The position numbers and the translations under genes are program-made. A DNA stretch of 64,000 bases, from assembly GCF_041248615.1 (NCBI RefSeq), contig NZ_CP158426.1; one strand, given 5' to 3'. How positions within the stretch are numbered: the first letter of the stretch is position 1; each line of letters opens with the position of its first letter. Source of the stretch: Escherichia coli (GTDB lineage Bacteria; Pseudomonadota; Gammaproteobacteria; Enterobacterales; Enterobacteriaceae). Shown here piece by piece: positions 1 through 64,000 of this stretch. The notes under the pieces are model-generated. The model made no database searches. It saw only the letters and a program-made list of their open reading frames with translations, and had not been told where the DNA came from.

Positions 1-378
1 TTCAGCCAAATGAAAGCGGCGATTCGCGCTAACTACTCTAACCCACCAGCACACGGCGCTTCTGTTGTTGCCACCATCCTGAGCAACGATGCGTTACGTG
101 CGATTTGGGAACAAGAGCTGACTGATATGCGCCAGCGTATTCAGCGTATGCGTCAGTTGTTCGTCAATACGCTGCAGGAAAAAGGCGCAAACCGCGACTT
201 CAGCTTTATCATCAAACAGAACGGCATGTTCTCCTTCAGTGGTCTGACAAAAGAACAAGTGCTGCGTCTGCGCGAAGAGTTTGGCGTGTATGCTGTTGCT
301 TCTGGTCGTGTGAACGTAGCCGGGATGACACCAGATAACATGGCTCCGCTGTGCGAAGCGATTGTGGCAGTGCTGTAA
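1..378 (+). CDS. aspC: aspartate aminotransferase, C-terminal part (5' end outside window)
   Basis: ORF in frame from position 1 to stop at 378; C-terminal sequence recognised as AspC; synteny with ycbL/ycbK downstream as in K-12. Confidence 0.85.
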
Positions 379-391
379 GCGTTAAAAACAA

Positions 392-421
392 TGAAGCCCG
401 CTTAAAAAGCGGGCTTTTTTA
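392..421. terminator. rho-independent hairpin between convergent aspC and ycbL
   Basis: GC stem gaagcccgc / gcgggcttc with T-run (aagcccgcttaaaaagcgggctttttt) immediately after aspC stop. Confidence 0.7.
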
Positions 422-428
422 TGCGCCT

Positions 429-1076
429 TTACCAGACGGGCATTTCGTCTTGCAGGAAGGGATTATGCAGGCGCTCATAACCAAGTGTGGATAATGGTCC
501 GTGACCCGGAATAAATGTCACGTCATCCCCCAGTGGCAGCAACTTATCTTTGATTGAAGAAATCAGTTGATTATGATCGCCACGCGGGAAGTCACTGCGC
601 CCTACTCCGCCTTTGAAAATAACGTCGCCAGAAATCAGCAGCTTTGCCCGATCATCAAAAAACACGACATGACCCGGCGTATGCCCAGGGCAATGTAACA
701 CCTGTAAAGCCACATTCCCTATGCTGATGGTATCGCCTTCGTTCAGCCAACGATCCGGCGTCAGCGGCTGGCACTCTTCCAGACCAAACATACGACTTTG
801 CGCAGGCAAGCCTTGCAGCCAGAACTCATCTTCTTTTTCCGGGCCAAAAACCGGCACGCCGTAATGTTGCGCCAGTTCCGCCGCTGCACCAACGTGGTCC
901 AGATGACCATGCGTCAGCAGGATCTGCATCAGTGTCAGGCCGCTGGCGTCAACTTCCTGTTTGATTTTTTCCGCATCGCCGCCAGGATCGACCAGTGCGG
1001 CCAGTCGGGTTTGTTCACACCAGATCAATGAACAGTTCTGGGAGAATGCGGTGACCGGAATAATACGATAGTTCAT
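429..1076 (-). CDS. ycbL: metallo-beta-lactamase fold hydrolase (hydroxyacylglutathione hydrolase GloC/YcbL)
   Basis: 215 aa ORF with [10 protein letters not shown] metal-binding motif; synteny. Confidence 0.85.
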
Positions 1077-1102
1077 ACTGCCCCTGTTTCGTTAAGCAAT
1101 TA

Positions 1103-1651
1103 CTACCAGTGCCGTGCTGGCCCGGTATCAATATGCACAAAGTTACTACGTGGGTAATATCCTACACCACCTGCGCGCATAGATAACGCGGCTTTGCGAA
1201 TATTGCTTAACGCGATACCTTCAATATGGAAATCCATCGCCTGCCCTTTCGTGTGATAGCTTTTCTTCGCTACTCCACGGCTGCGGGCGCGTAGTTCATT
1301 GTTGGTATCAATGGAGCGATAACCGGAAATGAGTTGCACCGGTTTGCGGGTGCCTAACAACCCTTGCAGGCGATACAACTGATCGAATAATCCTGGGTCG
1401 ATGGACTTTATTTTGTTCGCGCGATAATCGCGGAAAAAATGGTTAAGTTTTGCCAATTCTTCCTGAATATAGCCTCTGCCATCGAAAAACTCCGCTTTGA
1501 TTGACTCTCCGGTATGAAGATTATTGAGTGTCAAAATGCGCGGGCGTGGGGTAGAGAGTGTTGCAAACGCAGGGGTCGGCAGGATGGCGGCACCGAGTGC
1601 AACGCCACCAAGCGCCAGCAGTTTGCGGCGATTAGCGTCGAATTTGTCCAT
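1103..1651 (-). CDS. mepK: peptidase M15-family murein endopeptidase MepK/YcbK with Tat-type signal
   Basis: ORF 1103-1660; start set at MDKFDANRRKLLALGG (twin-arginine-like leader); synteny. Confidence 0.8.
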   Translation of the reverse strand: MDKFDANRRKLLALGGVALGAAILPTPAFATLSTPRPRILTLNNLHTGESIKAEFFDGRGYIQEELAKLNHFFRDYRANKIKSIDPGLFDQLYRLQGLLGTRKPVQLISGYRSIDTNNELRARSRGVAKKSYHTKGQAMDFHIEGIALSNIRKAALSMRAGGVGYYPRSNFVHIDTGPARHW

Positions 1652-1831
1652 GATAATCAAGTCTACAGGTCAATGTTATCGTTTATATGCACTTCTGGCG
1701 CACAAGAGGCACCTTAACCGTCAGTAAAGCTGACGTCAAGATGACTCAACCCCAGCAGTGACGGGGGCTGCAGAGAATCGCCCCCGATCATGCTAATTAT
1801 TACGACAACTGATTTCCCCGAACTGCTTCAT

Positions 1832-3679
1832 TTACCTGATTAATTGTTCCGCTTTCGATACGATTTGCGAGCTGGATCGCGCAGGCAGATCATAATTGTA
1901 AATATCTGTACGATACTGGGTACGACCATCTGCACCAACAAATGCCGTCAGGTAGTAGAGATTTACCGGAATCGACTGCCGAATATTGACGTAACGCGTA
2001 TCACCCTGCTTCAGCGCATCAGAAATACGTTTGTCATTCCAGCCTGCATCCTGCAACAGCATATTCGCCAGATCGGAAGCTTTATTCACTCGTACACAGC
2101 CTGAGCTCAATGCGCGTGTATCACGCTTGAACAGATTGTGGTTCGGCGTGTCATGCAAATAAATGGCCTCTGAACTCGGCATATTGAATTTATAGCGCCC
2201 CAGCGAGTTCCGCGGGCCTGGAGCCTGCTGGAAGCGAAACGGTAAATTTGAGGCCGTGATTGTAGACCAGTCAACCTGCCATGGGTCAATCGCTTCTCTG
2301 CTGTTCCAGCCGCGCATCACCGTATAGCCATGGCTTTCGAGATATCCCGGATCGTTGCGCACTTTCGGCAGAATATCTTTGCGTGCCAGAGTTGGTGGTA
2401 CGTTCCACGGCGGGTTTACCACTACGTTGTTAAGTGCACTACTCATCATCGGCGTTTTGCGATCGGGGCGACCGACAATGACTCGCGAATCCAGCACCTG
2501 ATTGCCGTTCTGATAGTAGACCAGCGAATAGGCTGGAATGTTAACCATAATCCCGGTAGAAAGCTCTGTTGGCAGCAAGCGCAATCGCTGGATGTTGAGT
2601 GCCAACACGCCAGCACGCTGGGCGGGCGTTACGTTTAACCAGTCACGCGTTGCCGGGCCAATAGCGCCATCTGCTCCCAATCCTTGCCATGCCTGAAAAC
2701 GTTTAACGGCTTCCACCAGTTCATTATCGTAGGCGGCACGAACGGCAGGCGCAGGTTTACTACGAGACGTCGTTTGCTTGTCCATCGGCTTAGTTTCTGC
2801 TGTTTCAACAGTAACAGCGGATGGGCTGACTACCGTGTCAGTTGGCGTGTCATCGCCAGGTAGAGTAATTTTCGGCCCCCCGTCCAACATGCCTGTACGC
2901 TGCAATATTTCGCGCAACGCCGGTACGTCGTTACTCCACTGCCCTGGGCGCAACGTTGCTTTGCCGGTCAGTTGGGGCCACGGTTTGGTGTCACTGAGTA
3001 AGGCCAGTAACGATTCATGCATCGCTGCATATTGCGGATGCTGCGGTGCCAGACCTGCAACAAACGTCGGCAATTGACCTTTATCCAGCGCCAGTTGCCA
3101 TTGGTTAATCACCGAGAGCGGCGGCGTTGAAAGCGCATAAGGTTTACTGCTATATAGCCAGCGAGTGCCTTTGACCGGAATATTTGCAATGAAATGGAGA
3201 TAGCCCATCATCGCATCAGAGAGCACGACGTCGCGTGCCATCCCGTTAACACCAGGATCGGTCAGTAACTCTACCCATTTATTAAACTGCGGCTGGAAAC
3301 CGGCAATCGCCACCTCTGCCAGCTGTTGCTGGAAGGCTTTAACAGCATCACGGTTTTCCCACATGGGTTGCATATCGCGTGCGGCATACAACAGTTGAAG
3401 CTGGTTAAGATAAACCGGCTTATAACCTGCGGGTAATTGAGATTCGATTTGCGTGCGGGCTTTTTCTGCCGCACCTTCAGGCAATGGCTGGATCCCCGCC
3501 ATTATTGCCGTGGCTTGCGCCTGCGGCAGTGCCTCGCCCTGTTCACTGACAGCCACCGGGCTGTCGCCAGGGATTACTTCAGGCTCATCGGCCTGCGCAT
3601 TGAACAGTGGAGCGAATGTTACGGCCAGGCACAAACTGATTGCCGACAGCCGACGACCACACATCATATTAAGCAACAT
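1832..3679 (-). CDS. ldtD: L,D-transpeptidase LdtD (YcbB)
   Basis: 615 aa ORF with signal peptide, recognised as YcbB; synteny. Confidence 0.85.
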
Positions 3680-3909
3680 CCCTTGCCCCCTGTTTTTATC
3701 ATACTCTGAATAGCCAGGCTGTTATTTTACGACTTGCCTGTACAACGCCAATACTCACGAAAGTATGACGAGCAAGCCTGTTACTCATCAGGCTTATCTT
3801 CAGTATATAAACGCCGATACGTTTTTACATAACCTAATGTAAAGAAGTTTAAAGAAAAGCGCGCCGTAATGTGCCACTTTTTTAGTGCAGAAACGGAGTT
3901 TTCGGAAAA

Positions 3910-3936
3910 AGAAAAGGCGGCATTGCTGCCGCCTTC
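3910..3936 (-). terminator. rho-independent terminator downstream of mukB
   Basis: On minus strand aaggcggcagcaatgccgcctt followed by T-rich tract, directly after mukB stop. Confidence 0.6.
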
Positions 3937-3939
3937 ATT

Positions 3940-6900
3940 TTAACTCGCCTGGGAAGGCGCTTCGTCACTTCCTGGAAGCGTTTCAGGGAGTTGCGGCGCA
4001 AATCCTCGCAGGCCGACGACGTGAACGTGTTCGGTATTCTGGAAGACTTTACGCACCAGTTTATAGGTGGTGCCTTTTTCCGGACTGATATTTTCCGGCG
4101 CTGCGATGATGAGCTGCATTTGCAAACGTTCACACAATTCAAACAGCGTGGCGATAGAACGAGCATCCAGTCGCGCTGCTTCATCGAGGAACAGCAGGCG
4201 GCAAGGAGAGATATCTTTACCGCGCAGGCGGCGAGATTCATCTTCCCAGCTTTGTACCACCATCACCAGAATCGACATACCGGTACCAATCGCCTCACCG
4301 GTCGACAATGCGCCAGACTCTGCGCGCAACCAGCCATCGGAACCACGGTTAACCTCAACTTCCATTTCCAGATAGTTGCGGTAATCCAACAGTTCTTCAC
4401 CGATGGTCTGCGGCGTGCGCTGCCCCATATCAATCTGCGGATTAAGACGCTGATACAATTTCGCCAGCGCTTCCGAGAAGGTCAGACGGTTGCTGTTAAA
4501 CAGATCCTGATGCTGCTCGTGCTGTTCAGAGAGCACATCCAGCAGCATGGCGTGCGTTTCACGCACGTTCACGTTGAGGCGCACGCTGTTCACCTGACCA
4601 AACGATACGTTCTGCAACCCCTGGTTGAGCATACGGATACGGTTCTGCTCGCGCTGAATGGTTTTGCGAATGATGTTCGCCACGCTGCGGGAACTGATCG
4701 CCAGTTTCTGTTCACGGGAGGTTAACTCTTCGGTCAGACGGCTAAGTTCGATCTCCATCTGTTCGATAGCTTCCACCGGATCATCGGTACGAATAATATC
4801 CTGACGAATACGTTCACGCAGATGCTGATAAACCGCCACGAAGAACTGAATTTTACGCTCCGGACGTTTCGGATCTTCCGACATGCGCAGCACGTCGCGC
4901 AGATGTTCGTTATCCGCCACCGCCAGACGCAGCGCACCTAACGCCTTATCCGACATAGAGCGCAAATCATCAGCGGAGAGATAAGCCAGCTCACGACGGT
5001 GTAAGCGACGCTCAACGCCGTTATCTTTCACCATGCGCATGACTGCACACCAGCCCGCTTTCGCGGTCACTACCTGCTCGCGCATCTCAAAGTAATCACG
5101 CTCCAGCTTTCGCAGTTTGCGGGTCAGGTTGTCCATCTCCGCTTCGCAGAAGGTGAGCGCTTTTTCCAGTTGATTGCGGCGTGAACGGTTATTGCTCAGT
5201 TGCGCATGCAGCTCGTCACGGCGAATACGTGCCCGCTCTTCTGCCCCGCTATCAGCACGCACGCCGATATCCTGCAATTCACGTTGCAGATCGTTAAGTA
5301 GCTCTTTTTTGGTGTCATACGAACTTTTCAGCGAAGCCAGCACCTGGTTGTACTGACTCAACTGCGCTGCGTGTCCGCGCAACGCTTCACGCGCGCGGGT
5401 ACGCTCCGCTTCCGCCTGTTCCAGACGTTCACGCAGTTTTTCGTTGAGATCGCTGTTACCGCTCAGCATTTCTGCCGAGTCAGAGTAGCTAAAGTGCGCA
5501 CGACGCTGCACCACTTCCGTCAGGGCAAACGCCTGCTGACGGGCATCGCGCTGCATCTGCTGAGAGTACGCGTAATCTTCTTTTAACTGTTCGAACTGTT
5601 CCGGGTCGCTCTGCAATACCGAAACGATCGGTTCCAGTTTCGCCAGTTGATTGCCAAACTGCTGAACAAAACGCGCGGCTTCCTGGGCTTCATCCAGACG
5701 TTCGCGGATTTCATCGACGCGATCCGCCAGGCTGTCATCAGCCAACAGGTTTAGACGCGGCAGAATGCGGTTCAGCGCCGTAACACCCTCTTTCGCCTGC
5801 TCAAACTGAATACGCTGCTGCTGGTTATCATTTTCATGATTACTCAACGCCCGCTCCAGTTCGACGCGACGGCTGTTCAGTTGACGGATTTCGGCTTCCG
5901 GATCAGACTCAAACGCCACCGCCAGATGACTACCTATAAAGCGGCTGAATGCCTGATGCAGACGCTGGGTTTTCTGTACATCAAAGGAGAGCGTGGCGAA
6001 GCGTTCGGAAAGTACTTCACGCTCGGCATGGAGGCTTTCAATACGGCTTTCACGCGCAGCACGACCAAACAGCGGCACTTCCGGGAAACGTGAATAACGC
6101 CACTGACGATCGGCGATTTTCACCACTACCGCTTTTTCCAGCTCATCAACGCTGAACACGCTGTCATCGAATGACTGCGGATCCCCTTCGATCAAATAGA
6201 GATCTTCCGGGCAATCGGTCAAGCCTTCCAGGTGTTCGGTTACCTGTGACAGATCTGGCACCACGATGGCGTGGCGTGACGGGCCATACAGCGCCGAGAA
6301 GTACGGCGCATCTTCCAGACTCACGTCGTCATAAATTTCGGACAGCAGCACACCACCAAAACGCTCCGCCAGCGCATTCAAACGCTGGTCTTCAGAACCA
6401 CCTGGCTGGCTTAAACGTTCGATCTCTTCATCGACGGTGTTTTTGCGCGCGCCTACTTCATCGCGTTCAACAATGGCTTCGCGCTCACGCTCCAGCAACT
6501 GTTGCAGATATTCGGTGACATCCTGGCTGGAAGAGAACTCTTCGCCGCACTGTTCGCTCAACTGGTTGAGGCTGTTTTGCGCTGCCAGCCAAACCGGTGC
6601 ACGCTGCATCAAACTCTGAATGCGAGACTGCAGCTGTTCCTGTTCCTGGCGCAGTGCCATGCGCTCTTCACGGGCGTTAGACACGCTATCGGAAAGAGAG
6701 GCAATGCGTGCTTCCAGCTCCTGATGCAGAGCTTCCAGTTCATCAATATCAAAATTCTTGCCCTGACGTTTGCAGAAATCTGCCAGCAGGCGTTCGGCTT
6801 CTTGCTGCTCGCGCAGACGCTGTTCCAGTTCGCTTAAGCGCATCCGCAACGGTTGAACCTGCTCTGCCAGGTGACGCTGATCGACCCCTTCGCGCAATAG

Positions 6901-8400
6901 TTCGCGAGCGACATCCCACGCCTCGTTACGCGCCAGCGGGCCATTAATTGCCACCACCAGCTGATAAGCCTGCTCAAACTGGCTGTGTGCGGTTTGCGCC
7001 ATGCTCATTTTCTGCTCAAGAGAGAGCATTTTTTCAGTCGCTTCCAGTTCTTTCGCCTGGAAGGTTTCCAGCCATTCGGCGGCGCTGTCGGCGGTTAAGT
7101 CCGGCAGATGGCACAGTTCTTTGGCACGATTAAGCGCAGCAATCGCCTGGTTATACTGGATCGCGCGCGTTTGCTGGACGTCCAGCGCCTGCTGATAGTC
7201 AGCAAGCTGGCTTTTCAGCTCGTCCACTTCCAGTTCGGCAGCTTCCGCACGAGCCTCGTTCTCTTCCTGGCGTTCGATGGCTTCTGCCACCACTTCGTTT
7301 TGCTCTTCCAGACGGATCTGCAGCTCATCGAGATCCGCTTCGTAACGTTCGATCTTCTCCTGCTGACGCAGTGCGGTTTGCACCAGGTTCAGGTGATCGC
7401 TGGCCGCCTGATAATCCGCTTCCAGATCGCCTTCGGCACCGTTGTGCTCTGCCAGCTCACGCGCCATATCGACGTGTTTGTACTGCTCAGCCGCCAGTTG
7501 CTGACGCGAAGTGTGTAACTCGCGACGAAACTCCAGGGCTTTGTCGAGATGGACACGGCGCTCGTTGGCGTGACGCATGTAGTCCGCCGCCACGTAGTTG
7601 GTGGCTTCGCTGATCAGATGCTTAAACAGGTCACGGTCCGACTGGGTGACACGAATCGCTTCCAGCGTCATGCGGTTTTCGCGCAGCGCCGCTTCCATGT
7701 CCTGGAACGCTTTCCGCACGCCGCTGTTTTCCGGCAACAGGTAGTCGCGCAGAGAGCGCGTAATGGCGCTGGAGATCCCGCCGTACAGCGAAGCTTCGAT
7801 CAGACGATAGAATTTGCTACGGTCAGACGCTGAGCGCAGACGACGCGCGATGATGCCCAGATCGAACATCAGCGAGTGGTAATCGGTAATGGAGTTGAAC
7901 TGCTTAAACTGCACGCCTTCCATCGCCTCGAGCTTGTCTTTCAGCTCGTTCAGCGGCAGTACACGCGCCTGGCGTTCGTTGAGGGTTTCGGTCACCAGCT
8001 GCGTCGGCAGCACCGACATCGGCAGGCCCTGAATGGCAAACGGTTTGATATCGACTTTACGATCGCGTCCGGCAACCTGTTGCAGACGCACACCGACCAC
8101 CACACGCTGGTGGCGCGAGTTAATGGTGTCGAGCATCGAATAACAGACACCCGCTTTCAGCTTACCGTGCAGACCTTTATCGCGCGAACCGCTGGTGGCC
8201 CCGGCTTCCGTGGTGTTACGGAAATGCAGCAGGGTCAGGTCGGGGATCAGCGCCGTAACGAACGCCGCCATGGTGGTGGATTTACCCGCCCCGTTACCGC
8301 CGGAGAGCGTCGTAACCAGCTCATCGAGGTCAAAAGTTCGGGCAAAAAAGCCGTTCCAGTTAATCAGCGTCAGTGAGCGAAATTTACCGCGTTCAATCAT
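3940..8400 (-). CDS. mukB: chromosome partition protein MukB (SMC-like condensin)
   Basis: 1486 aa ORF; N-terminal Walker [10 protein letters not shown], long coiled-coil region; mukFEB synteny. Confidence 0.95.
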
Positions 8401-9104
8401 TATTCTTCCTCTCCGCTATCTGGCTGACTCTCTTCGGTTTCATCGTTGAGTTGCAGATGATTTTCAATCGGCATTGCTTCGCCATCACGAATCAGGCGAC
8501 GCTGTGCTTCACGGGGATCGTCGCCAGCACGCACATCGGCTCCGAAGCGGAACACCGATTCGGTAATGCGGAACTTGCTGCTGTCGTGGCCCATAAACCA
8601 CACCATACCCAAACGACGCAGACGGTTGAGCGAAGAACGTACTTTTTCCTGCAACTTCTGGCGGTCAACGTCTGAACCGGTTGAACGGTTGTTCACCAGT
8701 TTCAGCAGTTTCGCTTCATCGGCCAGGGTGAGCAGTTCGTCGTACAGTTCCTGCTGGGTGAAAATCCCCTCGTTCGCCAGCCGTTCCGGGCTGAGATAGA
8801 GATAACAGAGGATTTTCCCGACCATCATATCCAGTTCCGACAAGACGGAACGCGGGATAAGAGTGGTGGAACGTGGGCGTAAATAGAAGAACCCTTCCGG
8901 TGCACGAATAAGCTCAACGTTATAACGCGCGTAAAACTCTTCCAGATATTCCTGAAAATCCATCAGGAATGCATGATTATCCAGTTCGTCGAGGCCAATA
9001 TGGCGGCCTGAACGTAAGGCGCTGTCCAGCGCCGGAAATAACGGATTCGCCAGCGCCTGCGCCAGCTTAACCGGCATCACTTGTTCAATATTTGTCGATG
9101 ACAT
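8400..9104 (-). CDS. mukE: chromosome partition protein MukE
   Basis: ORF 8400-9131; start placed at MSSTNIEQ as in K-12; overlaps mukF 3' end. Confidence 0.9.
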
Positions 9105-10407
9105 GCGCCTGTACCTTGGCTCCGTAATCATTAATCGGCTGCCATTTCGCTGGCAGTCCGGTGAAATCTGCTTGCGCTACGCCAAGACGTACCGCCTGAT
9201 CAATAACAATGCGCGCAACGTCAAAGTGACGTGCACGCGGATACTGTGACAGATATTCGCGTACCACCAGACCAAGATCCAGCGGCACTTGTCTGGTTTT
9301 GTACACGGCAAGTTGTTCTTCGATGATAGCCGCCAGCTGTTCGCGGATCTCGTTAAACTCTTCGTACTCCAGATCCTCAGGAAGTTCCCCAGTCACTTCT
9401 TCATCGCGCAGTGCCATCTCTTCGTCACGCATATCCAGCAGACGATCAGCATTGGCATAAGTTAGCGCCCACGGCTCATCAAAATAGGTTTGTACCGACT
9501 GACGTAACCGCTGAGCAAAGACGCGGTTTTTATCCATATCGATCGCAGTACGAATAAATTTGTGTACGTGGCGGTCGTAGCCAATCCACAAGTCGATGGA
9601 TTGCTGGCCCCAGCTGATAATACGGTCGAGTTTGCTCTGCAGATCGAACACCAAACGATCGACAAAGTGCAGATCGTCATGGGTCATCGTCGCATCCTGA
9701 ATGCGCAACAGATTAGCCTGCAATTTGTCGCCTGCCGCTTCCAGCGTATCCTGCAATTCACGCAGCGTGCCGGAAGTTTCTGAAAGCAACAATTCACAGC
9801 TGGAAATCGCTGCCCGCCAGTCTTTGTTCAGCAACTGGGCGATATCGTCCTTCACCTGCTGCTGCTGTTCGTCCATCAGACGTTGCGTCAGGTCGATACT
9901 GTCGAAAATTTCTGCTACCGAATATTTCAGTGGCGCATAGACATTACGGTGCCAGTGAAATTCATCTCCGCCCTCTTCGGCGGCATCAGCTGCGCGTTTG
10001 AGTTCACCCGCCACAATCGACAACTGCATAGAAAGGCGCAGCGTAGAAAACTCGCGCTGACGGATGTAATAGTCAGTAATGCCGATGCCGAGCGGCGTCA
10101 GACGGTAAATTGCGTTCCCTTCCGCCTGCTCGCTGGTAAAGCGGTTCAGCAGACGTTGACGCACCATGTCGTTGATCGCGTTGTTGGCGCGCACGCCGAT
10201 GGTTTCGCTGGTTTGCTCAAACGCATCACTCACATGGCGGAATGCATCCACCAGCTCGCCTTCACTCATCTCACCATCCAGACGCTCGCCGTTCAGCGTG
10301 GCAACCGCCAGCAGAAAAGAGAGTCGGTCTACCGGCAGCGAGATGGAGAAGTCATTTTTTCTGGCCCAGGCAACCAGTTCGGGGACTGTCTGGGAAAATT
10401 CACTCAT
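9085..10407 (-). CDS. mukF: chromosome partition protein MukF (kleisin)
   Basis: 440 aa ORF recognised as MukF; 4-nt overlap with upstream smtA. Confidence 0.95.
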
Positions 10408-11189
10408 ACTTTATCCTTGCTCTGCGGTTTGCGCGCGGTGACATGAATATAACGCCCCAGGGTAATATACGGTTCCTGACGGCAATAACGCGTTTCTAAT
10501 TCAAGTAATACTTCATAGCAGTCGCGCTGCTGGTGCTTCTCGCGCAGATAATCATGAAACACGCGAACGCCTGTCTTACCCATAATTTGCCAACCAGCTT
10601 CTTCCAGCCACAGATAAACCTGCGCCGGGTCGCGTGGATAATCTGGCGAAAGCGTCCGTTTTTTCTTTTTCGGCATTCCCGCCTGCACGTAATCAAAATT
10701 CCCGGCGACCATGTTATGCATCAGCAAGCCGTGCGCATTGTAGAACATTAACGACAACACACCGCCTGGACGCAACACTGACCACAGGGTCTGTAATACG
10801 CTGCGGGGATCGGCCACCCACTCGAGCACCGCATGGAACAATATCAGATCAACGGGCGTTTCCAAATGCGAAGCAACATCCTGAGCGGCGCAATGTATAA
10901 ATTGCATGTTGTCGCTCACACCTTTTGCTTCTGCCGCCTGTTTTGCGCGGTCGATCATCTGCGCAGAAAGATCGCATAAAATGACCTGATGCCCACGCTC
11001 GGCCATTTTGATTGCGGTCTGCCCTTCTCCACCGCCAGCATCCAGCACACGCAGTTTTTGCGGGCCCATTTCCGCCAGCACGCGATCGAGATCCTGCCAC
11101 AGAATAGCCTGTCGAAGCTGCCCTTTGGTGGTGCCGTAAATGTTACGGGAAAACTTTTCCGCAATATCATCAAAATTGCGATCCTGCAT
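10404..11189 (-). CDS. cmoM: SAM-dependent methyltransferase SmtA/CmoM
   Basis: ORF 10404-11201; start placed at MQDRNFDD; SAM-binding motif LDAGGGEG; first gene of smtA-mukFEB. Confidence 0.85.
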
Positions 11190-11324
11190 TGCTTTCTCCA
11201 CCGGTTGGCTAAGACGTTTTCTGATAAAGACGCTATTTTGTCACAGCCACGGCGAGAATGAACCCGTCTGGTGTAATATCGCTGGCGATCCCTTGCTATA
11301 TGGTTAAAAAAGGAACCAGAAAGG

Positions 11325-12104
11325 ATGCTTTTTACACTGAAAAAAGTGATTGGCAATATGTTGCTGCCACTTCCGCTGATGTTGTTGATTATTGGCGCTG
11401 GCCTGGCGCTGCTGTGGTTTAGCCGTTTTCAAAAAACCGGGAAGATTTTTATTAGCATTGGGTGGCTGGCGCTCTTGTTATTGAGTTTGCAACCGGTAGC
11501 CGACCGCCTGCTGCGTCCCATCGAAAGCACCTATCCGACATGGAATAATTCGCAAAAAGTGGACTATATCGTGGTGCTCGGAGGTGGTTATACCTGGAAC
11601 CCGCAGTGGGCACCAAGCTCGAATTTAATCAATAACAGTCTGCCCCGCCTGAATGAAGGTATTCGCTTATGGCGCGAAAATCCGGGATCAAAACTGATCT
11701 TCACGGGAGGCGTAGCAAAAACCAATACGGTGAGTACAGCCGAAGTAGGTGCCCGAGTTGCGCAATCGCTGGGCGTGCCGCGCGAGCAAATTATCACTCT
11801 GGATTTGCCAAAAGATACCGAAGAAGAAGCTGCGGCAGTGAAACAGGCGATTGGTGACGCCCCTTTCCTGCTGGTGACATCCGCGTCTCATTTGCCGCGG
11901 GCGATGATCTTTTTTCAGCAGGAAGGGTTAAATCCGCTGCCAGCCCCGGCGAATCAGTTGGCCATCGACTCGCCGCTTAATCCGTGGGAACGGGCAATCC
12001 CTTCTCCGGTCTGGCTGATGCATAGCGATCGTGTTGGCTATGAAACGCTTGGCCGCATCTGGCAGTGGCTGAAAGGTCCGTCAGGCAAGCCACGGCAAGA
12101 GTGA
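11325..12104 (+). CDS. elyC: envelope biogenesis factor ElyC (YcbC), DUF218
   Basis: 259 aa ORF with N-terminal TM segments; synteny. Confidence 0.8.
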   Translation: MLFTLKKVIGNMLLPLPLMLLIIGAGLALLWFSRFQKTGKIFISIGWLALLLLSLQPVADRLLRPIESTYPTWNNSQKVDYIVVLGGGYTWNPQWAPSSNLINNSLPRLNEGIRLWRENPGSKLIFTGGVAKTNTVSTAEVGARVAQSLGVPREQIITLDLPKDTEEEAAAVKQAIGDAPFLLVTSASHLPRAMIFFQQEGLNPLPAPANQLAIDSPLNPWERAIPSPVWLMHSDRVGYETLGRIWQWLKGPSGKPRQE

Positions 12105-12974
12105 TTTTGATGCCAGATCGAAGTTGCGCCGACTAAATCGTCCGGTATTAACCAGTTGCGCAACTTCATCCCATAACACATACAACCAACGCCGCCAGAT
12201 GAACGACTCCGCCACTGGCGCGCGTTGCAGGTAGCTCCAGAGCAAATCTTCCGCCAGAGAATTATCCATTAGTCGGAACAGTTCGTATTCTCGCGGTGCC
12301 CAAAGCATTAGTCCCGGCCCGACCATCGCCAGTAACTGATCGCTGCGCGAATCTTTCAGCATGCTGCGTAAACAGAAGTTACCGTGAATCAGCACACAAT
12401 TGTCGTTAAAGCCTTCAAATAATGCCGGAAGACATTCGCGAGTACGAAACAGGATCCGCTTATCCTGCATCGTTAGACCGGTGTTATTGAACTGATTGAG
12501 CGTGGTCCATAGCACTTCAACATGTTGCCGGTACCATGAGGGCCAGAAATTTTCCTGAGTATTGTCGACCGCGCCGACGCAACCGCGACTGTCCTGACGG
12601 TGCCAGGCCAGTAAGGCTTCAACGATTTGATCTTTGAGCTGTTCCCAGCGTTCTGGTGTTCGGGCTGGTGCCTCCACCGAAACACCACGCATCCGCTCCA
12701 GTAGCAGGACATCGGGGCCGGGGTGTTCTTCATGCGTCATCACACCATAAATAGTCGGCATACGGACAGTTCCACTTCTTGCCAGCATGGTGGTTTTCCA
12801 TGCCAGTTGTCGGGCTTTTCCGGGCGTACTAAAGCTTCTTGCCATTAACGGCATTGGGTTTCCCTGGCTGTCATACAAAGCCCACAACGCCGTATCCGCT
12901 TTTTCATTGACGCACTCAATACGACTGAGTTTTTCGCCCAGTAAATGGCTTAATTCGGCACGCAGCTGTTCCAT
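12081..12974 (-). CDS. ycbJ: putative kinase-like protein YcbJ
   Basis: 297 aa ORF; synteny; 3' end overlaps elyC 3' end by 24 nt. Confidence 0.8.
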   Translation of the reverse strand: MEQLRAELSHLLGEKLSRIECVNEKADTALWALYDSQGNPMPLMARSFSTPGKARQLAWKTTMLARSGTVRMPTIYGVMTHEEHPGPDVLLLERMRGVSVEAPARTPERWEQLKDQIVEALLAWHRQDSRGCVGAVDNTQENFWPSWYRQHVEVLWTTLNQFNNTGLTMQDKRILFRTRECLPALFEGFNDNCVLIHGNFCLRSMLKDSRSDQLLAMVGPGLMLWAPREYELFRLMDNSLAEDLLWSYLQRAPVAESFIWRRWLYVLWDEVAQLVNTGRFSRRNFDLASKSLLPWLA

Positions 12975-13127
12975 TCAGATTACCCTCATAAAAGCTACTG
13001 CTTTCATAATGAGCGCCAATATAAAAGATGTCACCTGAATGAGATCAATTGTTGAAAAGAAAAATTGAGGAAAATCGTAACGGTACGACACTCCTCCCAA
13101 AATTGGCTGGAGTGTCGTGAAGTGAAA

Positions 13128-14053
<926 letters not shown>

Positions 14054-14104
14054 AGTTCCTCCAGATGGATCGGGTTATGAATGCATAAATCTTATCATAA
14101 TCAT

Positions 14105-15337
14105 TTATGCGACGGGGTCTATTTCCCAGCCGGTGCGGCAATCAGTAAAGAGGCCTTGCGGGCAGCGTTCTAATGTCACCCGCGTTGCCTGCTGCCAGTT
14201 AGCGAAATCAGTAATCGCATGACGTAACCCTTTTTGCAGCGTTGTCGTTGGTTTAATGCCTTCTTGTAACCACAGAGAGATAACTTCAAGGATGCCTGTC
14301 TGGCGATGCATTTTGGCATCCATTCGCCCAACTAATTGCCCACGATGTAATAACGGCAGAACAAAATAGCCATACTGGCGTTTCGGCGCTGGGGTATAGC
14401 ACTCCAGCCGGTAGCTAAAATCAAAAAGCTGCTCTGCGCGTTTGCGATCCCAGACAACAGGATCAAAAGGCGAAAGTACCGCGCTGTGCGTTGCAGTGAG
14501 CTTTCCGGCCAGCGCACGCTCGAGTAGCGGCAGCAAATCAGCATGCAGCCAAAGATTGCCCAATTTTTCAACATGCACAGCAATGATTTGCTGCTGTTCA
14601 GCCCTCGCTTCGCGCCACGCCGCCAGTGCCGGACGTTTCAGCCGATAGTAATCTGCCAGCCACTGTTCGCGGAATATTCCCAGGCTACGCGCACTGTTAT
14701 CCAGCATGATGATTTCTGCTTCTGTTTGCGAAACGAGATCGCGCTCATCATCCCAGTCAGGCATGACTCGGTGGGTTAAATCATAAACGCGCTGGAAGTT
14801 GCGCCGTTCAATCACCATCACCTTTCCGGCAGTAAATAAACCTTCCAGATGCCGTTTATGCGGCTTCCATTCCCACCAGCCGCTTGCACCTTTACGAGAA
14901 TGCTCGAAATCGGCTGAACGTACCGGCCCCTTATCATGAATATGCTGAATTAACTGTGCAATTTCCGCCTCATGTTCCTGCATCCAGGCGTTTTTGTATT
15001 TCCAGCCCATTTTTTCAGGTGCCAGCATGCGGTGGCGAATAAGACGAAAGTCGCTACGCGGCATAAAGCAGGCTTCATGCGCCCAGTATTCCATTAATTC
15101 GCCACGCGCCAGAGACTCATCCAGCCACTGGGCAGGATAATTTCCCAGACGACTGAAAAGCACCAGATATGGACTACGGGCAACAATATTAATGGTATCG
15201 ATTTGCAGCAAGGACATGCGGGAGATCGTTGCCGGAATATCCTCCAACGATGCTCGACGGCGGGGTTTGTTTAACAGGCCTTGCGCGGCGAGGTGAAGAT
15301 TACGCGCATCAGCAAGAGAGAGGTGCGGCAGCGACAT
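14105..15337 (-). CDS. ycaQ: winged-helix DNA-binding protein YcaQ (interstrand crosslink glycosylase family)
   Basis: 410 aa ORF; synteny between lpxK and ycaR. Confidence 0.8.
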   Translation of the reverse strand: MSLPHLSLADARNLHLAAQGLLNKPRRRASLEDIPATISRMSLLQIDTINIVARSPYLVLFSRLGNYPAQWLDESLARGELMEYWAHEACFMPRSDFRLIRHRMLAPEKMGWKYKNAWMQEHEAEIAQLIQHIHDKGPVRSADFEHSRKGASGWWEWKPHKRHLEGLFTAGKVMVIERRNFQRVYDLTHRVMPDWDDERDLVSQTEAEIIMLDNSARSLGIFREQWLADYYRLKRPALAAWREARAEQQQIIAVHVEKLGNLWLHADLLPLLERALAGKLTATHSAVLSPFDPVVWDRKRAEQLFDFSYRLECYTPAPKRQYGYFVLPLLHRGQLVGRMDAKMHRQTGILEVISLWLQEGIKPTTTLQKGLRHAITDFANWQQATRVTLERCPQGLFTDCRTGWEIDPVA

Positions 15338-15373
15338 TCATGACTCCATCAATCGAACGCTGCCGCGGCGTAA

Positions 15374-16360
15374 CTAGTTGCCAGAAGCCAGCGAGGTTAG
15401 TTGCGCAAGCAGTTTCGCTGGTTCATCACCTGAAAGCTGTGCGTCAACAGGCAAATACCACCAATTTCCTTCGGCAAAGGGCAGGCATTTCACCGCATCT
15501 TTTTCAGTCATTACCAGCGTTTGCCCGGCGCTTACCAACGCACTAACATCCGCATGGTTCAAAGACTGATGATCGGCCAGTGGTACACATTTTTCCGGTT
15601 GTACGCCGCACATCTTCAGCGTGGCAAAAAAGCGCGGCGGATGCCCAATCCCTGCCATCGCCACCACATGTTCAAGCTGAGCAACGTCACAACGCATACC
15701 GGTACGTAAATTCACCGCCTGACCCGGCAGCAGATGCATGGGGATTTCACCGCTGCGTGGGACACCGCCGTTGACGATTACCGCATCAACCGACTTTAAG
15801 CGCCCCGCTCGCTCACGCATTGGCCCCGCCGGCAACCACCAGCCATTGCCAAAGCGACGCACACCATCAATAACGACGATTTCCATATCACGCGCCAGAC
15901 GATAATGCTGTAAACCGTCGTCGGTTACGATGATCTGCACATCAGGGTGTTGCGCCAGAATGGCTTTTACCGCATCAGAACGCACGGGAGAAACCGCAAC
16001 AGGCGCATCAGTGCGTTGATAAATCAACACAGGTTCATCACCCGCCTGTGCTGTTGTGGTATCTGCCGACAATAACAGCGGATAAGATTCAGCCTTACCA
16101 CCATATCCCCGCGATACGACCCCCACGCGAATACCGCGCTGTTGCAACTGTTCCACCAGCCAGACAACGACCGGGGTTTTTCCGTTGCCGCCTGCGGTGA
16201 GATTACCAACCACGACAACCGGTACGGGGGCACGCCAGGCGCGCTTCAGTTTTAGTTTATAGCAAAGACGGATCGCGCCACTTACCAGGCCATACAACCA
16301 GGAGAGTGGCAGCAATAGCCGCCACAAAGGGGATTCACCAGACCAGATTTTTTCGATCAT
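15374..16360 (-). CDS. lpxK: tetraacyldisaccharide 4'-kinase
   Basis: 328 aa ORF with P-loop [12 protein letters not shown]; overlaps msbA stop by 4 nt. Confidence 0.92.
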
Positions 16361-18105
16361 TGGCCAAACTGCATTTTGTGAAGTTGCGCGTAAACGCCGC
16401 GGTGCTCAAGCAAATCGTTATGCGTACCGCGTTCCACAATGACACCATCCTCGACGACCACGATTTCGTCTGCCTTTTCAATGGTAGACAAGCGGTGGGC
16501 AATCACCAGAGAGGTACGGTTTTTCTGCAACTCATCCAGTGCCGCCTGAATCGCACGTTCGGATTCGGTATCCAGAGCCGAGGTAGCTTCATCCAGAATC
16601 AGAATCGGGCTATCACGCAGCAAGGCTCGAGCGATAGCAATACGCTGACGCTGACCGCCAGAGAGCAGCACGCCGTTTTCACCAATCACTGTATCGAGAC
16701 CGTTATCCATCTTATTGATGAAGTCCATGGCGTAGGCCATACGCGCCGCTTCTTCAATTTGCTCACGGCTGTACTGTTCAGTCCGTGCGTAAGCAATGTT
16801 GTTAGCAACCGTATCGTTAAACAGATGGACATTCTGCGACACCAGAGCAACCTGGTTACGTAACGACGCCAGGGTATACTCGCGCAGATCGTGACCATCC
16901 ATCAGGATTTCGCCTTCATCAATATCGTAAAAACGAGTGATCAGGCTGGCGATGGTTGATTTACCTGAACCAGAGCGTCCAACCAGAGCAACCGTCTTCC
17001 CTGCCGGAATTTTCAGGTTGATGTTACGCAATGCAGGTACGTCACGTCCCGGATAAGTAAAGGTGACATTGCGGAATTCCACGTCGCCAGTCGCACGCTC
17101 GATCACGCGCTTACCTTCGTCTTTCTCCTGCTCACTGTCCAGAATGGTAAACAGCGTCTGACAAGCCGCCATACCGCGCTGGAACTGGGCGTTAACGTTG
17201 GTCAGTGATTTCAGCGGACGCATCAGTGCAATCATTGAAGAGAAAACAACGGTAATCGTACCGGCAGTCAGGCTATCCATGACACTTGGGAAGCTCGCCG
17301 CATACAGAACAAACGCCAGCGCCAAAGAGGCGATCAGCTGAATGATCGGATCAGAGATGGAAGAGGCTGAAACCATTTTCATCCCCTGAAGACGCATTCG
17401 GTTGCTGACTTTATCAAAGCGTTTCGTTTCCACTTCCTGACCACCGAAAATCAATACTTCTTTGTGGCCCTTCAGCATTTGTTCGGCGCTGGTGGTCACC
17501 TGCCCCATGGTGTTCTGCATGTTTTTACTGATGTTGCGAAAACGCTTCGATACTACGCGAATCGCAATCGAAACAATCGGTGCCAGCACAATCAAAATGA
17601 TCGACAGTTGCCAACTGTAATAGAACATCATGATGAACAGGCCGATGATTGACGCACCTTCACGCACAACCGTTATCAGTGCGCCGGAAGAAGAAGAAGC
17701 AACCTGTTCGGAATCGTAGGTGATACGTGACAACAGCGTCCCCGTTGACTGTTTGTCAAAAAATGAAACCGGCATTCCCATCATGTGACCAAACAGGCGG
17801 CGACGCATGGTCATTACCACCTTTCCTGATACCCAGGAGATACAGTAGCTGGAGACATAGCTGGTGATACCACGTAAAATCATCAGCCCGATCACCACCA
17901 GCGGCATCCACACCAGCACGGAGCGATCTGTTTTACCAAAGCCATCATCAAGAAGTGGCTTAAGGAGCGATAACATGAAGGTATCGCTGGCTGCGTTGAG
18001 GATTAACGCTACGCCCGCCACGATCAGACCCGCTTTAAAAGGCGCAATGGTTGGCCACAGTCGGCGGAATGTCTGCCACGTAGAGAGATCTTTGTCGTTA
18101 TGCAT
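16357..18105 (-). CDS. msbA: lipid A export ABC transporter ATPase/permease MsbA
   Basis: 582 aa ORF; Walker [13 protein letters not shown] signature LSGGQRQR. Confidence 0.95.
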
Positions 18106-18141
18106 TCAAAAAACCAGCATTTGTTGAAATAGCCGCATATT

Positions 18142-20406
18142 CTACCCGTTATCCACTGGCACGCCAAACCACTGATGATACCAACGAGGTAAAATTTGCT
18201 CCCTGAGGCTGCTAATCCGCCAGCCTTGCGCTGAAAAATTGACCGTTATTTGCCCCTGATGAGGAGTATCAAGCCACGTATAACCCTGTTGTTGATAGCG
18301 ATGTTTAACTTTGTTAGAGGGCAGTCTCCATGCGTTATAGCGCGATGCCGATGCGAGTGCCACTTTTCCATTCACTCGCTGAATTAATGGCAACGATGAT
18401 GAGGTATTACTGCCATGGTGAGGTACCTGAAGCAATGTTGCCTGCACTTGCTGCCAGTAACGGCTTAGCATCTTTTGTTCAGCGGGAGCTTCAATATCAC
18501 CGGTTAGAAGAATGCTATTCGTCCCGTCATCAATCTTAACCACACAGGAATGGTTATTTCCTTTATCGTTGCTACCTTGTAAAGGCCAGTGCGCGCTGAA
18601 ACGCAATCCTTGCCATTGCCACGCTTCGCCACGCACACAGGGCTGATGATGTTCCCAGTTTAACGGACTTCTGATCCATAACATCGGCCATGTATGCAAT
18701 ATTGAGTCCAGCCCTCCCCGGTGATCCAGATGTTCATGACTCAGAATAACGCCTTCCGGTTCAAGATTATGCCAGTGGAGCCAGGGGATAATCAGTTGTT
18801 GCCCACTATCCCCTTCGGGCCAGGCCAGTCCCGTGTCATAGAGAATCGCTTTGCCGTTTCGCGCAATGACCATTGCCAGCCCTTGCCCGACATCAAGCAT
18901 GTACACTTGCCACTCGTCAGGTCGAGGTTTTTGCCACAGCGGCCAGCACATCAGCAAGCCTACAGCCACACACATTGCTGGCAACGTTCGCCAGGCGTTT
19001 AATCGCCATACCACCAGTAAGAACCATGGGGAAAATGTTAGCCATTGCCAACGTTCAGCAATGTTGATCCACCCTTCCGGCAAACTCTTTAACCCCCAGA
19101 AAAGTAAAGCCAAAGACCGGTCGGCAAGAAACCATAACCCTTGCTCCAGAATTAACGGCCCGCTTAAATGCGCAACCATCGCGGCGAGGATCAACGGAAC
19201 CGTGATAAATGTCACCAAGGGAATTGCAAAAAGATTCGCAATAAACGAGGTCAGACTAATGCCATGAAATATGACGATTTGCACGGGCATAAGCAGGAGG
19301 GTGATTCCCAGTTGCAGATGGATGAGGGAAACAACCGCACGCAATACCGGCGGCAGCTGCCACTCAGGACAGGGAAACCACTGATACCAAAAAATCAGTG
19401 CCGCGACCGCAGCGGCAGAGAGCCATAAACTTTGCGAGAGAATGGCAACAGGATCCATCAGCAAAATTGCCGCCAGACAACATATCCATACATCCCAGCC
19501 ACTCCACTGTCGCCCACTTAACTTAAGCATTCCCCACGTAGCAAGCGCCACCACGGTACGAAATGCAGGAGGTTGCATTCCCGTCAGCCAGGCATAAAAA
19601 GCAGCACAGCAGATTCCGCCAATTAATGGCATTTGCCAGTGGATCCAGCGCCCAGGCAGAAAAATTTGTCCACTGCGAATGAGTCCGGCAGCCAGCAACG
19701 CTGCAAAAGCGATGTGCAATCCCGATATCGCCATTAAATGCGCCGTTCCAGTATCACGCATGATATTTTTGATTTCTTTGGGGACGGATAACCGTTCCCC
19801 CATACCTAAACCAAGAATAACCGCGTTCCACATATAGGGTTGCAGCGTTGTTTGTAGTGACGCCAGATACTGTGCACGCAGGCTACAATTCGGTTCAATG
19901 ACACTTGCCTGCAGAAAGCGGCCGGTGAGCGGCTGATGCTGGGCAATGGCATAACGCTGGCTATCAAAGCCGCCATCATTAAGTTGACCATGAACTGCAC
20001 GAACTTTGAGTTTCATTGACCACAGTTGTCCAGCACAAACCGCTTGCGGAAGATATTCGCCATACAGCACGAGGCCTGGCGCAGGGAATATACGTCGACC
20101 TTGTAGATGAGTAATTTGACCGTAATGAGTGGTCATACCGTCAGTAGCAGTGATCTCAACAATTGCATCCTGCGTCGCGCCAGTTAAGGTTTCTCCTGCC
20201 CACAAAATTTGCTTTGCTGCTAATATGCCCCAAACGAAAAACAGCAACGTCAGCGCGATATAACGGACAGTTTTAAAAGGGATAAATACCAGTACGCAGG
20301 CGAAGACGGTCAGAGACGCAAGGGTTAATGTCCCAGGCAATTGGGGCAAAATCAGCAACGGAAAAATTCCGCAAATTATGCATACGCCGACTGTCGTTAT
20401 TTTCAT
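18142..20406 (-). CDS. ycaI: ComEC/Rec2-family inner membrane protein YcaI
   Basis: ORF 18142-20484; start placed at MKITTVGVCI; polytopic membrane region plus C-terminal metallo-beta-lactamase-like domain. Confidence 0.8.
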   Translation of the reverse strand: MKITTVGVCIICGIFPLLILPQLPGTLTLASLTVFACVLVFIPFKTVRYIALTLLFFVWGILAAKQILWAGETLTGATQDAIVEITATDGMTTHYGQITHLQGRRIFPAPGLVLYGEYLPQAVCAGQLWSMKLKVRAVHGQLNDGGFDSQRYAIAQHQPLTGRFLQASVIEPNCSLRAQYLASLQTTLQPYMWNAVILGLGMGERLSVPKEIKNIMRDTGTAHLMAISGLHIAFAALLAAGLIRSGQIFLPGRWIHWQMPLIGGICCAAFYAWLTGMQPPAFRTVVALATWGMLKLSGRQWSGWDVWICCLAAILLMDPVAILSQSLWLSAAAVAALIFWYQWFPCPEWQLPPVLRAVVSLIHLQLGITLLLMPVQIVIFHGISLTSFIANLFAIPLVTFITVPLILAAMVAHLSGPLILEQGLWFLADRSLALLFWGLKSLPEGWINIAERWQWLTFSPWFLLVVWRLNAWRTLPAMCVAVGLLMCWPLWQKPRPDEWQVYMLDVGQGLAMVIARNGKAILYDTGLAWPEGDSGQQLIIPWLHWHNLEPEGVILSHEHLDHRGGLDSILHTWPMLWIRSPLNWEHHQPCVRGEAWQWQGLRFSAHWPLQGSNDKGNNHSCVVKIDDGTNSILLTGDIEAPAEQKMLSRYWQQVQATLLQVPHHGSNTSSSLPLIQRVNGKVALASASRYNAWRLPSNKVKHRYQQQGYTWLDTPHQGQITVNFSAQGWRISSLREQILPRWYHQWFGVPVDNG

Positions 20407-20562
20407 GCACCCCTCCCTGTTTATGGAAAGTGTGCAACTTTGTTGAGCGGTTGTCTGGTGGGAATTTTGCGTTCCCCGAGGCACGTTCAGAAGAATTTAA
20501 CGAGAGGGTGAAAACTGCTCAAAACTCTGCGAGGCAGCTTCCAGTTCCAGATTAGAGAAATG

Positions 20563-20592
20563 AAAAAAGCACCCGACAGGTGCTTTTCTCGC
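20563..20592 (-). terminator. rho-independent terminator after ihfB
   Basis: Minus strand gcacctgtcgggtgc stem followed by TTTTTT. Confidence 0.7.
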
Positions 20593-20612
20593 GTTCAAGT
20601 TTGAGTAAAAAC

Positions 20613-20897
20613 TTAACCGTAAATATTGGCGCGATCGCGCAGTTCTTTACCTGGTTTAAAGTGAGGAACGTATTTTCCTTCCAGTTCTACTTTATCGCCA
20701 GTCTTCGGATTACGTCCGGTACGTGGTGCGCGGTAGTGCAAAGAGAAACTGCCGAAACCGCGGATTTCAATACGCTCGCCCTGCGCAAGAGTCGAGGCCA
20801 TATGCTCCAGCATCTCTTTTACTGCATCTTCAACCGTCTTGGCGGGAATGTGCGATTGCTGGGTGGCAAGTCTTTCTATCAATTCTGACTTGGTCAT
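20613..20897 (-). CDS. ihfB: integration host factor beta subunit
   Basis: 94 aa [23 protein letters not shown], recognised as IhfB. Confidence 0.95.
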
Positions 20898-21056
20898 GAT
20901 TCCTCCGGTTCCTTAAAGGCAAATTAAGCGGCTGCTGTTGCTGCATTGATTAAGGGCGGCCGTAGCCGCCCTTAGTGCTTGATTACAGGACGAAACCTGC
21001 AATCTGTCAAGTAAACTCAACAAACTTCGGAATAAAAATCCCGAAGAGTCAGAGAA

Positions 21057-22730
21057 TTACTCGCCTTTAGCTGCTTTGAAAGCTTCAGCCATTGCGTTGT
21101 TGGAGAAGTTTGCATCTTCCTGTTTGTTAACAGTTGCGATTGCATCTTTCTCGTCAGCTTCGTCTTTCGCACGAACAGACAGGCTGATTGCGCGGTTTTT
21201 ACGATCAACGCCGGTGAATTTAGCTTCAACTTCGTCGCCAACGCTCAGAACCAGGGTAGCGTCTTCAACGCGGTCACGGGATGCTTCAGAAGCACGCAGG
21301 TAACCTTCAACGCCGTCAGCCAGTTCTACGGTTGCGCCTTTAGCGTCAACTGCAGTTACTTTACCGGTTACGATAGCGCCTTTCTTGTTCAGAGCAACCC
21401 AGTTGTTGAACGGATCTTCTGCGAGCTGTTTAACGCCCAGGGAGATACGTTCACGTTCTGCGTCAACCTGCAGAACAACTGCAGCGATTTCGTCGCCTTT
21501 TTTGTATTCACGAACTGCTTCTTCGCCTGCAACGTTCCAGGAGATGTCAGACAGGTGAACCAGGCCGTCGATGCCGCCGTCCAGGCCGATGAAGATACCG
21601 AAGTCAGTGATAGACTTGATTTTACCTTCAACACGGTCACCCTTGTTGTGGGTTTCCGCGAACTGCTGCCACGGGTTAGCTTTGCACTGTTTCAGACCCA
21701 GGGAGATACGACGACGTTCTTCGTCGATATCCAGAACCATAACTTCCACTACATCGCCAACGTTAACAACTTTGGACGGGTGGATGTTTTTGTTGGTCCA
21801 ATCCATTTCGGAAACGTGTACCAGGCCTTCAACGCCTTCTTCGATTTCAACGAAGCAGCCGTAGTCGGTCAGGTTGGTCACGCGACCAGTCAGTTTGGTA
21901 CCTTCCGGATAACGTTTAGCGATAGCTACCCACGGATCTTCGCCCAGCTGTTTCAGGCCCAGGGATACACGGGTACGTTCGCGGTCGAACTTCAGCACTT
22001 TAACAGTGATTTCATCGCCAACGTTGACGATTTCGCTCGGATGCTTAACGCGTTTCCAGGCCATGTCAGTGATGTGCAGCAGGCCGTCAACGCCGCCCAG
22101 ATCAACGAATGCACCGTAGTCAGTGAGGTTCTTAACGATACCTTTAACTTCCATGCCTTCCTGCAGGTTTTCCAGCAGCTGATCGCGCTCTGCGCTGTTT
22201 TCGGATTCGATAACGGCACGACGAGAAACAACAACGTTGTTGCGCTTCTGATCCAGCTTGATTACTTTGAATTCAAGCTCTTTGCCTTCCAGGTGCAGAG
22301 TGTCACGCACCGGACGAACGTCTACCAGAGAACCTGGCAGGAACGCACGAATACCGTTCAGCTCAACAGTGAAGCCGCCCTTAACTTTGCCGTTGATAAC
22401 ACCGGTAACAGTTTCAGCATCTTCGTAAGCTTTTTCCAGCGTGATCCAGGCTTCGTGACGTTTAGCTTTCTCACGGGACAGCAGAGTTTCACCGAAGCCG
22501 TCTTCTACTGCGTCCAGAGCAACGTCAACTTCGTCACCTACCTGGATTTCCAGCTCGCCCTGGGCGTTTTTGAACTGCTCAGCCGGGATGGCGGACTCAG
22601 ATTTCAGACCAGCGTCAACCAGTACTACGTCTTTGTCGATAGCAACAACAACGCCACGAACGATAGAACCCGGGCGGGTTTCGATTTCTTTTAAGGACTC
22701 TTCAAAGAGTTGAGCAAAAGATTCAGTCAT
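21057..22730 (-). CDS. rpsA: 30S ribosomal protein S1
   Basis: 557 aa ORF with repeated S1 domains, recognised as RpsA. Confidence 0.96.
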
Positions 22731-22840
22731 GTTTAATCTTCAGGTTTATATTTAACGTCCACCTGGCTCCATGCCGGATGGGGTTGTTTAACATACCCGC
22801 TGTCATTCCATTGCAACGGGGGTACTGCAAATTCGGTCGC

Positions 22841-23524
22841 TTATGCGAGAGCCAATTTCTGGCGCGCGTATTGTAGCGCTTTTTCAATCACTTGCTCAAT
22901 GCTTAAGGTGGTGGAATCCAACACTAAAGCATCGGCTGCCGGAACCAGTGGCGCTACCGCTCGGTTACGATCGCGGTCGTCGCGTTCTTTGATCTCGGCC
23001 AAAAGGCGCTCAAAGTTAACACTAAAGCCCTTCTCCTGCAACTGTAGCATGCGGCGATGCGCACGTTCTTCCGAGGAGGCGTCAAGGAAAATTTTCACTG
23101 GCGCATCAGGGAATACCACCGTTCCCATATCGCGGCCATCGGCAATCAAGCCTGGTAATTCGCGAAACGCGCGTTGGCGACGCAATAATGCTTCACGAAC
23201 GCGTGGGAATGCCGCGACTTGTGAAGCAGCATTCGCCACTTCCTGAGTACGAATTTCGCCGCTGACATCTTCCCCTTCGAGGATCACTTCCAGATTGCCA
23301 TTGGTCGACACAAAACGTACATCCAGATGGGATGCCAGCGGCACCAGCGCATCTTCCGATGCAACATCAACATGGTGATGTAATGCCGCCAGTGCCAGTA
23401 CGCGATAAATTGCACCCGAGTCCAGCAGATGCCATTGCAACGCTTCCGCCATAGCCTTACACAAGGTGCCTTTCCCTGCACCGCTTGGGCCATCAATGGT
23501 AATAACCGGGGCAATTGCCGTCAT
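22841..23524 (-). CDS. cmk: cytidylate kinase
   Basis: 227 aa ORF with P-loop GPSGAGKGT. Confidence 0.92.
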
Positions 23525-23696
23525 CTTTATCTCCTTAAAACAGGCGTACCGTTAACATAACCGCGCGCATTATACGCGCCGACGCCACAAATCGTTAACG
23601 TTGTGTGCAAAAACCAGTTTTGTCTGTATTCAGATGGGGATTTATTGCGCAATTATAGCGGGCTGGCAGAAGACCAGCCCGAAAGATGACAATGAT

Positions 23697-24461
23697 TTAC
23701 TTACCAGAGGCGATACGATCACGGATGTGTTGCGCACGCTCTGTTGATGGTGGGTGAGAGTCAAACATGGACTGGGTACGACCGCCATCCAGGCTGGCCA
23801 ATTTTTCAAAGCTGCCAACCAGCCCCTGGGTGCTGATGCCACGTTTCTTCAACAGATCAAAGGAGAAATCATCTGCTTCGGACTCTTTATCGCGGGAGTA
23901 TTTAGCATTGATCGCGCCTTCTGCGATATCACCTAATTGTGAGCGAGAAAGCTGGGAAGCCACACCGCTGGTAGCGGAAATCGCATCACGTGCGGCAACG
24001 ATCGCATAAGAAGCTTTCATTTCAGCCAGCGAGTGACCCAACGCGACGTGGCCCAGTTCATGACCCAGAACGCCTTCAATTTCGTTGTCGTTCATCATGT
24101 CCATCAGGCCACTGTAGACACGAACACAGCCGTTCGCCATCGCCCATGCGTTGACGTCGCTGGTCATATAAACCTTATAGTTGACCGGCGTGCCATTAAT
24201 ATTGTTACCCAATGCTTTGGCGATTTTTGCCAGACGTTTACCGTACTTGCTGGATTTACTTGCGACTTGATTGCCGCTGTCCATTTCGGCACAGCCCTGA
24301 TTGGCAATCGCTTTTGCATCAGCATCGCTTAACGTTGCTGCTTTATAGGCATTTAAACCTGAGCTGATAGCCATATTGGTATCAATACCGTGGGTATTTT
24401 GACACCCTGTCAGTAATGCTGCAGAAGCCGCAATCGCCAGCAGTAATTTAGTATTCTTCAT
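23697..24461 (-). CDS. ycaL: M48-family metalloprotease lipoprotein YcaL
   Basis: ORF 23697-24485; start placed at MKNTKLLLAIAASAALLTGC (lipobox); HELGHVALGH zinc motif. Confidence 0.82.
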   Translation of the reverse strand: MKNTKLLLAIAASAALLTGCQNTHGIDTNMAISSGLNAYKAATLSDADAKAIANQGCAEMDSGNQVASKSSKYGKRLAKIAKALGNNINGTPVNYKVYMTSDVNAWAMANGCVRVYSGLMDMMNDNEIEGVLGHELGHVALGHSLAEMKASYAIVAARDAISATSGVASQLSRSQLGDIAEGAINAKYSRDKESEADDFSFDLLKKRGISTQGLVGSFEKLASLDGGRTQSMFDSHPPSTERAQHIRDRIASGK

Positions 24462-24629
24462 GTGAATCATCCGTTGATTAATCATATATAAATATTATGT
24501 ATCAACAACTTACATTGACAAGCGACGCTACCATTAATCAAAATGACTCACAAGGTCCGAAAAAAAACGCCGACAATGTGCCGACGTTTTGATAAAGAAA
24601 GATTTGGCTATTTATTGCCCGTTGTTCAT

Positions 24630-25913
24630 TCAGGCTGCCTGGCTAATCCGCGCCAGCTGCTCGAAATAATCCGGAAATGTTTTGGCCGTACATTTGGGAT
24701 CAAGAATCGTCACTGGTGTATCTGACAACGCCACCAGCGAGAAACACATCGCCATCCGGTGATCATTGTATGTCGCGATCTCGGCAAAGTTCAGTTTTTC
24801 CGGTGGAGTGATACGAATGTAATCGTGCCCCTCTTCTACTTCCGCACCAACTTTACGCAGTTCTGTTGCCATCGCAAACAGGCGATCGGTCTCTTTAACA
24901 CGCCAGTTATAGATATTGCGCAGCGTGGTGGTGCCTTTTGCAAATAACGCCGCCGTGGCAATGGTCATCGCCGCATCGGGAATATGGTTCATATCCATAT
25001 CAATAGCGTTCAGTTCACCACGCGTGCAGGAAATATAATCGTCGCCCCAGCAAATAGTCGCGCCCATTTTTTCCAGCACATCAGCAAAGCGAATATCACC
25101 CTGCATACTGTTGCGTCCAATGCCGGTCACTTTTACAGTGCCGCCTCTGATTGCTGCTGCTGCCAGGAAGTAAGAAGCCGAAGATGCATCGCCTTCGACC
25201 AAATAAGTACCCGGAGACTGATAAGACTGCCCGCCTTTTACGACAAATTGTTGATAGTGCTGATTTTCAATTTCAACACCAAACGTCTTCATCAGATTGA
25301 GTGTGATGTCGATATAAGGTTTAGAAACCAGATCGCCTTTAATACGAATAACCGTATCTTCCGGCGCAAGAGGCGCAGTCATTAATAGTGCGGTGAGGAA
25401 CTGGCTGGAAACGGAGCCATCAACGTCAACGTTGCCGCCAGTAAAGCTGCCCTGTAAACGCAATGGCGGATAATTTTCTTGTTCCAGGTAAGTGATCTTC
25501 GCCCCGCCCAGGCGCAGCGCATCCACCAGATGACCAATGGGGCGTTCTTTCATACGCGGTTCACCGGTCAGCACAATATCATTGCTACCCAGACAAAGAG
25601 CTGCCGCCAGCGGACGCATTGCCGTTCCGGCGTTACCGAGGAACAACTCCAGGGCACTTTTTGCGTGTAATGGACCGCCGTTACCGATGATTTCGCAACG
25701 CGTACGATCAGCTGAAAGCGTATAGCTTACCCCTAATGCCTTTAACGCATTAAGCATATAGCGAACATCATCGCTATCCAGCAGATTAGTTAATACTGTT
25801 TTACCGTGTGCCAAAGCCGCCAGCAATAAAGCGCGGTTAGAAACGCTCTTGGAACCGGGCAGATTAATAGTGCCATCGACACGGACGATGGGTTGTAACG
25901 TCAGGGATTCCAT
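24630..25913 (-). CDS. aroA: 3-phosphoshikimate 1-carboxyvinyltransferase (EPSP synthase)
   Basis: 427 aa [38 protein letters not shown], recognised as AroA. Confidence 0.95.
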
Positions 25914-25983
25914 GAACTCAACTCTCTACAACAGAAATAAAAACCCCACAGGCTGGCTGTGGGGATTAAGCAAAATTTCGGCA

Positions 25984-27072
25984 TTAGCCGTGACGGCGTT
26001 CGAACTCAATCATGAAGTCTGTCAGCGCTTTAACGCCTTCCAGCGGCATGGCGTTATAAATAGACGCGCGCATTCCGCCGACCACACGGTGACCTTTCAG
26101 CGCATGAAGGCCAGCAGCAAAAGACTCTTCAAGGAACAATTTGTCAAGCGCACTGTCCGCCAACTGGAACGGCACGTTCATCCGCGAACGGTTAGCTTTC
26201 GCCACGTCATTGCGGTAGAAATCGCTGTTATCAATCACCCCATACAGCAGTTCTGCTTTTTGCTGATTGATTTTATCCATTTCAGCTACACCGCCGTTCG
26301 CTTTCAGCCATTTAAAGACCAGACCAGACAGATACCAGGCAAATGTCGGCGGCGTGTTAAACATGGAGCCGTTATCGTTGAGGATGGAATAATCCAGAAT
26401 CGACGGACACGCGATATTCGCTTTGCCCAGCAAATCTTCACGAACGATGACGATTGTCAGGCCTGCCGGGCCGATATTTTTCTGCGCGCCAGCGTAAATC
26501 ACGCCATAACGGCTGACGTCAATCGGACGGGAAAGAATGGTTGAAGAAAAGTCGGCGGCGACCACCACATCTTTGCCGAAGTCTGGCGTTTCGTCGATGG
26601 CGATACCGTCGATAGTTTCATTCGGGCAATAATGCATATAAGCAGCATTATCAGAGAGTTGCCATTCACGCATTGGTTTAACCGCGCGCAGACCATCAAC
26701 AGTCACTTTGGCGTCAAAGACATTAGGCGTGCAGTATTTTTTCGCTTCTTTAATGGCACTTGCCGCCCAGTAACCGGCATCAACATAATCTGCAGTGGTT
26801 TTATCACCGAGAATATTCAGCGGAACAGCAGCAAACTGACCGCGACCGCCGCCATGGCAGAACAATACCTTGTAGTTGGAGGGGACATTAAGAAGATCGC
26901 GAAAATCCTTCTCGGCTTCCTCTGCAACCTGAATGAACTCTTTGCCACGGTGACTCACTTCCATCACCGACGTACCAAGACCGTTCCAGTCGCGCAGTTC
27001 CTGTTGAGCCTGTTTAAGCACCTCTGCCGGTAGCATTGCCGGACCAGAACTAAAATTGAAGATTTGAGCCAT
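25984..27072 (-). CDS. serC: phosphoserine aminotransferase
   Basis: 362 aa [18 protein letters not shown], recognised as SerC; serC-aroA operon arrangement. Confidence 0.95.
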
Positions 27073-27270
27073 TTCCCCTCACCACGTTGCGTTGCTATTA
27101 ACCTGCGGTCAATCGATTGCGACCACAGGTAATACATTATTCCTGTGGCTATCGGTTTTATCATTCAGTGACACACATCGCAATGAGTAAAACCGTTGAG
27201 GGCAAAAATGTGGCTTGCATCACACAAAAGAATCTCTCGGATTATTAGCAAAAAGCCGATGTTTTTACTG

Positions 27271-27963
27271 TCACGTCACCCGTTTTGCCCGACTTGCCTT
27301 CGTCCATTCTGGATTTGCACAGCGCGGACATAATTGTTTTTCCCCCGCGTTCATATGAATGATTTCACTGCAACGAATGCAGGCATAGTCCGCCGACTCC
27401 GGCACCACTTTGTAACGCTGAGTACAATCACTGGGTAAAATAAGTAAACCCGGTTTCACCTTGTCATCTTCAAAGAAATAGACACTGATTTGCCCGTTGG
27501 TTTCGAGAATCGCCAGACGTACCTGCCCCAACTGCTCTACACCGCGCAATCGTAGCTCCATAAAGAACTCAAATTCCGTCATGTTGGAGTTATTGAGTTT
27601 TGACCAGGCCAGCTCGCCATCTTCAATAATGACAACCGGCTTACCTTCCAGAAGATCTTCCAGTTTTTCACTGTGTGCCATCAACCACATTACCAGGCGG
27701 TATAACAACGCCAGAGTAATAAAGACGATAAGTACCGGGACCATCGGTACATCATCATAAAACGCCACATCTCCCGCCGCTGATCCCAGCGTCAGAATGA
27801 TTAACACTTCAAAAAGCGACATCTGCCGCACACCGCGTCTTCCGGTCATTTTGAGGAACAAAAAAACCAGTACAAAGGTATAAAGACTACGTAGTGCCAC
27901 TTCGCCAAGGAAATCAAAAGGCACTTTATCAAATGCCATACGGTGGAGATCAAACGCCTTCAT
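27271..27963 (-). CDS. ycaP: DUF421 inner membrane protein YcaP
   Basis: 230 aa ORF with N-terminal TM segments; synteny. Confidence 0.8.
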   Translation of the reverse strand: MKAFDLHRMAFDKVPFDFLGEVALRSLYTFVLVFLFLKMTGRRGVRQMSLFEVLIILTLGSAAGDVAFYDDVPMVPVLIVFITLALLYRLVMWLMAHSEKLEDLLEGKPVVIIEDGELAWSKLNNSNMTEFEFFMELRLRGVEQLGQVRLAILETNGQISVYFFEDDKVKPGLLILPSDCTQRYKVVPESADYACIRCSEIIHMNAGEKQLCPRCANPEWTKASRAKRVT

Positions 27964-28092
27964 TTTTATGCTCTTATCGTGGTTTATCCACTAAAAGCAT
28001 AGTCAACAGTTCATCGGCATGGCGGCGGTGATAGCGCCTTTGAGATAAAACCCGTATTATTGCGCGCTTTCCGTACGACTAAAGTGATTTTC

Positions 28093-29853
28093 ATGACGCA
28101 AACATTTATCCCCGGCAAAGATGCCGCACTGGAAGATTCCATCGCTCGCTTCCAGCAAAAACTTTCAGACCTCGGCTTTCAGATTGAAGAGGCCTCCTGG
28201 CTGAATCCGGTGCCTAACGTCTGGTCTGTACATATTCGCGACAAAGAGTGCGCACTGTGTTTTACCAACGGTAAAGGCGCAACCAAAAAAGCGGCGCTGG
28301 CTTCTGCACTCGGTGAATATTTCGAGCGTCTCTCAACCAACTACTTTTTTGCTGATTTCTGGCTGGGCGAAACCATCGCCAACGGTCCGTTCGTGCATTA
28401 TCCCAACGAAAAATGGTTCCCACTGAGCGAAAATGACGATGTGCCAGAAGGGCTGCTCGATGACCGTCTGCGCGCATTTTACGATCCGGAGAATGAACTG
28501 GCCGGCAGTATGCTGATTGACCTGCAATCCGGTAACGAAGATCGTGGTATTTGCGGTCTGCCGTTTACGCGTCAGTCTGATAATCAGACCGTTTATATTC
28601 CGATGAATATCATTGGTAACCTGTATGTTTCTAACGGTATGTCCGCTGGCAATACCCGTAACGAAGCACGCGTTCAGGGGTTGTCCGAAGTTTTCGAACG
28701 CTACGTGAAAAACCGCATTATTGCTGAAAGCATCAGCTTGCCGGAAATCCCGGCAGACGTGCTGGCGCGTTACCCAGCGGTGGTTGAAGCCATCGAAACG
28801 CTGGAAGCAGAAGGTTTCCCAATCTTTGCTTATGATGGTTCGCTTGGCGGCCAGTATCCGGTGATTTGCGTGGTACTGTTCAATCCTGCTAACGGCACCT
28901 GCTTTGCCTCTTTCGGTGCACATCCTGATTTTGGCGTAGCACTGGAACGTACCGTGACCGAGCTGCTGCAAGGTCGTGGCCTGAAAGATTTGGATGTGTT
29001 TACTCCGCCAACCTTCGATGATGAAGAAGTTGCTGAACATACCAACCTCGAAACGCACTTTATCGATTCCAGCGGTTTAATCTCCTGGGATCTGTTCAAG
29101 CAGGATGCCGATTATCCGTTTGTGGACTGGAATTTCTCCGGCACTACGGAAGAAGAGTTTGCTACGCTGATGGCTATCTTCAACAAAGAAGATAAAGAAG
29201 TTTATATTGCCGATTACGAGCATCTGGGCGTTTATGCTTGCCGAATTATCGTGCCTGGCATGTCCGATATTTATCCGGCTGAAGATCTGTGGCTGGCGAA
29301 TAACAGTATGGGCAGCCATTTACGTGAAACGATTCTTTCGTTACCAGGCAGCGAGTGGGAAAAAGAAGATTACCTGAACCTCATCGAGCAACTGGATGAA
29401 GAAGGTTTTGATGACTTTACCCGCGTGCGTGAGCTGTTGGGTCTGGCGACCGGGTCGGATAACGGTTGGTACACCCTGCGTATCGGTGAATTAAAAGCCA
29501 TGCTGGCGCTGGCTGGTGGCGATCTGGAACAGGCTCTGGTCTGGACCGAATGGACGATGGAGTTTAACTCATCAGTATTTAGTCCGGAACGCGCCAACTA
29601 TTATCGCTGCCTGCAAACGTTGTTATTACTGGCGCAGGAAGAAGATCGCCAGCCGCTGCAATATCTGAATGCGTTTGTTCGCATGTACGGCGCAGATGCC
29701 GTGGAAGCCGCCAGTGCGGCAATGAGCGGCGAAGCGGCGTTTTATGGCTTGCAACCAGTAGATAGCGATCTGCACGCGTTTGCTGCACATCAGTCGTTGT
29801 TGAAGGCCTACGAAAAGCTGCAGCGCGCCAAAGCAGCATTCTGGGCAAAATAA
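28093..29853 (+). CDS. ycaO: YcaO-domain protein (ribosomal protein S12 methylthiolation accessory factor)
   Basis: ORF 28060-29853; start placed at MTQTFIPGKDAALED; synteny upstream of focA. Confidence 0.85.
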   Translation: MTQTFIPGKDAALEDSIARFQQKLSDLGFQIEEASWLNPVPNVWSVHIRDKECALCFTNGKGATKKAALASALGEYFERLSTNYFFADFWLGETIANGPFVHYPNEKWFPLSENDDVPEGLLDDRLRAFYDPENELAGSMLIDLQSGNEDRGICGLPFTRQSDNQTVYIPMNIIGNLYVSNGMSAGNTRNEARVQGLSEVFERYVKNRIIAESISLPEIPADVLARYPAVVEAIETLEAEGFPIFAYDGSLGGQYPVICVVLFNPANGTCFASFGAHPDFGVALERTVTELLQGRGLKDLDVFTPPTFDDEEVAEHTNLETHFIDSSGLISWDLFKQDADYPFVDWNFSGTTEEEFATLMAIFNKEDKEVYIADYEHLGVYACRIIVPGMSDIYPAEDLWLANNSMGSHLRETILSLPGSEWEKEDYLNLIEQLDEEGFDDFTRVRELLGLATGSDNGWYTLRIGELKAMLALAGGDLEQALVWTEWTMEFNSSVFSPERANYYRCLQTLLLLAQEEDRQPLQYLNAFVRMYGADAVEAASAAMSGEAAFYGLQPVDSDLHAFAAHQSLLKAYEKLQRAKAAFWAK

Positions 29854-29869
29854 AATCAAATAGCCTTCG

Positions 29870-30258
29870 CAATGTAGGCTTAATGATTCGTCTGAGTTAT
29901 ATTACGGGGCGTTTTTTTAATGCCCCGCTTTACATATATTTGCATTAATAAAATAATTGTAATTATAAAGTTAAATATCGGTAATTTGTATTTAATAAAT
30001 ACGATCGATATTGTTACTTTATTCGCCTGGTGCTCCCTTTTAATTAACTGTTTTAGCGGAGGATGCGGAAAAAATTCAACTCATTTGTTAATTTTTAAAA
30101 TTTATTTTTATTTGGATAATCAAATAGTTACTCCGTATTTGCATAAAAACCATGCGAGTTACGGGCCTATAAGCCAGGCGAGATATGATCTATATCAATT
30201 TCTCATCTATAATGCTTTGTTAGTATCTCGTCGCCGACTTAATAAAGAGAGAGTTAGT
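29870..30258 (+). promoter_or_regulatory. focA-pflB upstream regulatory region (multi-promoter, anaerobically regulated)
   Basis: AT-rich ~390 bp non-coding stretch upstream of focA; position corresponds to the known FNR/ArcA/IHF-regulated pfl promoter region; individual sites not mapped. Confidence 0.5.
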
Positions 30259-31116
30259 GTGAAAGCTGACAACCCTTTTGATCTTTTACTTCCTGCAGCA
30301 ATGGCCAAAGTGGCCGAAGAGGCAGGTGTCTATAAAGCAACGAAACATCCGCTTAAGACTTTCTATCTGGCGATTACCGCCGGTGTTTTCATCTCAATCG
30401 CATTCGTCTTCTATATCACAGCAACCACTGGCACAGGCACAATGCCCTTCGGCATGGCAAAACTGGTTGGCGGCATTTGCTTCTCTCTGGGGCTGATTCT
30501 TTGTGTTGTCTGCGGAGCCGATCTCTTTACTTCCACAGTGTTGATTGTTGTTGCTAAGGCGAGTGGGCGAATCACCTGGGGTCAGTTGGCGAAAAACTGG
30601 CTAAATGTCTATTTTGGCAACCTGGTCGGCGCACTGCTGTTTGTACTTTTAATGTGGCTTTCCGGCGAGTATACGACCGCGAATGGTCAATGGGGACTAA
30701 ACGTCCTACAAACCGCCGACCACAAAGTGCACCATACTTTTATTGAGGCCGTCTGTCTTGGTATCCTGGCAAACCTGATGGTATGTCTGGCAGTATGGAT
30801 GAGTTATTCTGGCCGCAGCCTGATGGATAAAGCGTTCATTATGGTGCTGCCGGTCGCGATGTTTGTTGCCAGCGGTTTTGAGCACAGTATCGCAAACATG
30901 TTTATGATCCCGATGGGTATTGTAATCCGCGACTTCGCATCTCCGGAATTCTGGACCGCTGTCGGTTCTGCACCGGAAAATTTTTCTCACCTGACCGTGA
31001 TGAACTTCATCACTGATAACCTGATTCCGGTTACGATCGGTAATATTATCGGCGGTGGTTTGTTGGTTGGGTTGACATACTGGGTCATTTATCTGCGTGA
31101 AAACGATCACCATTAA
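30259..31116 (+). CDS. focA: formate channel FocA
   Basis: In-frame GTG start giving (M)KADNPFDLLLPAAMAKVAEEAG; 285-codon polytopic membrane protein; the longer ORF from 29920 is an upstream extension through AT-rich regulatory DNA. Confidence 0.88.
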   Translation: MKADNPFDLLLPAAMAKVAEEAGVYKATKHPLKTFYLAITAGVFISIAFVFYITATTGTGTMPFGMAKLVGGICFSLGLILCVVCGADLFTSTVLIVVAKASGRITWGQLAKNWLNVYFGNLVGALLFVLLMWLSGEYTTANGQWGLNVLQTADHKVHHTFIEAVCLGILANLMVCLAVWMSYSGRSLMDKAFIMVLPVAMFVASGFEHSIANMFMIPMGIVIRDFASPEFWTAVGSAPENFSHLTVMNFITDNLIPVTIGNIIGGGLLVGLTYWVIYLRENDHH

Positions 31117-31170
31117 TGGTTGTCGAAGTACGCAGTAAATAAAAAATCCACTTAAGAAGGTAGGTGTTAC

Positions 31171-33453
31171 ATGTCCGAGCTTAATGAAAAGTTAGCCACA
31201 GCCTGGGAAGGTTTTACCAAAGGTGACTGGCAGAATGAAGTAAACGTCCGTGACTTCATTCAGAAAAACTACACTCCGTACGAGGGTGACGAGTCCTTCC
31301 TGGCTGGCGCTACTGAAGCGACCACCACCCTGTGGGACAAAGTAATGGAAGGCGTTAAACTGGAAAACCGCACTCACGCGCCAGTTGACTTTGACACCGC
31401 TGTTGCTTCCACCATCACCTCTCACGACGCTGGCTACATCAACAAGCAGCTTGAGAAAATCGTTGGTCTGCAGACTGAAGCTCCGCTGAAACGTGCTCTT
31501 ATCCCGTTCGGTGGTATCAAAATGATCGAAGGTTCCTGCAAAGCGTACAACCGCGAACTGGACCCGATGATCAAAAAAATCTTCACTGAATACCGTAAAA
31601 CTCACAACCAGGGCGTGTTCGACGTTTACACTCCGGACATCCTGCGTTGCCGTAAATCCGGTGTTCTGACCGGTCTGCCAGATGCTTATGGCCGTGGTCG
31701 TATCATCGGTGACTACCGTCGCGTTGCGCTGTACGGTATCGACTACCTGATGAAAGACAAACTTGCACAGTTCACCTCTCTGCAGGCTGATCTGGAAAAC
31801 GGCGTAAACCTGGAACAGACTATCCGTCTGCGCGAAGAAATCGCTGAACAGCACCGCGCTCTGGGTCAGATGAAAGAAATGGCTGCGAAATACGGCTACG
31901 ACATCTCTGGTCCGGCTACCAACGCTCAGGAAGCTATCCAGTGGACTTACTTTGGCTACCTGGCTGCTGTTAAGTCTCAGAACGGCGCTGCAATGTCCTT
32001 CGGTCGTACCTCCACCTTCCTGGATGTGTACATCGAACGTGACCTGAAAGCTGGCAAGATCACCGAACAAGAAGCGCAGGAAATGGTTGACCACCTGGTC
32101 ATGAAACTGCGTATGGTTCGCTTCCTGCGTACTCCGGAATACGATGAACTGTTCTCTGGCGACCCGATCTGGGCAACCGAATCTATCGGTGGTATGGGCC
32201 TCGACGGTCGTACCCTGGTTACCAAAAACAGCTTCCGTTTCCTGAACACCCTGTACACCATGGGTCCGTCTCCGGAACCGAACATGACCATTCTGTGGTC
32301 TGAAAAACTGCCGCTGAACTTCAAGAAATTCGCCGCTAAAGTGTCCATCGACACCTCTTCTCTGCAGTATGAGAACGATGACCTGATGCGTCCGGACTTC
32401 AACAACGATGACTACGCTATCGCTTGCTGCGTAAGCCCGATGATCGTTGGTAAACAAATGCAGTTCTTCGGTGCGCGTGCAAACCTGGCGAAAACCATGC
32501 TGTACGCAATCAACGGCGGCGTTGACGAAAAACTGAAAATGCAGGTTGGTCCGAAGTCTGAACCGATCAAAGGCGATCTCCTGAACTACGATGAAGTGAT
32601 GGAGCGCATGGATCACTTCATGGACTGGCTGGCTAAACAGTACATCACTGCACTGAACATCATCCACTACATGCACGACAAGTACAGCTACGAAGCCTCT
32701 CTGATGGCGCTGCACGACCGTGACGTTATCCGCACCATGGCGTGTGGTATCGCTGGTCTGTCCGTTGCTGCTGACTCCCTGTCTGCAATCAAATATGCGA
32801 AAGTTAAACCGATTCGTGACGAAGACGGTCTGGCTATCGACTTCGAAATCGAAGGCGAATACCCGCAGTTTGGTAACAACGATCCGCGTGTAGATGACCT
32901 GGCTGTTGACCTGGTAGAACGTTTCATGAAGAAAATTCAGAAACTGCACACCTACCGTGACGCTATCCCGACTCAGTCTGTTCTGACCATCACTTCTAAC
33001 GTTGTGTATGGTAAGAAAACTGGTAACACCCCAGACGGTCGTCGTGCTGGCGCGCCGTTCGGACCGGGTGCTAACCCGATGCACGGTCGTGACCAGAAAG
33101 GTGCAGTAGCCTCTCTGACTTCCGTTGCTAAACTGCCGTTTGCTTACGCTAAAGATGGTATCTCCTACACCTTCTCTATCGTTCCGAACGCACTGGGTAA
33201 AGACGACGAAGTTCGTAAGACCAACCTGGCTGGTCTGATGGATGGTTACTTCCACCACGAAGCGTCCATCGAAGGTGGTCAGCACCTGAACGTTAACGTG
33301 ATGAACCGTGAAATGCTGCTCGACGCGATGGAAAACCCGGAAAAATATCCGCAGCTGACCATCCGTGTATCTGGCTACGCAGTACGTTTCAACTCGCTGA
33401 CTAAAGAACAGCAGCAGGACGTTATTACTCGTACCTTCACTCAATCTATGTAA
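31171..33453 (+). CDS. pflB: pyruvate formate-lyase (formate C-acetyltransferase 1)
   Basis: 760 aa ORF; C-terminal glycyl-radical motif RVSGYAVRF; strong codon bias. Confidence 0.96.
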
Positions 33454-33493
33454 TTAGATTTGACTGAAATCGTACAGTAAAAAGCGTACAATA

Positions 33494-33521
33494 AAGGCTC
33501 CACGAAAGTGGGGCCTTTTTT
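33494..33521 (+). terminator. rho-independent terminator after pflB
   Basis: aaaggctccacgaaagtggggccttttttag hairpin with T-run. Confidence 0.7.
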
Positions 33522-33644
33522 AGCACGAGAGCCTTTTTTGTCAGCTATCTATACTTTAAGGTGACTGCCAAAACAGACTCGACGTAGCCTTCGAGCTGCG
33601 CACCAACACGGCCTCAGATGGGCCACATCTGGAGAAACACCGCA

Positions 33645-34385
33645 ATGTCAGTTATTGGTCGCATTCACTCCTTTGAATCCTGTGGAACCGTAGACGGCCC
33701 GGGTATTCGCTTTATCACCTTTTTCCAGGGCTGCCTGATGCGCTGCCTGTATTGTCATAACCGCGACACCTGGGACACGCATGGCGGTAAAGAAGTTACC
33801 GTTGAAGATTTGATGAAGGAAGTGGTGACCTATCGCCACTTTATGAACGCTTCCGGCGGCGGCGTTACCGCATCCGGCGGTGAAGCAATCCTGCAAGCTG
33901 AGTTTGTTCGTGACTGGTTCCGCGCCTGCAAAAAAGAAGGCATTCATACCTGTCTGGATACCAACGGTTTTGTTCGTCGTTACGATCCGGTGATTGATGA
34001 ACTGCTGGAAGTAACCGACCTGGTAATGCTCGATCTCAAACAGATGAACGACGAGATCCACCAAAATCTGGTTGGAGTTTCCAACCACCGCACGCTGGAG
34101 TTCGCCAAATATCTGGCGAACAAAAATGTGAAGGTGTGGATCCGCTACGTTGTTGTCCCAGGCTGGTCTGACGATGACGATTCAGCGCATCGCCTCGGTG
34201 AATTTACCCGTGATATGGGCAACGTTGAGAAAATCGAGCTTCTCCCCTACCACGAACTGGGCAAACACAAATGGGTGGCGATGGGTGAAGAATACAAACT
34301 TGATGGTGTTAAACCACCGAAGAAAGAGACCATGGAACGCGTGAAAGGCATTCTTGAGCAGTACGGTCATAAGGTAATGTTCTAA
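33645..34385 (+). CDS. pflA: pyruvate formate-lyase activating enzyme (radical SAM)
   Basis: ORF 33618-34385; start placed at [20 protein letters not shown]; CxxxCxxC radical-SAM motif [10 protein letters not shown]. Confidence 0.92.
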
Positions 34386-34393
34386 TTTCCCCG

Positions 34394-34428
34394 TAAAGCG
34401 GCAACTTTTTTGAGTTGCCGCTTTTTTA
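34394..34428 (+). terminator. rho-independent terminator after pflA
   Basis: gcggcaact / agttgccgc stem followed by TTTTTT. Confidence 0.7.
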
Positions 34429-34594
34429 TTCCGCGCTGCATAAATAATTCAGAGCTCTATTTCTAACGCCCTTACAGCACAGCTTCCAAATGTATTACCC
34501 AAACCGCCAGTATATGTCCTGCGGCTTGCGCGCATTTCTCGATTATGTAAAAACGGGTCAGATCTGCCAGAGTCAGCGTCACCGGCCACAATAA

Positions 34595-36025
34595 TTATTT
34601 GCTATTCGCTTTACGCGCCAGCAGCGGGAATATCAGCCCTAATCCTACCAGCACAAACGGCGTTGCAACATTCAGCGCCAACTGGAATGTCCACTCTGCG
34701 GTGAAGGCTTCCATTTTCGGGAAAATACCAGTCAGGCAGGCAAAAGCGGTAAAGGCAAAACACCAAATTCCGACGGTCATTGCCAGCGGCTTATTACGAA
34801 TAAAGACATATTCTGGTTTATATTTCTGCGCCAGGCGAACAACTGCAATAAATGCAACAAATACCCATAAATAACGCAGCGGCATCACTACCGAGTTAAG
34901 ATTCAACAGCCATTTATAGAGATTGTTCATATCACCAATGCCGAGAGTCGGTAGCATTATCAGGATCGCCACCAGCACCAGGGTCAGAAAATAGCCATTA
35001 ACGGGCGTACCAGAAGCGTTGGTACGACATAAACTGGCTGGAATATATTTGCTGTCAGCATCGCCTAATAACACTTTAAGCGGCGCATCAATCGAGAATA
35101 CCAGCGCAGCTACTTGTCCCAGGGTATTCGCAATGGCATAAATCACCATTAAAGTATTACCCATGTTGTAATACTCGCCCAGCTTCTGAAAGGCGTAATA
35201 CTGACCGTTAGTCATTAAGTCATCCGGGATATTACGCGAGTCAAACATCATCCCCATCGCCAGTGAGCCCAGAATGGCACAAACCGCAACCATCACCGCC
35301 AGGCATAACATCCCTTTTGGAAATTCTTTTCCTGGGTTGCGCGTTTGATTAACGTAAGGAGAAATCTTCTCTGCTCCGCCAACCGCGAAAACCAGCATTG
35401 AAATAGTGGTAATGTAGGTAAAGTCGATATGAGGAATGAACGTTTCCCAGGTAATGTTTGTGGTCGCAATATGCACTTCAGTAATTGCAGGCGCGGTTAC
35501 CGCCATCGCCACATACAGGAGCGACATAACAAACATCGCAATCCCTGCCACAGAACCGACGATTTTCAGCGATTTCATACCGCGTGAAGCAACCCACATA
35601 AAGAAGATAAACAGCACCAGCGTTAACCCCTGTAACGCTACGACTGAATATTCTTTGATTAACGAACCGTCGCCTTTCATCGCCCAACCGAGCGCAATCA
35701 GTATTGCCTGGGGTTTTTGTGCCAGATAGGGAATATGCACTACCCAGTAGGTCCACGCGGCGAGGTAAGCCAGTCCGGGTCCCATCGTGTGTTTAATCCA
35801 GGTACTGACCCCGCCCTTCCCATCTTTGAAGGTCGAGCCTAACTGACCAACAATTAGCGCATAAGGTGTGAAATAGAGCGCAAAGATAAACACCCATGAA
35901 AAAACAACCACCAGCCCCTGGTTGGCGTAGTTATTAACAACGTTGCCAAAACCCCAGACAGTGATAAAAGACATCAGCGCAATGTTGTACCATCGCAGCT
36001 GTTTTTCCTGAACATTCCCAGCCAT
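34595..36025 (-). CDS. ycaM: APC-family amino acid/polyamine transporter YcaM
   Basis: ORF 34595-36217; start placed at MAGNVQEKQLRWYNIALMSF; polytopic membrane protein. Confidence 0.8.
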   Translation of the reverse strand: MAGNVQEKQLRWYNIALMSFITVWGFGNVVNNYANQGLVVVFSWVFIFALYFTPYALIVGQLGSTFKDGKGGVSTWIKHTMGPGLAYLAAWTYWVVHIPYLAQKPQAILIALGWAMKGDGSLIKEYSVVALQGLTLVLFIFFMWVASRGMKSLKIVGSVAGIAMFVMSLLYVAMAVTAPAITEVHIATTNITWETFIPHIDFTYITTISMLVFAVGGAEKISPYVNQTRNPGKEFPKGMLCLAVMVAVCAILGSLAMGMMFDSRNIPDDLMTNGQYYAFQKLGEYYNMGNTLMVIYAIANTLGQVAALVFSIDAPLKVLLGDADSKYIPASLCRTNASGTPVNGYFLTLVLVAILIMLPTLGIGDMNNLYKWLLNLNSVVMPLRYLWVFVAFIAVVRLAQKYKPEYVFIRNKPLAMTVGIWCFAFTAFACLTGIFPKMEAFTAEWTFQLALNVATPFVLVGLGLIFPLLARKANSK

Positions 36026-36184
36026 AGACAAATCCTTCGCCAAAATTAAAGGGGCATCTGTAAAACGAGGGATTATGCGCGGCAAATAAGAAGTGCGGAA
36101 ATAGCGAAATGCAAAATTATAACCTGCTGCACATTTTATTTTTAAACGAATAAAATTTGGAATAAAGCAAGTCAGATAGAAGAA

Positions 36185-36226
36185 ACAAAAAAGCAGAGTG
36201 TGAAACAGTAAGTTCACACTCTGCTT
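36185..36226 (-). terminator. rho-independent terminator after ycaD
   Basis: Minus strand gcagagtgtgaac...gttcacactctgc stem followed by TTTTTT. Confidence 0.7.
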
Positions 36227-36234
36227 GAATTCAT

Positions 36235-37383
36235 TTACACGTGAGCAACGGGTTTCGGCGTATGACCGGCGTTGCGAAGCAGCATCAGCAAATAGATAAA
36301 CGATACGCTGGCGATCATGATAAACAATAAATTATCGGAGAAATTCTGCATTAGCATGGCAGTAAATGACGGGCCAAGCAGACTTCCCACGGTATAGCTC
36401 AACAGTAAGGCCTGGTTCATCGCCACCAGTTGATGATGTTCAACTTTCTCGCAAGCCCATGCCATCGCCACCGGATATAGCGTAAAGCCAGCGGCACCGA
36501 GGATGAATAACGCTGGGGCCATCGCCGCCTGGCTAAGCATCGCGATACTGCCGAGAATGACGACAAAGACCTGAACACGCAACACCAGCAGTCGACCAAA
36601 CTTATCCGCCAGACGTCCAATCGGCCATTGTCCAAGGATACCCGCACTGACCAGTACCGCCATCCAGAAACCAATGCTGGCATTGCTCACCCCTTTGTGA
36701 TTGAGGTACAGCGGCATCAGGCCATATAGAGATCCCAGAACGATTCCTGAGATAATGCAGCCATTCACGCCAAGCCGCGCCTGACGGAGTTTTAGCATTG
36801 ACGTAATTGACGTCGAATCATGGTTTTCAGCCTGCTGATTCAGCACACGCGTAAACAACAGCGGTAAGATCCCTGCCAACGTCAAACCTGTAACCCACGG
36901 CAATACGGACATCAGCTCGGTTGAAACTTTGCTGACCAGTAACTGGCCTAAAAACGTTCCCACGTAATAAACCATCATATACGCAGCAAGCAAACGCCCA
37001 CGGTTACGTGACGTCCCACTGCACATCAGCGCGCTCTCAACAACCACCCAAATCATGGCACAGCCGACGCCGGCGACAAAACGCCAAGCCAACCAGCTCC
37101 AGAATCCAATCATCAGGCCAAGGCCGGCACAGCCAGCGGCAAAAATGAAGGAGGCCAGATAATAGCTGCGGTTAAAGCCAATGCGCTTAATGACATACCC
37201 TGTCAGCAATGTACCGACCAGGTTGCCGGTAAAATAGGATGAGCTGACAACACCTACCTGCCATGTGGACATGTGTTCCTGGGCGAGCCAAAGCGGCACG
37301 AGTGTATTTAACACTGCGATCGCCAGAGTCAACAAAAGCAGGCCAGACAGCAAAAGCATGACAGGCCGGGTATACGTGGACAT
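36235..37383 (-). CDS. ycaD: MFS transporter YcaD
   Basis: 382 aa polytopic membrane ORF; synteny. Confidence 0.85.
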
Positions 37384-37697
37384 GAATTAAAACCGTGAGG
37401 AAGTTCAAATTTCATGCGCATCATGCCACCGCCAAAAACATTGTCAATGGGTGAAAATACGCGCATATCGCAGCTGAGGTATTATCGATTTATATTACTC
37501 ATTCATAACGCTAATGCTGGAGAGACGATTAATCTCATCTGATTGTTTTTAATGATCTAACACAAATTTCATACGCTTCGTTCAGTCGAAAAATTTCATG
37601 GTCACAGCAAACTCATATTTCCCGTCTATGCTTTCAGGGCAATGCATCGCGTCTGACCGATTTCAGACGTACCACTGACTCTCGAAAGGAGAAGAGG

Positions 37698-38324
37698 ATG
37701 ACCAAACCGTATGTTCGTCTTGATAAAAATGATGCTGCCGTTTTGCTTGTTGATCACCAGGCTGGTTTACTTTCCCTTGTACGGGATATCGAACCCGATA
37801 AGTTTAAAAATAACGTGCTGGCGCTGGGCGACCTGGCTAAGTATTTCAACTTACCTACTATTCTTACCACCAGTTTTGAAACCGGTCCTAACGGCCCATT
37901 AGTTCCAGAACTGAAAGCACAGTTTCCCGATGCACCTTACATTGCTCGCCCGGGAAATATTAACGCCTGGGATAACGAAGATTTTGTAAAAGCTGTCAAA
38001 GCGACAGGTAAAAAACAGTTAATTATTGCCGGTGTGGTAACCGAAGTTTGCGTGGCATTCCCGGCGCTTTCAGCCATTGAAGAAGGGTTTGACGTCTTTG
38101 TCGTGACTGACGCGTCAGGGACCTTTAATGAAATTACCCGGCATTCGGCGTGGGATCGCATGTCGCAAGCTGGTGCGCAATTGATGACATGGTTCGGCGT
38201 GGCTTGCGAGCTGCATCGCGACTGGCGTAATGATATTGAAGGACTGGCGACGTTGTTCTCTAACCATATTCCTGATTATCGTAATTTGATGACCAGTTAT
38301 GACACGTTAACGAAGCAGAAATAA
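37698..38324 (+). CDS. ycaC: isochorismatase-family hydrolase YcaC
   Basis: 208 aa ORF MTKPYVRLDKNDAAVLLVDHQAG, recognised as YcaC. Confidence 0.88.
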   Translation: MTKPYVRLDKNDAAVLLVDHQAGLLSLVRDIEPDKFKNNVLALGDLAKYFNLPTILTTSFETGPNGPLVPELKAQFPDAPYIARPGNINAWDNEDFVKAVKATGKKQLIIAGVVTEVCVAFPALSAIEEGFDVFVVTDASGTFNEITRHSAWDRMSQAGAQLMTWFGVACELHRDWRNDIEGLATLFSNHIPDYRNLMTSYDTLTKQK

Positions 38325-38326
38325 AA

Positions 38327-38352
38327 GAGAACCGGGGCCGAAACCCCGGTTG
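38327..38352. terminator. bidirectional hairpin between convergent ycaC and dmsC
   Basis: aaccggggccgaaaccccggtt perfect stem-loop immediately after both stops. Confidence 0.65.
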
Positions 38353-38358
38353 TTATGA

Positions 38359-39222
38359 TTAGCTTGCGACGGCCATCCCCACGGTCATATGCAAACCATA
38401 GAATACGCCACGACCGATTAATTCCCCTGCCAGAAGCAGAATGAATGATACGGAAAGTAGCGGAACCGCAGGCTGATAACCTTTTAGCTGTGGTGCAATC
38501 CACAAGCACAGGGCAACAGCCAAAAGCACGATCCGCCAGGACATCAGCGCACCATAGTCCGGCACCAGCGCTGCGGCCTGCTGCACAGAACTATGAATAG
38601 TCGCCAGCTCTGCGCCCTGCATCACTGACATCACGCCACTCACTACCAGTGCCAGTACAGAAATGGCTGGCAGCAGACGCATCGCCCAGCCATCGACGCC
38701 AGCCAGACTCAGCAACAGGTAACCCAGTAACGGGCCGCCCATAAACATCGTCAGGAAGAAGCCCATCGGCGTCCAGATGCTGTACCAGGTCGGAACGGTA
38801 TCAATGCTGTTATACACACGCACCATCATCCAGACAAAGATGACGCCAAGAACCATCGTCACTATCAGCCACAGCGTACGCAATGCCGGTGACAGCTTTT
38901 TCAGCATTGCCAGCAACCAGCCGATGCCACCAACAGCAAAAAAGATCGAACCGCTGGCGATTTCGTTACTGAGTGCTGAAGCCCCTACCCGGTTGAGCGA
39001 GTTAAAGGCGCGCATCGGTGAACCAAGATGAAGCATAGAGGCGATAAAGCCAATGCCCATCAGCACCCATAAACCAAACATGCAGGCAATAACACGCTGC
39101 TGGGCTTCTGCTCGCAGGTCGCCTTTGAGCAGCGCCAAAGCCAGAACGATAAAACCACCCGCTACACATTGCCCGAAGACCGTGAAGATCATCAGCGGCC
39201 ATTCATGCCATCCACTTCCCAT
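38359..39222 (-). CDS. dmsC: DMSO reductase membrane anchor subunit
   Basis: ORF 38359-39285; start placed at MGSGWHEWPLMIF, 2 nt after dmsB stop; polytopic membrane protein. Confidence 0.85.
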   Translation of the reverse strand: MGSGWHEWPLMIFTVFGQCVAGGFIVLALALLKGDLRAEAQQRVIACMFGLWVLMGIGFIASMLHLGSPMRAFNSLNRVGASALSNEIASGSIFFAVGGIGWLLAMLKKLSPALRTLWLIVTMVLGVIFVWMMVRVYNSIDTVPTWYSIWTPMGFFLTMFMGGPLLGYLLLSLAGVDGWAMRLLPAISVLALVVSGVMSVMQGAELATIHSSVQQAAALVPDYGALMSWRIVLLAVALCLWIAPQLKGYQPAVPLLSVSFILLLAGELIGRGVFYGLHMTVGMAVAS

Positions 39223-39223
39223 C

Positions 39224-39841
39224 TCACACCTCCTTCGGGTTTGCCAGATAGCCAGTGGTATCCCCGGTCGGGCGGCTGTTGGCATTGGGTTTGATCACAA
39301 TATTCGGTTTGGTAAAGTGAGCTCGCGGCAACGGCGCAACGGCCGCCAGATCGCCATGTTTTTTACGCAGCTCGTCGATAGGGCCGAAATCCAGCGCCCG
39401 CAGCGGGCAAGATTCAACACAGATCGGCTTTTTCCCCTCCGCAACACGGTCATAACAACCATCGCATTTGGTCATATGGCCTTTCGTTTCGTTATATTGC
39501 GGTGCGCCATACGGGCAAGCCATATGGCAGTAGCGGCAGCCAATGCACACATCTTCATCGACTACAACAAAACCATCTTCACGTTTATGCATCGCACCAC
39601 TCGGGCAGACTTTAGTACAAGCCGGATCTTCGCAGTGGTTACATGAAATCGACAGATAGTAGGCAAACACGTTCTGATGCCAGACACCGTTATCTTCCTG
39701 CCAGTCACCGCCAGCATATTCATAAATGCGGCGGAAGCTGACTTCCGGCGTCAGATCTTTATAGTCTTTACAGGCCAGCTCGCAGGTTTTGCAACCGGTG
39801 CAACGGCTGGAATCAATAAAAAATCCATACTGGGTTGTCAT
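39224..39841 (-). CDS. dmsB: DMSO reductase iron-sulfur subunit
   Basis: 205 aa ORF with four Cys clusters of ferredoxin type (CxxCxxCxxxCP). Confidence 0.92.
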   Translation of the reverse strand: MTTQYGFFIDSSRCTGCKTCELACKDYKDLTPEVSFRRIYEYAGGDWQEDNGVWHQNVFAYYLSISCNHCEDPACTKVCPSGAMHKREDGFVVVDEDVCIGCRYCHMACPYGAPQYNETKGHMTKCDGCYDRVAEGKKPICVESCPLRALDFGPIDELRKKHGDLAAVAPLPRAHFTKPNIVIKPNANSRPTGDTTGYLANPKEV

Positions 39842-39851
39842 CGGTTACTCC

Positions 39852-42296
39852 TTACACCTTTTCAACCTGAACAAGGTTTGTATGTGACGGATTCCCCTTA
39901 GCGAGAGGAGACGGACGTTGAGTGGTCAGTACGTTGATACAACCGCCCTTATCGACACGTTTTGCATCCGGGTCATACCAGGCACCTTCACCCAGTGCGA
40001 CCACACCCGGCATCATTCGTGGCGTCACTTTCGCCTCAATATGAACCTCACCACGATCGTTAAAGATCCTGACTTTATCGCCGTTGTTGATACCGCGTTT
40101 TTGTGCATCAAGCGGGTTGATCCACATTTCCTGACGGCAAGCTGCTTTCAGCACATCAACGTTGCCGTAAGTTGAGTGAACGCGAGATTTGTAGTGGAAG
40201 CCAGTAAGCTGCAGCGGATATTGTTTGTTCAGCGGATCCTGATAACTTTCAAAGCCCGGCGTATAGATCGGCAGTGGATCGATCACATCGCCTTCTGGCA
40301 ATTCCCAGGTCGCGGCAATGTCAGCCAGCGCCTGCGAATAAATCTCAATTTTACCCGATGGCGTGGTCAGTGGATTTGCCTGAGGATCTTCACGGAAAGC
40401 TTTATAAGCAACGTGGTGCCCTTGTGGGTCGCGCTTTTTAAAGATCCCCTGCTTGCGGAACTCTTCAAACGTTGGCAGTTCAGGAATCGCTTCCCGCGAC
40501 TGGGCATACAGATGCCGCATCCACTCTTCCTGTGTACGGCCTTCAGTAAACTGTTGCTCAACGCCAAGACGTTTTGCCAGTTCGCTGGTCATTTCATAGA
40601 TGGTCTTACATTCAAAGCGCGGTTTAATCACCTGATCGTTGAAAATCACGTAAGACATATTCCCGCAGGATGCATCCAGTGCAAAGTCCATCTGTTCGGA
40701 AGCGGTGCAGTCAGGCAGCAGGATGTCAGCATATTTCGCTGATGAGGTCATGTGGCAGTCGATAACCACAATCAGCTCGCACTTCTTATCATCCTGAAGG
40801 ATTTCATGGGTACGGTTGATTTCAGAATGCTGGTTAATCAGGCAGTTACCGGCATAGTTCCAGATCATTTTGATCGGCACATCCAGCTTATCTTTCCCGC
40901 GCACACCATCACGCAGCGCTGTCATTTCCGGGCCACGTTCAATGGCATCGGTCCACATAAACATCGAAATGCTGGTCTGGATCGGGTTTTCGAGGGTCGG
41001 CATACGGACAAACGGTAAGCTGTATGAACCTTCACGCGCGCCGCTGTTCCCCCCGTTAATACCAACGTTACCGGTCAGAATCGCCAGCATCGAGATAGCA
41101 CGGGTTGCGATTTCACCGTTAGCGTGACGCTGCGGGCCCCATCCCTGGCTGATAAACGCCGGTTTGGTACTGCCGATTTCACGAGCCAGTTTGATGATTT
41201 TGTCTGCCGGAACACCGGTGATTTGCGAGGCCCATTCCGGCGTTTTAGCCACGCCATCTGGCCCTTCACCCAGAATATAAGCTTTATAGTGACCATTTTT
41301 CGGCGCACTGGCTGGCAGTGTTTTCTCGTCGTAGCCAACGCAATATTTATCGAGGAATGCCTGATCCACCAGGTTTTCGGTGATCATGACATACGCCAGA
41401 CCGTTAACCAGTGCGGCATCTGTTCCCGGACGAATGGGGATCCACTCATCTTCGCGCCCGGCTCCGGTGTCGGTATAGCGCGGATCGATGATGATCATGC
41501 GAGCATTAGATTTCTGACGCGCCTGTTCAAGATAGTAAGTCACCCCACCGCCACTCATTCGCGTTTCGCCAGGGTTATTACCAAACAGCACTACCAGTTT
41601 ACTGTTTTCGATATCCGACGGGCTGTTACCATCTGCCCAGCCGCCGTAGGTATAGTTCAAACCTTCCGCAATTTGCGCGGAAGAGTAGTCACCGTAATGG
41701 TTCAGATAACCGCCGCAGCAGTTCATCAGGCGAGCGACCAGGGTATTTCCCGGCGGCCAGGAGCGGGTCATGGTGCCGCCCAGCGTACCGGTGCCATAGT
41801 TCAGATAGATAGACTCGTTGCCGTACTCTTTGATCAGGCGCTGCATATTGGTCGCGATGATGTCGTAGGCTTCTTCCCAGCTAATGCGCTCGAATTTGCC
41901 TTCACCGCGCGCCCCGACTCGTTTCATCGGATATTTCAGGCGGTCCGGATTGTAGACACGGCGACGCATGGAACGCCCACGCAGACAGGCGCGCACCTGG
42001 TGCAGGCCGTCATAGTTGTCATCGCCGGTATTATCCGTTTCAACATATTTAATTTCACCGTCCACAACGTGCATACGTAGCGGGCAGCGACTACCACAGT
42101 TAACTGTACAGGCGCTCCAGATAACCTTTTCGTCTGATTTTGTTGGAATGGCGCTATCGACAGCGTGCGCAATCCGACTAAAAGGTAATGTTAATGCGCT
42201 GCTGGCCATTGCCAGGCCGCCGATCGCTGTCGTTTTTACCAAACCACGGCGACTCACCTCAGCAGCCAATACCGCATCAGGGATTTTCGTTTTCAT
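39852..42296 (-). CDS. dmsA: DMSO reductase molybdopterin catalytic subunit with Tat signal
   Basis: 814 aa ORF with twin-arginine leader SRRGLVKTTAIGGLAMASSALTLPFS; dmsABC arrangement. Confidence 0.92.
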   Translation of the reverse strand: MKTKIPDAVLAAEVSRRGLVKTTAIGGLAMASSALTLPFSRIAHAVDSAIPTKSDEKVIWSACTVNCGSRCPLRMHVVDGEIKYVETDNTGDDNYDGLHQVRACLRGRSMRRRVYNPDRLKYPMKRVGARGEGKFERISWEEAYDIIATNMQRLIKEYGNESIYLNYGTGTLGGTMTRSWPPGNTLVARLMNCCGGYLNHYGDYSSAQIAEGLNYTYGGWADGNSPSDIENSKLVVLFGNNPGETRMSGGGVTYYLEQARQKSNARMIIIDPRYTDTGAGREDEWIPIRPGTDAALVNGLAYVMITENLVDQAFLDKYCVGYDEKTLPASAPKNGHYKAYILGEGPDGVAKTPEWASQITGVPADKIIKLAREIGSTKPAFISQGWGPQRHANGEIATRAISMLAILTGNVGINGGNSGAREGSYSLPFVRMPTLENPIQTSISMFMWTDAIERGPEMTALRDGVRGKDKLDVPIKMIWNYAGNCLINQHSEINRTHEILQDDKKCELIVVIDCHMTSSAKYADILLPDCTASEQMDFALDASCGNMSYVIFNDQVIKPRFECKTIYEMTSELAKRLGVEQQFTEGRTQEEWMRHLYAQSREAIPELPTFEEFRKQGIFKKRDPQGHHVAYKAFREDPQANPLTTPSGKIEIYSQALADIAATWELPEGDVIDPLPIYTPGFESYQDPLNKQYPLQLTGFHYKSRVHSTYGNVDVLKAACRQEMWINPLDAQKRGINNGDKVRIFNDRGEVHIEAKVTPRMMPGVVALGEGAWYDPDAKRVDKGGCINVLTTQRPSPLAKGNPSHTNLVQVEKV

Positions 42297-42466
42297 AATG
42301 GCTCACTCAAGCTTGCTCACGATTGATTCCAGTAACAAACCGTATTGTGTAATTATTTCTATAGCAGTTCGCTATATAGGCTTGTATACATCGAATAATT
42401 TGAAAATCAAAGAGATAGGTAGATTTTCACTCGAAAGTAGTATTACGTGTAAGTGAGGAGTAATTA

Positions 42467-42480
42467 TTGTTCGGTATCAA
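42467..42480. promoter_or_regulatory. candidate FNR-box-like dyad upstream of dmsA
   Basis: TTGTTcggtATCAA matches TTGAT-N4-ATCAA with one mismatch; position relative to the true dmsA transcription start not verified. Confidence 0.3.
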
Positions 42481-42592
42481 AGGGAGACAAAAAAAGCGCC
42501 CGCAGGAGATTTAACGGTACTTACTCCTCTTGCTGATTTCCTTATTTTTCAATAAGTAAACAAAAACAAGGGGAGCAAATTATCACAAATAA

Positions 42593-43597
42593 TTACTGGT
42601 CGATGGACAGTTTATGGACACTTTCAGCCAGCGGATTAAAGCTGATCGCATCCTGTAAAAAGTCCGGTGAAAAATGCGCATACGTCATCGTTTGCTGAAT
42701 CGTGGCGTGACCCAGGATCCTCTGCAACGTGACGATGTTCCCGCCGTTCATCATGAAATGCGTGGCGAACGTGTGCCGCATGACATGCGTGGCCTGCCCT
42801 TTGGGTAAGTCGGGCTTCACCTCCTGAAGGATCTCCCTGAAACTGAGATAATCAACCTGATATAACAGGCCGGTCCGGCGGGTTTTAATTAACGGCACAA
42901 CGGAATCAGCTACAGGAACCGAGCGCGATTTCCCGTTCTTTGTGTTAAAGAACGTCACCCTGTTACCCACGATGTGTTCCCCGCGAAGCGTTGACGCCTC
43001 TTTCCATCTGGCCCCGGTCGAAAGGCACAGAATGGCAATGCGTCGTGCATCACCCTCAAGCCGTTTCAGAAGGCGATCAATCTCGTCATCTGAAAGAAAG
43101 GCCATTTCTGTATTCTGAACCTTGAGTTTACGTATTCCGCGCACAGGGTTTTCGTTATGATAAACCTCCGCGTCAATTAACAACGAAAACATCGCAGATA
43201 AGGCGCACAGGTCGCGATTGATACTGGACGGCATCAGTCCCGCCTGCAACTTATCCGAGCGATACTCAATCACGAATTTTCGTGTCATCTGGCTGGCGCG
43301 CGGGTCCCCCATTTCACGTATCACCTTCTCCAGTCTGGTTCTGTAGGTATCACCATATGCCTGATTACGACCATCAAGCATCCACCACACCTCAATCAGT
43401 TCTGATAACCGCCGTTGATCGGCGGGCCTTGCCTGCCACGGGTTATTGTGGAAATTCTGAAGAACGTATCTTTCGAATTCCTGCGCCTTTGATTTCAGGG
43501 TGAAAATCTTACGAATCCGCCTTCCTCCCGCCCCCTGAGGCCTTACATCAACCTGATAACGTCCGTCTTTGAGTTGCTTAATCGACATGATCAGCAC
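42593..43597 (-). CDS. int: tyrosine-type phage integrase (P2 Int-like)
   Basis: 334 aa ORF; C-terminal HxxR...Y catalytic motifs (VMRHTFATHF, LGHATIQQTMTYAHF); N-terminus IKQLKDGRYQVDVRP resembles P2 Int; adjacent to host junction. Confidence 0.85.
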   Translation of the reverse strand: MLIMSIKQLKDGRYQVDVRPQGAGGRRIRKIFTLKSKAQEFERYVLQNFHNNPWQARPADQRRLSELIEVWWMLDGRNQAYGDTYRTRLEKVIREMGDPRASQMTRKFVIEYRSDKLQAGLMPSSINRDLCALSAMFSLLIDAEVYHNENPVRGIRKLKVQNTEMAFLSDDEIDRLLKRLEGDARRIAILCLSTGARWKEASTLRGEHIVGNRVTFFNTKNGKSRSVPVADSVVPLIKTRRTGLLYQVDYLSFREILQEVKPDLPKGQATHVMRHTFATHFMMNGGNIVTLQRILGHATIQQTMTYAHFSPDFLQDAISFNPLAESVHKLSIDQ

Positions 43598-43657
43598 CTC
43601 CGACGGATAAACCTGTTAACCCCTGCTTACTGAACGCCGCCCGTTCAATATACAGCG

Positions 43658-43999
43658 TCAGCCAGCATTGCGGCCTGATTGGGGTGATTTTTGGGTATTG
43701 CGGGTTGAAACCTGATCGTCCTCCGACTGCGTGGAGCCATCAAGAGAGAGAGCCGGGGCGATCTGACCGGCAACAGGTAGCGTCTTATCTTTGATTAGCC
43801 AGAACATATATTTTTCAAACCGATCCACTTGAAGGACGGCCTCAACAATCTTTGCTCTGGCGATCTTTTGCCCTGACTCATAATTCCTGACAGTTGCCAG
43901 AGATAACCCTGTAATATCAGCAAATTGCTTTTGAGTTAGCCCTTCCGTCTTGCGTATCAAACGCAACTTTTTCGCATAGTCTATTGACAAGATACTCAT
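43658..43999 (-). CDS. phage immunity repressor, P2 C-like (HTH)
   Basis: 113 aa ORF with HTH (LTQKQFADITGLSLATVRNYESG) and C-terminal QIAPALSLDG...SPQSGRNAG resembling P2 C repressor; divergent from cox-like gene. Confidence 0.75.
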   Translation of the reverse strand: MSILSIDYAKKLRLIRKTEGLTQKQFADITGLSLATVRNYESGQKIARAKIVEAVLQVDRFEKYMFWLIKDKTLPVAGQIAPALSLDGSTQSEDDQVSTRNTQKSPQSGRNAG

Positions 44000-44022
44000 T
44001 TGGGGATTAATCTCCTACAAAA

Positions 44023-44067
44023 GATAACCGTACGATTATCTTTACAAGTCATCAAAAATCATCAAAA
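44023..44067. promoter_or_regulatory. candidate early promoter/operator region
   Basis: Near-perfect 22-bp palindrome AAGATAACCGTACGATTATCTT followed by tandem direct repeats TCATCAAAA/ATCATCAAAA in the C/cox-like intergenic region. Confidence 0.4.
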
Positions 44068-44102
44068 GGCGCAACAAGCGCACCAATGCAAGAGGATAAC
44101 AA

Positions 44103-44624
44103 ATGCGGGAGATTATTGCCGACAAAGAGTTATCTGGCGCTCAACCGGTTCAGGATGATGGCGCGGACAATGAATTCATTGAAGCTGCCAACGACAACGA
44201 ACACCTGGAAACCAAAACCAGACCGTCCTACAAAAAGGGCGCAACCCTACGACTGGACGGCCCAGTCGCAGGACTTGTGTCACTGGAAAAAGGGGCTGCC
44301 TATCTGGGGGTAACAAAATCTGCGCTACGCGCCGCCATTCAGCGCGGGCAGATGCCGGGTCACAAAACGCGCTCAAATCCCGAAGATGAAAAGTCAGACG
44401 GTACATGGTGGTTTAACGCCAAAGCCTGGGACGAACTAGCCGACGAACTACTGGAGTGCGAACCGCCAGAGTGGCACAACTGGAAAAGCTACTGGACGTA
44501 CGACCGCAAGAAAAGAAAGTTTTCACCGGCAAACAAGGAGGACTGCCAGACCGTTAAAGGTAAGCAGGTTTACTCCCCCAGAGTTTCAAAACTGGAGCAA
44601 CTCAAAAACAACCAGCCCGGCTAA
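44103..44624 (+). CDS. cox-position early gene, HTH-containing (excisionase/regulator-like), 173 aa
   Basis: First rightward ORF after repressor, RBS gagga upstream; contains AAYLGVTKSALRAAIQRGQMPG HTH-like segment; much longer than P2 Cox. Confidence 0.5.
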   Translation: MREIIADKELSGAQPVQDDGADNEFIEAANDNEHLETKTRPSYKKGATLRLDGPVAGLVSLEKGAAYLGVTKSALRAAIQRGQMPGHKTRSNPEDEKSDGTWWFNAKAWDELADELLECEPPEWHNWKSYWTYDRKKRKFSPANKEDCQTVKGKQVYSPRVSKLEQLKNNQPG

Positions 44625-44632
44625 ACACGAAA

Positions 44633-44839
44633 ATGACCAGCAATATCATCAATGCCGTTTTGAACATTATATTCCTGGAATTAGGCGTAGTAGTGATTTA
44701 TCTGCTTGGCAAGCTAACAGGACAAAAAGAACGTTTTATTGTCCTCAACGTTCATTACGTCGCAGCTTATTCTAAAGGGCTTTTTCCAATAGTTGTTGGC
44801 GCGGGACTTACAGCGTTTGTCATCTGGCTCATCAGGTAG
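44633..44839 (+). CDS. hypothetical small membrane protein (68 aa)
   Basis: ORF with two hydrophobic segments directly after cox-like gene. Confidence 0.3.
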   Translation: MTSNIINAVLNIIFLELGVVVIYLLGKLTGQKERFIVLNVHYVAAYSKGLFPIVVGAGLTAFVIWLIR

Positions 44840-45121
44840 AGGCACACAACGTAATCATTCGTAGCTATATTTCCGCAATAGTATTCAAGTAAAGGAAGAC
44901 AACAACATGAAACCAAGACAAAGATTAACCTCCAGAAGTAGTGACGCATTGCACTTTAAAGCAAAAGACATAATAGCCACAACAAAGGTAGGAGCATAAG
45001 TCTATATACACTTTCAGAATTTCTATCTGGAGAGAACATTAAAAACGGAAGAGGAAGCCAATGAGTATTTGTTATTCATGAAAGATTGCATAGAAGGAAA
45101 AATAAGCGCAGGAGATAAATA

Positions 45122-45430
45122 ATGCGAAAACATTATTCACAGCCACATTTCCGCAACAGTGCACCACGCAGCAATAACCGCTGGAGCCTGCGCGAAACAC
45201 ACGCAACGCCGGGCGGTCATGCTGTAAAACAGACTGGTCAACACACCTGGCTGATTGAGCAGGCCGGACTCGTGATCCACAGATGCCACCGCAATCCGTT
45301 TACCGGAAACCGCATTTTTGCACTGAGCAGCGGCGACAATCAGTTCGGACAGGATTTCACACTGCACGAAGCCTTGCGAACTGCCGACCGCTTAATCGAG
45401 GGGCGCAGCTTTCAGCATACCGACTACTAA
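45122..45430 (+). CDS. hypothetical protein (102 aa)
   Basis: ORF preceded by AT-rich spacer and RBS-like ggagataaataATG. Confidence 0.4.
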   Translation: MRKHYSQPHFRNSAPRSNNRWSLRETHATPGGHAVKQTGQHTWLIEQAGLVIHRCHRNPFTGNRIFALSSGDNQFGQDFTLHEALRTADRLIEGRSFQHTDY

Positions 45431-45468
45431 GGCAAAAGGAGTCTTAATAAGACAGAAGAGGCAGCAAG

Positions 45469-45711
45469 ATGAAAAGAGCCTATAAAGAACTCATTAACGA
45501 CGCGCTTCAGAATTACCATTACGGACTTACAAGCCGTGGCACTAACGGTGACGCTGTTTCACTTGCAGCACTGACTACAGCAATCAAGGGCCTGACCTGT
45601 TGCGCCTTTGGTTCCGGAGATAATGAAGCTCTGACGGAATTACAGGCCATTAATAAAGACCTGTCTGAAGGAAACGTAATAACCCCCTTTGTAATTCAGG
45701 AGGAAGCATGA
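45469..45711 (+). CDS. hypothetical protein (80 aa)
   Basis: ORF with RBS-like aggcagcaagATG; co-directional with early operon. Confidence 0.4.
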   Translation: MKRAYKELINDALQNYHYGLTSRGTNGDAVSLAALTTAIKGLTCCAFGSGDNEALTELQAINKDLSEGNVITPFVIQEEA

Positions 45712-45833
45712 GCGTATTTATGTCATGGTTAATTCTTATCCTTGCCATTATTTGCGCTGTGGGGATTATGCGGGTAATTAACAGCATTAACACCATTGAA
45801 TCGTTATTTACTGGCGATAAGCGCCGTAAATAA
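45708..45833 (+). CDS. hypothetical small hydrophobic peptide (41 aa)
   Basis: ATGA-overlap coupling to preceding ORF; MSVFMSWLILILAIICAVGIM single TM segment; below ORF-table size cutoff. Confidence 0.3.
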   Translation: MSVFMSWLILILAIICAVGIMRVINSINTIESLFTGDKRRK

Positions 45834-45913
45834 ACAGGCGTTTAACACCAGAAACAACCAGAAACATCCGCTCACGCGGAGGGGTTGACCCGCTCAAAAA
45901 GGAGAAATCAGGA

Positions 45914-46207
45914 ATGCTTAATAATAAAAAAAACCGAATCATTGATAACAGTGAACAGGTCAACAAAATAATCGAAGGCACAAACAAATTAATTAAGAAA
46001 AAAAACAAACTAAGCCGTGAATTAATGGAACATCCGGAAGAAATATTATTAGCCATGATGCACCAGACAGAAGCGATAGCCATCGCCCTTGCCGTGCAGG
46101 CGCTTTCTGAGTTCCGGGAAGAAAACATCAGGCTGGCTCAGGAGCTGAAAAACCTCAGACGTCAGCTTCAGAGCACTGAGGCTGGCACGTCATCACGAAT
46201 ACACTGA
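45914..46207 (+). CDS. hypothetical coiled-coil protein (97 aa)
   Basis: ORF with RBS aaaggagaaatcaggaATG; AT-rich, K/E-rich sequence. Confidence 0.4.
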   Translation: MLNNKKNRIIDNSEQVNKIIEGTNKLIKKKNKLSRELMEHPEEILLAMMHQTEAIAIALAVQALSEFREENIRLAQELKNLRRQLQSTEAGTSSRIH

Positions 46208-46217
46208 GGGCCACACC

Positions 46218-46427
46218 ATGACTGCAATTCTGAGAAGACGCAATAAAACGCTTTTTACCGATACATCCGGGATGGAATACGAAGTGGAAAGCAGTGTCAT
46301 CGCCACCACCACCCGATGCCCGGCAGGTGACGAACTGATTTACGTCCACCTGACGGACGGGTCACAGATAACCGTCCTGACAGAGTCATGGCGCGAACTC
46401 GAGATAATAAGCGAGGTAAGAACATGA
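46218..46427 (+). CDS. hypothetical protein (69 aa)
   Basis: ORF closely following previous, co-directional. Confidence 0.4.
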   Translation: MTAILRRRNKTLFTDTSGMEYEVESSVIATTTRCPAGDELIYVHLTDGSQITVLTESWRELEIISEVRT

Positions 46428-46636
46428 GCAGCAAACACGATACCAACGCACGCAGACCAGGCAAAGAGGCGCGTCACCATATCGCCGTAATGCGCAACCT
46501 GCTTATGAGTGAAATCGACGATTTTGTGGCAGGCCTGGGGCAACCGGGCGAACCAGCAACACCAGGCCAGATACACAGGGAATTACGCCGCCGCGTGGAA
46601 AACGTCGTGGATTACGTCATAAACCCGAACGACTGA
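46424..46636 (+). CDS. hypothetical protein (70 aa)
   Basis: ATGA-overlap coupled to preceding ORF (start MSSKHDTN). Confidence 0.4.
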   Translation: MSSKHDTNARRPGKEARHHIAVMRNLLMSEIDDFVAGLGQPGEPATPGQIHRELRRRVENVVDYVINPND

Positions 46637-46675
46637 CGGGAACATGGCGAGCGTCAGATGACACACGCAGGGCAC

Positions 46676-47158
46676 TTATCGGGAAAAACCGATCGTAATG
46701 GCAGCCATCATCTTTTCAGCGAAAGAGAGAGATTCACGATGACTGATATTCAGAGACATACAGGCTTTGTTGTACGCCACATTTTCCATGCATTCCAGGA
46801 CAGGAGAGTCATGCATCTCAAGCTCTGGAAGGCGTGCCAGCAGAGCTTCCGTACTGAGGAGGGCGCTTTTGGTAATCAACTCATTGTAGCGATGGGCATG
46901 CTCACTCGCCGCCTGCGCACGTTGCCCGAAACGACATATGAAATTACAGGCTCCGAGAACCACCACCACTGCCCCAAGCACCCAGCCGAAATGCCAGCCG
47001 GCTACGATGAACGCACCCGCCGCAAGGATCAAAATGTTGATGATCGCATCAAGGCGACGATTGAATACCGCCGCGATGCGCTCCAGCCAGTAGCTGTACC
47101 AGAGACGGAACATGACCTCATCCCGTTCTCTCGATTTTTTACGTTGGTTGTTTTGCAT
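46676..47158 (-). CDS. hypothetical membrane protein, opposite orientation within early region (160 aa)
   Basis: ORF with basic N-terminus and long hydrophobic segment AIINILILAAGAFIVAGWHFGWVLGAVVVVLGACNFI; RBS-like gaggga upstream; the overlapping plus-strand ORF 46658-47293 is His-rich and judged a shadow. Confidence 0.45.
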   Translation of the reverse strand: MQNNQRKKSRERDEVMFRLWYSYWLERIAAVFNRRLDAIINILILAAGAFIVAGWHFGWVLGAVVVVLGACNFICRFGQRAQAASEHAHRYNELITKSALLSTEALLARLPELEMHDSPVLECMENVAYNKACMSLNISHRESLSFAEKMMAAITIGFSR

Positions 47159-47392
47159 GGTGTTTTATCCCTCATCGTCATCGCTCTGCCCCTAATCAGC
47201 GCAGAGTGCAGGGTAACCTGGCTCGTGGAATTTTTGCAGCCAGACATCTTTACCCCCGGGCGTGTTGAACAAAGTGTCCGCCAGATCCACTGAACGGCGG
47301 ATTCATCAATGCTAACACGCCCTTCTTTTCCGGTTGAAGGCGAAAAAACCGGACCATTACCCCGACACAAAACAGAACAACGGAGAACAACT

Positions 47393-47947
47393 ATGCCCGC
47401 ACTTAAACCTATGGGTGTATCAGGTGTACCACCGAAGCATGTCAGAGCCTGGACACAACAGGAAGATGCTCTACTGGTCGGTTTATACCCCTCCCACACC
47501 GTACCAGAACTGACAAAACACTTTCAGAGAACCGGGCCAGCAATACGAAGCCGCATCCGTCTTTTGCTCTCTCAGGGGGTTATCCACACCAAACAACCCC
47601 CCCTGAATACAAAAGAACTCAACACGCTCATCAGGAATCGCCACACAAAAACCATCCGGGAACTCGCGAATGAACTGGGGCGCTCGACATCCACGGTGGG
47701 ACTGAACCTGAGAAAAAGAGGGTACCGGTTCAGGAAATACGGGGAACTCCACCACAGAGCCAGATACAGCGATCACCTGGTGGAGTTGGTAACTGAACTG
47801 CGCGATGAACAGGGGATGACATTCAGCGAAATCAGAAAGTACATCCGGGACATGGCCGGGATATCCCTTAAAAGATGGGTCCTCGCCCGGCTTTACGCAC
47901 GATATACCGCCGCTGACACCGTGCTTTGCGAACTGCTACCGGACTGA
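47393..47947 (+). CDS. hypothetical protein, possible DNA-binding (184 aa)
   Basis: ORF 47309-47947; start placed at MPALKPMG with RBS ggag upstream; basic, helix-rich segments. Confidence 0.4.
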   Translation: MPALKPMGVSGVPPKHVRAWTQQEDALLVGLYPSHTVPELTKHFQRTGPAIRSRIRLLLSQGVIHTKQPPLNTKELNTLIRNRHTKTIRELANELGRSTSTVGLNLRKRGYRFRKYGELHHRARYSDHLVELVTELRDEQGMTFSEIRKYIRDMAGISLKRWVLARLYARYTAADTVLCELLPD

Positions 47948-48036
47948 GTAACCACTATGCACACACAAAAAAACCGCTTGCCATGCCGCAATCAGTCAGG
48001 TTACATTTCCGCTGCACCTCATAAAACGGGTGCCGG

Positions 48037-48260
48037 GATTGCAACCCCCGCTGACAACTACAGCGCACAACCGCGCCAGCGGTTTTTTTGTGCGTACCGT
48101 ATCGCCACGTCTTTTTCGCGCCAGAATTATGGCGGGGCGTATGGGGCCGACTTCGGTCGGGCCGGTTTCTGTAGTTGCCGGTGGTTGCAACCCTGTACGT
48201 CTCGCCACCCAGAATTGCAACCTCTGGATGGTGAGTTTTCAAAACTTGCAACTACAGAGG
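48037..48260. repeat. non-coding repeat cluster (TTGCAAC and CAACTACAG motifs, with hairpins)
   Basis: TTGCAAC at about 48040, 48185, 48216, 48247; CAACTACAG at about 48054 and 48250 with inverted copy tgtagttg at about 48171; ccgacttcggtcgg tetraloop-type hairpin at about 48145. Confidence 0.5.
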
Positions 48261-48267
48261 CCACACC

Positions 48268-48492
48268 ATGGCAAACCGCAAACAACAGCGCGCATACGCT
48301 GCGCGTCGTCACATCCAGACTGAAATCAACCGCAGACTTTTCCGCGCATTCCGCGTCGCGCATATCATGCACATCAATATGCTGCATGAGCGCAGCCACG
48401 CACTGTCAAACATGTATTCCGCCGCTGTATTCAGCTACCTGGCGGATGACCTGCGCGAGCTGCAGGACCTCATTAACCAGCACCACCACTAA
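48268..48492 (+). CDS. hypothetical protein (74 aa)
   Basis: ORF with RBS agagg upstream, downstream of repeat cluster. Confidence 0.4.
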   Translation: MANRKQQRAYAARRHIQTEINRRLFRAFRVAHIMHINMLHERSHALSNMYSAAVFSYLADDLRELQDLINQHHH

Positions 48493-48560
48493 TCAACATC
48501 CCGGAGCCATCCCGCCCCCGTACGCGGGAGGCTTCCGCACGTCCGTTTCCGGAGGTTCTC

Positions 48561-48974
48561 ATGAAGAGCGTTAAGGGACTTTCAGATATTCAGGATTTTT
48601 TTAACTGGATGTGGGCGGTGGATCCACGCCTCGCTTCCCGTCTCAATGACCTGCACGACTATTACCGCCGCGCCTGTAAACAGGCAGCCCGCAGCGCTGC
48701 CACATACGGGGATTTTTCCTTCACCGTTGACGACCGTTACCGCGTGGATGTCAGAGACCAGAACCACAGCCTGGAGCTGGGCCTGTTCCACATCAACGGG
48801 TGCGACAGCAGCGTTATCAGCTGGTCATCGTCAGAAATGGTGCTCGTTCTGGAAATGACCACCCACAGCGTGGTCGTGAAAGGGATTAAAACAGCAGAAG
48901 ACTTTATCGCTGAATACCAGCGCCTTCTTGTGCTGTACCGGGCTGCATTTCAGAAGGCAACAGCAGGGGAGTAA
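48561..48974 (+). CDS. hypothetical protein immediately upstream of gene A (137 aa)
   Basis: ORF ending 5 nt before gene A start. Confidence 0.45.
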   Translation: MKSVKGLSDIQDFFNWMWAVDPRLASRLNDLHDYYRRACKQAARSAATYGDFSFTVDDRYRVDVRDQNHSLELGLFHINGCDSSVISWSSSEMVLVLEMTTHSVVVKGIKTAEDFIAEYQRLLVLYRAAFQKATAGE

Positions 48975-48979
48975 GCGGA

Positions 48980-51490
48980 ATGAGCCATCACCACACGCAC
49001 CTGGCGTACCCGTGGAACGCCCCGCTGCCGGTTATTGATCCTGAGACATTCGGCAGAGCATTACCGCAGAAGCCAACCGCATTACAACGGGCAATCCGTG
49101 ACTACCTCACCGAAGACATTCGCACTGAGGCCCGGCTGGATGAAGAAACCGTGGCCTTCCTGACAACCACGGACAAAGGTAAGCAAATTAATTCACACCT
49201 TCACCGGGACGAAGAGCGGCAGATAAGGCTGGATAAGCTGGCACGACACAGACGCGAAAATCCGCCAACGGCGGTATCGGAGGCGATAGCCGAACTTCGC
49301 ACCCTGCCCTCGTTTCTTGCCAGTGTGTTGATCCGTGATCTGGCACGACTGAACCGGAAACAGCAAAGTGCCCGCAGTGAAGGTGTAAAAAACAACAGCG
49401 CATACGTGGCCGATAATTTCGTTCGCCGTGGACTGCGTGCGCGCCTGAAACGTATTGAAAGGGTTAACGACCGCTTTGCAACGCCGGCATTCAAAACCAC
49501 CGTCGTGCGCCATCGCCTTGAAGAACTGCTCACACTGCCGCAACTCACCCGTGACGAAATCCAGCGCATCGCCACACTGACAGCCCAGGCATTCGCCGCA
49601 GAATTTGAACGCATATGTGATGAAGTTCTTGAACGGACAGGCAAGGATAATGACAGCCCGGTTATCTGGCTGCTGGCCTACCAGAAGGTGGCACGCACAG
49701 CCTTAATTCTGGGCATGGTCCCGCCATACTGGCCGGAACTCGAAATCAGGCACAACCGACGCACACCGCCGGACCCTGAACGGGTTCCGGGTGCGGTACT
49801 GCGCATCACCTGCGCGACCTGGTGGAACAACCAGTTACGCCACGTCGCCGATCTCTGGCGGGAGGAGTTACTGCGCGCCGCCGGCAGAGTGTCACGTAAA
49901 CAATCCCCCTATATCAGCCATGAGTCACTACTGGAGTTCCGCGAGAAGCGCCAGCGCACCTGTGACTTTCTCAAAAGCTGGGATATTGAAAACGAAGACG
50001 GCGAGCGCCTGAGTCTGGAGGACGTGTACTGGGCTGGCCTGGGTAATCCACGCAACCGCCGCAATGAAATGATGGTCTGCGTCAGAGGGATGGAGATGGT
50101 GGCCGAATTACGGGCTGACGTCGCATTCTTCATCACAGTAACCACCCCTTCCCGCTTTCACAGCGTGAACGAGAACGGCAGCCTGAACCCGAAATACAAC
50201 GGTGCCACAGTACGAGATGCCAGTGATTATCTGGTTTACGACTTCTTCGCAGCCGTAAGAAAAAAAATAAAAAAAGAGGGGCTGGGCTGGTACGGCGTGC
50301 GAACCGCTGAGCCACACCATGACGGCACGCCACACTGGCATATGCTGGTATTCACTTCCCCGGAGAACGCAGAGCGCATCATCGAAATTATGCGCGAAGC
50401 AGCAATTAAATCAGATCGCCACGAACTGGGGGACGATATTTCACCGCGCTTTAAATGCGAGAAGATAGACCCGGAAAAAGGCACACCGGCAAGCTATATC
50501 GCAACCTATATCGGTAAGAACCTGGACGCCAGCGCTTTCCACAACAATGATCCGAAAACCGGAAAACCTTACGTTGATGAGGAATCCGGGAAAACCATGG
50601 CGGAAACCGTGGAGAACGCCATTGCCTGGGCAAGCCTTCACCGCATCCGTCAGTTCCAGTTTTTCGGCATTCCGCCCCGCCAGGTATGGCGTGAACTCCG
50701 CCGCCTTGCAAGCCAGATGGAGCGCAACCCGGCATCACCGAAGCACCTCGATCATGACGATATTGACGCCATTATGGCTGCCGCAGATGTGGGATGTTTT
50801 GCCACCTACATCATGAAACAGGGTGGTGTGCTCATTCCGCGCAACCAGTATCTGGTCCGCACCGCATACGAAACCGCAGACGAAGCCAACGACTACGGTG
50901 AATTCCCTCAACGTATCTACGGAATCTGCGCCCCGTCGCTCGGAGAGCGGTACACCATATGCACCCATCCGGACGAGTGGAAACTGGTTAAAAAAGAAAC
51001 AACACCAGACAACCGCACGGGCGAGGGTTTTGACCTTCATGGCGACCCCGTCGCCCCTTGGACTCGTGGCAATAACTGTCCCCGGGATGAAAAAACAGAC
51101 AATCACGGACCAGAAAACAGGCAGGACCCCGGACGACTGACGCTTCCCGAAGAGAACCTGGAAAGCTGGCTGAATACGTTAAGCAGGGGCGATCGGAGAA
51201 AACTGCGTAATCAGATTAAAAATCAGCCGTCGGGCGCAAAAACCGGACAAAACGACACCACACCGGCATCTGACACCCCTGTAAGGGTGGGGATTGTCGT
51301 GCCTGCGGATACCGCGACGGACACGCAAATCGCCCGCGAACTTGATGCGCTGGGTGTGCAGTTGCCTGACGCGGCCATCATCTCCGTGCGTAACGGTGCC
51401 CGTGTGCGTCTGGATAACGGGGGAACAGCGTACTGGGATGAGTCAGCCCGTCACATCATCACAGAGCAGCCAGTGGAGGCGGGAGCATGA
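48980..51490 (+). CDS. A: replication initiation endonuclease, P2 gpA-like (rolling-circle)
   Basis: 836 aa ORF in the gene A position; HUH-type GTPHWHMLVF motif. Confidence 0.8.
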   Translation: MSHHHTHLAYPWNAPLPVIDPETFGRALPQKPTALQRAIRDYLTEDIRTEARLDEETVAFLTTTDKGKQINSHLHRDEERQIRLDKLARHRRENPPTAVSEAIAELRTLPSFLASVLIRDLARLNRKQQSARSEGVKNNSAYVADNFVRRGLRARLKRIERVNDRFATPAFKTTVVRHRLEELLTLPQLTRDEIQRIATLTAQAFAAEFERICDEVLERTGKDNDSPVIWLLAYQKVARTALILGMVPPYWPELEIRHNRRTPPDPERVPGAVLRITCATWWNNQLRHVADLWREELLRAAGRVSRKQSPYISHESLLEFREKRQRTCDFLKSWDIENEDGERLSLEDVYWAGLGNPRNRRNEMMVCVRGMEMVAELRADVAFFITVTTPSRFHSVNENGSLNPKYNGATVRDASDYLVYDFFAAVRKKIKKEGLGWYGVRTAEPHHDGTPHWHMLVFTSPENAERIIEIMREAAIKSDRHELGDDISPRFKCEKIDPEKGTPASYIATYIGKNLDASAFHNNDPKTGKPYVDEESGKTMAETVENAIAWASLHRIRQFQFFGIPPRQVWRELRRLASQMERNPASPKHLDHDDIDAIMAAADVGCFATYIMKQGGVLIPRNQYLVRTAYETADEANDYGEFPQRIYGICAPSLGERYTICTHPDEWKLVKKETTPDNRTGEGFDLHGDPVAPWTRGNNCPRDEKTDNHGPENRQDPGRLTLPEENLESWLNTLSRGDRRKLRNQIKNQPSGAKTGQNDTTPASDTPVRVGIVVPADTATDTQIARELDALGVQLPDAAIISVRNGARVRLDNGGTAYWDESARHIITEQPVEAGA

Positions 51491-51918
51491 CGCGATTTTG
51501 CTGCACCATGCAGCGCCCACAGTTTGAGGCCATCATGCGCCAGCGTATGCCGGTGCTGACACTGTTCAGGCCTGCCACAAGGCCACAACCGGGCGACGAG
51601 CTGGAAATCACGATAGTCAGCCCCGATCGCACCACGGAGACCACCATCGCCGACATACTCAACAGGCGGCCGGGCAGCGAGAGCCATAGCTGGACTGTCG
51701 TCATTCGTCCGCGCCGTTCGCCGGAGGAACCGGAGCCGTGCACGCCTGCCGGGAAAATCATGCAGAGATATCACGAAGAGCGGACACGCAGGCACAACGG
51801 CGGACTGGCCAGAACACTGAACACAGTCAATCACAAGGCCGCGCTGGCGCGAATGGTCTTTTCACCACAACGCAATTCATTCGCCAGACCAGCACAGAAC
51901 GGGAGGAAACAACAGTGA
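51487..51918 (+). CDS. hypothetical protein (143 aa), translationally coupled to gene A
   Basis: ATGA overlap with A stop; RBS ggagg upstream. Confidence 0.4.
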   Translation: MTRFCCTMQRPQFEAIMRQRMPVLTLFRPATRPQPGDELEITIVSPDRTTETTIADILNRRPGSESHSWTVVIRPRRSPEEPEPCTPAGKIMQRYHEERTRRHNGGLARTLNTVNHKAALARMVFSPQRNSFARPAQNGRKQQ

Positions 51919-52109
51919 GCAGAATATTACTTTTTCTGCTGTTTTTCGCGCCATTCGCACAATCAGCCACGCCGAACTGCGTAGCGAAAAAGAGCAACAC
52001 CGTTGTCATTGTCCAGTGTGATGACGGCACGGTAACAATCACCGACTCGAGCAAAGGAAGCGTCATTGTCTGCCGTAAAGAGAAACCCTGTCAGCGAACC
52101 GAACTTTGA
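51915..52109 (+). CDS. hypothetical small secreted Cys-containing protein (64 aa, GTG start)
   Basis: GTGA overlap with preceding stop, RBS gggagga 7 nt upstream; signal-peptide-like SRILLFLLFFAPFAQSA then 4 Cys in about 45 residues. Confidence 0.4.
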   Translation: MSRILLFLLFFAPFAQSATPNCVAKKSNTVVIVQCDDGTVTITDSSKGSVIVCRKEKPCQRTEL

Positions 52110-52120
52110 AGGAAAAATAT

Positions 52121-52435
52121 ATGAACAGGAAACAGAAGCAGGAACTGAAAGGCTTCTTACGTAAAGAAATTGCCAGGCTGGAAGATGTGGAATCTCAGTC
52201 ATCAGATATTCCATTCGGAATGGATATCAACGACGCCTGTATGCTCCAGGTATACCGCATAGCTCAGGCTGCACTACAGGCAAAACCGTCAGATGGACTG
52301 GTTAGAGCAGTACGTTTCTATGAACTGGTAAAGCGTGAGAATCCGCCAGTCGAAACCGGAGCATGGCAAGACGCTGTTGACTGGGTGCTCAAAGAGGCTT
52401 GTCAGGTTGTAAACACTGGCATCAAAGGAGACTGA
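52121..52435 (+). CDS. hypothetical protein (104 aa)
   Basis: ORF 52106-52435; start at MNRKQKQ with RBS gaagga; first gene of a coupled three-gene set. Confidence 0.45.
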   Translation: MNRKQKQELKGFLRKEIARLEDVESQSSDIPFGMDINDACMLQVYRIAQAALQAKPSDGLVRAVRFYELVKRENPPVETGAWQDAVDWVLKEACQVVNTGIKGD

Positions 52436-52436
52436 T

Positions 52437-52646
52437 ATGGCTATTGCCGCAAGTTACACCATGCATCTCTATTGTGATTGTCGCCAGTGTACAAATGGTA
52501 AATATCAAACGCCAGACTTCGGTGAATATATCGGTACGTCATGGACTGGCTGTGCAAAAGAGGCGCGTAAGGATGGCTGGCGAATAAGCAAAGACAAAAC
52601 TCGTGCTTTTGCGCCCGGGCATAAAGTTTTGAGGATTAACAAATGA
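52437..52646 (+). CDS. hypothetical small Cys-containing protein (69 aa)
   Basis: Starts 2 nt after previous stop; CDCRQC...C pattern suggests a metal-binding knuckle. Confidence 0.45.
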   Translation: MAIAASYTMHLYCDCRQCTNGKYQTPDFGEYIGTSWTGCAKEARKDGWRISKDKTRAFAPGHKVLRINK

Positions 52647-53044
52647 CCACTATAACCAAAGAGCGACTACTGACAATCAGGCAGTGGCGCGAAACATACG
52701 GACCTGGTAGCAACGTTGTACTGCCAGCCGAAGAAGCGGAAAAACTGGCACGGATTGCTTTGGCATCGCTGGAAGCAAAACCAATAGGTGCTTTCCACAT
52801 TGCAGAACAGCAGGTCGATGGCACAAGTGACTACATCAAGGATGGGGAGTACCGCTTGCTGACATCTGAAGAACAAAAGATAGCCCAACTTTTAGGCGAT
52901 GCATGGAACCTGTATTTTACATTGCCAGTTGAGCATCCAATGGGTAGAGATGAATTTTGCCGGGCAATTCATCATTGCCAAAATATGGTGTTGGCACGCC
53001 CTGCCATCAGGGCGCTGGCCAGTAAGGGGCAAGGCTATAAATAG
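52643..53044 (+). CDS. hypothetical protein (133 aa)
   Basis: ATGA overlap with previous ORF; followed by terminator. Confidence 0.45.
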   Translation: MTTITKERLLTIRQWRETYGPGSNVVLPAEEAEKLARIALASLEAKPIGAFHIAEQQVDGTSDYIKDGEYRLLTSEEQKIAQLLGDAWNLYFTLPVEHPMGRDEFCRAIHHCQNMVLARPAIRALASKGQGYK

Positions 53045-53045
53045 A

Positions 53046-53077
53046 TGAGCAAAACGCCCTCCTCCAGGGCGTTTATT
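53046..53077 (+). terminator. rho-independent terminator after the coupled gene cluster
   Basis: aaacgccctcctccagggcgttt hairpin followed by atttc. Confidence 0.65.
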
Positions 53078-53081
53078 TCAA

Positions 53082-53170
53082 TGCACAATAGTGCACAAAT
53101 TTGCACAATTTTTTTGAACGACTTTTTGCCCTTCCGGCCCGTGTGGCGTCTGGATCCGTCGGGGATCCGT
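53082..53170. promoter_or_regulatory. phased direct repeats (operator or iteron-like)
   Basis: TGCACAA at 53082, 53092 and 53102 (exact 10-bp phasing); GGATCCGT twice at about 53151 and 53163. Confidence 0.45.
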
Positions 53171-53534
53171 GCGTGCACGAAAAAAGGCCTTTTTCTGCGC
53201 GCAGGTGACGGGGGAACAGCCCGCGTTTCAGGGGGTAAATAGCATTCCCTGAACGATGTTGCAGCGACACAACAGAATGGCTGTATTTCTCACGCTGAGC
53301 GTAAAAAAGACGTAAAAGCTTGATTTGATGGGGGTGAAAGATAAGGCCGTCAAAATCGCACTGAGGCAGCGAGAATATGTCGTCAGAGTTGCGGGGTTGC
53401 GTAAGCATCCGCCCGGCGATGATGGCTACAAGGTTGGAGATGTTGTGAAATTATCTGAAGGAATAACCAGCTTGCAGGAGAACCCGGGCAAAGTCAGAAT
53501 AGCGGCAGGCATCAACTCAAAAGAGGATAATGTC

Positions 53535-53634
53535 ATGAGCCACTTTAATGATTTATGCCAGATCAATCGTGAAGCTGAAGAAAAACGCGCTGAGGCAGCT
53601 CAAATTTTGCGGGATGAAGCGGCAAGGCTGATTG
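53535..53634 (+). pseudogene. 5' portion of a phage cargo gene interrupted by the IS21-family element
   Basis: RBS aagagga 7 nt upstream of ATG at 53535; the reading frame continues in phase with ORF at 56221-56625 once the IS is removed. Confidence 0.4.
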
Positions 53635-53829
53635 ATTGCGTATTTTCATGAAAGGAGATCACTCAATAACTTCCATCGAGATCGGGTAATAACATTTGAA
53701 CAGATCGCTGAATAACATCGATGGAGATCACTTTTGACTCATTTTGTTATTCAGTGATCTCCATCAATGTTATTGGAACTTCACAGGTGTGTTGATCTGT
53801 ATCTTTTGCCATTCCGGTAAAGGATACCT

Positions 53830-55371
53830 ATGCCAACAGTTCCAATTTCTATGAGAAAACTTAAAGAAATTCTTAGGCTTAAATACGGTGTTGGACTCAG
53901 CCATCGACAAATTGGTCGTAGTCTTGCAATCTCCCCTTCCGTTGTATCCAGATATGCTAATCGGGCGGCTCAACTTGGCATAAAGCAGTGGCCCTTACCT
54001 ACAGGATGGGATGATACAAAACTAAAACATGCGTTCCTTCAGACCCAGGTTAAGATGAAGAAGCACTCTCTGCCTGACTGGGCTACAGTACACCGGGAAC
54101 TGCGTAATAAATGCGTGACGCTGCAGCTACTCTGGGAAGAATACTGTGAGCGTAATCCAGGCGGTTTTTACAGCTATAACCATTACTGCCGGATGTACCG
54201 TGAATGGCTCAAAACCACTTCACCATCAATGCGTCAGGTACATAAAGCTGGCGAAAAACTTTTCGTTGATTACTGTGGACCTACCGTTGGCGTTACCGAC
54301 CCTGAGACCGGAGAAATAAGAACTGCTCAGGTCATCGTAGCTGTTCTCGGGGCATCAAGTTACACATGGGCAGAGGCCACCTGGTCTCAGCAGCTTGAAG
54401 ACTGGGTGATGAGTCATGTTCGCTGCTTCCAGTGGTTGGGTGGCGTTCCTGAACTTGTTGTTCCGGACAATCTGAAAAGCGCCACATCCAGGGCATGTAA
54501 GTATGATCCTGACGTTAACCCTACCTACCAGCAGATGCTTGAGCATTATAATGTCGCAGTTTTGCCTGCGCGGCCACGTAAACCGAAAGATAAAGCCAAA
54601 GCTGAAGTTGGCGTTCAGGTTGTTGAACGCTGGATCATGGCCCGAATCAGGCATGAGATCTTCTACAGCCTTGCATCGCTTAATCAGCGCATTCGGGAGT
54701 TGCTGGAAAGACTGAATAACAAAATAATGCAGAAGTTGGGTTATTCACGTGCAGAACTCTTCATCCAGCTTGATAAACCCGCACTGAAGCCTCTTCCTGA
54801 AGCCAGTTACAGTTACACCCTGGTGAAGAAAGTCAGAGTTCATGCCGATTACCACGTGGAAATCGACAAACATTACTACTCGGTTCCATGTTCGCTGTTA
54901 GGCCAGCAACTGGAAGCATGGATCTCCGGAGAACTGGTAAGACTCTTCAATCAGGGGCAGGAGGTTGCTGTGCACCCGCGCAAGCGTACTTATGGCTACA
55001 GTACCCGCAACGAGCACATGCCTGAAGCTCATCGACAGCATGCCACCTGGACGCCAGAGCGTCTTCTGGAATGGGCGGGGCACATAGGCAGTGAAACTCA
55101 TAGTTATGTGCTTCATATACTGAACTCTCGTCCACATCCGGAACAAAGCTATCGCTTCTGCCTTGGACTCCTGAACCTTCATAAAAAATACAGTAAAGCC
55201 AGACTTAATGCAGCATGTGCAAGAGCTCTGAAAACAAAGGTATGGCGTCTGTCAGGTATTAAATCGATCCTGGAAAAAGGTCTGGATAAACAACCTGTTC
55301 AGGATCCAAAACCAGATCTGTTATCCACGATGGAACACGAAAACGTACGCGGCAGTGAGTATTACCACTGA
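53830..55371 (+). CDS. istA: IS21-family transposase IstA
   Basis: 513 aa ORF; N-terminal HTH (LSHRQIGRSLAISPSVVSRY) and integrase-like core. Confidence 0.85.
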   Translation: MPTVPISMRKLKEILRLKYGVGLSHRQIGRSLAISPSVVSRYANRAAQLGIKQWPLPTGWDDTKLKHAFLQTQVKMKKHSLPDWATVHRELRNKCVTLQLLWEEYCERNPGGFYSYNHYCRMYREWLKTTSPSMRQVHKAGEKLFVDYCGPTVGVTDPETGEIRTAQVIVAVLGASSYTWAEATWSQQLEDWVMSHVRCFQWLGGVPELVVPDNLKSATSRACKYDPDVNPTYQQMLEHYNVAVLPARPRKPKDKAKAEVGVQVVERWIMARIRHEIFYSLASLNQRIRELLERLNNKIMQKLGYSRAELFIQLDKPALKPLPEASYSYTLVKKVRVHADYHVEIDKHYYSVPCSLLGQQLEAWISGELVRLFNQGQEVAVHPRKRTYGYSTRNEHMPEAHRQHATWTPERLLEWAGHIGSETHSYVLHILNSRPHPEQSYRFCLGLLNLHKKYSKARLNAACARALKTKVWRLSGIKSILEKGLDKQPVQDPKPDLLSTMEHENVRGSEYYH

Positions 55372-55382
55372 TACGGGATCCA

Positions 55383-56132
55383 ATGATGAATCATCTTTAC
55401 GAACAACTGACCGCACTTAAACTCACCGGCTTCCGTGATGCGCTTAAAAAGCAACTTGCTCAGCCGGGCACATACCAGGAGCTGGGCTTCGAAGAACGCC
55501 TGTCATTACTGACAGCAGAAGAACTAACCTGCCGTGAAAACAGGAAGGCAGAGCGTCTGATCAAACATGCACGGTTCAGACTTAATGCTGAGTTATCAAA
55601 GCTGGATTATCGTAACAATAGAGGGCTGGACAGGGCCCTCATCCGTTCACTCAGTCAGGGAAACTGGTTAACCCTGAAACAAAATATTTTACTGACCGGG
55701 GCCACCGGCAGCGGTAAAACGTTCCTGGCATGTGCACTTGGTCATAATGCCTGCCGACAGGGATACAAGGTCTACTATTATCGCCTTAAAGCGCTGATGG
55801 AACAGTGCTATCAGGGGCATGCTGATGGAAGATACAGCAAACTTTTGACCAGGCTGAATAATAGCGATCTGCTGCTTCTGGATGACTGGGGGCTGGAACC
55901 TCTCTCATCAGAACAGCGTAGCGACCTGCTGGAAATAGTGGATCTGATGTACCAACGAGGCTCAATCATCGTAGTGAGCCAGTTGCCGGTGGAAAACTGG
56001 TACAAAATGATCGGAGACTCCACACATGCGGATGCCATCCTAGATCGACTGGTTCATGGCAGTATCAAGATCGAACTTAAAGGAGAATCAATGCGGAAAA
56101 TACAATCTCCGTTGACCGAAGGAGATCAGTGA
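55383..56132 (+). CDS. istB: IS21-family helper ATPase IstB
   Basis: 249 aa ORF with Walker A GATGSGKT and Walker B LLLLDDWG. Confidence 0.85.
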   Translation: MMNHLYEQLTALKLTGFRDALKKQLAQPGTYQELGFEERLSLLTAEELTCRENRKAERLIKHARFRLNAELSKLDYRNNRGLDRALIRSLSQGNWLTLKQNILLTGATGSGKTFLACALGHNACRQGYKVYYYRLKALMEQCYQGHADGRYSKLLTRLNNSDLLLLDDWGLEPLSSEQRSDLLEIVDLMYQRGSIIVVSQLPVENWYKMIGDSTHADAILDRLVHGSIKIELKGESMRKIQSPLTEGDQ

Positions 56133-56220
56133 AGGTAATTTAAAAACGGTTCTGTGAAAGTGACACGAACCGATCTCCATCGATGTTACTCACCGATCTC
56201 CTTCACGGTAATACGCAATT

Positions 56221-56625
56221 GATTTCTATGAAGAATGGCTGGGGCTTCCATCCATGTACTGGGAAGACGATGATGGCGACCTGCACCGCTACGTGGAGAC
56301 AGGCTTGCCATGTAAGACAGCGGCGGATTTTAGTCCTCTTTCAGTCCACAATATCGCATCTGCACCAGACAATATTTTCCGCATGGCCGTGCGAACCTGG
56401 GTTAAGTCATCTGACAGCAGCTACCCGGTAAGCGTGGTTATTGCACTTGAATTATATTCAGTAGATGCGGAACGGGTGTCTCTGAGAGTCCGGGTGGAAG
56501 ACGATATTTCTGTTCGCGTATTTATCAATAAACCCAGCGAAGAAGCCTGGGGCGATGTTGTTATGCACATGAAAAAGCACATCGCTAATCACCTGAAAAA
56601 GCGAGCGCCATCAGCACTTCGTTAA
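56221..56625 (+). pseudogene. 3' portion of the IS-interrupted phage cargo gene
   Basis: Open frame from the IS right junction (DFYEEWLGLPSMYWEDDDGDLHRY...) to stop at 56625, in phase with the upstream fragment. Confidence 0.4.
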
Positions 56626-56691
56626 GCAGAGCTGGAGAGTCGGGGCATAAATTTTTTATGCCCCGGCGAAGCAGCAGACAAGCGAAGCGCG

Positions 56692-57747
56692 TCAGGATAT
56701 GGGCTGGGTGTCTAACAGTGCGTAAGGGTTAAAACGGATCACCTCTTCGCCCAGCCAGTCGTTGACGTGTTTCATTGCTTCCATGACGGGCATCAGTTCG
56801 TTAATGGCAAACACACGGGCTGCCTTCTCCACATCCCCGAATGACCCCTTCTCACCCGGCATGGCCCCCATCAGCTGCGGCGGTACACGGTGCACGGACA
56901 GCACATCATCACGCGATGCAGCCTTGACGTTCATGAACTCATCCTTTGCGGTGATTTGCTGAAACGGCAAAATCTGTACGCCATCCTTACCACCTCCCGC
57001 CGCGTGGATGAGCAGATTTTTAAACGCCCCGCCACCACGCGCGCTTTGCAGTGTTTCCCGCAGTTTTTCCATGCTTTCACGGTCAACCTGCGCCGCACCG
57101 ATGTAGACAATACAGCCCGCGTGTGAGCCGTTATCGTAGTAGAGCTTGCGGAAGATATCGGCGGAATGTGACAGGCTGGCAGACAGCAGGCCGCCCAGGT
57201 AATCCGGCATCCCGTAAATCTCCTGGTTGATATCAGGATTCATCAGGTGGCATATCGTCCCCTCACGAAAGCGGTACTCTTCCTGTCCTTCCTGTATATA
57301 CCACCATGATTTCATATCGCTGCCACGTCGCATGTATTTCGCCAGCGCCCGGCGCAGGGCCAGCGGTTCGCCAAGCATGTTGCGCCGCAGCTCAAGACAG
57401 GCATTACCGAACACAAACCAGTCCATCGCCACCCCGGCGAACTCCTGGCGGGACAGCAGAGGATGTGGAATATAGCAGCCCAGCAGCACATTACGTTTGA
57501 AGCTGAGCGCCGACTGGTGCCAGGACGTCTGGCGGGCAGCCCGTGCCAGTCCGTACCAGTCAACGGGCGTTTCAAACCACCGCCCGTTGTCGGCGCAGTA
57601 CATGCTGTCCAGCAGGTCGGCCCCTGACAGCCGGTAAGGTCCTTCAAACGTGAAGGCACTCAGTGTCGGGTCGCTTCGCAGGGAATCCGCAAGGCTGCCC
57701 TGCGCTGCGCGGGCGTTCGTACGTCGTTGTTTATTTTTTCTGCTCAT
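56692..57747 (-). CDS. Q: phage portal protein, P2 gpQ-like
   Basis: 351 aa ORF, leftward, stop overlapping the downstream terminase gene; position and size match P2 Q. Confidence 0.8.
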   Translation of the reverse strand: MSRKNKQRRTNARAAQGSLADSLRSDPTLSAFTFEGPYRLSGADLLDSMYCADNGRWFETPVDWYGLARAARQTSWHQSALSFKRNVLLGCYIPHPLLSRQEFAGVAMDWFVFGNACLELRRNMLGEPLALRRALAKYMRRGSDMKSWWYIQEGQEEYRFREGTICHLMNPDINQEIYGMPDYLGGLLSASLSHSADIFRKLYYDNGSHAGCIVYIGAAQVDRESMEKLRETLQSARGGGAFKNLLIHAAGGGKDGVQILPFQQITAKDEFMNVKAASRDDVLSVHRVPPQLMGAMPGEKGSFGDVEKAARVFAINELMPVMEAMKHVNDWLGEEVIRFNPYALLDTQPIS

Positions 57748-59498
57748 CAGAACTCCGTAACACTGAAGGGGGCGGCATCATGTTCACCGCCGACAGGTTC
57801 GTTGATAACGGCCAGCATGGTGGCCCATGCAAGATCGCCATGGCTTACGCCTCTTGCGCGATCTGTTTCGTAGGTGATAAATCCGGCCTGCGTTTTTGTT
57901 TTGCGTACCGCGTTAAAGGCGCTCACCAGTTCGCGCTCGCTGCGGTCGTACTCCCACCGCCCGGCGCGCATGAGCTGCAGCATCTTCAGAACCAGCGTGC
58001 GCTTTGATGACAGGGTGAAGGTGTAGGGAATGGCTGCCGGAAAAAAGCGCTTCACAATCTGATACACCGCATCCCCGTGACCGCCGGTTACGTCAATACC
58101 GATATGCTCAACGTTATAGCGAAAGGTGAACTCTTCAATCACCTTCGCCTGCGCCTCAAACTCCAGCCCCTGCACCCGCCGCGTCTCCACGGTGCGAAAA
58201 CGCCCGCCCGGTACGGCTGGCGGCACCACCACGACAACCGCCCCGCTGTCACCGTTCCCGCTACTGCCGTTGGCGTCGTACCCAATCCACACAGGGCGGT
58301 TCCCCATCGGACGCGGTGCAAACGGCTTCCAGTCCGGCCACTCGTCGTATCCGTCAACACCGCAGCCAATCAGGATATTCAGGTTAAATGCCGATTCCCC
58401 TTCGCGAGCAAATTCACACATGTAGAGATTGCGGAACTCGTCTTCAGTGTTATTGCGCCGGATTTTGTCAATGTTGGTTAACGTCCATCCCTGACTGACC
58501 ACATCTTCCAGCGTCACAATTTGCCGCCAGATATAGTCAGGACAGATAAGGCCGTTATGAAGCGCATTCCAGCTCACATCAAAATGCTGACGTTTATGAG
58601 TACGAAGCCCTTCATTCCAGTGATCGCCGTTCCAGTATGCATACGCCTCATGTGTTTCACTTGATGGCGTGGAAAAATAGGTACACCGCAAACCATCCAG
58701 CGTTGCCATAGCAGCAGCCACCTTGCGCAGCTCTGCGAAACGCCCCGTCCAGAAAAACTCATCAAAATACAGATTCCCTGTGTACGCTTGCGCGGTGGCC
58801 GCAGAAGTGCCGAGAAAATGCAGCTCTGCACCGTTGGAGAGGATGACTTTATCGCCCCCTTTCAGTTCCACATCAACTTCAGATGCAGCCTTCTGAATAA
58901 TGCTTTTAAACTGGAGCGCCTGACGACGAGACGCAGACAAAAAAATCTGGTTACGCTGGTAAGGTTGTGCCACATCGTCACGCAGCGCCATCAGCAGCGC
59001 TTCCTGCGCAAAATACCAGGTCGCCCCAATCTGGCGGGATTTCAGGATCATCCTGTCAGTAATTCCGGCACGCTCACAGGCACCGATAGCATCAAGCCAT
59101 TTGCGCTGGTGTCCGGCCAGCCTGTCGGTAATTTTTTCCCGCAGCGCCGCGATCTGTTCCGGCGTGAAATGATTTTTGTGTTTTTTCGCCCGGCCTTTCT
59201 TTCCTGTTGCCGTCTCATCCGGCAGACCGTCATGCAGCTTTTTAAGCTGACGGGTCAGCAAATCAATTTCCTTAAAGTCCCCGCCTGTTTTATTCTGTTT
59301 TTCCGTGAGCTGAATGAGTCGCGCATCCATGGACTGCGTGACACGCTGAACCGGGGGCGTCTCATCCCACTGGTCGCGTTTTTTCCACGAATGGATCGTG
59401 TTCTGGTTGATACCCATAAGGCGGGAAATTTCCGCAACAGGGTAACCCTGCCAGTACAGCTGGCGTGCCCGCTGGCGAACAAATGTATCCTGAATCAT
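57747..59498 (-). CDS. P: terminase large (ATPase) subunit, P2 gpP-like
   Basis: 583 aa ORF, leftward, divergent from O; size and position match P2 P. Confidence 0.8.
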   Translation of the reverse strand: MIQDTFVRQRARQLYWQGYPVAEISRLMGINQNTIHSWKKRDQWDETPPVQRVTQSMDARLIQLTEKQNKTGGDFKEIDLLTRQLKKLHDGLPDETATGKKGRAKKHKNHFTPEQIAALREKITDRLAGHQRKWLDAIGACERAGITDRMILKSRQIGATWYFAQEALLMALRDDVAQPYQRNQIFLSASRRQALQFKSIIQKAASEVDVELKGGDKVILSNGAELHFLGTSAATAQAYTGNLYFDEFFWTGRFAELRKVAAAMATLDGLRCTYFSTPSSETHEAYAYWNGDHWNEGLRTHKRQHFDVSWNALHNGLICPDYIWRQIVTLEDVVSQGWTLTNIDKIRRNNTEDEFRNLYMCEFAREGESAFNLNILIGCGVDGYDEWPDWKPFAPRPMGNRPVWIGYDANGSSGNGDSGAVVVVVPPAVPGGRFRTVETRRVQGLEFEAQAKVIEEFTFRYNVEHIGIDVTGGHGDAVYQIVKRFFPAAIPYTFTLSSKRTLVLKMLQLMRAGRWEYDRSERELVSAFNAVRKTKTQAGFITYETDRARGVSHGDLAWATMLAVINEPVGGEHDAAPFSVTEF

Positions 59499-59569
59499 TT
59501 CTCCCCCTCATGTGATTCAGGCAGTTTACTCACCCCTTACAGGCCTCCTGCCATGCCCGGTGTTGTCGG

Positions 59570-59593
59570 CATTCGCTTACAACAAACGCACTT
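59570..59593 (+). promoter_or_regulatory. candidate late-promoter activator site (TGT-N12-ACA dyad)
   Basis: TGTTGTcggcattcgcttACAACA in the P/O divergent intergenic region, about 60 bp upstream of the O start; matches the Ogr/Delta-type element of P2 late promoters. Confidence 0.55.
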
Positions 59594-59652
59594 TGTCTGT
59601 CCCTGCCCCGTTTTGCCATCATGAGACAAACGATCATCACGAGGGCCCGACA

Positions 59653-60489
59653 ATGCCTGAACAGAAAAAAACATCCCGTAAAACATTCCGCGTGGCCGTT
59701 TCCGGTCCCACCGCAGACGGTCGCGAAATCAGTGCCGCAGATTTGCGCGCGGCGGCCAGTAACTTCAACCCTGAGATTTACGGCGCACGCGTGAACGTGG
59801 AGCACTGGCTTTCACCGGTTCCGTCCAGTGAATTTTCCGCCATGGGTGATGTGACGGCACTGAGCACAGAAGAAATCACCGAAGGTCCGCTGGTCGGTCG
59901 TACTGCGCTGTATGCGGAAATCGAACCCACCGACCGCATGAAAAATCTGGTCTCCCGGGGTAAGAAAATTTACTCCAGTATTGAGCTGGCACGAAATTTC
60001 ACCCCTACGGGCACCCCGTATCTTATTGGCCTTGCCATGACAGACACCCCGGCAAGCATCGGCACGGAGCGTCTTCAGTTCGCCCTGCAGCAGCGCCGTT
60101 CGGTCATGACCTTCAATAATCAGCAGACGGAAGCACCGATGTTCTCTGACGCCATTGAGGCTGAAGTGATCGAACTGACGGAGCGCCGCAGCGAGGAAGG
60201 TGCGCAGTGGCTTAACCGCGTGATGAACATGATTGGGCGAGGACGCAGGGCTGACGACACCCGGTTCTCCCGCATTCATGACGCCGTTGAGGGGATAGCC
60301 TCATCGCATGCCGACCTTCTCGACCGCTTCAGTGCACTGGAATCGCGCCATCAGGCAGACAGACAGAAAATCGCCACCCTGTCCACTGAGCTGGCAGAGC
60401 TGAAAAACAGACTGCGCGGACTGGACGCTGATCAGGAAAGTCGTTTTACGGCAACCGGCGGGCAGTCCAGACAACTGGCTGACTACTGA
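59653..60489 (+). CDS. O: capsid scaffolding protein, P2 gpO-like
   Basis: ORF 59512-60489; start placed at MPEQKKTSRK with RBS; 278 aa; first rightward late gene. Confidence 0.75.
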   Translation: MPEQKKTSRKTFRVAVSGPTADGREISAADLRAAASNFNPEIYGARVNVEHWLSPVPSSEFSAMGDVTALSTEEITEGPLVGRTALYAEIEPTDRMKNLVSRGKKIYSSIELARNFTPTGTPYLIGLAMTDTPASIGTERLQFALQQRRSVMTFNNQQTEAPMFSDAIEAEVIELTERRSEEGAQWLNRVMNMIGRGRRADDTRFSRIHDAVEGIASSHADLLDRFSALESRHQADRQKIATLSTELAELKNRLRGLDADQESRFTATGGQSRQLADY

Positions 60490-60517
60490 CAGAAATAACC
60501 ACAAGAGGTGATAACCG

Positions 60518-61657
60518 ATGAATCTGATCATGAGCGATGCCGCGCGGGCCGAGCTTTTTGCTTACCAGGCACAACAGGCGGAGATGAATAACATCACGAT
60601 ATCTGCGCTCTCCTCCCGCTTTTCGGTACAGCCGGCAGTGCAGCAGAGATTTGAAAACGCATCAAAGGAAAGCCATGATTTTCTTCAGAAAGCCAACAGC
60701 ATTGGTGTGACAGAGCAGAAAGGTGAAAAGGTACTCCTGGACACCACCGGGCCGGTTGCGCGCACGAACAGCAGTTATGACGGTACAAATCGTCGTAACC
60801 CGCTGAATGTGGTGGACATGAAAGCGCGACGCTATGAGTGCGAGCAGGTGAACTACGACACCTTCATCTCCTACCCTCAGCTTGACATGTGGGCCGGACA
60901 CCCTGACTTCCAGCTGCGTGTGAGTCGCCAGATTGCCAGACAGGTGGCACTTGATCGCATCATGACAGGTTTTAACGGTACGCACCATGCGGAAGTCTCG
61001 GATATAAAAAAACACCCGCGACTTGAGGACGTCAATAAGGGGTGGCTGCAGGATATCAGGGACCAGGCCCCGCAACGCGTCATGAAAGACGTGATGCTGA
61101 CTGCGCGCAATATGGACAATTCGGTGGCATACACAGGCAGATACGCCAATCCCGATGCACTGGTCCAGGATGCACGCTCATCCCTGCTTGACGAATGGCA
61201 CAAGGACGCAGACGACCTCGTTGTCATCATGGGGCGAAACCTCTTTAACTCCCTGCGCCTGCCGGTCCTGAACAGTATCAGCATGCAGAATGCGAATGCC
61301 GAACTGCTTGCCGGACAGCTCATTGTGTCAACGCGGACCATTGGCGGCCTTGATGTGTACCTTGCGCCATTTTTCCCGGCTCAGTCAATGCTCATCACCT
61401 CATTCAGCAACCTGTCGGTTTACTGGCAGAAGGGGTCCATGCGTCGTCTCATGAAGGATGAGCCCGAATACAACCGTATCGCCATCTATCAGTCCGTTAA
61501 CGACTGCTATGTGGTTGAGGACCATGGTAAGTGCGCACTGATTGAGAATATCAGCTTTGCCACATATGACCATGACGCGCCGGACTGGTACCGGGAGGGC
61601 ATAAAAGCACTGTCAGCGCAGGCTGAAGACAAGGATGCAGGGGAAGAGGAGGATTAA
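60518..61657 (+). CDS. N: major capsid protein, P2 gpN-like
   Basis: 379 aa ORF following O. Confidence 0.75.
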   Translation: MNLIMSDAARAELFAYQAQQAEMNNITISALSSRFSVQPAVQQRFENASKESHDFLQKANSIGVTEQKGEKVLLDTTGPVARTNSSYDGTNRRNPLNVVDMKARRYECEQVNYDTFISYPQLDMWAGHPDFQLRVSRQIARQVALDRIMTGFNGTHHAEVSDIKKHPRLEDVNKGWLQDIRDQAPQRVMKDVMLTARNMDNSVAYTGRYANPDALVQDARSSLLDEWHKDADDLVVIMGRNLFNSLRLPVLNSISMQNANAELLAGQLIVSTRTIGGLDVYLAPFFPAQSMLITSFSNLSVYWQKGSMRRLMKDEPEYNRIAIYQSVNDCYVVEDHGKCALIENISFATYDHDAPDWYREGIKALSAQAEDKDAGEEED

Positions 61658-61659
61658 CC

Positions 61660-62436
61660 ATGCTGACACCGGCACAGGCTCATTTCCAGCACGTGATGGC
61701 TTTACGGGCAGGAACGGCAGCAGAAAACGAGGATATCGTGGCCCGCACGGCTCATGAGCAGGTCCTTCACCGTCTGCGCCTGGCACAGCAACGCATAAAG
61801 GGCGTCCAGGCAAAAGCGGCAAAGGCCGCGCTCAAGCGTGAAATGCTGCCGGGTTTTGCAGGCTGGATAGACGGCACGCTGGAAGCCGACGGCGGACAGC
61901 AGGATGAGGTGATAGCCACACTCATGGTGTGGGCCGTGGACTGTGGCGACCTGGCGCTTGCACTGCGCATCGGGGATTATGTGGTTCGCCACAACCTCAC
62001 GATGCCTGACAACTTCGGGCGTACGGCAGCCACGGTACTGACCGAGGAAATCTGCAACCCTGTTCTGACACAGGCCGGAACGGATGCACACGCCGATTTG
62101 TCCGGCTACATCGAACCGCTGGACACCCTCTGGCAAATTGTCGCGAACCGGGACATGCCCGATGAGGTCCGCGCCAAGCTGTGCAAGGCATGCGCCTTTG
62201 CCCGTCGTGGCCTGACCGATGCCGACAGCATGGCGGTGAGTCTGAAGCTGTTCCGTGAGGCAATGCACCTTAACCCGAATGCGGGGGTAAAACGTGAGAT
62301 TGCCACGCTTTCACGGGCCCTGAAAAAGGCCGGACAGGATGAAGCCGCTGCCGCACAGGAGCCTGCGGCACAGAAAGATACAACCAGAGAACAGACCACG
62401 ACGCCGAAGGCGAAAGCGAAGGCGAAACGTGGTTAA
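61660..62436 (+). CDS. M: terminase small (endonuclease) subunit, P2 gpM-like
   Basis: 258 aa ORF following N. Confidence 0.7.
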   Translation: MLTPAQAHFQHVMALRAGTAAENEDIVARTAHEQVLHRLRLAQQRIKGVQAKAAKAALKREMLPGFAGWIDGTLEADGGQQDEVIATLMVWAVDCGDLALALRIGDYVVRHNLTMPDNFGRTAATVLTEEICNPVLTQAGTDAHADLSGYIEPLDTLWQIVANRDMPDEVRAKLCKACAFARRGLTDADSMAVSLKLFREAMHLNPNAGVKREIATLSRALKKAGQDEAAAAQEPAAQKDTTREQTTTPKAKAKAKRG

Positions 62437-62538
62437 CGGCTGACCCCGTCAGAAGGCGGCGTGCCGGGCGTTCCGGTTACGGTTTTCCGTTCCCCTTACA
62501 CCCGGCACCCACCGCCTTTTTTTCTGAAGGAGCGATTT

Positions 62539-63033
62539 ATGAGCATGGTCGCAAGACCGGAAGCCGCCCCTGCACGGGACGATATCCCCGACACCGACGA
62601 CGGCGACGCCACCATCACCGCCGGGGCATTCTGGCCGGAGATTGTGCTGCGGGAGCTGCGCCTTGCAGTACGCCTGCCGGGCCGCATCACCTCCACACGT
62701 CTGGCGCACGTTGCCACGGGAGCCGTGGCTCACGTCACGCGGGAGCTGGAAGAGTGGCAGAAGGCGCAGTCTGCCGCAGGGTTCAGCATCCTCGCAGAAG
62801 TGCCTGCCGCCACCATCAACGGTGAGAGCGTCAACGTATGGCATTACCGCAACGCCGTCTACAGCGCCACCCGCGCCCTGATTCTGGAACGCTGGCGGGA
62901 TGTGGACACCACTGATAAAGGGGACCGCCGGGCTGACGCACTGGATGAGCAGATGGAAGACTTATGGCGCGATGTGCGCTGGTCCGTGGCAGATATTCTG
63001 GGTCGCCCCCGTCTTTTTGCGGAGCTGGTGTGA
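62539..63033 (+). CDS. L: head completion/stabilisation protein, P2 gpL-like
   Basis: ORF 62461-63033; start placed at MSMVARPEAA with RBS aggag; 164 aa. Confidence 0.7.
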   Translation: MSMVARPEAAPARDDIPDTDDGDATITAGAFWPEIVLRELRLAVRLPGRITSTRLAHVATGAVAHVTRELEEWQKAQSAAGFSILAEVPAATINGESVNVWHYRNAVYSATRALILERWRDVDTTDKGDRRADALDEQMEDLWRDVRWSVADILGRPRLFAELV

Positions 63034-63230
63034 TGAAAGTGAGGGCACTCCAGGGGGATACCGTCGATTTACTCTGTTTCCGGCACTACGGCACCACGCA
63101 GGGGGTGACCGCACAGGTACTTGATGCCAATCCAGGGCTCTGCCGCCAGGTAATTCTGGAAGCGGGACAGGAGGTGGAAATGCCGGAGCCGGAAAGGAAA
63201 CAGCAACGCGAAAAGGTAAAGCTATGGTGA
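63033..63230 (+). CDS. X: small tail protein, P2 gpX-like
   Basis: 65 aa from ATG overlapping L stop; MKVRALQGDTVDLLCFRHYG resembles P2 X. Confidence 0.7.
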   Translation: MKVRALQGDTVDLLCFRHYGTTQGVTAQVLDANPGLCRQVILEAGQEVEMPEPERKQQREKVKLW

Positions 63231-63514
63231 CGGGATTTTTTCAGCGCGTCAGTGACTGGATCACCTTCTGGGCGTCAGTGACGGCAACAACCATTGGTGT
63301 TATGACCATCAGCGAAAAAATTGCGCTGGCCGGGCTGCTTCTGGGGTCACTTTCCGCCATCCATGCCTGGTGCCACCGCAGGCGTACGGAGCAGGCAATG
63401 AAGCGCCGCAATGACCTTATCGCCCGCATCCTGGCACGTTCAGAAAACCGCGAGCTTCACGACGGTGAGAGACGGGCACTGGACAGCGTGAGACAGGACG
63501 GAGAAGAGCGGTGA
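63224..63514 (+). CDS. Y: holin, P2 gpY-like
   Basis: 96 aa ORF with hydrophobic segments (WITFWASVTATTIGVMTI, ALAGLLLGSLSAI) and charged C-terminus; position before lysozyme. Confidence 0.7.
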   Translation: MVTGFFQRVSDWITFWASVTATTIGVMTISEKIALAGLLLGSLSAIHAWCHRRRTEQAMKRRNDLIARILARSENRELHDGERRALDSVRQDGEER

Positions 63515-64000
63515 AACTGCCGGTAAAACGTTATGCGGTGGCGGCCATTGTGGCGCTGGGCGTCTCCATGGCACCCGGTGAACTGAGAACCTCACGGGAA
63601 GCACAGATAAAAATCGCCACCCGGGAAGAGTGCCGGGCGACACCGTACCGTGATATTGCAGGAGTAATGACCGTGGGATGTGGTTCAACAGGGGGCGTGG
63701 AGAACCGGGTTTACGGAGAAAAGGAGGTGGCCCGCCGCTGGGTGAATGACCTGCGGCACGCGGAAAACTGTATCAACCAGAACTTCAGCGGTGCCGCCAT
63801 GCCCCAGTCCGCCTTTGAGGCGATGACCGACGCGGCGTTCAACGTCGGCTGTACCGGCCTGATGTGGTACCGGGACAGGAGCGGCAACCGGCAGCGCACC
63901 ACCATCTGGAAGCACGCACAGGCGCACCGCTGGGTGGCGATGTGCGGGAGACTGACCGATTTTGTCAACAGTGGCGGACGCCGCTCACAGGGGCTGGTTA
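63511..64000 (+). CDS. K: endolysin (lysozyme family, possible signal-anchor-release type), 3' end outside window
   Basis: GTG start overlapping Y stop; N-terminal hydrophobic AAIVALGVSMAPG then EECRATPYRD...GVMTVGCGSTGG lysozyme-like catalytic region; no stop before window end. Confidence 0.65.
   Translation, partial: MKLPVKRYAVAAIVALGVSMAPGELRTSREAQIKIATREECRATPYRDIAGVMTVGCGSTGGVENRVYGEKEVARRWVNDLRHAENCINQNFSGAAMPQSAFEAMTDAAFNVGCTGLMWYRDRSGNRQRTTIWKHAQAHRWVAMCGRLTDFVNSGGRRSQGLV

Follow-up and report, generated by a model that had tools for sequence, protein, structure and literature searches.

The minus-strand gene that lies in the early region of a P2-like Escherichia coli prophage, and that we call mem, is best read as a functional-looking inner-membrane gene, distantly related to the SLATT two-transmembrane (2TM) effectors, whose product would be expressed from the lysogen as an exclusion or abortive-infection factor. 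We give this reading as a whole a probability of about one half. The parts on which it is built differ in strength: the coding strand and the build of the protein are the firmest, the kinship to SLATT is probable, and the role in exclusion or abortive infection is plausible. Furthermore, the same DNA appears to be under a second kind of selection, which keeps a reading frame open on the opposite strand.

Position of mem within the prophage

The window, which is the whole stretch of 64,000 nucleotides that was analysed, is a piece of an E. coli chromosome with a P2-like prophage adjoining dmsABC. We read this setting from the list of open reading frames (ORFs), from Pfam matches and from the PGAP annotation of strain GF60, which has a prophage 100% identical to this one; the features are collected in Table 1. 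In that annotation, all genes of the stretch from cox to gene A point rightward but for the 483-nt mem gene, in agreement with what the earlier note had said of the early ORFs. PGAP lists the leftward product as WP_029399959.1, hypothetical protein.

The gene had also been described as embedded in the early operon. It does lie within the early region, but at the junction between the genes on the Pe side and a module made of isrK, C4, the derepression-protein gene and gene A, and not inside one uniform operon. On the Pe side, mem converges with a 70-aa gene that has no Pfam match. On the other side, it diverges from a gene for a "DNA-binding protein" that is present in the lineages of the window and of L002 (homologous loci are denoted here by L numbers) and absent in L003 and L039. 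The isrK-like and C4-like elements match Rfam at 60.1 and 80.1 bits, respectively, over the gathering scores, and the pair recurs in L002, L003 and L039. The derepression-protein gene is found 3' of this pair, and a promoter-like site lies on the isrK side, upstream of isrK.

Table 1. Features of the prophage early region in the window, with mem and the overlapping frames
Feature	Coordinates	Strand	Description and basis
Integrase	42593-43597	-	Prophage gene
C-type repressor	43658-43999	-	Prophage gene
cox	44103-44624	+	Prophage gene, followed by a series of small rightward genes
Last rightward early gene before the cassette	46424..46636	+	70 aa, hypothetical, convergent with mem; PGAP
Operon-sense ORF	46658..47293	+	211 codons, internal ATG at 46739 preceded by GAGAGAG; ORF list
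mem coding sequence	46676..47158	-	160 aa, ATG start (WP_029399959.1-type; PHROG 6315); ORF list, PGAP, PHROG match, dN/dS
mem two-TM hairpin	46928..47050	-	Codons 37-77 (TM1 ~37-55, TM2 ~58-77); Kyte-Doolittle windows up to 2.2, AF2
mem translation initiation region	47159..47173	-	GAGGG (47173-47169) and a 10-nt spacer; read from the sequence
Decayed small-ORF remnant	47165..47247	-	ATG 47247-47245, ancestral TAA 47167-47165; alignment with relatives
"DNA-binding protein" gene	47309..47947	+	212 aa, winged-HTH-like, divergent from mem; PGAP, weak wHTH Pfam matches
isrK-like element	48014-48089	+	Rfam match
C4 antisense RNA-like element	48125-48212	+	Rfam match
Derepression-protein gene	48268-48492	+	Pfam Derepression match; 3' of isrK/C4
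Gene A (replication endonuclease)	48980-51490	+	

The coding strand of mem

The 160-codon minus-strand ORF of the earlier note is confirmed with exactly the same boundaries. The position of its GAGGG Shine-Dalgarno (SD) sequence is conserved in the alignment of upstream regions, and its product matches PHROG 6315 over the full length (E 5.2e-65, 218.9 bits; residues 10-160 against positions 2-152 of a profile of 152). The earlier view that the protein could not be assigned to a family is thereby superseded, since the family can now be named as PHROG 6315, a phage protein family whose label carries no function.

We compared the two strands between the window and three diverged syntenic homologues, two from E. 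coli (L002 and L003) and one from the Yersinia phage vB_YenM_42.18 (L004). The dN/dS ratios were 0.12-0.20 for the minus frame versus 0.84-1.5 for the plus frame, amino-acid identities were 40-71% versus 21-41%, and the differences were concentrated at codon position 3 of the minus frame (for example, 46/30/89). Because dN/dS, the position-3 differences and the PHROG match all favour the minus strand, and the plus product has no PHROG or Pfam match, the minus ORF is, by the evidence of these comparisons, a real gene and the selected, conserved protein-coding frame. At the amino-acid level, the conserved frame is thus not the plus-strand one, the outcome that the earlier note had set against its own reading.

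The complementary frame

The plus-strand ORF covers mem fully, together with the small-ORF remnant upstream of it, in exactly complementary codon phase, and fills the gap between the flanking rightward genes, of which the previous one ends at 46636 and the next begins at 47309. Stops in this frame arise solely from TTA, CTA and TCA codons in mem. Across 18 diverged lineages of the window's clade, which are not fully independent, we counted 15 such codons against about 85 expected from the codon usage of the loci. In three PGAP-annotated loci, they account for 0-3% of the Leu and Ser codons versus 14-19% in the neighbouring genes, and these three loci alone give a binomial P of 1.4e-6.

The few stop-making codons are not spread evenly: 13 of the 15 lie in the last 8-18 codons of mem, upstream of a putative antisense start, which is an ATG or GTG opposite the conserved His140 codon. 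Past this point the plus frame is stop-free in 17 of the 18 lineages, and it invariably extends beyond the start of mem until close to the next gene of the operon. In the L023 and L030 types, the antisense ATG stands 18 nt earlier on the operon strand (+45 versus +63), after GGAG; in L023-type phages, an upstream DUF4406 gene stops 27 nt inside mem and is followed by this GGAG and ATG. The other two antisense frames contain 3-18 stops. Moreover, mem relatives outside the clade carry 5-12 stops each in the same complementary frame and serve as a natural control, which shows that the mem protein itself has no need to avoid TTA, CTA and TCA. The synonymous sites of mem are saturated, and what is conserved in the plus frame is its openness, not its sequence.

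From this pattern, the openness of the plus frame, though not its sequence, appears to be selected. The earlier note had opposed the minus gene to the overlapping plus frame: the minus strand does encode the conserved protein, but the plus frame is not simply a meaningless shadow. Two further observations were set aside. The antisense ATG at His140 was dropped as independent evidence of a start, since either codon for His reads as a start codon on the opposite strand, and the long plus ORFs across the isrK/C4 region were dismissed, since stops are scarce there on both strands, in several frames.

Therefore both strands may be in use, a reading to which we give somewhat less than an even chance. 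The plus ORF would be kept open either so that ribosomes prevent Rho polarity or couple translation to the next gene, or so that a fast-evolving protein is made. The depletion of stop-making codons, the crowding of those that remain ahead of the putative start, the extension of the ORF to near the next operon gene and the DUF4406 arrangement all point in this direction, as do the stops in the other antisense frames and in the distant relatives, and the presence of the C4/isrK module downstream. In phage P1, a module of the C4/isrK type acts by translational block and Rho termination. On the other hand, the antisense frame is free of amino-acid constraint and has no homologues, and the conserved His and Leu-Ser-Leu-Ser of mem by themselves dictate the start codon and some of the SD-like motif. 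Likewise, the counter-oriented gene of the P2-like locus L047 has 8 stops in the complementary frame, the promoter-like site on the isrK side means that gene A may not need read-through, and the partial non-independence of the lineages weakens the count. The plus strand over mem is only mildly C-rich in its GC skew (-0.08 to -0.12), a value that fits the presence of a rut site as well as its absence.

We suspect that translation through the insert on the operon strand is selected, for instance to avoid Rho polarity toward the downstream genes. A fuller version, in which one strand supplies a lysogen effector and the stop-free plus ORF escorts the early transcript and shields it from Rho, seems to us rather doubtful. 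In that version, the backwards cassette of the P2-like clade would consist of a proline-rich micropeptide and a SLATT-like 2TM protein, and the protection from Rho would fall upstream of the replication module controlled by C4 and isrK.

Protein build and SLATT likeness

The earlier note had reported a basic N-terminus and a hydrophobic segment of one or two TM helices. Residues 1-36 of mem hold nine Lys or Arg, and both the hydropathy profile and the structural model resolve the segment into two TM helices, which form one continuous hydrophobic stretch with a turn of 2-3 residues, Trp-His-Phe, between them. The single-sequence AlphaFold model was poor (pLDDT 61), and we used instead an AF2 model built on an alignment of 27 sequences (pLDDT 81, pTM 0.71). 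Its helices (residues 2-53, 57-100, 103-114, 123-135 and 146-155) describe a long helical hairpin with the TM segments at the tip, then three short helices. Mem is a small inner-membrane protein with a basic cytoplasmic N-terminal helix, a 2TM hairpin and a helical cytoplasmic C-terminal part.

This architecture matches that of SLATT proteins, which are ~130-170 aa long and have a helix, two close TM helices and further helices. SLATT proteins have 2-3 TM helices and are predicted pore-forming effectors (PMC9226505), serving the CBASS, RADAR and DRT systems (PMC9226505; DRT10 preprint). In profile searches, NCBIfam SLATT_1 matched the window protein with E 0.006 and 16.5 bits against a cut-off of 41. 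Among family members, SLATT_4 was found in 8 of 22 and then in 27 of 93 (best E 8.6e-7), with the best individually scanned relatives scoring 21-24 bits against a cut-off of 55, and SLATT_1 in 5 of 93. As to unrelated NCBIfam families, each appeared in at most one member of the 93-member scan, and three of them, each in two members, in the 22-member scan. Alignment to SLATT_4 is colinear from the N-terminal helix through the hairpin to the following helix (in P0138, residues 14-105 against positions 4-104 of a model of 154). PADLOC returned weak effector-type matches, namely to CBASS "2TM effector" models for 7 members and to "RTasSLATT" for 3, and in a Foldseek comparison with the viral models of BFVD at least 8 of the top 20 matches were annotated as SLATT (TMq 0.4-0.6, E 0.02-0.9).

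None of the curated SLATT cut-offs was reached, all HMM scores being less than half of the cut-off. The Pfam SLATT models gave nothing at E<=0.01 among the 93 members; one family member matched SLATT_3 at E 0.64. The sequence-profile search of the PDB found no match, and the PDB fold comparison gave generic hairpins only. Word-indexed protein searches retrieved no Pfam-annotated SLATT protein, and for this reason no transitive link to SLATT could be drawn. Similarly, a cyclase, SMODS, SLOG, RT or other sensor gene was absent from the neighbourhood of mem in the window and in L002, L003, L039, L040, L041 and L043-L048.

HMM matches that owe their score to TM helices are liable to be spurious. 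Sub-threshold Pfam matches to ATP-synt_I (12 of 22 members), to HemY_N (5 of 22) and to one-off families such as BaxI_1 were treated as noise from the hydrophobic hairpin.

The HMM search for SLATT, which had been suggested as a check, thus returned the sole recurring remote signal, but one that stays below every curated cut-off and comes without a partner gene of the SLATT type. Considering both sides, we regard mem as SLATT-like and probably as a distant, free-standing branch, and we do not file it as a member.

Family and distribution

An exhaustive HMMER search gave 107 representative clusters (50% identity) at E<=1e-3, nearly all with proteins of 145-180 aa that matched over most of their length and all named "hypothetical protein" at their source. 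The family is spread across prophages of Enterobacterales and Burkholderiales, with hosts that include E. coli, Salmonella, Yersinia, Brenneria and Polynucleobacter. Among 50,697 records of deposited phages, mem occurs in a single genome, present as two records.

In 34 IMG/VR loci mem lies between int/cox and gene A, and wherever gene A was detected the two are on opposite strands. The alleles are shuffled relative to gene A; in L023, for example, gpA shows 81% identity and mem 36%. Backwards placement also holds for more distant relatives: L046 sits in a siphovirus tail module, L047 in a second P2-like early region, and L043 and L044 (both Polynucleobacter) as well as L045 in lambdoid early-left operons. 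One lambdoid phage (L048) provides the only case of co-orientation with the surroundings. In addition, a copy stands alone in the sopE2-pagO island of Salmonella (L041); its cluster counts 1,564 member sequences.

Altogether, the mem family is a self-contained cassette that moves among prophages, usually against the direction of the surrounding operon. The description of mem as a counter-oriented, moron-like gene holds well, given its patchy distribution and an orientation and placement that do not follow the host operon, whether in P2-like, lambdoid or tail contexts. Its synteny across the whole P2-like clade is as compatible with a function internal to the phage as with one in defence.

A proline-rich ORF upstream of mem

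Most mem relatives carry, directly upstream and on the same strand, a proline-rich ORF of 25-50 aa with its own SD, so that mem is the second gene of a two-gene cassette. The stop of the small ORF lies 2-16 nt before the mem ATG, a translationally coupled layout. This gap is short in the enterobacterial P2-like clade, and there the codons for the acidic tail of the small ORF double as the mem SD. Intact small ORFs of 27-37 aa are found in relatives, such as MSDSDKFHVPRQPAPAPEKGQGRDDEEG in L002. The small ORF of L046 reads MGSNGVNGHVPNKPRPQPQPNPSKK, that of Polynucleobacter ends in ...THPPRPKVF and that of L045 in ...LHREPPPKPKKER; the small ORFs share a His with a P-x-P/PP-rich stretch after it. 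Enterobacterial copies have pN/pS values of 0-0.6, and in one pair 55% of the synonymous sites differ with zero amino-acid change.

In the window, the DNA alignment reveals a small ORF broken twice: 1 nt is deleted after ATGTCTGGC, and a TAG at 47194-47192 removes the acidic tail. Since the upstream peptide gene is broken, the expression or control of mem is probably altered in the window lineage. The Salmonella copy lacks the small ORF, and so do the subfamilies L023/L026 and L030-L035, in which a T-run hairpin is followed by TTGTGT-N16-TA(T/G)AAT.

An essential antitoxin is an unlikely identity for the peptide because mem survives intact without it. The small ORF could instead be a regulatory leader, possibly of the proline-stalling kind, or an accessory partner. 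Control of membrane-protein genes by a leader peptide is known from SecM-SecA and MifM-YidC2, and stalling at polyproline is relieved by EF-P. By analogy, the small ORF would resemble these systems in being a short conserved ORF, rich in P-x-P/PP, just before a membrane-protein gene. It differs from them in that no known arrest motif was identified in it, and the peptide could equally be a binding partner.

These data also bear on whether the cassette is anti-phage at all. It might be a toxin-antitoxin or addiction pair, or serve the phage cycle, for example in membrane anchoring or in the timing of lysis and lysogeny; we consider this unlikely. A small ORF coupled to a membrane protein is a toxin-antitoxin-like layout, the position is fixed in the whole P2-like clade, and the Salmonella island holds a domesticated single copy. 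However, the window lineage keeps an intact mem beside a frameshifted and truncated small ORF, a state that a simple essential antitoxin would forbid, and neither the Salmonella copy nor the L023 and L030 subfamilies have the small ORF at all. The counter-orientation argues against co-expression with the lytic genes.

Expression and proposed role

Our sigma-70 scan of positions 46300-47700 of the window found no promoter-like site, the search for LexA boxes found none near the locus, and downstream of mem there was no convincing terminator. In the L030/L039 subfamily, TTGTGT-N16-TATAAT, with a perfect -10, stands ~60 nt upstream of the mem start; a stricter tool did not list it.

In our preferred reading, mem would be a distant, free-standing relative of the SLATT 2TM effectors that acts at the inner membrane, either by permeabilising it or by blocking entry, as an exclusion or abortive-infection factor. 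A membrane-perturbing or gating role is suggested by its SLATT-like build. Converging on the Pe early operon, mem would be made while the C repressor keeps Pe silent, and with the start of lytic development it would be damped by convergent antisense transcription. Owing to this convergent orientation, its expression may be reciprocal to early lytic transcription.

It could be argued that the window copy is an inert relic, intact by recency only. The two lesions in the partner ORF would be in line with decay, as would the lack of a promoter match in the sigma-70 scan and the replacement of several family-consensus residues in the window protein (for example, NPARNKA to NVAYNKA). We nevertheless hold this to be improbable, since the ORF is full-length with a good SD, its dN/dS against relatives is 0.16, and the allele is widespread and intact, with mem intact in 26 complete genomes and the exact protein on well over 1,000 contigs. 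Finally, we see hardly any chance that the true gene of the early operon is the plus ORF, with the minus ORF a mere shadow of it: the plus ORF does tile the operon between 46636 and 47309, and the annotators of the Yersinia phage vB_YenM_42.18 called an operon-sense ORF at the homologous place, but dN/dS and identity favour the minus frame, PHROG and the 107 clusters back the minus product while the plus product has no match, and the distant relatives with 5-12 antisense stops mean that mem exists independently of an open plus frame.

Comparison with known systems

Like the SLATT 2TM effectors, which are ~150-170 aa long, mem combines an N-terminal helix, a 2TM hairpin and more helices with carriage on mobile elements, and the likeness extends to the recurrent colinear sub-threshold HMM matches and to the SLATT-enriched top matches of Foldseek. 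It differs from them in failing the curated thresholds and in a C-terminal third that is left unaligned. It also lacks a nucleotide-signalling or RT partner, its sole conserved neighbour being the tiny proline-rich ORF, and it sits backwards inside phage operons.

Inner-membrane proteins with a role in exclusion or abortive infection include RexB of lambda, SieA and SieB of P22 and Imm of T4, and P2 has the lysogenic-conversion genes old, tin and fun. By analogy with these, mem may be viewed as a small membrane protein of a temperate phage that can be expressed independently of the lytic operons, although we detected no relationship to any of them in sequence or fold. Rousset et al. (PMC9122126) described a P2 hotspot adjacent to cos; mem lies elsewhere, in the early region.

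The plus ORF invites comparison with the antisense overlapping genes, or "shadow ORFs", described in EHEC and Pseudomonas (PMC9927249, PMC8850804). It resembles them in being a long ORF in the directly complementary phase, with a depletion of stops beyond what codon usage predicts. Unlike the published overlapping genes, it conserves its openness, but not its sequence, across lineages with saturated synonymous sites, and it fits the surrounding operon, which suggests that its translation matters and not the protein.

These findings have several implications. At the level of annotation, the strand of this gene has probably been mis-annotated in at least one deposited phage genome. The stop-free plus frame, with stop-rich relatives as a natural control, may be one of the clearer comparative examples of an antisense frame under selection. 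The proline-rich upstream ORF offers a handle on how a potentially lethal membrane protein is restrained. Moreover, should mem work as a SLATT-like effector, it would represent a minimal form in which no enzymatic sensor is needed, and it would mark a previously unlisted cargo site of P2-like prophages, located in the early region rather than in the cos-adjacent hotspot.

Reading frames on both strands of the membrane gene

In most members of its family, the counter-oriented two-TM membrane gene (mem) is preceded by a conserved proline-rich ORF of 25-50 aa that is translationally coupled to it. The window's copy of this small ORF is broken by a TAG and a 1-nt deletion. This upstream ORF is absent 5' of the distant homologue in the Salmonella locus L041, which is solitary and lies between sopE2/DUF1398 on one side and an acetyltransferase gene on the other. 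The number of antisense stops in this homologue is normal.

On the plus strand of the window, a single reading frame runs through three successive ORFs: the one antisense to mem, the gene for the DNA-binding protein (47309-47947), and one spanning isrK, C4 and the derepression gene. Only 3 in-frame stops occur in its 639 codons (at 47291, 47945 and 48572). Since the isrK/C4 part is poor in stops in several frames, this openness may be compositional. In the Yersinia phage vB_YenM_42.18 (L004), the deposited annotation (OM046624) names the operon-sense ORF vBYenM4218_008, and the conserved mem homologue lies on the opposite strand there. This call is probably a strand mis-call, or else marks an unrecognised dual-coding locus.

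Features of the prophage, its borders and related loci
Feature	Location	Strand	Basis or remark
STnc130, enterobacterial sRNA	window 42387-42521	+	Rfam full-length match, 126 bits
Two small, strongly hydrophobic ORFs (68 aa; 41 aa)	window 44633-44839; 45708-45833	+	PGAP: hypothetical
Three successive ORFs, one reading frame	window 46658-48574	+	frame 2
Small proline-rich ORF, inactivated	window 47165-47247	-	1-nt deletion, TAG
Same ORF in relatives (examples)	L002 6562-6649; L046 5914-5991	-; +	
Two overlapping terminator-like hairpins with T-runs	window 47348-47383	-	
isrK, C4 antisense RNA and derepression-gene region	window 48014-48492	+	Rfam isrK 60 bits, C4 80 bits
Tandem isrK/C4 matches in relatives	L002 7421-7618; L003 6694-6891; L039 5845-6042		Rfam
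IS21-type element, two ORFs (513 and 249 aa)	window 53830-56132	+	identity to IstA/IstB of ISSso4
Distant mem homologue, Salmonella enterica sopE2-pagO island	L041 6001-6477		cluster of 1,564 member sequences
vBYenM4218_008, 221 aa (annotated)	L004 5788-6453	-	
mem homologue	L004 5977-6444	+	

RNA elements and prophage borders

The hairpins lie inside the gene for the DNA-binding protein, at its 5' end, and directly upstream of the mem cassette, which they could shield against leftward transcription.

The STnc130 match is located between dmsA and the integrase end of the prophage. Both hydrophobic ORFs are found inside the rightward early operon, and the shorter is also present in the P2-like relatives L002, L003 and L039. 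The IS21-type element, whose ORFs share 47% (IstA) and 45% (IstB) identity with their ISSso4 counterparts, occupies the P2 variable hotspot region, where it is flanked by the gene A side and, on the other side, by the portal gene (56692-57747, minus strand).

Directly 5' of the 'Derepression' family gene and the replication gene A, isrK and C4 antisense RNA are matched in tandem. Together with the derepression gene, they constitute a P1-immI/P4-like RNA control module that these P2-like prophages carry in their early region.

Follow-up and report, generated by a model that had tools for sequence, protein, structure and literature searches.

In the early operon of a P2-like prophage of Escherichia coli, a segment of about 220 bp (48037-48260) very probably forms an antisense-RNA immunity switch of the type found in P4 (seqA/CI/seqC) and in immI of P1 (c4). 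The segment was analysed within a stretch of 64,000 nucleotides of contig NZ_CP158426.1 (RefSeq assembly GCF_041248615.1), which is called the window below; positions are those of the window, and features lie on the + strand unless stated otherwise. Two RNAs encoded there are members of the curated Rfam families isrK and C4, and the repeated motifs that had drawn attention to the segment are, judged by their complementarity, the antisense/target pairs of an IsrK-C4 system. The most likely function is RNA immunity that blocks an epsilon-like gene, and probably also the replication gene A, in lysogens. The anatomy of the module was derived from the sequence and from comparisons with relatives, and the dynamic steps were inferred from P4, P1 and Gifsy-1.

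The host element is a P2-like prophage of the P88/Xuanwuvirus type inserted beside dmsA. Its genes include an integrase, a P2 C-type repressor (35% identity to P2 C, E = 2e-24), Cox, an early operon, endonuclease A, and head and tail genes of the P2 type. The nearest named phages were P88 and other members of Xuanwuvirus, with 88-94% identity over the segment. The segment had been described as occupying a gap between early ORFs, and it does sit in a gap of the RefSeq annotation, between a 212-aa gene ending at 47947 and a 74-aa gene starting at 48268. No tRNA or tmRNA was detected in the 64-kb window. When the early region of P2 was searched for an isrK/C4 module, no Rfam matches were obtained at E <= 1, and the P88-like lineage was thus taken to have gained the module. 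The early operon of the prophage in the window is broken up, upstream of the module, by a gene on the minus strand (46676-47158), which complicates the read-through model given below.

The first of the two RNAs is a leader of the IsrK/seqA type (48014-48089), which matched Rfam RF01394 at 60.1 bits (gathering score 50) over model positions 1-77 of 77; the seqA leader of P4 scored 60.8 bits on the same model. The leader is made up of hairpin 1 (48014-48033), hairpin 2 (48034-48050), the single-stranded a1 element and an intrinsic terminator. The last of these (48069-48089) was located with a terminator scan as a GC-rich stem at 48069-48084 with the previously reported T7 run right behind it at 48083-48089, and it coincides with the 3' hairpin of the isrK model. 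A putative sigma-70-like promoter (47978-48007; TTGCCA, an 18-nt spacer and TACATT, with 9 of 12 consensus matches) ends 7 nt before position 1 of the isrK model, and transcription is predicted to start at about 48014. The promoter-like sequence was identical in five P2-like relatives, and a Stx2a phage carries a different promoter-like site (TTGACT-17-TATATT, 10 of 12 consensus matches) at the same relative place. The features of the segment were found where the preliminary description had placed them, but the extent had been drawn too short: the promoter-like site and the first leader hairpin lie to the left of 48037, and the functional unit begins about 60 nt upstream of that edge.

The second RNA (48125-48212) is of the C4/CI antisense type. 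It matched Rfam RF01695 at 80.1 bits (gathering score 45) over model positions 1-87 of 87; the CI RNA of P4 scored 74.9 bits on this model, and P88 matched both RF01394 and RF01695. The RNA consists of a 17-bp closing stem (48130-48146 with 48191-48207), hairpins 1 and 2, and the 3' tail CCCAG. For comparison, 120 viral contigs with a C4 core were retrieved. An alignment of 50 C4 sequences of variable length with MAFFT and RNAalifold recovered hairpins 1 and 2 and, in part, the closing stem; because indels were misaligned in that set, covariation was measured on 19 gapless homologues of 88 nt. All 27 pairs of the fold held in these 19 sequences (513 of 513 cells paired, against 31-49% in slid controls), compensatory changes on both sides were present at 12 of the 27, and the covariation score was 0.548 against 0.07-0.10 for the slid controls. 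The CCGAC-TTCG-GTCGG tetraloop hairpin noticed earlier is hairpin 1 of this RNA (CCGAC-UUCG-GUCGG, 48147-48160); four pairs of its stem are variable, each with 19-32 double changes and none broken among 50 homologues. RNAs of the C4 family are stable, about 77-80 nt long, cut from a longer precursor and expressed in lysogens, and the 5' ends of C4/CI RNAs are made by RNase P in P1 and P4. Here the tRNA-like 17-bp stem is followed by CCCA, and C84 and C85 are invariant in the C4 alignment (A3).

Folding of the 262 nt from 48014 to 48275 gave -112.4 kcal/mol against -88.4 +/- 5.2 kcal/mol for shuffled sequences (z = -4.66), in keeping with the earlier mention of stable hairpins. One of the possibilities raised at that time was a structured small RNA. 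The structured RNA was borne out by the two full-length covariance-model matches and by the compensatory changes in the C4 stems; the singular was not, for the module contains two RNA genes together with their targets in cis.

The targets fall into two kinds, a and b, each with an upstream copy in the leader, a downstream copy before the epsilon-like gene and an inverted copy in the C4 RNA. The b1 target, TTGCAACC (48039-48046), is complementary to b' and is exposed by the loop of leader hairpin 2; the a1 target, CAACTACAG (48055-48063), is single-stranded between that hairpin and the terminator. In the C4 RNA, the a' element is the loop of hairpin 2, UUUCUGUAGUUG (48166-48177), whose core CTGTAGTTG (48169-48177) is an inverted copy of CAACTACAG, and the b' element is the palindromic linker GGUUGCAACC (48183-48192), single-stranded between hairpin 2 and the closing stem. 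Past the C4 RNA, the minimum-free-energy fold places b2 (TTGCAACC, 48215-48222) in the loop of a CCAGA...UCUGG hairpin (48209-48227), and the a2 target (48246-48260, with CAACTACAGA at 48249-48258) overlaps the Shine-Dalgarno sequence AGAGG (48256-48260). The complements to the C4 RNA are exact over 9-10 nt for a' and over 8 nt for b'. Duplexes were predicted at -14.6 kcal/mol for a' with a2 and -11.9 kcal/mol with a1, and at -12.1 kcal/mol for b' with b2 and -16.6 kcal/mol with b1. The predicted 12-bp a'/a2 duplex covers the Shine-Dalgarno sequence, which lies 7 nt before the ATG at 48268.

The same arrangement was found in other phage genomes. The a2 element continues into GGAG at 96 viral loci, 78 of which have a start codon 7-10 nt further on. 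The spacing of the sites is fixed, with b1 and then a1 about 15 nt apart upstream, a2 about 40 nt past the 3' end of the C4 RNA and b2, at nearly all loci, about 8 nt past it. Across 72 distinct viral loci, 88-96% had complements of at least 6 nt to their own a' and b' upstream and downstream, against 12-19% when loops were borrowed from other loci. Predicted duplexes averaged -24 to -26 kcal/mol for own elements, against about -13.6 kcal/mol for non-own ones. Six close relatives have near-identical flanks, yet a'/a1/a2 and b'/b1/b2 change together among them. Thus P88 has the a element of the window with TTTCCAC/GTGGAAA as its b elements, and Shae_phiSM has TTGGAAC/GTTCCAA as b elements and CAACCAAAG/CTTTGGTTG as a elements. 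The 72 combinations comprised 60 loops and 33 linkers, and one loop was paired with up to five linkers. Because all three copies of an element vary jointly from relative to relative, the a and b elements are taken to determine what the switch recognises.

These elements account for the repeats as first listed. The four copies of TTGCAAC were located on the + strand at 48039, 48185, 48215 and 48246, the fourth being a2 with TTG in front. Over the whole window the heptamer occurs at the level of chance (17 found and 16 expected on both strands), but 4 of the 12 + strand copies fall inside 214 nt, for which the other 8 predict about 0.03 by a Poisson estimate. The direct and inverted copies of CAACTACAG were likewise present, at 48055 and 48249 on the + strand and inverted at 48169-48177; the 64 kb hold just these three copies of the 9-mer against 0.32 expected, and none of 100 shuffles gave three.

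The gene that follows a2 (48268-48492, 74 aa) is labelled 'derepression protein' in RefSeq, and its product is a homologue of epsilon, the helper-derepression protein of P4. The match to Pfam PF25738 was borderline (27.2 bits with a cut-off of 27), the P88 orthologue scoring 31.8 bits and P4 epsilon 170 bits; aligned with P4 epsilon, the protein showed 29% identity (E = 1e-7). Since the repressor of the prophage is a homologue of P2 C, a candidate target exists for the epsilon-like protein. The next genes are a 137-aa ORF with no family match (48561-48974) and the P2-type replication endonuclease A (48980-51490; Phage_GPA, 346.8 bits; 32% identity to P2 gpA), and both are probably under the same control as the epsilon-like gene. 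The 137-aa ORF was compared with orf151 of P4 and rejected as a homologue, the two having no similarity (E = 0.62). Pfam matches among 49 non-redundant genes standing first after a2 were mostly to anti-repressor types: Bro-N in 6, Rha in 3, Derepression in 3, ORF6N in 2, and AntA and KilA-N in 1 each. Many of the others are about 64 aa long and lack a Pfam match; the first ORF past a2 in P4 itself, which we take to correspond to kil (Icd-like), is one of these. No Icd, AntA, Bro-N or KilA-N domain was detected in the first downstream genes of the window, namely the epsilon-like gene and the 137-aa ORF.

The whole module is traversed by an 'eta-like' read-through ORF of 205 codons (47957-48574), taken from the ORF list with a predicted translation. 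It begins 9 nt after the 212-aa gene upstream has ended, runs on through the first 14 nt of the next gene, and encloses the promoter-like site, both RNAs and, in another frame, the entire epsilon-like gene. The segment had been called non-coding, which needs qualifying in that the 205-codon frame spans all of it and has stayed open in relatives, among them every P88-like one. More widely, a forward frame was open across the module at 74 of 96 loci (46 of 60 flank clusters), against 21 of 96 (16 of 60) for the reverse strand and 24% for shuffles. The window differs from P88 by two 1-nt indels, one at b1 and one at b2, so that the reading frames of the two disagree over about 57 codons spanning both RNAs; by BLASTP the N-terminus of the ORF product was identical, the middle unrelated and the C-terminal part largely conserved. 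Given this shift, the protein-coding constraint that would have told against the earlier description was not found at the amino-acid level. It thus seems from these alignments that selection acts on translatability through the region, not on protein sequence. According to passages of PMC10111431, eta of P4 contains a constitutive promoter whose transcript is brought to termination by way of CI and seqA; this termination is prevented when Eta is translated from a promoter further upstream. In P4 as in the window an ORF reads through the RNAs, with a promoter inside it in P4 and a promoter-like site inside it in the window.

An open frame of this kind might also mean that a real protein is made from the segment, either one of the 'Ash'/Eta type or the 205-aa product itself, and that the repeats are incidental to coding. 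In addition to openness far above chance, this reading can draw on the annotation of this ORF as a 205-aa protein in one phage record, on 'hypothetical protein' or 'ash family protein' calls over the stretch in another phage record and some E. coli records, and on a weak match of a + strand ORF to Pfam Phage_ASH (14.6 bits, under the cut-off of 26). It is nevertheless very unlikely, because the residues of the frame-shifted codons are unrelated between two phages in which both sides are conserved, stem substitutions compensate one another in the RNA, and no ORF of the stretch matched a family above threshold. A real protein behind the six-frame ORFs that overlap the segment was rejected on the last of these grounds and on the shift of frame between relatives. 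The other two suggestions of the preliminary description, a protein-binding array and an accessory replication origin with iterons, start from several short repeats within about 220 bp beside a replication gene, and GTTGCAAC is palindromic like many pairs of operator half-sites. The b element of relatives is not palindromic, however, and the outer copies of each motif always have their reverse complement in the middle, which is the signature of RNA-RNA pairing. The elements fall exactly in the loops and linkers of the two Rfam-matched folds and change in concert while the flanks stay constant; the G+C content is 0.58-0.62 and there is no AT-rich unwinding stretch; and the annotated ori nick site of P2, the prototype of the family, is inside gene A. 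Both suggestions were accordingly dropped, and an array or origin is regarded as exceedingly improbable.

A more serious competitor of the immunity switch is an activator of the Gifsy-1 type. In the published model for Gifsy-1, IsrK activates in trans, with translational coupling through orf45 (Hershko-Shalev et al.). Applied to the window, the leader acting in trans would open a read-through transcript paired in cis and so turn on translation of the anti-repressor-like gene. Regulation would on this view be exerted by the leader, and the C4 segment would chiefly be a stretch of mRNA. The window resembles the isrK-orf45/STnc1160-anrP region of Gifsy-1 in having an IsrK-family leader with its terminator, read-through into a C4-like segment and then an anti-repressor-type gene, and in the pairing of the leader in cis with the downstream segment. 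In the minimum-free-energy fold of the read-through transcript, a1 and b1 of the leader pair with a' and b' of the C4 segment, and this cis fold corresponds to 'structure A' of Hershko-Shalev et al. In Gifsy-1, moreover, IsrK in trans raised translation of anrP about 100-fold and was needed for prophage induction. That the short IsrK of Gifsy-1 activates, rather than represses, a downstream anti-repressor is a counter-point to the immunity reading. The differences are that Gifsy-1 is lambdoid, that the gene regulated there is AnrP, and that the orf45 coupling geometry is not conserved in the window. A conserved ORF of the 'orf45' type coupled to the downstream start was searched for and rejected as a general feature: in no more than 6 of 71 loci does the ORF beginning at the C4 AUG stop in overlap with the downstream start, in the window its stop lies 56 nt past that start, and an ATG is missing at this place from 15 of 86 loci. 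The conserved, covarying C4 fold points to a discrete C4 RNA, as does STnc1160, a stable processed species known in Salmonella. As an account of the module the activator is possible but doubtful, and it complements the immunity model and does not exclude immunity. A cis-pairing layer like that of Gifsy-1 may, on the folding predictions, operate here too.

For the preferred reading, an antisense-RNA immunity switch, the following course of events is proposed. In the lysogen the internal promoter would fire constitutively, and most transcripts would end at the leader terminator and yield the short leader. Read-through transcripts would give rise to a stable C4 RNA of about 80 nt, with its 5' end presumably produced by RNase P acting on the tRNA-like stem followed by CCCA. 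Pairing of this RNA with a2 and b2 would block translation of the epsilon-like gene, and the untranslated RNA would then be terminated before gene A, probably by Rho. A resident prophage would silence an incoming phage with the same a/b code in the same way. In the lytic cycle the early promoter upstream would supply transcripts that are translated through the module by way of the frame at 47957-48574; such translation would open up the terminator and the structures of the targets and allow gene A to be expressed, as with Eta of P4.

Published findings on P4 and P1 immunity are, where a source is given, cited second-hand through PMC3632133, PMC10111431 and PMC8546580. The immunity region of P4 matched both Rfam models too, with their order and strand as in the window and with two sets of targets flanking the antisense RNA, and the left operon of P4 shares the succession of leader, CI RNA, epsilon homologue and then the replication gene of the element. 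P4 is a satellite with the alpha primase, whereas the element in the window is a complete P2-like phage with a C/Cox switch and the rolling-circle initiator gpA. The window also lacks a kil/icd-like gene of 64/65 aa, a2 being placed directly at the epsilon-like gene, and its read-through ORF and first regulated gene are read in different frames. The lack of a kil/icd-type gene between the C4 RNA and the epsilon-like gene is a further counter-point to the immunity reading. With immI of P1/P7 the window shares the RNA family RF01695, the recognition of two sets of targets by a' and b', the downstream set being at the ribosome-binding site, and the proposed logic of an RNA that holds an anti-repressor function in check. 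It differs from immI in that its downstream gene is epsilon-like and not Icd/Ant, and in that its upstream targets lie in an IsrK-type leader with a terminator of its own. As no icd or ant gene is present, membership in a P1 immI operon was ruled out; the module would work like immI but is no immI operon.

The system is already known and is here only lacking an annotation; any Rfam scan detects the module. Passages of PMC3632133 describe the IsrK-C4 system for P4, P1, P7, N15 and some lambdoid prophages. With both RNAs assigned to curated Rfam families, and with earlier work on the system in P4, P1/P7 and Gifsy-1, its detection in the window has little value as a discovery. A literature search found no paper on the RNA module in P88/Xuanwuvirus phages. 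The P2-like prophage Sp13 of E. coli O157:H7 Sakai was noted in 2009 to carry a homologue of P4 epsilon (PMC2669165); the passages of that article found by a term search make no mention of an RNA module upstream of it. The P2-like prophage of the O157:H7 strain NE122, which is assumed to correspond to Sp13, contains the same module at about 87% identity, with different a and b specificities. Of 5426 complete E. coli genomes, 1192 contained a close relative of the module, and so did 141 phage records. The RefSeq record of the window has no RNA feature at the module, and among the records listed there was none either; where these are annotated, an ORF called 'hypothetical protein' or 'ash family protein' lies over the RNAs.

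By sharing a satellite-type module, P88/Xuanwuvirus helpers might have acquired a second-immunity or self-induction layer over C/Cox, or the module might be an arena of RNA conflict between helper and satellite; this idea is speculative and quite unlikely. If the former applied, it might explain the unexpected inducibility of Sp13 by mitomycin. If the latter did, match or mismatch of the a and b elements would decide whether the CI RNA of a satellite silences the replication gene of the helper, or the reverse, and the freely recombining a' and b' elements would be the product of an arms race. As regards the P2-like group itself, many prophages seem to keep an epsilon-type anti-repressor, and probably the replication initiator, under the control of a specificity-coded antisense RNA, which has a bearing on prophage inducibility, superinfection immunity and helper-satellite interactions.

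The Pfam family PF10554 ('Phage_ASH') served as the 'epsilon' marker in a published census of P4-like satellites (PMC8628076). P4 epsilon gave no match to PF10554 and was assigned instead to PF25738 (170 bits). The obsolete 'cI ORF' of P4 (L122 8168-8584, minus strand) was matched by PF10554 at 59.7 bits, and the matched residues are what results when the CI RNA gene and its seqC side are conceptually translated. A weak PF10554 match was located in the window at 48030-48323 (plus strand), and E. coli annotations of an 'ash family protein' overlie the isrK-C4 RNA region. Because the P4 'cI ORF' is matched and epsilon is not, and the 'ash' calls fall over the RNA region, PF10554 may, judging from these matches, track the eta/CI-RNA locus, not epsilon.

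'Hypothetical protein' CDSs directly overlie both RNA genes, on either strand, in deposited phage annotations. The call in phage P88 (L123 5033-5221, minus strand) found no support in the present analysis. That in vB_EcoM-569R5 (L125 1501-2118, plus strand) corresponds to the read-through frame, the counterpart of window 47957-48574.

The isrK-C4 module was also found, at 76% identity, in lambdoid Stx2a-converting phages, which made up 64 of the 141 matched phage records. In one of these, Stx2_131990, the module (L124 2465-2740) comes with a promoter-like site and an a/b code of its own, the loop of hairpin 1 is ACAA rather than UUCG, and the deposited record carries no annotation at the module.

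The genes of the early operon share one orientation except immediately upstream of the RNA module, where the operon is broken by an ORF of about 146-160 aa (46676-47158, minus strand) with a weak SLATT-domain match (E = 0.006) and by a gene for an HTH-like 'DNA-binding protein' of 212 aa (47309-47947, plus strand). Since other genes occupy the same spot in P88, the O157 prophage and Shae_phiSM, the position appears to hold variable cargo ('moron') genes. The enterobacterial sRNA STnc130 is matched over its full length by Rfam (125.8 bits; 42387-42521, plus strand) in the interval that separates dmsA from the integrase gene of the prophage (minus strand, about 42593-43588). The prophage must consequently end within the STnc130 gene or no more than about 70 nt from its 3' end, which suggests a phage attachment site at the sRNA locus.

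Among the C4-bearing viral loci (L002-L121) the a' loop and b' linker assort independently: 60 distinct a' loops and 33 distinct b' linkers occur in 72 combinations, one a' loop, TTTCCAATAAGG, being found with five different b' linkers. Such mixing points to recombination between the two C4 specificity determinants. The first a2-controlled gene of one viral locus (alignment A1) encodes a domain resembling Tad2 (Thoeris anti-defence 2; E = 1.1e-6), which places a predicted anti-defence gene under antisense-RNA immunity control in that locus.

Follow-up and report, generated by a model that had tools for sequence, protein, structure and literature searches.

Five small coupled genes behind gene A of a P2-like Escherichia coli prophage are probably independently assorting accessory genes and not one system

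Introduction

Do five tightly packed small genes between gene A and the portal gene of a P2-like prophage form one system, or have they merely come to lie side by side? The question is raised by a mosaic P2-like (Peduoviridae) prophage of Escherichia coli in the window, i.e. the whole stretch of 64,000 nucleotides analysed (contig NZ_CP158426.1). The initial annotation of this DNA, made from the sequence alone, had placed five ORFs in the A-to-Q cargo slot and had taken their coupling as a sign of a multi-component module of the toxin-antitoxin, exclusion or defence kind. The placement is correct: the five genes, here called P1 to P5, lie between gene A and the portal gene (Table 1), and the gpA-gpQ interval is a published variable hotspot of P2-like phages (PMC9122126). 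Its content also differs among the related prophages L002, L003, L007-L010 and L013.

Table 1. Features of the gene A to portal gene interval (positions in the window)
Feature	Position	Strand	Description	Basis
Gene A	48980..51490	+	replication endonuclease, 836 aa	ORF list; RefSeq product name and Pfam Phage_GPA on identical copies
P1	51487..51918	+	143 aa, ATG start, orphan family	ORF list; G+C ~62%
P2	51915..52109	+	64 aa, GTG start, predicted secreted mini-protein	ORF list; homologue alignment
P3	52121..52435	+	104 aa, leader-type mosaic protein	ORF list; PHROG 660, 26213
P4	52437..52646	+	69 aa, small alpha/beta protein	ORF list
P5	52643..53044	+	133 aa, in-frame chimera	ORF list; alignment of joint
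Terminator	53052..53079	+	intrinsic, closing the cluster	fold -15.2 kcal/mol, z = -4.8
Second hairpin	53091..53115	+	weaker, terminator-like, with U7	terminator scan; fold z = -1.6
phrog_5091-family gene	53532..56625	+	cargo gene, ~167 aa, downstream of and separate from the cluster	alignment with intact copy in L001
IS21-family element	53638-56217		splits the phrog_5091-family gene	IS ends and 6-7-bp target duplication ATTGATT
Portal gene (Q)	56692-57747	minus		gene order

Results

Architecture and expression

The five ORFs, spanning 51487-53044, are as small and as tightly packed as first described. The stop codon of gene A overlaps the start of P1 in an ATGA and that of P1 overlaps the start of P2 in a GTGA; P2 and P3 stand 11 nt apart, with AAGGA as ribosome-binding site, P3 and P4 stand 1 nt apart, with AAAGGAG, and P4 and P5 overlap in an ATGA, so that the four internal junctions comprise two overlaps and two short gaps. 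The stop/start overlaps formerly read as linking the 104-, 69- and 133-aa ORFs exist at P4/P5 and not at P3/P4. As had also been stated, a clean terminator closes the cluster: a G+C-rich hairpin (53052-53074) with a 9-bp stem and a 5-nt loop is followed by the U-run UUUAUUU, as is typical of Rho-independent termination, and none of 200 shuffled sequences was equally stable. All five ORFs are under purifying selection (dN/dS 0.08-0.47 against diverged homologues) and all five proteins match PHROG families, from which it follows that the ORFs are more than chance. The G+C content falls from ~0.62 to ~0.47 inside the P2 gene.

A crude consensus scan of 51000-53700 found no plus-strand sigma-70-like promoter, and none is predicted within the cluster; since no internal promoter is predicted, the five genes most likely share the transcript of gene A and have early lytic functions. 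This co-transcription fits the absence of a promoter better than would a defence function expressed in the lysogen, as are old, tin and fun of phage P2. The early timing is read from the absent intergenic space and the crude promoter scan, and from only these two. A minus-strand gene (46676-47158) sits inside the early region, so that any assignment of the promoter driving gene A is tentative.

Searches for known families

None of the five proteins has a match in Pfam, NCBIfam, PADLOC or PDB, the best PADLOC value being E = 0.016. The earlier statement that none of them is Old, Tin or a member of a named defence family therefore agrees with PADLOC, NCBIfam and Pfam, and by the same profile comparisons an identity as OLD, Tin or a known anti-phage protein was rejected; toxin-antitoxin families likewise gave no match in these three collections. 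No phage P2 record was among the best matches listed for a megablast of the region, nor did protein searches with P1 and P2 yield one. The tin/old cargo of phage P2 occupies the same slot between gene A and the portal gene but has no similarity to the cluster, whose proteins are very small and lack a predicted promoter of their own. Rousset et al. 2022 give the locus as 'hypothetical x6' (Table S5), and it is not among the systems that they tested, as its accessions are absent from their Table S2.

P1 belongs to gene A

Homologues of P1 directly follow gene A, with a 4-nt overlap, in L007, L008, L009 and L013, the genes downstream being different in each. Altogether P1 is found behind gene A in five different prophage types with varying later genes, including a YafO toxin and MarR with SSB, and in the blastn breakpoint comparison gene A plus P1 are 89.5% identical to L007, the match ending at 51919. 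Because P1 travels with gene A it is not cargo; as judged from these comparisons it is lineage core tied to one gene A type. The description of the cluster as hotspot cargo can thus be kept for P2-P5, which lie between A and portal gene Q and vary in content, and has to be given up for P1, which is constant behind its gene A type and outside the variable part.

The P1 family is an orphan one, with only 3 clusters among 1.84 billion representatives, and its dN/dS is 0.25-0.47. Its AF2 model is poor (pLDDT 64) and confident only in helix 87-124. An assignment as an early gene of the phage P2 orf91 type was rejected, since tblastn at E <= 1e-3 gave no match in 50,697 phage records, phage P2 included. 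P1 is a positional analogue only of the phage P2 gene that follows A, and is limited to one gene A lineage.

P2 is a predicted secreted mini-protein

P2 had been described as a secreted Cys peptide, and its sequence has the features of a Sec signal peptide, conserved in homologues. The predicted signal peptide, MSRILLFLLFFAPFAQS/A (slash, predicted cleavage), begins with MSR, continues with the core ILLFLLFFAPF (hydropathy > 2 over residues 1-15) and ends at an AQS/A site, leaving a mature part of ~46 aa with four conserved Cys. A signal peptide ending in A-x-A or A-x-S and the four Cys are present in all 17 family members; the hydrophobic N-terminal core, the cleavage site and the motif QCDDGTVT are conserved in the 17 homologues. 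P2 matches PHROG 20764 and 11462. In the breakpoint comparison it is similar to L010 only (83% identity; dN/dS 0.41), elsewhere it lies between ParR-like and ClpX-zinc-finger genes, and a homologue is gp87 of the lytic Erwinia jumbo phage Desertfox.

Spackle of phage T4 is an early periplasmic superinfection-exclusion protein of a lytic phage. P2 may be likened to it as a small Sec-type protein of a presumed early transcription unit, with homologues in strictly lytic jumbo phages; however, no sequence or structural relationship was found and P2 is half the size.

P3, P4 and the chimeric P5

P3 begins with MNRKQKQEL...YRIAQAALQAKP and ends with GAWQDAVDWVLKEAC. Its amino-acid identity with P88 gp20 and with the homologue in CREC-591 is 91-93% (dN/dS 0.14-0.23), the surrounding DNA (52109-52662) being 93.7% identical to CREC-591 by blastn breakpoints. 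An HMM of the leader sequence scores P3 at E = 2e-4, and protein P0163 consists of the N-terminus of P3 joined to the C-terminal module of P5. P4 has the cysteine pattern C13-x-C15-x2-C18...C39; C13, C15, C18 and H62 are invariant and form a putative metal site. It is strongly constrained (dN/dS 0.08-0.14), is the core of a ~360-bp block common to many temperate coliphages, and has homologues in virulent phages. For the pairs of P4 or P2 with a leader-type protein, no fold match indicated a function.

In P5, residues 1-69 are the leader MTTITKE...ARIALASLEAKP shared with DUF551-type proteins (about 69-72 residues; dN/dS of this part 0.18-0.23), and residues 72-133 correspond to a small phage domain that also stands alone (phrog_13916, E = 5e-28). 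In more than 3600 proteins the similarity to P5 is confined to its N-terminal 54%, and most of them have PF04448. P5 itself is not a DUF551 (PF04448) protein: only the leader is shared with DUF551 proteins, and Pfam finds no DUF551 domain in it. The C-terminal module is encoded by ORFs of 60-73 aa in phages of Yersinia (P2-like), Vibrio (T5-like) and Pseudomonas, with 70% identity to a Yersinia P2-like phage by blastn. The label of phrog_13916, NAD-dependent DNA ligase, was rejected, as neither P5 nor the 73-aa 'subunit A' of Vibrio phage phi3 has a LigA signal in Pfam or NCBIfam. The phi3 'subunit B' does match LigA, at positions 388-650.

PGAP/RefSeq labels P5 'incomplete, missing C-terminus', IS21-family elements have been inserted in the slot on two occasions, and in P88 itself a deletion fuses P3 to the end of a P5-like gene. 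It might be argued from these observations that the cargo part is decaying recombination debris, with P5 a pseudogene fragment and the other small ORFs functionless. This is highly improbable, since all five ORFs are intact with dN/dS below 0.5, the C-terminal half of P5 matches almost the full length of phrog_13916 (positions 5-66 of 67) and has 72% amino-acid identity with a Yersinia phage ORF, and the exact proteins of the cluster recur in thousands of assemblies. The intact copy of the split gene downstream (L001) matches phrog_5091 at E = 3e-52; by breakpoint comparison this segment is missing from P88-like phages.

Mosaicism and distribution

Blastn breakpoints and comparison with other prophages place at least five recombination joints within 1.6 kb. 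The full five-gene arrangement is restricted to one near-clonal prophage type (21 of 5426 complete E. coli genomes), while 2188 of the 5426 (~40%) have parts of the region, for the most part the P4 block. P4 with the first 45 codons of P5 is common to Stx, phiV10 and P1-like phages (nucleotide identity 93-97%), and 52424-52782 is 93% identical to Stx2-86 and RCS47.

P3-P5 are common to P88-like phages (Xuanwuvirus), where the slot holds ParM, ParR-like and ClpX-type zinc-finger genes followed by P3/P4/P5-like genes in the same order and with the same coupling (P3 91-93% and P4 97% identical to the window); identity is 87% in the intergenic stretch that precedes the portal gene. In contrast, the window lacks the ParM, ParR and ClpX zinc-finger genes and has P1 and P2 in their place, its gene A is of another type (836 against ~940 aa, ~70% nucleotide identity), and its P5 carries a different C-terminal module.

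In lambdoid phages the relatives of the P3-P5 block belong to the early lytic operon, where exo-bet-gam, Ea22 and DUF551 genes are their neighbours; the block of P4 and the P5 leader lies beside ead/Ea22-like and DUF551 genes in many phages, Stx2 phage 86 among them. Ea22-region proteins are themselves mosaic: they share an N-terminus and differ in their C-terminal domains, one of which is DUF551 (PMC10834534), and a constant N-terminus with a swappable C-terminal domain is likewise seen in the leader-type proteins of the cluster. The cluster also resembles the exo-xis accessory genes in its presumed location in an early operon; these belong to the pL operon, whereas the cluster follows gene A in a P2-like phage. 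Neither P3 nor P5 is an ead/Ea22-like protein (IPR025153), having no Pfam or NCBIfam match and no BLAST similarity to lambda Ea22, nor does the leader HMM match lambda or Stx Ea22.

The only recurring pairs are P4 followed by a leader gene and P2 followed by a leader gene. The IMG/VR loci compared were chosen because they contain P4 or P2, which biases the adjacency frequencies. In 75 of these loci, the next gene shares a 4-nt overlap with P4 in 68 and begins with MTT[ILF]T in 66; the 72 complete genes downstream of P4 have 18 different C-terminal types. P2-type genes likewise precede leader-type genes, and the order P4-like, P2-like, leader is found in L134, L137 and L138. No P4- or P2-type gene stands directly upstream in 16 of the 96 leader-type genes of the sampled loci.

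Discussion

The cluster consists of real, tightly coupled, terminator-closed genes assembled from at least four sources: P1, an orphan gene always overlapping the stop of this gene A type; P2, a four-Cys mini-protein bearing a Sec signal; P3, P4 and the P5 leader, which by sequence similarity come from an accessory pool that adjoins Ea22 in lambdoid and Stx phages (exo-xis region) and that P88-like, P1-like and phiV10-like phages have too; and the C-terminal module of P5, a small stand-alone domain of many phages. The cluster is thus probably the distal end of the gene A transcription unit, made up of independently assorting accessory genes and not of one system.

It is distinctly unlikely that the five genes, or P2-P5, are hotspot cargo expressed in the lysogen as a single module, whether for anti-phage defence, for exclusion or of a toxin-antitoxin-like kind. 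The gpA-gpQ interval is a proven defence hotspot, the genes are compactly coupled, and a YafO toxin pair occupies the same place in another prophage with the same gene A type. According to the literature, only unknown genes are present at the hotspot in 19% of P2-like elements and 15-32% of such proteins are predicted to be antiviral; untested 'hypothetical' loci of the related P4 hotspot were often defensive (6 of 8; bioRxiv 10.64898/2026.02.27.708500). However, a multi-gene module would be conserved as a unit across unrelated elements, and here the parts assort separately, with the joints and the near-clonal distribution described above; P1 is bound to gene A and not to cargo, defence profiles do not match, P2 and P4 have homologues in virulent phages, P3-P5 have relatives in an early lytic operon, and no promoter of their own is predicted, unlike the situation of the lysogen-expressed genes of phage P2. 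The coupling first taken as the mark of one module is therefore retained in part, for two pairs that other phages also have, P2 with P3 and P4 with P5, and not for the five genes as a unit.

As distal genes of the gene A unit, the five would share its transcription on infection or induction, with ribosomes moving from ORF to ORF where stop and start codons overlap or abut. P2 would be exported, cut by signal peptidase I and act in the periplasm, P3 and P5 would be of the leader type, with a conserved helical N-terminus joined to an exchangeable C-terminal domain, and P4, a putative Cys3-His metal binder, may work with its leader-type neighbour or merely be inherited with it. By analogy with the exo-xis genes, the most likely role of the set is to influence host physiology or the choice between lysis and lysogeny in early development, and not to defend the lysogen.

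The coupling of small gene to leader gene could reflect function instead of shared recombination joints. P4 and P2, each with a leader-type protein, could then be genuine two-component units in which a conserved small partner accompanies a constant N-terminus presenting a variable C-terminal effector, e.g. an early counter-defence or host-takeover factor. This is possible, if doubtful. The adjacency data, the shared upstream position of P2-type and P4-type genes, the three loci that have both, the strong constraint on P4 (dN/dS about 0.1) and the abundance of the P4 block in E. coli genomes are in its favour; the leader-type genes without such a partner, the biased sample of loci and the lack of a fold match speak against it, and the 3' end of P4 and the 5' end of the leader may simply recombine as one ~360-bp block.

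The further suggestion that these pairs represent a widespread, so far unrecognised two-component phage system is unlikely. Such a system would act in counter-defence, host takeover or exclusion; its block is present in ~40% of E. coli genomes, and lambdoid, P1-like, P2-like and phiV10-like phages exchange it.

Organization of the gene cluster behind gene A

A P2-like (Peduoviridae) E. coli prophage lies within the window, and its gene A, encoding the replication endonuclease, is followed by five small ORFs designated P1–P5 (the reference phage is always called phage P2 here). The initial annotation had described these ORFs, their coupling and their terminator, and had located them in the A-to-Q cargo slot; all of this was confirmed. 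The slot, which runs from gene A to the portal gene, corresponds to the gpA-gpQ hotspot described by Rousset et al. 2022 (PMC9122126). The junctions A/P1, P1/P2 and P4/P5 are overlaps (ATGA, GTGA and ATGA, respectively), and gaps of 11 nt with AAGGA and 1 nt with AAAGGAG separate P2 from P3 and P3 from P4. The hairpin closing the cluster (-15.2 kcal/mol, z = -4.8) has a 9-bp G+C-rich stem followed by UUUAUUU, with a second, weaker hairpin and U7 further downstream. No plus-strand sigma-70-like promoter was predicted in 51000-53700, and no Rfam family matched within 51000-57000.

Positions of the prophage features and of the segments of the blastn breakpoint map
Feature	Position	Strand	Description
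Integrase gene	42593-43597	minus	
Hypothetical gene	46676-47158	minus	160 aa
Gene A	48980-51490		replication endonuclease, 836 aa
P1	51487-51918		143 aa; dN/dS 0.25-0.47 vs three prophages
P2	51915-52109		64 aa, GTG start; dN/dS 0.41 vs strain P13-6
P3	52121-52435		104 aa; dN/dS 0.14-0.23 vs P88-like loci
P4	52437-52646		69 aa; dN/dS 0.08-0.14 vs four loci
P5	52643-53044		133 aa; dN/dS 0.18-0.23 (first 48 codons) vs Stx2-86 and RCS47
Terminator hairpin	53052-53074		53052-53079 with tail
phrog_5091-family gene	53532-53637, 56218-56625		split by IS
IS21-family element	53638-56217		istA 53830-55371, istB 55383-56132
Portal and large terminase genes	56692-59498	minus	
Segment gene A + P1	48000-51919		FDAARGOS_943 prophage, 89.5% nt; match ends at P1 stop codon
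Segment P2	51926-52127		strain P13-6 only, 83% nt
Segment P3 + P4 + P5 start	52109-52662		P88-like prophage of CREC-591, 93.7% nt
Segment P4 + P5 codons 1-46	52424-52782		Stx2 phage 86 and P1-like RCS47, 93% nt
Segment P5 C-terminal part	52895-53041		Yersinia phage vB_YenM_42.18, 70% nt
Segment intergenic	53030-53458		P88-like phages, region before portal gene, 87% nt; candidate cos region

The 160-aa minus-strand gene, hypothetical in the RefSeq copies, sits inside an otherwise rightward early region. The conserved intergenic segment behind the cluster is a candidate cos region; a similarity search with cosL of phage P2 gave 13/19 at 53204 as the best match, chance matches elsewhere in the window being equally good. 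The slot also contains an IS21-family element whose terminal inverted repeats are imperfect and which is flanked by a 6-7-bp target duplication (ATTGATT), and the phrog_5091-family gene that it splits is unbroken in most other copies of the prophage. An independent IS21-like (ISSso4-family) insertion is found at the 5' end of P3 in E. coli GF60 (NZ_CP172185.1, locus L012 7314-9621), and two insertions in 1.5 kb suggest a preferred IS target region.

Coding status of the five ORFs

Diverged homologues exist for every one of the five ORFs, each comparison indicates purifying selection (dN/dS values in the table), and each ORF has a match among the PHROG families of unknown function. The RefSeq (PGAP) entry for P5 is a 45-codon pseudogene fragment (9244-9378 of comparison locus L001); the 133-codon frame is intact, and its second half spans phrog_13916 nearly end to end. 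The P2 homologue of strain P13-6 (L010 4984-5184) is unannotated, an opposite-strand ORF having been called there instead, and the P4 homologue of Stx2 phage 86 (L004 4014-4223) is missing from the RefSeq annotation of that phage.

Mosaic origin of the cluster

The G+C content changes from ~0.62 at the end of gene A and in P1 to ~0.47 from P2 onward, and blastn divides the region into segments with differing sources (table). The suggestion in the initial annotation that the five ORFs form one multi-component module is therefore largely unsupported; what may survive of it are the pairs P2-P3 and P4-P5 as real units. The P2 homologue of strain P13-6 is flanked by ParR-like and ClpX-zinc-finger genes, and the Yersinia phage match to the C-terminal part of P5 is a small ORF directly after gpA. 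Of 5426 complete E. coli genomes, only 21 contain the whole 1.9-kb region, in near-identical form. Fragments, chiefly the P4 block, are present in 2188 of these genomes (at most 10 copies each) and in 196 phage records. The exact P2 and P4 proteins are present in thousands of assemblies, in the same prophage every time, and thus their recurrence is clonal spread, not independent conservation. Compared with CREC-591 (L002 5015-5878), gp20 of phage P88 (L003 5001-5339) is P3 extended by the final 8 residues (LAQPASKL) of the P5-like gene in that strain, which indicates that P88 has lost P4 and most of the P5-like gene by deletion.

Linkage of P1 to gene A

Four other prophage types carry a P1 homologue behind gene A, overlapping it by the same 4 nt, and the genes that follow vary (an 82-aa protein with ogr; several small ORFs; a 192-aa protein with a YafO toxin; MarR with SSB). 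P1 therefore goes with this lineage of gene A, and the variable slot starts only behind P1. Since tblastn of P1 against 50,697 phage records found no match, P1 is not a member of the orf91 family of phage P2. A word search retrieved 17 P1 clusters, all from E. coli, and a full profile search against 1.84 billion representatives gave only 3, so that a remote kinship of P1 with a known family was rejected. The AlphaFold model is poor (pLDDT 64), being confident only in a long basic helix (residues 87-124), and leaves the impression of an ASCH/PUA-like N-terminal barrel unsupported.

P2 and the leader-type proteins P3 and P5

P2 has a classical signal peptide (MSR-ILLFLLFFAPF-AQS|A) preceding a mature protein of ~46 residues with four Cys. 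The signal peptide, a QCDDGTVT motif and all four Cys are kept in 17 relatives from viral contigs. One relative, gp87, is encoded by Desertfox, a lytic jumbo phage of Erwinia.

Both P3 and P5 match the N-terminal part of phrog_660 and have the motif RIA(Q/L)A(A/S)L(Q/E)AKP in common. More than 3600 proteins have N-termini that match residues 1-72 of P5 at 92-96% identity; the majority of these proteins run into DUF551, a domain absent from P5 according to Pfam. The C-terminal 62-residue module of P5 exists by itself, as an ORF of 60-73 aa, in other phages (Yersinia, Enterobacter, Erwinia, Pantoea, Pseudomonas and T5-like Vibrio phages), and in the relative P0163 it is joined to the N-terminus of P3, which means that parts of P3 and P5 are shuffled in frame.

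Assignment of the P5 module to DNA-ligase domain Ia was rejected, because Pfam and NCBIfam gave no LigA signal in P5. The same two libraries gave none in 'ligase subunit A' of Vibrio phage phi3 (L014 2477-2698), where the module ORF sits among replication genes near the true LigA C-terminal fragment; 'subunit B' of phi3 does match LigA. The 'DNA ligase' label on phrog_13916 (~65 aa) seems to have spread through annotation transfer. Kinship with the lambda exo-xis proteins (Ea8.5, Ea22, Orf61, Orf63 and Orf60a) was likewise discarded, BLAST having found no similarity.

Recurring pairs of small and leader-type genes

Among 75 IMG/VR loci chosen for carrying a P4 homologue, and hence a biased sample, a 4-nt overlap joins the P4 stop to the next gene in 68, and that gene starts with MTT[ILF]T in 66. 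It encodes 70 to 440 aa, and the 72 complete genes represent 18 C-terminal types, the largest cluster (37/72) having a DUF551-like ending; a WIS..RMP motif is found in 30/72 and the P5 type in 4/72. Leader-type genes, with a constant N-terminus and a varying C-terminal domain, also come after P2-type genes, mostly with a 4-nt overlap, and 16 of 96 in the sampled, biased loci have neither a P4- nor a P2-type gene upstream. Three viral contigs (L134, L137 and L138, ~2771-4139) carry the order P4-like, P2-like, leader-type with 4-nt overlaps, thereby connecting the two small-gene families of the window.

The window can thus be seen as carrying two pairs in tandem, P2-P3 and P4-P5. Such adjacency may reflect function; equally, it may reflect recombination, since a single recombining block of ~360 bp comprises the end of P4 and the beginning of the leader gene. 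That a small partner and a variable-domain leader protein constitute a widespread two-component system is considered improbable. The varying C-terminal domains of this very common arrangement suggest a diversifying function.

Comparison with known systems

No Old, Tin or named defence family had been recognised at the outset, and profile searches agree: Pfam gave nothing for a concatenation of the five proteins or for P5 alone, and NCBIfam and PADLOC gave nothing meaningful for the five. Membership of the Ea22, DUF551, Old/Tin, orf91 or ligase families was not found, toxin-antitoxin families were without match in NCBIfam, Pfam and PADLOC, and a PDB sequence search with all five proteins and the downstream 167-aa protein gave nothing. 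An accession search found none in the main texts of papers; Table S5 of Rousset et al. 2022 (PMC9122126) carries the same arrangement as 'hypothetical x6' (WP_000196517, WP_001080487, WP_072668117, WP_024211219, WP_000951718, WP_000086827), which was not among the systems tested there. According to a 2026 preprint, only unknown genes occupy the main defence locus in 19% of P2-like elements (bioRxiv 10.64898/2026.02.27.708500). The closest relatives are accessory genes beside Ea22 in Stx phages, as well as the P88-like slot. Novelty is limited, the genes being uncharacterised new members of a known mosaic class of early accessory genes at an already catalogued locus.

Proposed role and significance

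The cluster genes would be transcribed with gene A once the early operon fires and would be translated by coupling. Early timing would fit the place of the lambdoid homologues in the pL early operon, beside exo, bet and gam, and also the occurrence of relatives of P2 and P4 in virulent phages. For defence genes requiring expression in the lysogen, such timing is a poor fit. On balance, the cluster is probably an array of early accessory functions. P1 may act with, or be co-regulated with, the initiator protein A, P2 would act in the periplasm, and P3, P4 and P5 could, by analogy with Ea22 (PMC10834534), modulate host physiology or the lysis-lysogeny outcome in the manner of exo-xis genes.

The locus accordingly drops off the list of promising multi-gene defence candidates, and in this lineage it is P1, not gene A, that borders the phage P2 hotspot on the left. 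Accessory genes of this kind are said to affect the lysis-lysogeny outcome in Shiga-toxin phages (PMC10834534). Three testable items emerge: an orphan gene (P1) strictly coupled to the replication initiator, a predicted family of secreted four-Cys mini-proteins (P2) common to temperate and lytic phages, and the arrangement of a P4- or P2-type small gene with a leader gene. Each of them would extend the poorly understood early accessory genes of temperate coliphages, Shiga-toxin phages included.

Follow-up and report, generated by a model that had tools for sequence, protein, structure and literature searches.

The window analyzed, a 64,000-nucleotide (64-kb) stretch of Escherichia coli DNA, includes a P2-like prophage. 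Between the replication gene gpA and the portal gene gpQ of this prophage we identified an open reading frame of 64 codons plus a stop that is predicted to encode a small exported protein with four cysteines. The features of the interval, in order of position, are the following:

48980..51490, + strand: gpA, replication endonuclease (Pfam Phage_GPA, 1.3e-103; 'replication endonuclease' in RefSeq); left border of the hotspot described below
51487..51918, + strand: upstream 143-aa ORF (orf143; phrog_14984), with high GC like the phage backbone
51901..51907, + strand: Shine-Dalgarno (SD) sequence GGGAGGA, within the 3' end of orf143, recognized by its duplex energy and kept in the related prophage of E. 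coli E7-1N7
51915..52109, + strand: coding sequence of the 64-aa precursor, MSRILLFLLFFAPFAQSATPNCVAKKSNTVVIVQCDDGTVTITDSSKGSVIVCRKEKPCQRTEL (WP_000086827.1), supported by dN/dS of 0.18-0.29 and by matches to phrog_20764 (4e-10) and phrog_11462 (1e-8)
51919..52106, + strand: exchangeable cassette, from the alignment with the E7-1N7 prophage
52121..53044, + strand: three co-oriented downstream genes (104, 69 and 133 aa), relatives of ea22/exo-xis genes
53091..53116, + strand: first terminator-like hairpin and T-run on the + strand after gpA (consensus scan)
56692..57747, - strand: gpQ, portal gene (Pfam Phage_portal; RefSeq at the equivalent locus); right border of the hotspot

The small gene runs from a GTG start to a TGA stop at 52107-52109. 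As an earlier note on this DNA had described, its start codon overlaps the upstream stop: the GTG occupies 51915-51917 and the TGA of orf143 occupies 51916-51918. The latter ORF itself overlaps the end of gpA by an ATGA, and gpA, whose product is 836 aa, is the first in this translationally chained series of genes. The ribosome-binding site is as strong as the same note had supposed. GGGAGGA lies 8 nt 5' of the GTG and forms a predicted duplex with the anti-SD sequence of -10.3 kcal/mol; just 0.3% of the 6158 ATG, GTG or TTG triplets in the window pair equally well or better. A longer, 123-aa form starting at an in-frame GTG at 51738 has been annotated once (STG54097.1). We rejected it because it overlaps orf143 in another frame and lacks an SD sequence, and because the extension occurs in no relative.

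Prophage setting and exchangeable cassette

The interval between gpA and the portal gene is a hotspot of P2-like phages that holds variable, often anti-phage cargo, and P2 itself has tin and old there (PMC9122126). Variable anti-phage cargo in this region of P2 is also described in 10.64898/2026.02.27.708500. The present locus belongs to the hotspot by its position, by its composition and by its content, which differs in E7-1N7, UMNF18 and SWHEFF_58. GC is 0.57-0.62 in gpA and orf143, drops to ~0.48 at 51.9 kb and stays low up to the portal gene, so the small gene is the first cargo gene. The three genes that follow it match genes from the ea22/exo-xis region of lambdoid and Stx phages at 89-97% identity. 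No RNA family was detected by Rfam at 51.0-53.8 kb.

The related prophage of E. coli E7-1N7 shares gpA and orf143 (94.5% identity), the same SD sequence and an ATGA overlap. Homology runs past the SD and start region, dwindles over the first few codons of the gene and is regained at the stop codon (TGAAGGAAAAA.ATATGAACAGG). The slot in E7-1N7 is occupied by an unrelated ORF of 55 aa that has two hydrophobic segments of transmembrane-like character. The break and return of homology around a different gene mark 51919..52106 as an exchangeable cassette the size of one gene. The SD sequence is part of the phage backbone rather than of the cassette, as it is kept in E7-1N7 ahead of a different gene. 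Both known occupants of the slot are, by their predicted segments, small envelope-directed proteins. The left edge of the hotspot can thus hold small genes of this kind that defence-finding pipelines do not flag. In the UMNF18 and SWHEFF_58 variants the small gene has its own ATG and SD sequence and follows ParM/ParR-like genes.

Expression

A crude consensus scan found no sigma-70-like site on the + strand between gpA and the small gene. Given this result, the ATGA and GTGA overlaps that chain gpA, orf143 and the small gene, and the terminator-like sequence at 53.1 kb, the gene would be read as an extension of the early, gpA-containing replication operon. The hairpin at 53091..53116 is the probable end of the transcription unit, and the downstream genes of 104, 69 and 133 aa are probably on the same transcript. 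The product would be made after infection or induction, and not in the quiescent lysogen. We infer early-lytic expression from this arrangement. Because the promoter scan was crude, a weak internal promoter may still allow some expression in the lysogen.

Evidence for a conserved gene

Two of the 930 frames of 50-120 aa in the window pass a crude filter for a signal-peptide-like start and at least four cysteines, and the second of these looks spurious. By itself, the combination of signal peptide and cysteine pattern is thus weak evidence of a gene. Conservation, seen in dN/dS and in the invariant cysteines, is what settles the status of the frame. Across three diverged E. coli variants, the sense frame has no stops and a dN/dS of 0.18-0.29. 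The mature part is constrained (0.16-0.26), whereas the signal peptide varies freely (~1). In a Klebsiella clade (n = 7; two virulent phages and five IMG/VR viral contigs) dN/dS is 0.03-0.3. Substitutions fall mostly at third codon positions, both in the E. coli variants and in the Klebsiella sequences. On this comparative evidence, the frame of 64 codons is a genuine gene, carried by a P2-like prophage of E. coli and under purifying selection. Failure of the frame to be conserved in related prophages was the result that the earlier note had named as counting against a gene; the comparison was run, and the frame proved to be conserved.

The annotation of strain UMNF18 raises a rival reading. 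In this strain, which carries a variant of the gene, PGAP called an antisense ORF in place of the sense gene, and the window has open antisense frames of 79 and 83 aa; the sense frame might then be open by chance and the antisense ORF be the real feature. However, dN/dS of the open antisense frame is 0.8-1.1, and the other antisense frame, for which dN/dS is low, contains stops and merely mirrors the third positions of the sense frame. In addition, the sense product is kept down to ~30% identity in unrelated phages, with all four cysteines retained, and is modelled at a pLDDT of 95. We consider a chance ORF extremely improbable, and the sequence comparisons effectively refute an antisense gene. 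The UMNF18 call demonstrates that this gene is open to mis-calling.

The sense gene is less obscure than the earlier note assumed when it called the ORF easily missed. It is already listed as a hypothetical protein in RefSeq, UniProt and PHROGs. The RefSeq PGAP annotation (WP_000086827.1, 'hypothetical protein') spans exactly 51915..52109, the UniProt entry for the sequence is A0A0D8WND8, and the protein is recorded on at least 1000 contigs. Few E. coli strains carry the gene: it is present in 25 of 5426 complete genomes, each time on the chromosome.

Predicted signal peptide and export

Within the coding sequence we distinguish the following segments (+ strand throughout):

51915..51965, + strand: predicted Sec signal peptide, residues 1-17 (n-region with R3, h-region ILLFLLFFAPFA, c-region AQS)
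51966..52106, + strand: mature 47-residue domain, modelled by AlphaFold as a five-strand antiparallel beta-meander
51978..52019, + strand: first Cys pair, C22 (51978-51980) and C35 (52017-52019), from invariant alignment columns and strand register
52014..52034, + strand: most conserved motif, Q-C-D-D-G-T-V, residues 34-40, from the 38-sequence alignment
52071..52091, + strand: second Cys pair, C53 (52071-52073) and C59 (52089-52091), from the alignment and the AlphaFold model

The N-terminus, MSRILLFLLFFAPFAQS before the predicted cut and ATPNC after it, contains R3, a 12-residue uncharged hydrophobic core and a site that fits the -3/-1 rule. By rule-based analysis these are the properties of a Sec substrate of signal peptidase I: a charged n-region, an uncharged h-region of ~7-15 residues and small or neutral residues at -3 and -1. 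All 41 of the 41 full-length family members have this n/h/c layout with a -3/-1 site, which upholds the signal-peptide-like N-terminus proposed from the present sequence. The hydrophobic core described in the earlier note also stands, but the cut that it implied, AQSA/T, does not, as the -3/-1 rule fits AQS/A better. Close variants have AHS/T and VHS/A at the equivalent site. Signal peptidase I is predicted to cut after S17, or possibly after A18, and we infer S17 as the cleavage point.

None of the 41 family members has a lipobox ([LVI][ASTVI][GAS]C) with its cysteine at +1, and the first cysteine is found at +4 to +17 past the predicted cut. Sec-type export of a product without a lipid anchor is strongly supported by these sequence features.

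Some relatives have a hydrophobic stretch of ~20 residues that could serve as an uncleaved anchor. This bears on a rival topology, compatible with any function, in which the N-terminal segment stays uncleaved as an inner-membrane tether and the cysteine domain lies in the periplasm. Segments of ~20 residues in Desertfox gp87, P0007, P0010 and P0020 are consistent with a tether, and T4 RI was long taken for such a case, according to PMC8385771. For the present protein, however, the core is just 12 residues, too short for a stable transmembrane helix, and contains a proline, and a -3/-1 site follows the core in all members. We therefore regard tethering as quite improbable for this protein, and favor a cleaved, soluble product.

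Mature domain and predicted structure

The predicted mature protein is 46-47 residues long with cysteines at residues 22, 35, 53 and 59, in good agreement with the four-cysteine mature part of roughly 45 residues described earlier. From the alignment of 38 sequences, AlphaFold2 gives a model of the mature 47 residues with a mean pLDDT of 95.3 and a pTM of 0.71, and the model of the full-length protein agrees with that of the mature domain. The strands comprise mature residues 5-10, 13-18, 23-27, 32-36 and 43-46. The Q-C-D-D-G-T-V motif corresponds to the end of strand 2, a tight turn and the start of strand 3. In the 38-sequence alignment C35 and G38 are invariant, Q34 is conserved in at least 90% of sequences, and D37, T39 and V40 in at least 70%.

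The strand register places C22 opposite C35 on the neighboring strand, where hairpin 1 is open; the two are spaced 12-14 residues apart across the family. The loop R-K-E-K-P, which joins strands 4 and 5, is closed by C53 and C59 and has 5-13 residues among family members. The register of the AlphaFold model thus points to a connectivity of first to second and third to fourth cysteine. In the model, two disulfides would form, with C22-C35 stapling the first hairpin and C53-C59 closing the loop of variable length. DsbA forms such disulfides in the E. coli periplasm via the Dsb pathway.

Searches with the predicted fold returned generic beta-sheet fragments only. Foldseek against the PDB gave no E-value below 0.24, and against BFVD the top match was the family's own Erwinia member, with nothing else there. 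With only generic matches, the structure yields no functional lead.

A rare phage protein family

Over the mature domain the protein matches three PHROGs, all unnamed (phrog_20764, 4e-10; phrog_11462, 1e-8; phrog_8391, 4e-3); membership in these shows merely that phage relatives had been clustered before. We searched 1.84 billion representative proteins, in clusters at 50% identity, with a six-member profile (E up to 1e-3). The search gave 42 matches, ~36 of which are true small proteins of 57-109 aa. The long matches were inspected and found to be spurious; they are repeat proteins, WD40-type among others, whose strands contain DGTV-like sequence. The protein studied here has the features by which we define the family, a signal peptide followed by the four-cysteine QCxDGTVT pattern in a protein of 57-109 aa. 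The mature pattern shared by the family is C-x12/13-QC-x-[DN]-G-T-V-T-...-C-x5-13-C, and C22, C35, G38, C53 and C59 are invariant in the 38 distinct relatives aligned.

A second search, through an index of 5.8 billion proteins, gave 31 clusters, every one annotated as 'hypothetical protein'. Several of these are on contigs of 190-295 kb, a size typical of jumbo phages. A tblastn search of 50,697 phage records detected distant relatives in Klebsiella Webervirus phages and in Erwinia jumbo phages of the Agricanvirus and pEa_SNUABM_37 type. Overall, relatives are known from P2-like and lambdoid prophages, virulent Webervirus phages and Agricanvirus jumbo phages. The earlier note spoke of peptides carried by prophages. 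This is correct for the present locus and for lambdoids, but the family is not specific to prophages, given its occurrence in virulent Webervirus and in Erwinia jumbo phages. The sequence searches strongly support a rare, unnamed, phage-restricted family of four-cysteine proteins common to temperate, virulent and jumbo phages.

Relatives in virulent and jumbo phages make a function confined to the lysogen unlikely, and a role in lytic growth is favored by the strictly virulent phages among the carriers. A 70-aa Klebsiella form found in virulent Webervirus phages recurs almost unchanged on several IMG/VR viral contigs, of which at least one is lambdoid-like; this points to recent exchange and to usefulness in lytic growth.

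Scans with Pfam, NCBIfam and PADLOC gave no match for the small protein. In PADLOC-DB it had no match at E up to 0.1, and its neighbors had chance-level matches only. A Pfam scan of the 38 relatives likewise gave matches at chance level, and the best E-value of a PDB sequence search with the family profile was 0.91, as expected by chance. Literature searches by accession and PHROG number returned no paper, and a keyword search gave just analogues. In the annotations, databases and literature searched, no function is assigned to any family member. The gene and its family are uncharacterized and, until a phenotype is found, would not surprise a specialist.

Genomic context of relatives

In lambdoid prophages, relatives are located in the early-left accessory region (exo-xis/ea), near recombination genes, SSB and genes for DUF550, DUF551 and Ea22-like proteins. 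At two of these loci (L022 and L025), a small two-transmembrane ORF and another ORF with a signal peptide lie immediately upstream of the family gene. In Webervirus and jumbo phages the relatives lie among small, co-oriented, early-type genes, and two further metagenomic contexts are also phage-like. PHROGs gave no functional names for the neighbors of relatives or for the 55-aa allelic protein of E7-1N7. No neighboring gene is conserved across the family loci examined, so the family gene behaves as a single-gene module.

Comparison with known phage and bacterial systems

To our knowledge, few phage proteins act in the periplasm, namely T4 Sp, T4 RI and the lipoproteins Cor and Llp, and each of these brought to light a separate step in phage entry or in the control of lysis. 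T4 Sp (spackle, gp61.3) is a superinfection-exclusion protein that is made early, carries a cleavable signal peptide and acts in the periplasm. As a small phage protein with a signal peptide and a periplasmic location, it offers the best functional analogy. However, Sp is ~97 aa and helical, whereas the present protein is ~47 aa when mature and, in the model, all-beta with two predicted disulfides. We found no sequence or fold similarity of the family to T4 Sp, to T4 RI or to the periplasmic inhibitors Ivy, PliC and MliC.

T5 Llp and the Cor proteins of T1, phi80 and N15 are small exported lipoproteins that block receptors and so stop further infection; Llp is made early by a virulent phage. 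Llp and Cor have a lipobox with an acylated cysteine at +1, in contrast to the family described here, which lacks a lipobox and has its first cysteine 4-17 residues past the cut. No sequence similarity to Llp or Cor was found. Receptor masking of the Cor/Llp kind, one of the roles suggested in the earlier note, uses lipoproteins and is disfavored by the count of lipoboxes in the family (0 of 41).

The antiholin RI of T4 is likewise a small phage protein that carries a cleavable signal peptide and is located in the periplasm (PMC8385771). By this likeness the present protein might regulate the timing of lysis, by binding a periplasmic domain of a holin or spanin or by sensing superinfection, and the presence of the family in lytic phages would fit such a role. 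Sequence and fold show no similarity to RI, however. The gene is unlinked to lysis genes in the loci examined, lying far from them and beside replication, recombination or ea-type genes, and the carrier phages have very different lysis systems. We think a lysis-timing function rather improbable, and the exclusion protein Sp is still the closest parallel.

Class II microcins have a double-glycine leader and adjacent genes for immunity and an ABC exporter. The present protein has a Sec-type leader, and the flanking products scanned gave no match to an exporter or immunity protein. These findings bear on a further possibility, that the lysogen makes the product for lysogenic conversion or as a bacteriocin-like peptide, with effect on other cells or on the host surface; in favor of this, the product is a small, cysteine-stabilized, exported peptide encoded in a prophage accessory hotspot. 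A Sec leader without a double-glycine motif delivers to the periplasm only, however, and the lack of a lipobox leaves no means of surface anchoring. The loci examined have no conserved companion gene. The absence of an upstream promoter-like site, the translational coupling to an early lytic operon and the presence of relatives in strictly virulent phages also speak against production by a lysogen. The bacteriocin-like role raised in the earlier note is unlikely on the grounds of the leader, the lack of a conserved neighbor and the lack of exporter or immunity matches in Pfam, PHROGs and PADLOC. Overall, we judge such a product of the lysogen, acting on other cells or on the host surface, to be highly improbable.

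In position, between replication gene A and the portal gene, the small gene is like P2 tin and old. Tin and Old are made by the lysogen and are cytoplasmic, whereas the product described here is an exported mini-protein of an apparently early operon, with no PADLOC match. By analogy, the protein would work most like Sp, RI, Cor and Llp, yet it is a member of none of these groups, given the lack of sequence or fold similarity and of a lipobox. In kind, it is a phage-encoded periplasmic accessory protein, a member of unnamed PHROG families and cargo of the P2 hotspot.

Possible function

We propose that, in the infected cell, a soluble, disulfide-stabilized mini-protein binds a target in the envelope or periplasm. 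The scaffold would be formed by the conserved QCxDGTVT hairpin, and specificity may come from the variable turn of strand 1, the loop of hairpin 3 and the cysteine-closed loop. Taken as a whole, an exported early-lytic protein that binds the envelope is in our view the best explanation, quite possible although short of probable. Its likeliest purpose would be the exclusion of other phages, through a block either to the entry of DNA or to the action of virions as they arrive. A periplasmic binder that guards the infected cell from further phages, in the manner of T4 Sp (reviewed in PMC7650644), is a tentative suggestion by analogy. Superinfection exclusion, the first of the functions raised in the earlier note, is a reasonable guess given periplasmic export, presence in both virulent and temperate phages, location at the edge of the P2 exclusion hotspot, and allelism or adjacency to small membrane proteins.

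Alternatively, the protein could be a counter-defence or host-takeover factor that acts against an envelope-located host function and aids the phage's own infection. Conceivable targets include an anti-phage system of the membrane or periplasm, nucleases or proteases of the periplasm, and sensors of envelope stress. Carriage by virulent and jumbo phages in early gene clusters is consistent with such a factor, as are an exported product with a small, stable, binder-like fold in the model and the lambdoid location in the exo-xis/ea region beside DUF550, DUF551 and Ea22-like genes. However, the protein has no similarity to any described anti-defence protein and no known target. Moreover, the family is rare (~36 clusters at 50% identity among 1.84 billion proteins), and a broadly useful factor might be expected to be commoner. 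On balance we find counter-defence unlikely, and prefer exclusion of other phages.

More broadly, the QCxDGTVT mini-proteins may represent a new class of phage periplasmic effectors, with a disulfide-stapled beta-meander and hypervariable loops, common to temperate, virulent and jumbo phages of Enterobacterales. They would bind an envelope component and either bar rivals or disarm an envelope defence, and would be swapped as cassettes with membrane proteins of like purpose; this wider proposal is speculative and, like the guarding role, somewhat doubtful at present. An active protein would point to an envelope target important to many phages, and a gene with no phenotype would be an ordinary small accessory gene. 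A binder of 47 residues, probably very stable and found repeatedly in P2-like, lambdoid, T1-like and jumbo phages, would provide an easy experimental handle.

An envelope role is supported by the 55-aa two-transmembrane allele in E7-1N7 and by the two-transmembrane neighbor ORF in L022 and L025. Small membrane and small periplasmic proteins paired in this way call to mind Imm and Sp of T4, as an analogy only.

Apparent exchange of small genes at the slot behind gpA

In the P2-like prophage of E. coli E7-1N7 (locus L033), the position held in the window by the family gene (51915..52109), which encodes an exported four-cysteine protein, is taken by a different small gene.

L033 3429..3596: 55-aa ORF MSEIFLAVKFALIFTGAWLLLVTFMAWDNPLHHFTPGFIVRIFVTTVVIVIWLLS, in the slot equivalent to window 51915..52109

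This ORF is unrelated to the family gene, has the same SD in front, and encodes two transmembrane-like segments; a PHROG search with it gave no match. Small envelope-directed genes are apparently swapped at this slot, as cassettes with the start and stop codons for borders. Two lambdoid prophages carry three ORFs immediately 5' of their relatives of the family gene.

L022 2996..3906 and L025 3086..3983: another signal-peptide protein, of 138-142 aa (phrog_8805), then one of 97-99 aa (phrog_1258), and a small ORF with two transmembrane segments

Together with the family gene, these ORFs look like a small group of genes directed to the envelope. The database proteins P0033 and P0044 look like frameshift fusions of the two-transmembrane ORF to the family gene.

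Lambdoid-type genes and an IS21-family element in the window

Downstream of the family gene, the hotspot between gpA and the portal gene of the window's P2-like prophage holds genes of lambdoid type and an insertion sequence.

52106..53044: three genes, of 104 aa (phrog_26213/660), 69 aa (phrog_926), and 133 aa (phrog_13916/60)
53638..56217: IS21-family insertion sequence
53830..55371: IstA, with rve and Mu-transposase C domains
55383..56132: IstB, part of the same element

The three genes have counterparts, at 89-97% identity, in the ea22/exo-xis region of lambdoid, Stx, phiV10-like, and P1-like phages. They are a lambdoid early accessory gene block that the P2 hotspot has acquired. The 69-aa protein is Cys-rich; in a Klebsiella prophage (L028 3771..3983), a homologue adjoins the family gene.

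The insertion sequence interrupts a 236-aa gene (phrog_5091; no match in a Pfam search), leaving fragments at 53325..53651 and 56254..56625. In a comparison with strain SCU-115, the junction sequences overlap by 7 bp, which fits a target duplication.

The UMNF18 variant and its upstream region

A conserved variant of the family gene lies in the P2-like prophage of E. coli UMNF18 (L007).

L007 3959..4153: site of the sense gene for the 66-aa variant and of an antisense ORF
L007 3910..3960: 10-bp perfect inverted repeat, AAGGCATGAC ... GTCATGCCTT, in the 75-nt spacer 5' of the variant gene
L007 and L008 (the P2-like prophage of SWHEFF_58) 2634..3909: plasmid segregation genes of ParM/ParR type, in the interval that separates the family gene from gpA

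In place of the sense gene, PGAP called an antisense ORF (WP_136746568.1). This is probably a RefSeq mis-call, because the antisense frame has a dN/dS of 0.8-1.1, without purifying selection. The spacer with the inverted repeat, which is not followed by a T-run, separates the ParR-like gene from the family gene. Segregation genes of this type are uncommon cargo for an integrated P2-like phage.

Follow-up and report, generated by a model that had tools for sequence, protein, structure and literature searches.

A phased TGCACAA array in a P88-like prophage of Escherichia coli is probably the distal part of a P2-family cos packaging site

Three exact copies of TGCACAA stand at 10-bp steps in front of an interrupted gene in a prophage of Escherichia coli, and they raise the question of which protein reads them and what it does there. 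A first-pass annotation of the window (that is, the whole 64-kb stretch of DNA that was analysed) took them for a multi-site operator or an iteron of a DNA-binding protein. The prophage itself is P88-like (Xuanwuvirus) and belongs to the P2 family. We consider it likely that the triple belongs to the cos packaging site of this P88-like, P2-family phage as its distal part on the left, where it would act as a phased terminase-binding array. The array has a fixed position and a fixed spacing, it is conserved and shared with a satellite-like island, and it is equivalent to the arrays of P2, P4, 186 and PSP3.

The repeats lie on the plus strand at 53082-53088, 53092-53098 and 53102-53108, in the sequence ...AATGCACAATAGTGCACAAATTTGCACAATTTTTTTGAACGACTTTTTGCCC..., and a motif search of the window confirmed the three starts and the exact 10-bp phasing given in the first-pass annotation. 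TGCACAA is rare here, with 5 copies on both strands of the 64-kb window compared with 15.6 expected from shuffles, and the triple within 27 bp is therefore not a product of chance; the probability that three exact copies would occur by chance at a fixed spacing of 10 bp somewhere in the window is estimated at ~2e-7. The only remaining copies are at 1134 and 40101, and none lies near the regulatory or replication genes. The copies had also been described as embedded in GTGCAC-like palindromes. This is correct for the middle copy, which has a perfect GTGCAC, but the outer copies read ATGCAC and TTGCAC.

Several elements that had been overlooked lie immediately to the right of the array. A fourth TGCAC starts at 53174 and is followed by an A6 run, and the three repeats sit 92, 82 and 72 bp upstream of it. 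This proximal site, the fourth TGCAC with its A-run (TGCACGAAAAAA, 53174..53185, plus strand), is found 30 bp before a predicted cut in a G-rich 19-mer (53204-53222), which had escaped notice as well. Two T-tracts, T7 at 53109-53115 and T5 at 53123-53127 (segment 53109..53128, plus strand), had likewise been missed; they are kept as tracts among relatives, with the consensus TTTTTt..a.....TTttTg and a mean of 0.78 bit in the 49 representatives described below, and they may give the DNA a static bend. Between the T-tracts and the proximal site lies a G+C-rich spacer (53129..53173, plus strand), the length of which is conserved while its sequence is variable.

The neighbourhood is that of a P2-like genome. 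To the left, the gpA replication gene (48980-51490) is followed downstream by small cargo ORFs that end by 53044, and the cargo operon is closed by a Rho-independent terminator with a 9-bp perfect inverted repeat (AAACGCCCT-CCTCC-AGGGCGTTT, 53052..53074, plus strand). To the right, an interrupted 236-aa gene of unassigned function (plus strand; 5' part 53328..53637, 3' part 56218-56625) lies between cos and the portal gene. The portal protein, a gpQ homologue (56692..57747, minus strand; PF04860; 43% identity to P2 gpQ), is read towards cos, and it is followed by the large terminase subunit, a gpP homologue (57747..59498, minus strand; PF03237, PF17289, PF06056) with an N-terminal Terminase_5 domain and an HTH_23 match at residues 8-41, and by the small terminase subunit, a gpM homologue (61660..62436, plus strand; PF05944 Phage_term_smal, E = 4e-37). 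The array thus has the terminator of the gpA-side cargo on its left and the 3' end of the portal gene on its right, and the same layout is seen in P88 and in an uninterrupted E. coli prophage. In P2-like phages, cos is located between gpA and gpQ, beside a variable cargo hotspot (PMC9122126), and the P2 record has the cohesive ends annotated 187 bp from the end of Q.

A variable cargo hotspot beside cos is described for P2-like phages (Rousset et al. 2022, PMC9122126) and for 186-related prophages (Dodd & Egan 1996, as cited in PMC5694545). The window agrees with this picture, in that its cargo ends at the terminator left of cos and more cargo lies between cos and the portal gene, but the hotspot describes the neighbourhood and not the repeats. 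Between cos and portal lies a second site for cargo, as already seen in phiCTX (ctx) and phiRSY1. On the left, a 133-aa cargo ORF upstream of cos matches genes annotated as DUF551/EaA over its first ~210 bp (52643-52850, 92-96% identity), the matching genes being those of lambdoid and Stx-converting phages, and the match indicates a putative mosaic exchange between phage families at the cargo hotspot; the whole 133-aa ORF had no match in Pfam. On the right, the first ~130 bp of the 236-aa gene are common to the 42-aa ORF of P88, and the sequences diverge afterwards. No Pfam family was found for the 236-aa protein, and an intact copy of its gene is present in NZ_CP033635 (L003 6689-7399), where an otherwise identical prophage is uninterrupted. 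Comparison with this uninterrupted locus delimits the interruption as an IS21-family insertion (53638..56217, plus strand; istA 53830-55371, istB 55383-56132) with Pfam matches to rve, Mu-transpos_C_2 and IstB_IS21 and a 6-7 bp target duplication, ATTGAT(T), in the 236-aa gene. Direct and inverted repeats of 22-30 nt at 53634-53775 lie inside the left end of the IS and are taken to be the multiple terminal repeats of the IS21-family element.

Conservation sets the boundaries of the element. P88-like phages and 1138 of the 5426 complete E. coli genomes carry the block 53082-53458, and most of the matches begin at 53082, the first base of the first repeat, regardless of the upstream sequence. 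More distant relatives, namely Enterobacter phage phiT5282H and a prophage of E. coli strain ET650, keep only ~53082-53225, and the whole conserved cos block as we define it (53082..53246, plus strand) is shared by the P88-like phages and the satellite-like island. Genes flanking the array differ on both sides among the phages that carry it, and those upstream are unrelated between relatives. The terminator at 53052..53074 is outside the conserved block: its sequence differs among relatives, and conservation upstream of the repeats is ~0.1 bit.

To quantify this pattern, a portal-protein alignment was used to collect 80 viral contigs, of which 72 had a recognisable cos, and the 49 representatives left after removal of near-duplicates were aligned without gaps, with the proximal TGCA as anchor. 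In these 49 sequences the upstream flank has a mean of 0.1 bit, and the information then rises to 0.96, 1.17 and 1.35 bit in repeats 1, 2 and 3. It amounts to 0.58 bit in the spacer (53129..53173), 1.61 bit in the proximal TGCAC with its A-run, which is the most conserved element, and 1.34 bit in GCGCGCA together with the cut sequence. YGCA occurs at -92, -82 and -72 from the proximal site in 33, 38 and 42 of the 49 representatives, respectively, with a background of 0.72 per offset, so that the array for which conservation in related prophages had been proposed as a check is indeed strongly kept in related elements. The gap of 72 bp from the distal array to the proximal site is invariant though the spacer sequence diverges. 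The first repeat is the least conserved of the three distal repeats.

A sub-lineage of IMG/VR relatives (L049, L077, L080-L086) departs from this scheme. Its distal array is degenerate, its cut sequence is GGTGACGGGGGGCAAGCCCCC, and beside the cut it has overlapping TGCAT and TGCAC motifs (GTGCATGCACGAAAAA). These phages may represent a transitional class or one of relaxed specificity. Considering the weakness of the first repeat together with the degenerate array of this sub-lineage, the distal sites may be helpful but not essential.

The comparison with well-known members of the P2 family was made relative to the cohesive ends, which are annotated in the P2 and phiCTX records and were taken as the end of the linear record for P4, 186 and PSP3. 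Counted from the first base of the cohesive end, TGCAT occurs at -123, -111, -101 and -29 in P2, at -124, -111, -101 and -29 in P4, at -124 (and -120), -111, -101 and -29 in 186, and at -120, -111, -101 and -29 in PSP3, and TGCAC of the window occurs at -122, -112, -102 and -30 relative to 53204. The earlier statement that no known P2 site matches the repeats is therefore contradicted by P2 itself. When the positions are counted from the proximal site instead, P2, P4, 186 and PSP3 all have TGCAT at -82, -72 and 0, and phiCTX and Smp131 have YGCAG at -81/-71 or -83/-73, with TGCAG at the proximal site. The proximal equivalents are TGCATTAAAA at -29 in P2, P4, 186 and PSP3 and TGCAGAAAAA at -28 or -29 in phiCTX and Smp131. 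Most of the sequence between the motifs differs between P2 and P4, and their similarity lies almost wholly on the array side of the cut. As a separate observation, the distal TGCAT array of P2 overlaps positions -28 to -54 of the leftward old-tin promoter (L005 1925-1979, P2 33424-33478), the transcript starts of which are annotated at 33424 and 33426, and occupancy of the packaging site and transcription of old could for this reason interfere with each other in P2.

The window site and the cos of P2, 186, PSP3 and P4 are thus alike in genomic position, in a G-rich cut sequence (13/19), in the sharing of the site with a satellite-type element, in a TGCA at the proximal site that is followed by an A-run and lies ~29-30 bp from the cut, and in distal TGCA copies 72, 82 (and ~92) bp upstream of the proximal site. 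They also differ in several ways. The core motif is TGCAC(AA) in the window and TGCAT in the P2-type sites; the step of the first repeat is 10 bp in the window compared with 12 in P2, 13 in P4 and 186, and 9 in PSP3; and the proximal spacer is 1-2 bp longer in the window. Furthermore, the window has GCGCGCA before the cut sequence and no GCGCGC after it, whereas in P2 TGCGCGC follows the cohesive end. Beyond the P2-type sites, a further parallel is phiCTX (NC_003278), the record of which names an 'R3' and 'R4, R5, R6 repeats' spanning the cohesive ends. It has YGCAG at -81, -71, -55, -9 and 0 from the proximal site, beside experimentally annotated ends, but its fifth base is G and the context is G+C-rich.

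The fifth base of the motif divides these elements into classes. P2, P4, 186 and PSP3 have a T there, the P88, Klebsiella and Enterobacter lineages as well as the satellite-like island a C, and phiCTX and Smp131 a G, and within each class the distal and proximal sites share the same base. This co-variation would fit a single phage-encoded reader of all four sites, but with no more than three classes, each of them also a phylogenetic group, it is suggestive and not proof.

With regard to the literature, the conserved core of cos is given as 55 bp (Ziermann & Calendar 1990, as cited in PMC3931495, PMC5694545 and PMC9594776). From the P2 and P4 sequences we reconstructed this core as 29 bp starting at the proximal TGCAT, the 19-nt end and a further 7 bp. 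By this reconstruction, the distal triple would lie outside the 55-bp core. The later papers covered here describe only the 55-bp core, and a search of full-text literature with the sequence strings returned no papers.

The position of the cut itself can be predicted from the same relatives. The putative cohesive-end sequence (cosN) is GGTGACGGGGGAACAGCCC at 53204..53222 on the plus strand. It is invariant in alignment A1 and shares 13 of its 19 positions with the cohesive end of P2, GGCGAGGCGGGGAAAGCAC. In relatives of the Klebsiella 3LV2017 type, GGCGAGGCGGGGG is aligned in the column of GGTGACGGGGG of the window, and the cohesive end of P2 has exactly this GGCGAGGCGGGGG as its first 12 nt. 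In addition, the experimentally determined cohesive end of phiRSA1 begins with GGTGAGGCGGGG (PMC5694545). Based on this column match, the identity with P2 and the end of phiRSA1, we place cosN at 53204-53222, as a prediction with boundaries that are uncertain by ~2 bp. A cohesive end to the left of TGCGCGC (53178-53196), as P2 would suggest by analogy, was tried and rejected, since that stretch varies among relatives and the 19-mer is what aligns with GGCGAGGCGGGGG.

One public record bears on this assignment. The first base of the linear record LR595891.1 of phage P88_4B11 (L002 position 1, L006 position 1501) corresponds to 53127, a point that separates the T-tracts from the spacer and lies 77 bp left of the predicted cut, and this is the only public P88-like linear record that begins near cos. 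Its start may have been chosen arbitrarily on linearisation, or it may hint at physical ends other than those predicted; as a physical end, 53127 would find no support in homology with P2-type ends. If it were the true end, the cosN assignment would be wrong and the array would still be at the genome end. No record starting at the predicted cosN was found among public Klebsiella and P88-like phages.

The two copies of GGATCCGT that had been noticed after the array are present, at 53152-53159 and 53163-53170, that is, 11 bp apart within the spacer, and they are the only ones in the window. Each contains the GGATCC palindrome, so that the pair is also a 6-bp inverted repeat. Their conservation ends with the close P88-like relatives. 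In these sequences the arrangement is GGATCCGTCA(A/G)GGATCCGT, and the doubled GGATCCGT is found only there; more distant relatives, and also P4, have a GGCGCGGTCTGAG-like sequence instead and keep at most part of the second copy. We therefore read the pair as a probable lineage-specific local duplication and not as a separate conserved site.

A further carrier of the array is an island of ~12.5 kb between gcd and hpt (L097 2129-14640 in NZ_CP148349.1), which occurs in 52 of the 5426 E. coli genomes. Its P4-like genes encode an integrase, AlpA, an Icd-like protein, a toprim primase and an ogr/delta-like protein. It also carries a second recombinase, a MazF toxin-antitoxin pair and its own major capsid gene of the P2 family (423 aa, PF05125), the product of which is extended by ~130 aa at the N-terminus. 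Strain ETEC4071 has this island and a P88-like prophage in the same genome. From its gene content the island looks like a satellite. Its 236-aa protein, without a Pfam family, was compared with the interrupted 236-aa protein of the prophage on account of their equal length, and the two are unrelated. The only sequence that the island shares with the prophages is L008 3001-3166, which runs from the first TGCAC to ~24 bp past the predicted cosN, and the cos of the island is of the TGCAC type. In the case of P2 and P4, cos is the sole homology between helper and satellite (PMC9122126). The prophage and the island, satellite-like by its gene content, correspondingly have only 53082-53246 in common.

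Taken together, the locus has the location between gpA and portal, the G-rich end of ~19 nt and the TGCA with an A-run upstream of the cut that mark a P2-family cos, and the distal TGCA at 72 and 82 bp from the proximal site, a feature defined in the present comparison, is found as well. We therefore propose the following arrangement. The cos site would extend from ~53082 to 53246 and comprise three phased TGCAC motifs, two T-tracts, a spacer of fixed length, a fourth TGCAC with its A-run and the G-rich 19-nt sequence, in which terminase would make its staggered cut ~30 bp past the fourth TGCAC. One sequence-specific DNA-binding module of terminase may occupy all four TGCAC sites, the candidate readers being gpM, which is the small subunit, and the helix-turn-helix domain at the N-terminus of gpP, the large subunit. 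With the 10-bp phasing and the gap of 72 bp, which is ~7 helical turns, the sites would be placed on one face of the helix, and the T-tracts beside the distal array could supply a bend. Wrapping or looping of the DNA may then bring the nuclease to cosN, and satellites that copy the same array could be packaged by the terminase of the helper. For P4 cosmids, longer flanks around the 55-bp cos core raise transduction more than 1000-fold (PMC9594776), an effect that is compatible with a role of the distal array but does not map it.

A comparable arrangement is known from an unrelated phage. In cosB of lambda, three R sites are bound by the small terminase subunit gpNu1, and the DNA is bent by IHF or intrinsically. 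These R sites and the bend are reportedly the subject of work by Shinder and Gold from 1988 and by Xin and Feiss from 1993 (both listed in PMC9611059). The two systems are alike in having several short repeats beside the nicking site and an adjacent bendable segment, and in the presumed role of the repeats, which is to anchor terminase with its nuclease at cosN. They show no sequence relationship, however, and in the window the small subunit is a candidate reader of the repeats. Moreover, cosB of lambda is on the terminase-gene side of cosN, the side that is packaged first, whereas the repeats in the window are on the side away from the portal and terminase genes. The terminase of P2 works on circular monomers.

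The alternative that survives best also places the array in cos, but assigns it to another step, such as the termination of packaging (in the manner of lambda cosQ), the binding of a host architectural protein or the holding of the last-packaged or first-injected end at the portal or tail. The array would lie within the last 122 bp of the right end of the genome, the adjacent T-tracts suggest bending, and the sequence shared by P2 and P4 is almost wholly on the array side of the cut. Nevertheless, we regard it as unlikely. A copy of the core motif with the class-specific fifth base unchanged is also present 29-31 bp from the cut, which argues for one phage-encoded reader near the nicking site and not for a host factor, and no match to a host-factor consensus was seen in an informal look.

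Far less probable is that a phage regulator binds the repeats as an operator for the 236-aa gene on the right or as a replication iteron. This idea captured something real, since the repeats do have the look of a phased, conserved and sharply bounded multi-site for protein binding, but neither an operator for the interrupted gene nor an iteron fits the evidence. In its favour, the repeats are phased, partly palindromic and intergenic, they lie 220 bp upstream of a plus-strand ORF, and the array of P2 overlaps -28 to -54 of the leftward old promoter, so that a secondary regulatory use is possible in some phages. In the window, however, a consensus scan of the plus strand found no promoter-like site at 52400-54000, and the prophage has no further copies elsewhere. 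A late-promoter dyad of the Ogr/delta type (TGT-N12-ACA) was looked for by eye near the repeats, and none was seen. The downstream gene is absent or different elsewhere, with only the 42-aa ORF in P88 and an ogr/delta-like gene in the island, and the upstream genes are unrelated between relatives; the array is kept despite these different flanking genes, in the satellite-like island too, and at a fixed 72 bp from the fourth copy and ~102 bp from a sequence like the P2 cohesive end. The predicted cut, furthermore, falls between the repeats and the 236-aa gene and would put them at opposite ends of the genome in virion DNA, which counts against an operator. Against an iteron counts the replication origin of P2, which is inside gene A.

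The least probable reading is that GTGCACAAATTTGCAC followed by T7 forms another intrinsic terminator, which would protect cos against read-through: the consensus scan does flag 53091-53106 with the T-run as terminator-like, but the stem is limited to 5 bp, there is already a strong terminator 20 bp upstream, the first repeat lies outside the hairpin and is conserved all the same, and the TGCAT arrays of the P2 class keep their positions while lacking both such a hairpin and such a T-run. Candidate RNA elements were also looked for at this locus. A search of 52000-54000 against Rfam with permissive E-values gave only matches at chance level, the best-scoring of which fall in the IS21 end, where the microRNA-like matches are likewise due to chance; a structured RNA was therefore rejected, and neither Rfam nor the conservation pattern supported a retron or another non-coding RNA at the hotspot.

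In conclusion, the array is best explained as part of a phage packaging signal, and there is accordingly no case for following it up as a new system of regulation. The TGCAC class is an addition to a known kind of element, the P2-family cos, and it brings a predicted cos with a cut position for the P88-like prophages that are found in about one-fifth of complete E. coli genomes. It also brings a cos architecture for the whole family that the later papers covered here do not describe: three phased TGCA motifs and then, after a fixed gap of 72 bp, the proximal TGCA, its A-run and the cut site. As a tentative proposal, which we hold to be possible rather than probable, the distal TGCA array may be a general and under-described second recognition element of P2-family cos, outside the 55-bp core and at a strict spacing of 72 bp, in which the fifth base (T, C or G) would set the packaging-specificity classes that match helpers to satellites; the P88-like phages and the gcd-hpt islands that carry a capsid gene would then form the TGCAC class, as opposed to the TGCAT class of P2 and P4. 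The architecture suggests which bases might set the packaging specificity between helper and satellite. Such knowledge would be of use in designing P2/P4-type cosmids and transducing particles, for which flanks outside the 55-bp core make a difference in efficiency of more than 1000-fold (PMC9594776), and it would help to delimit the defence-gene hotspots that border cos.
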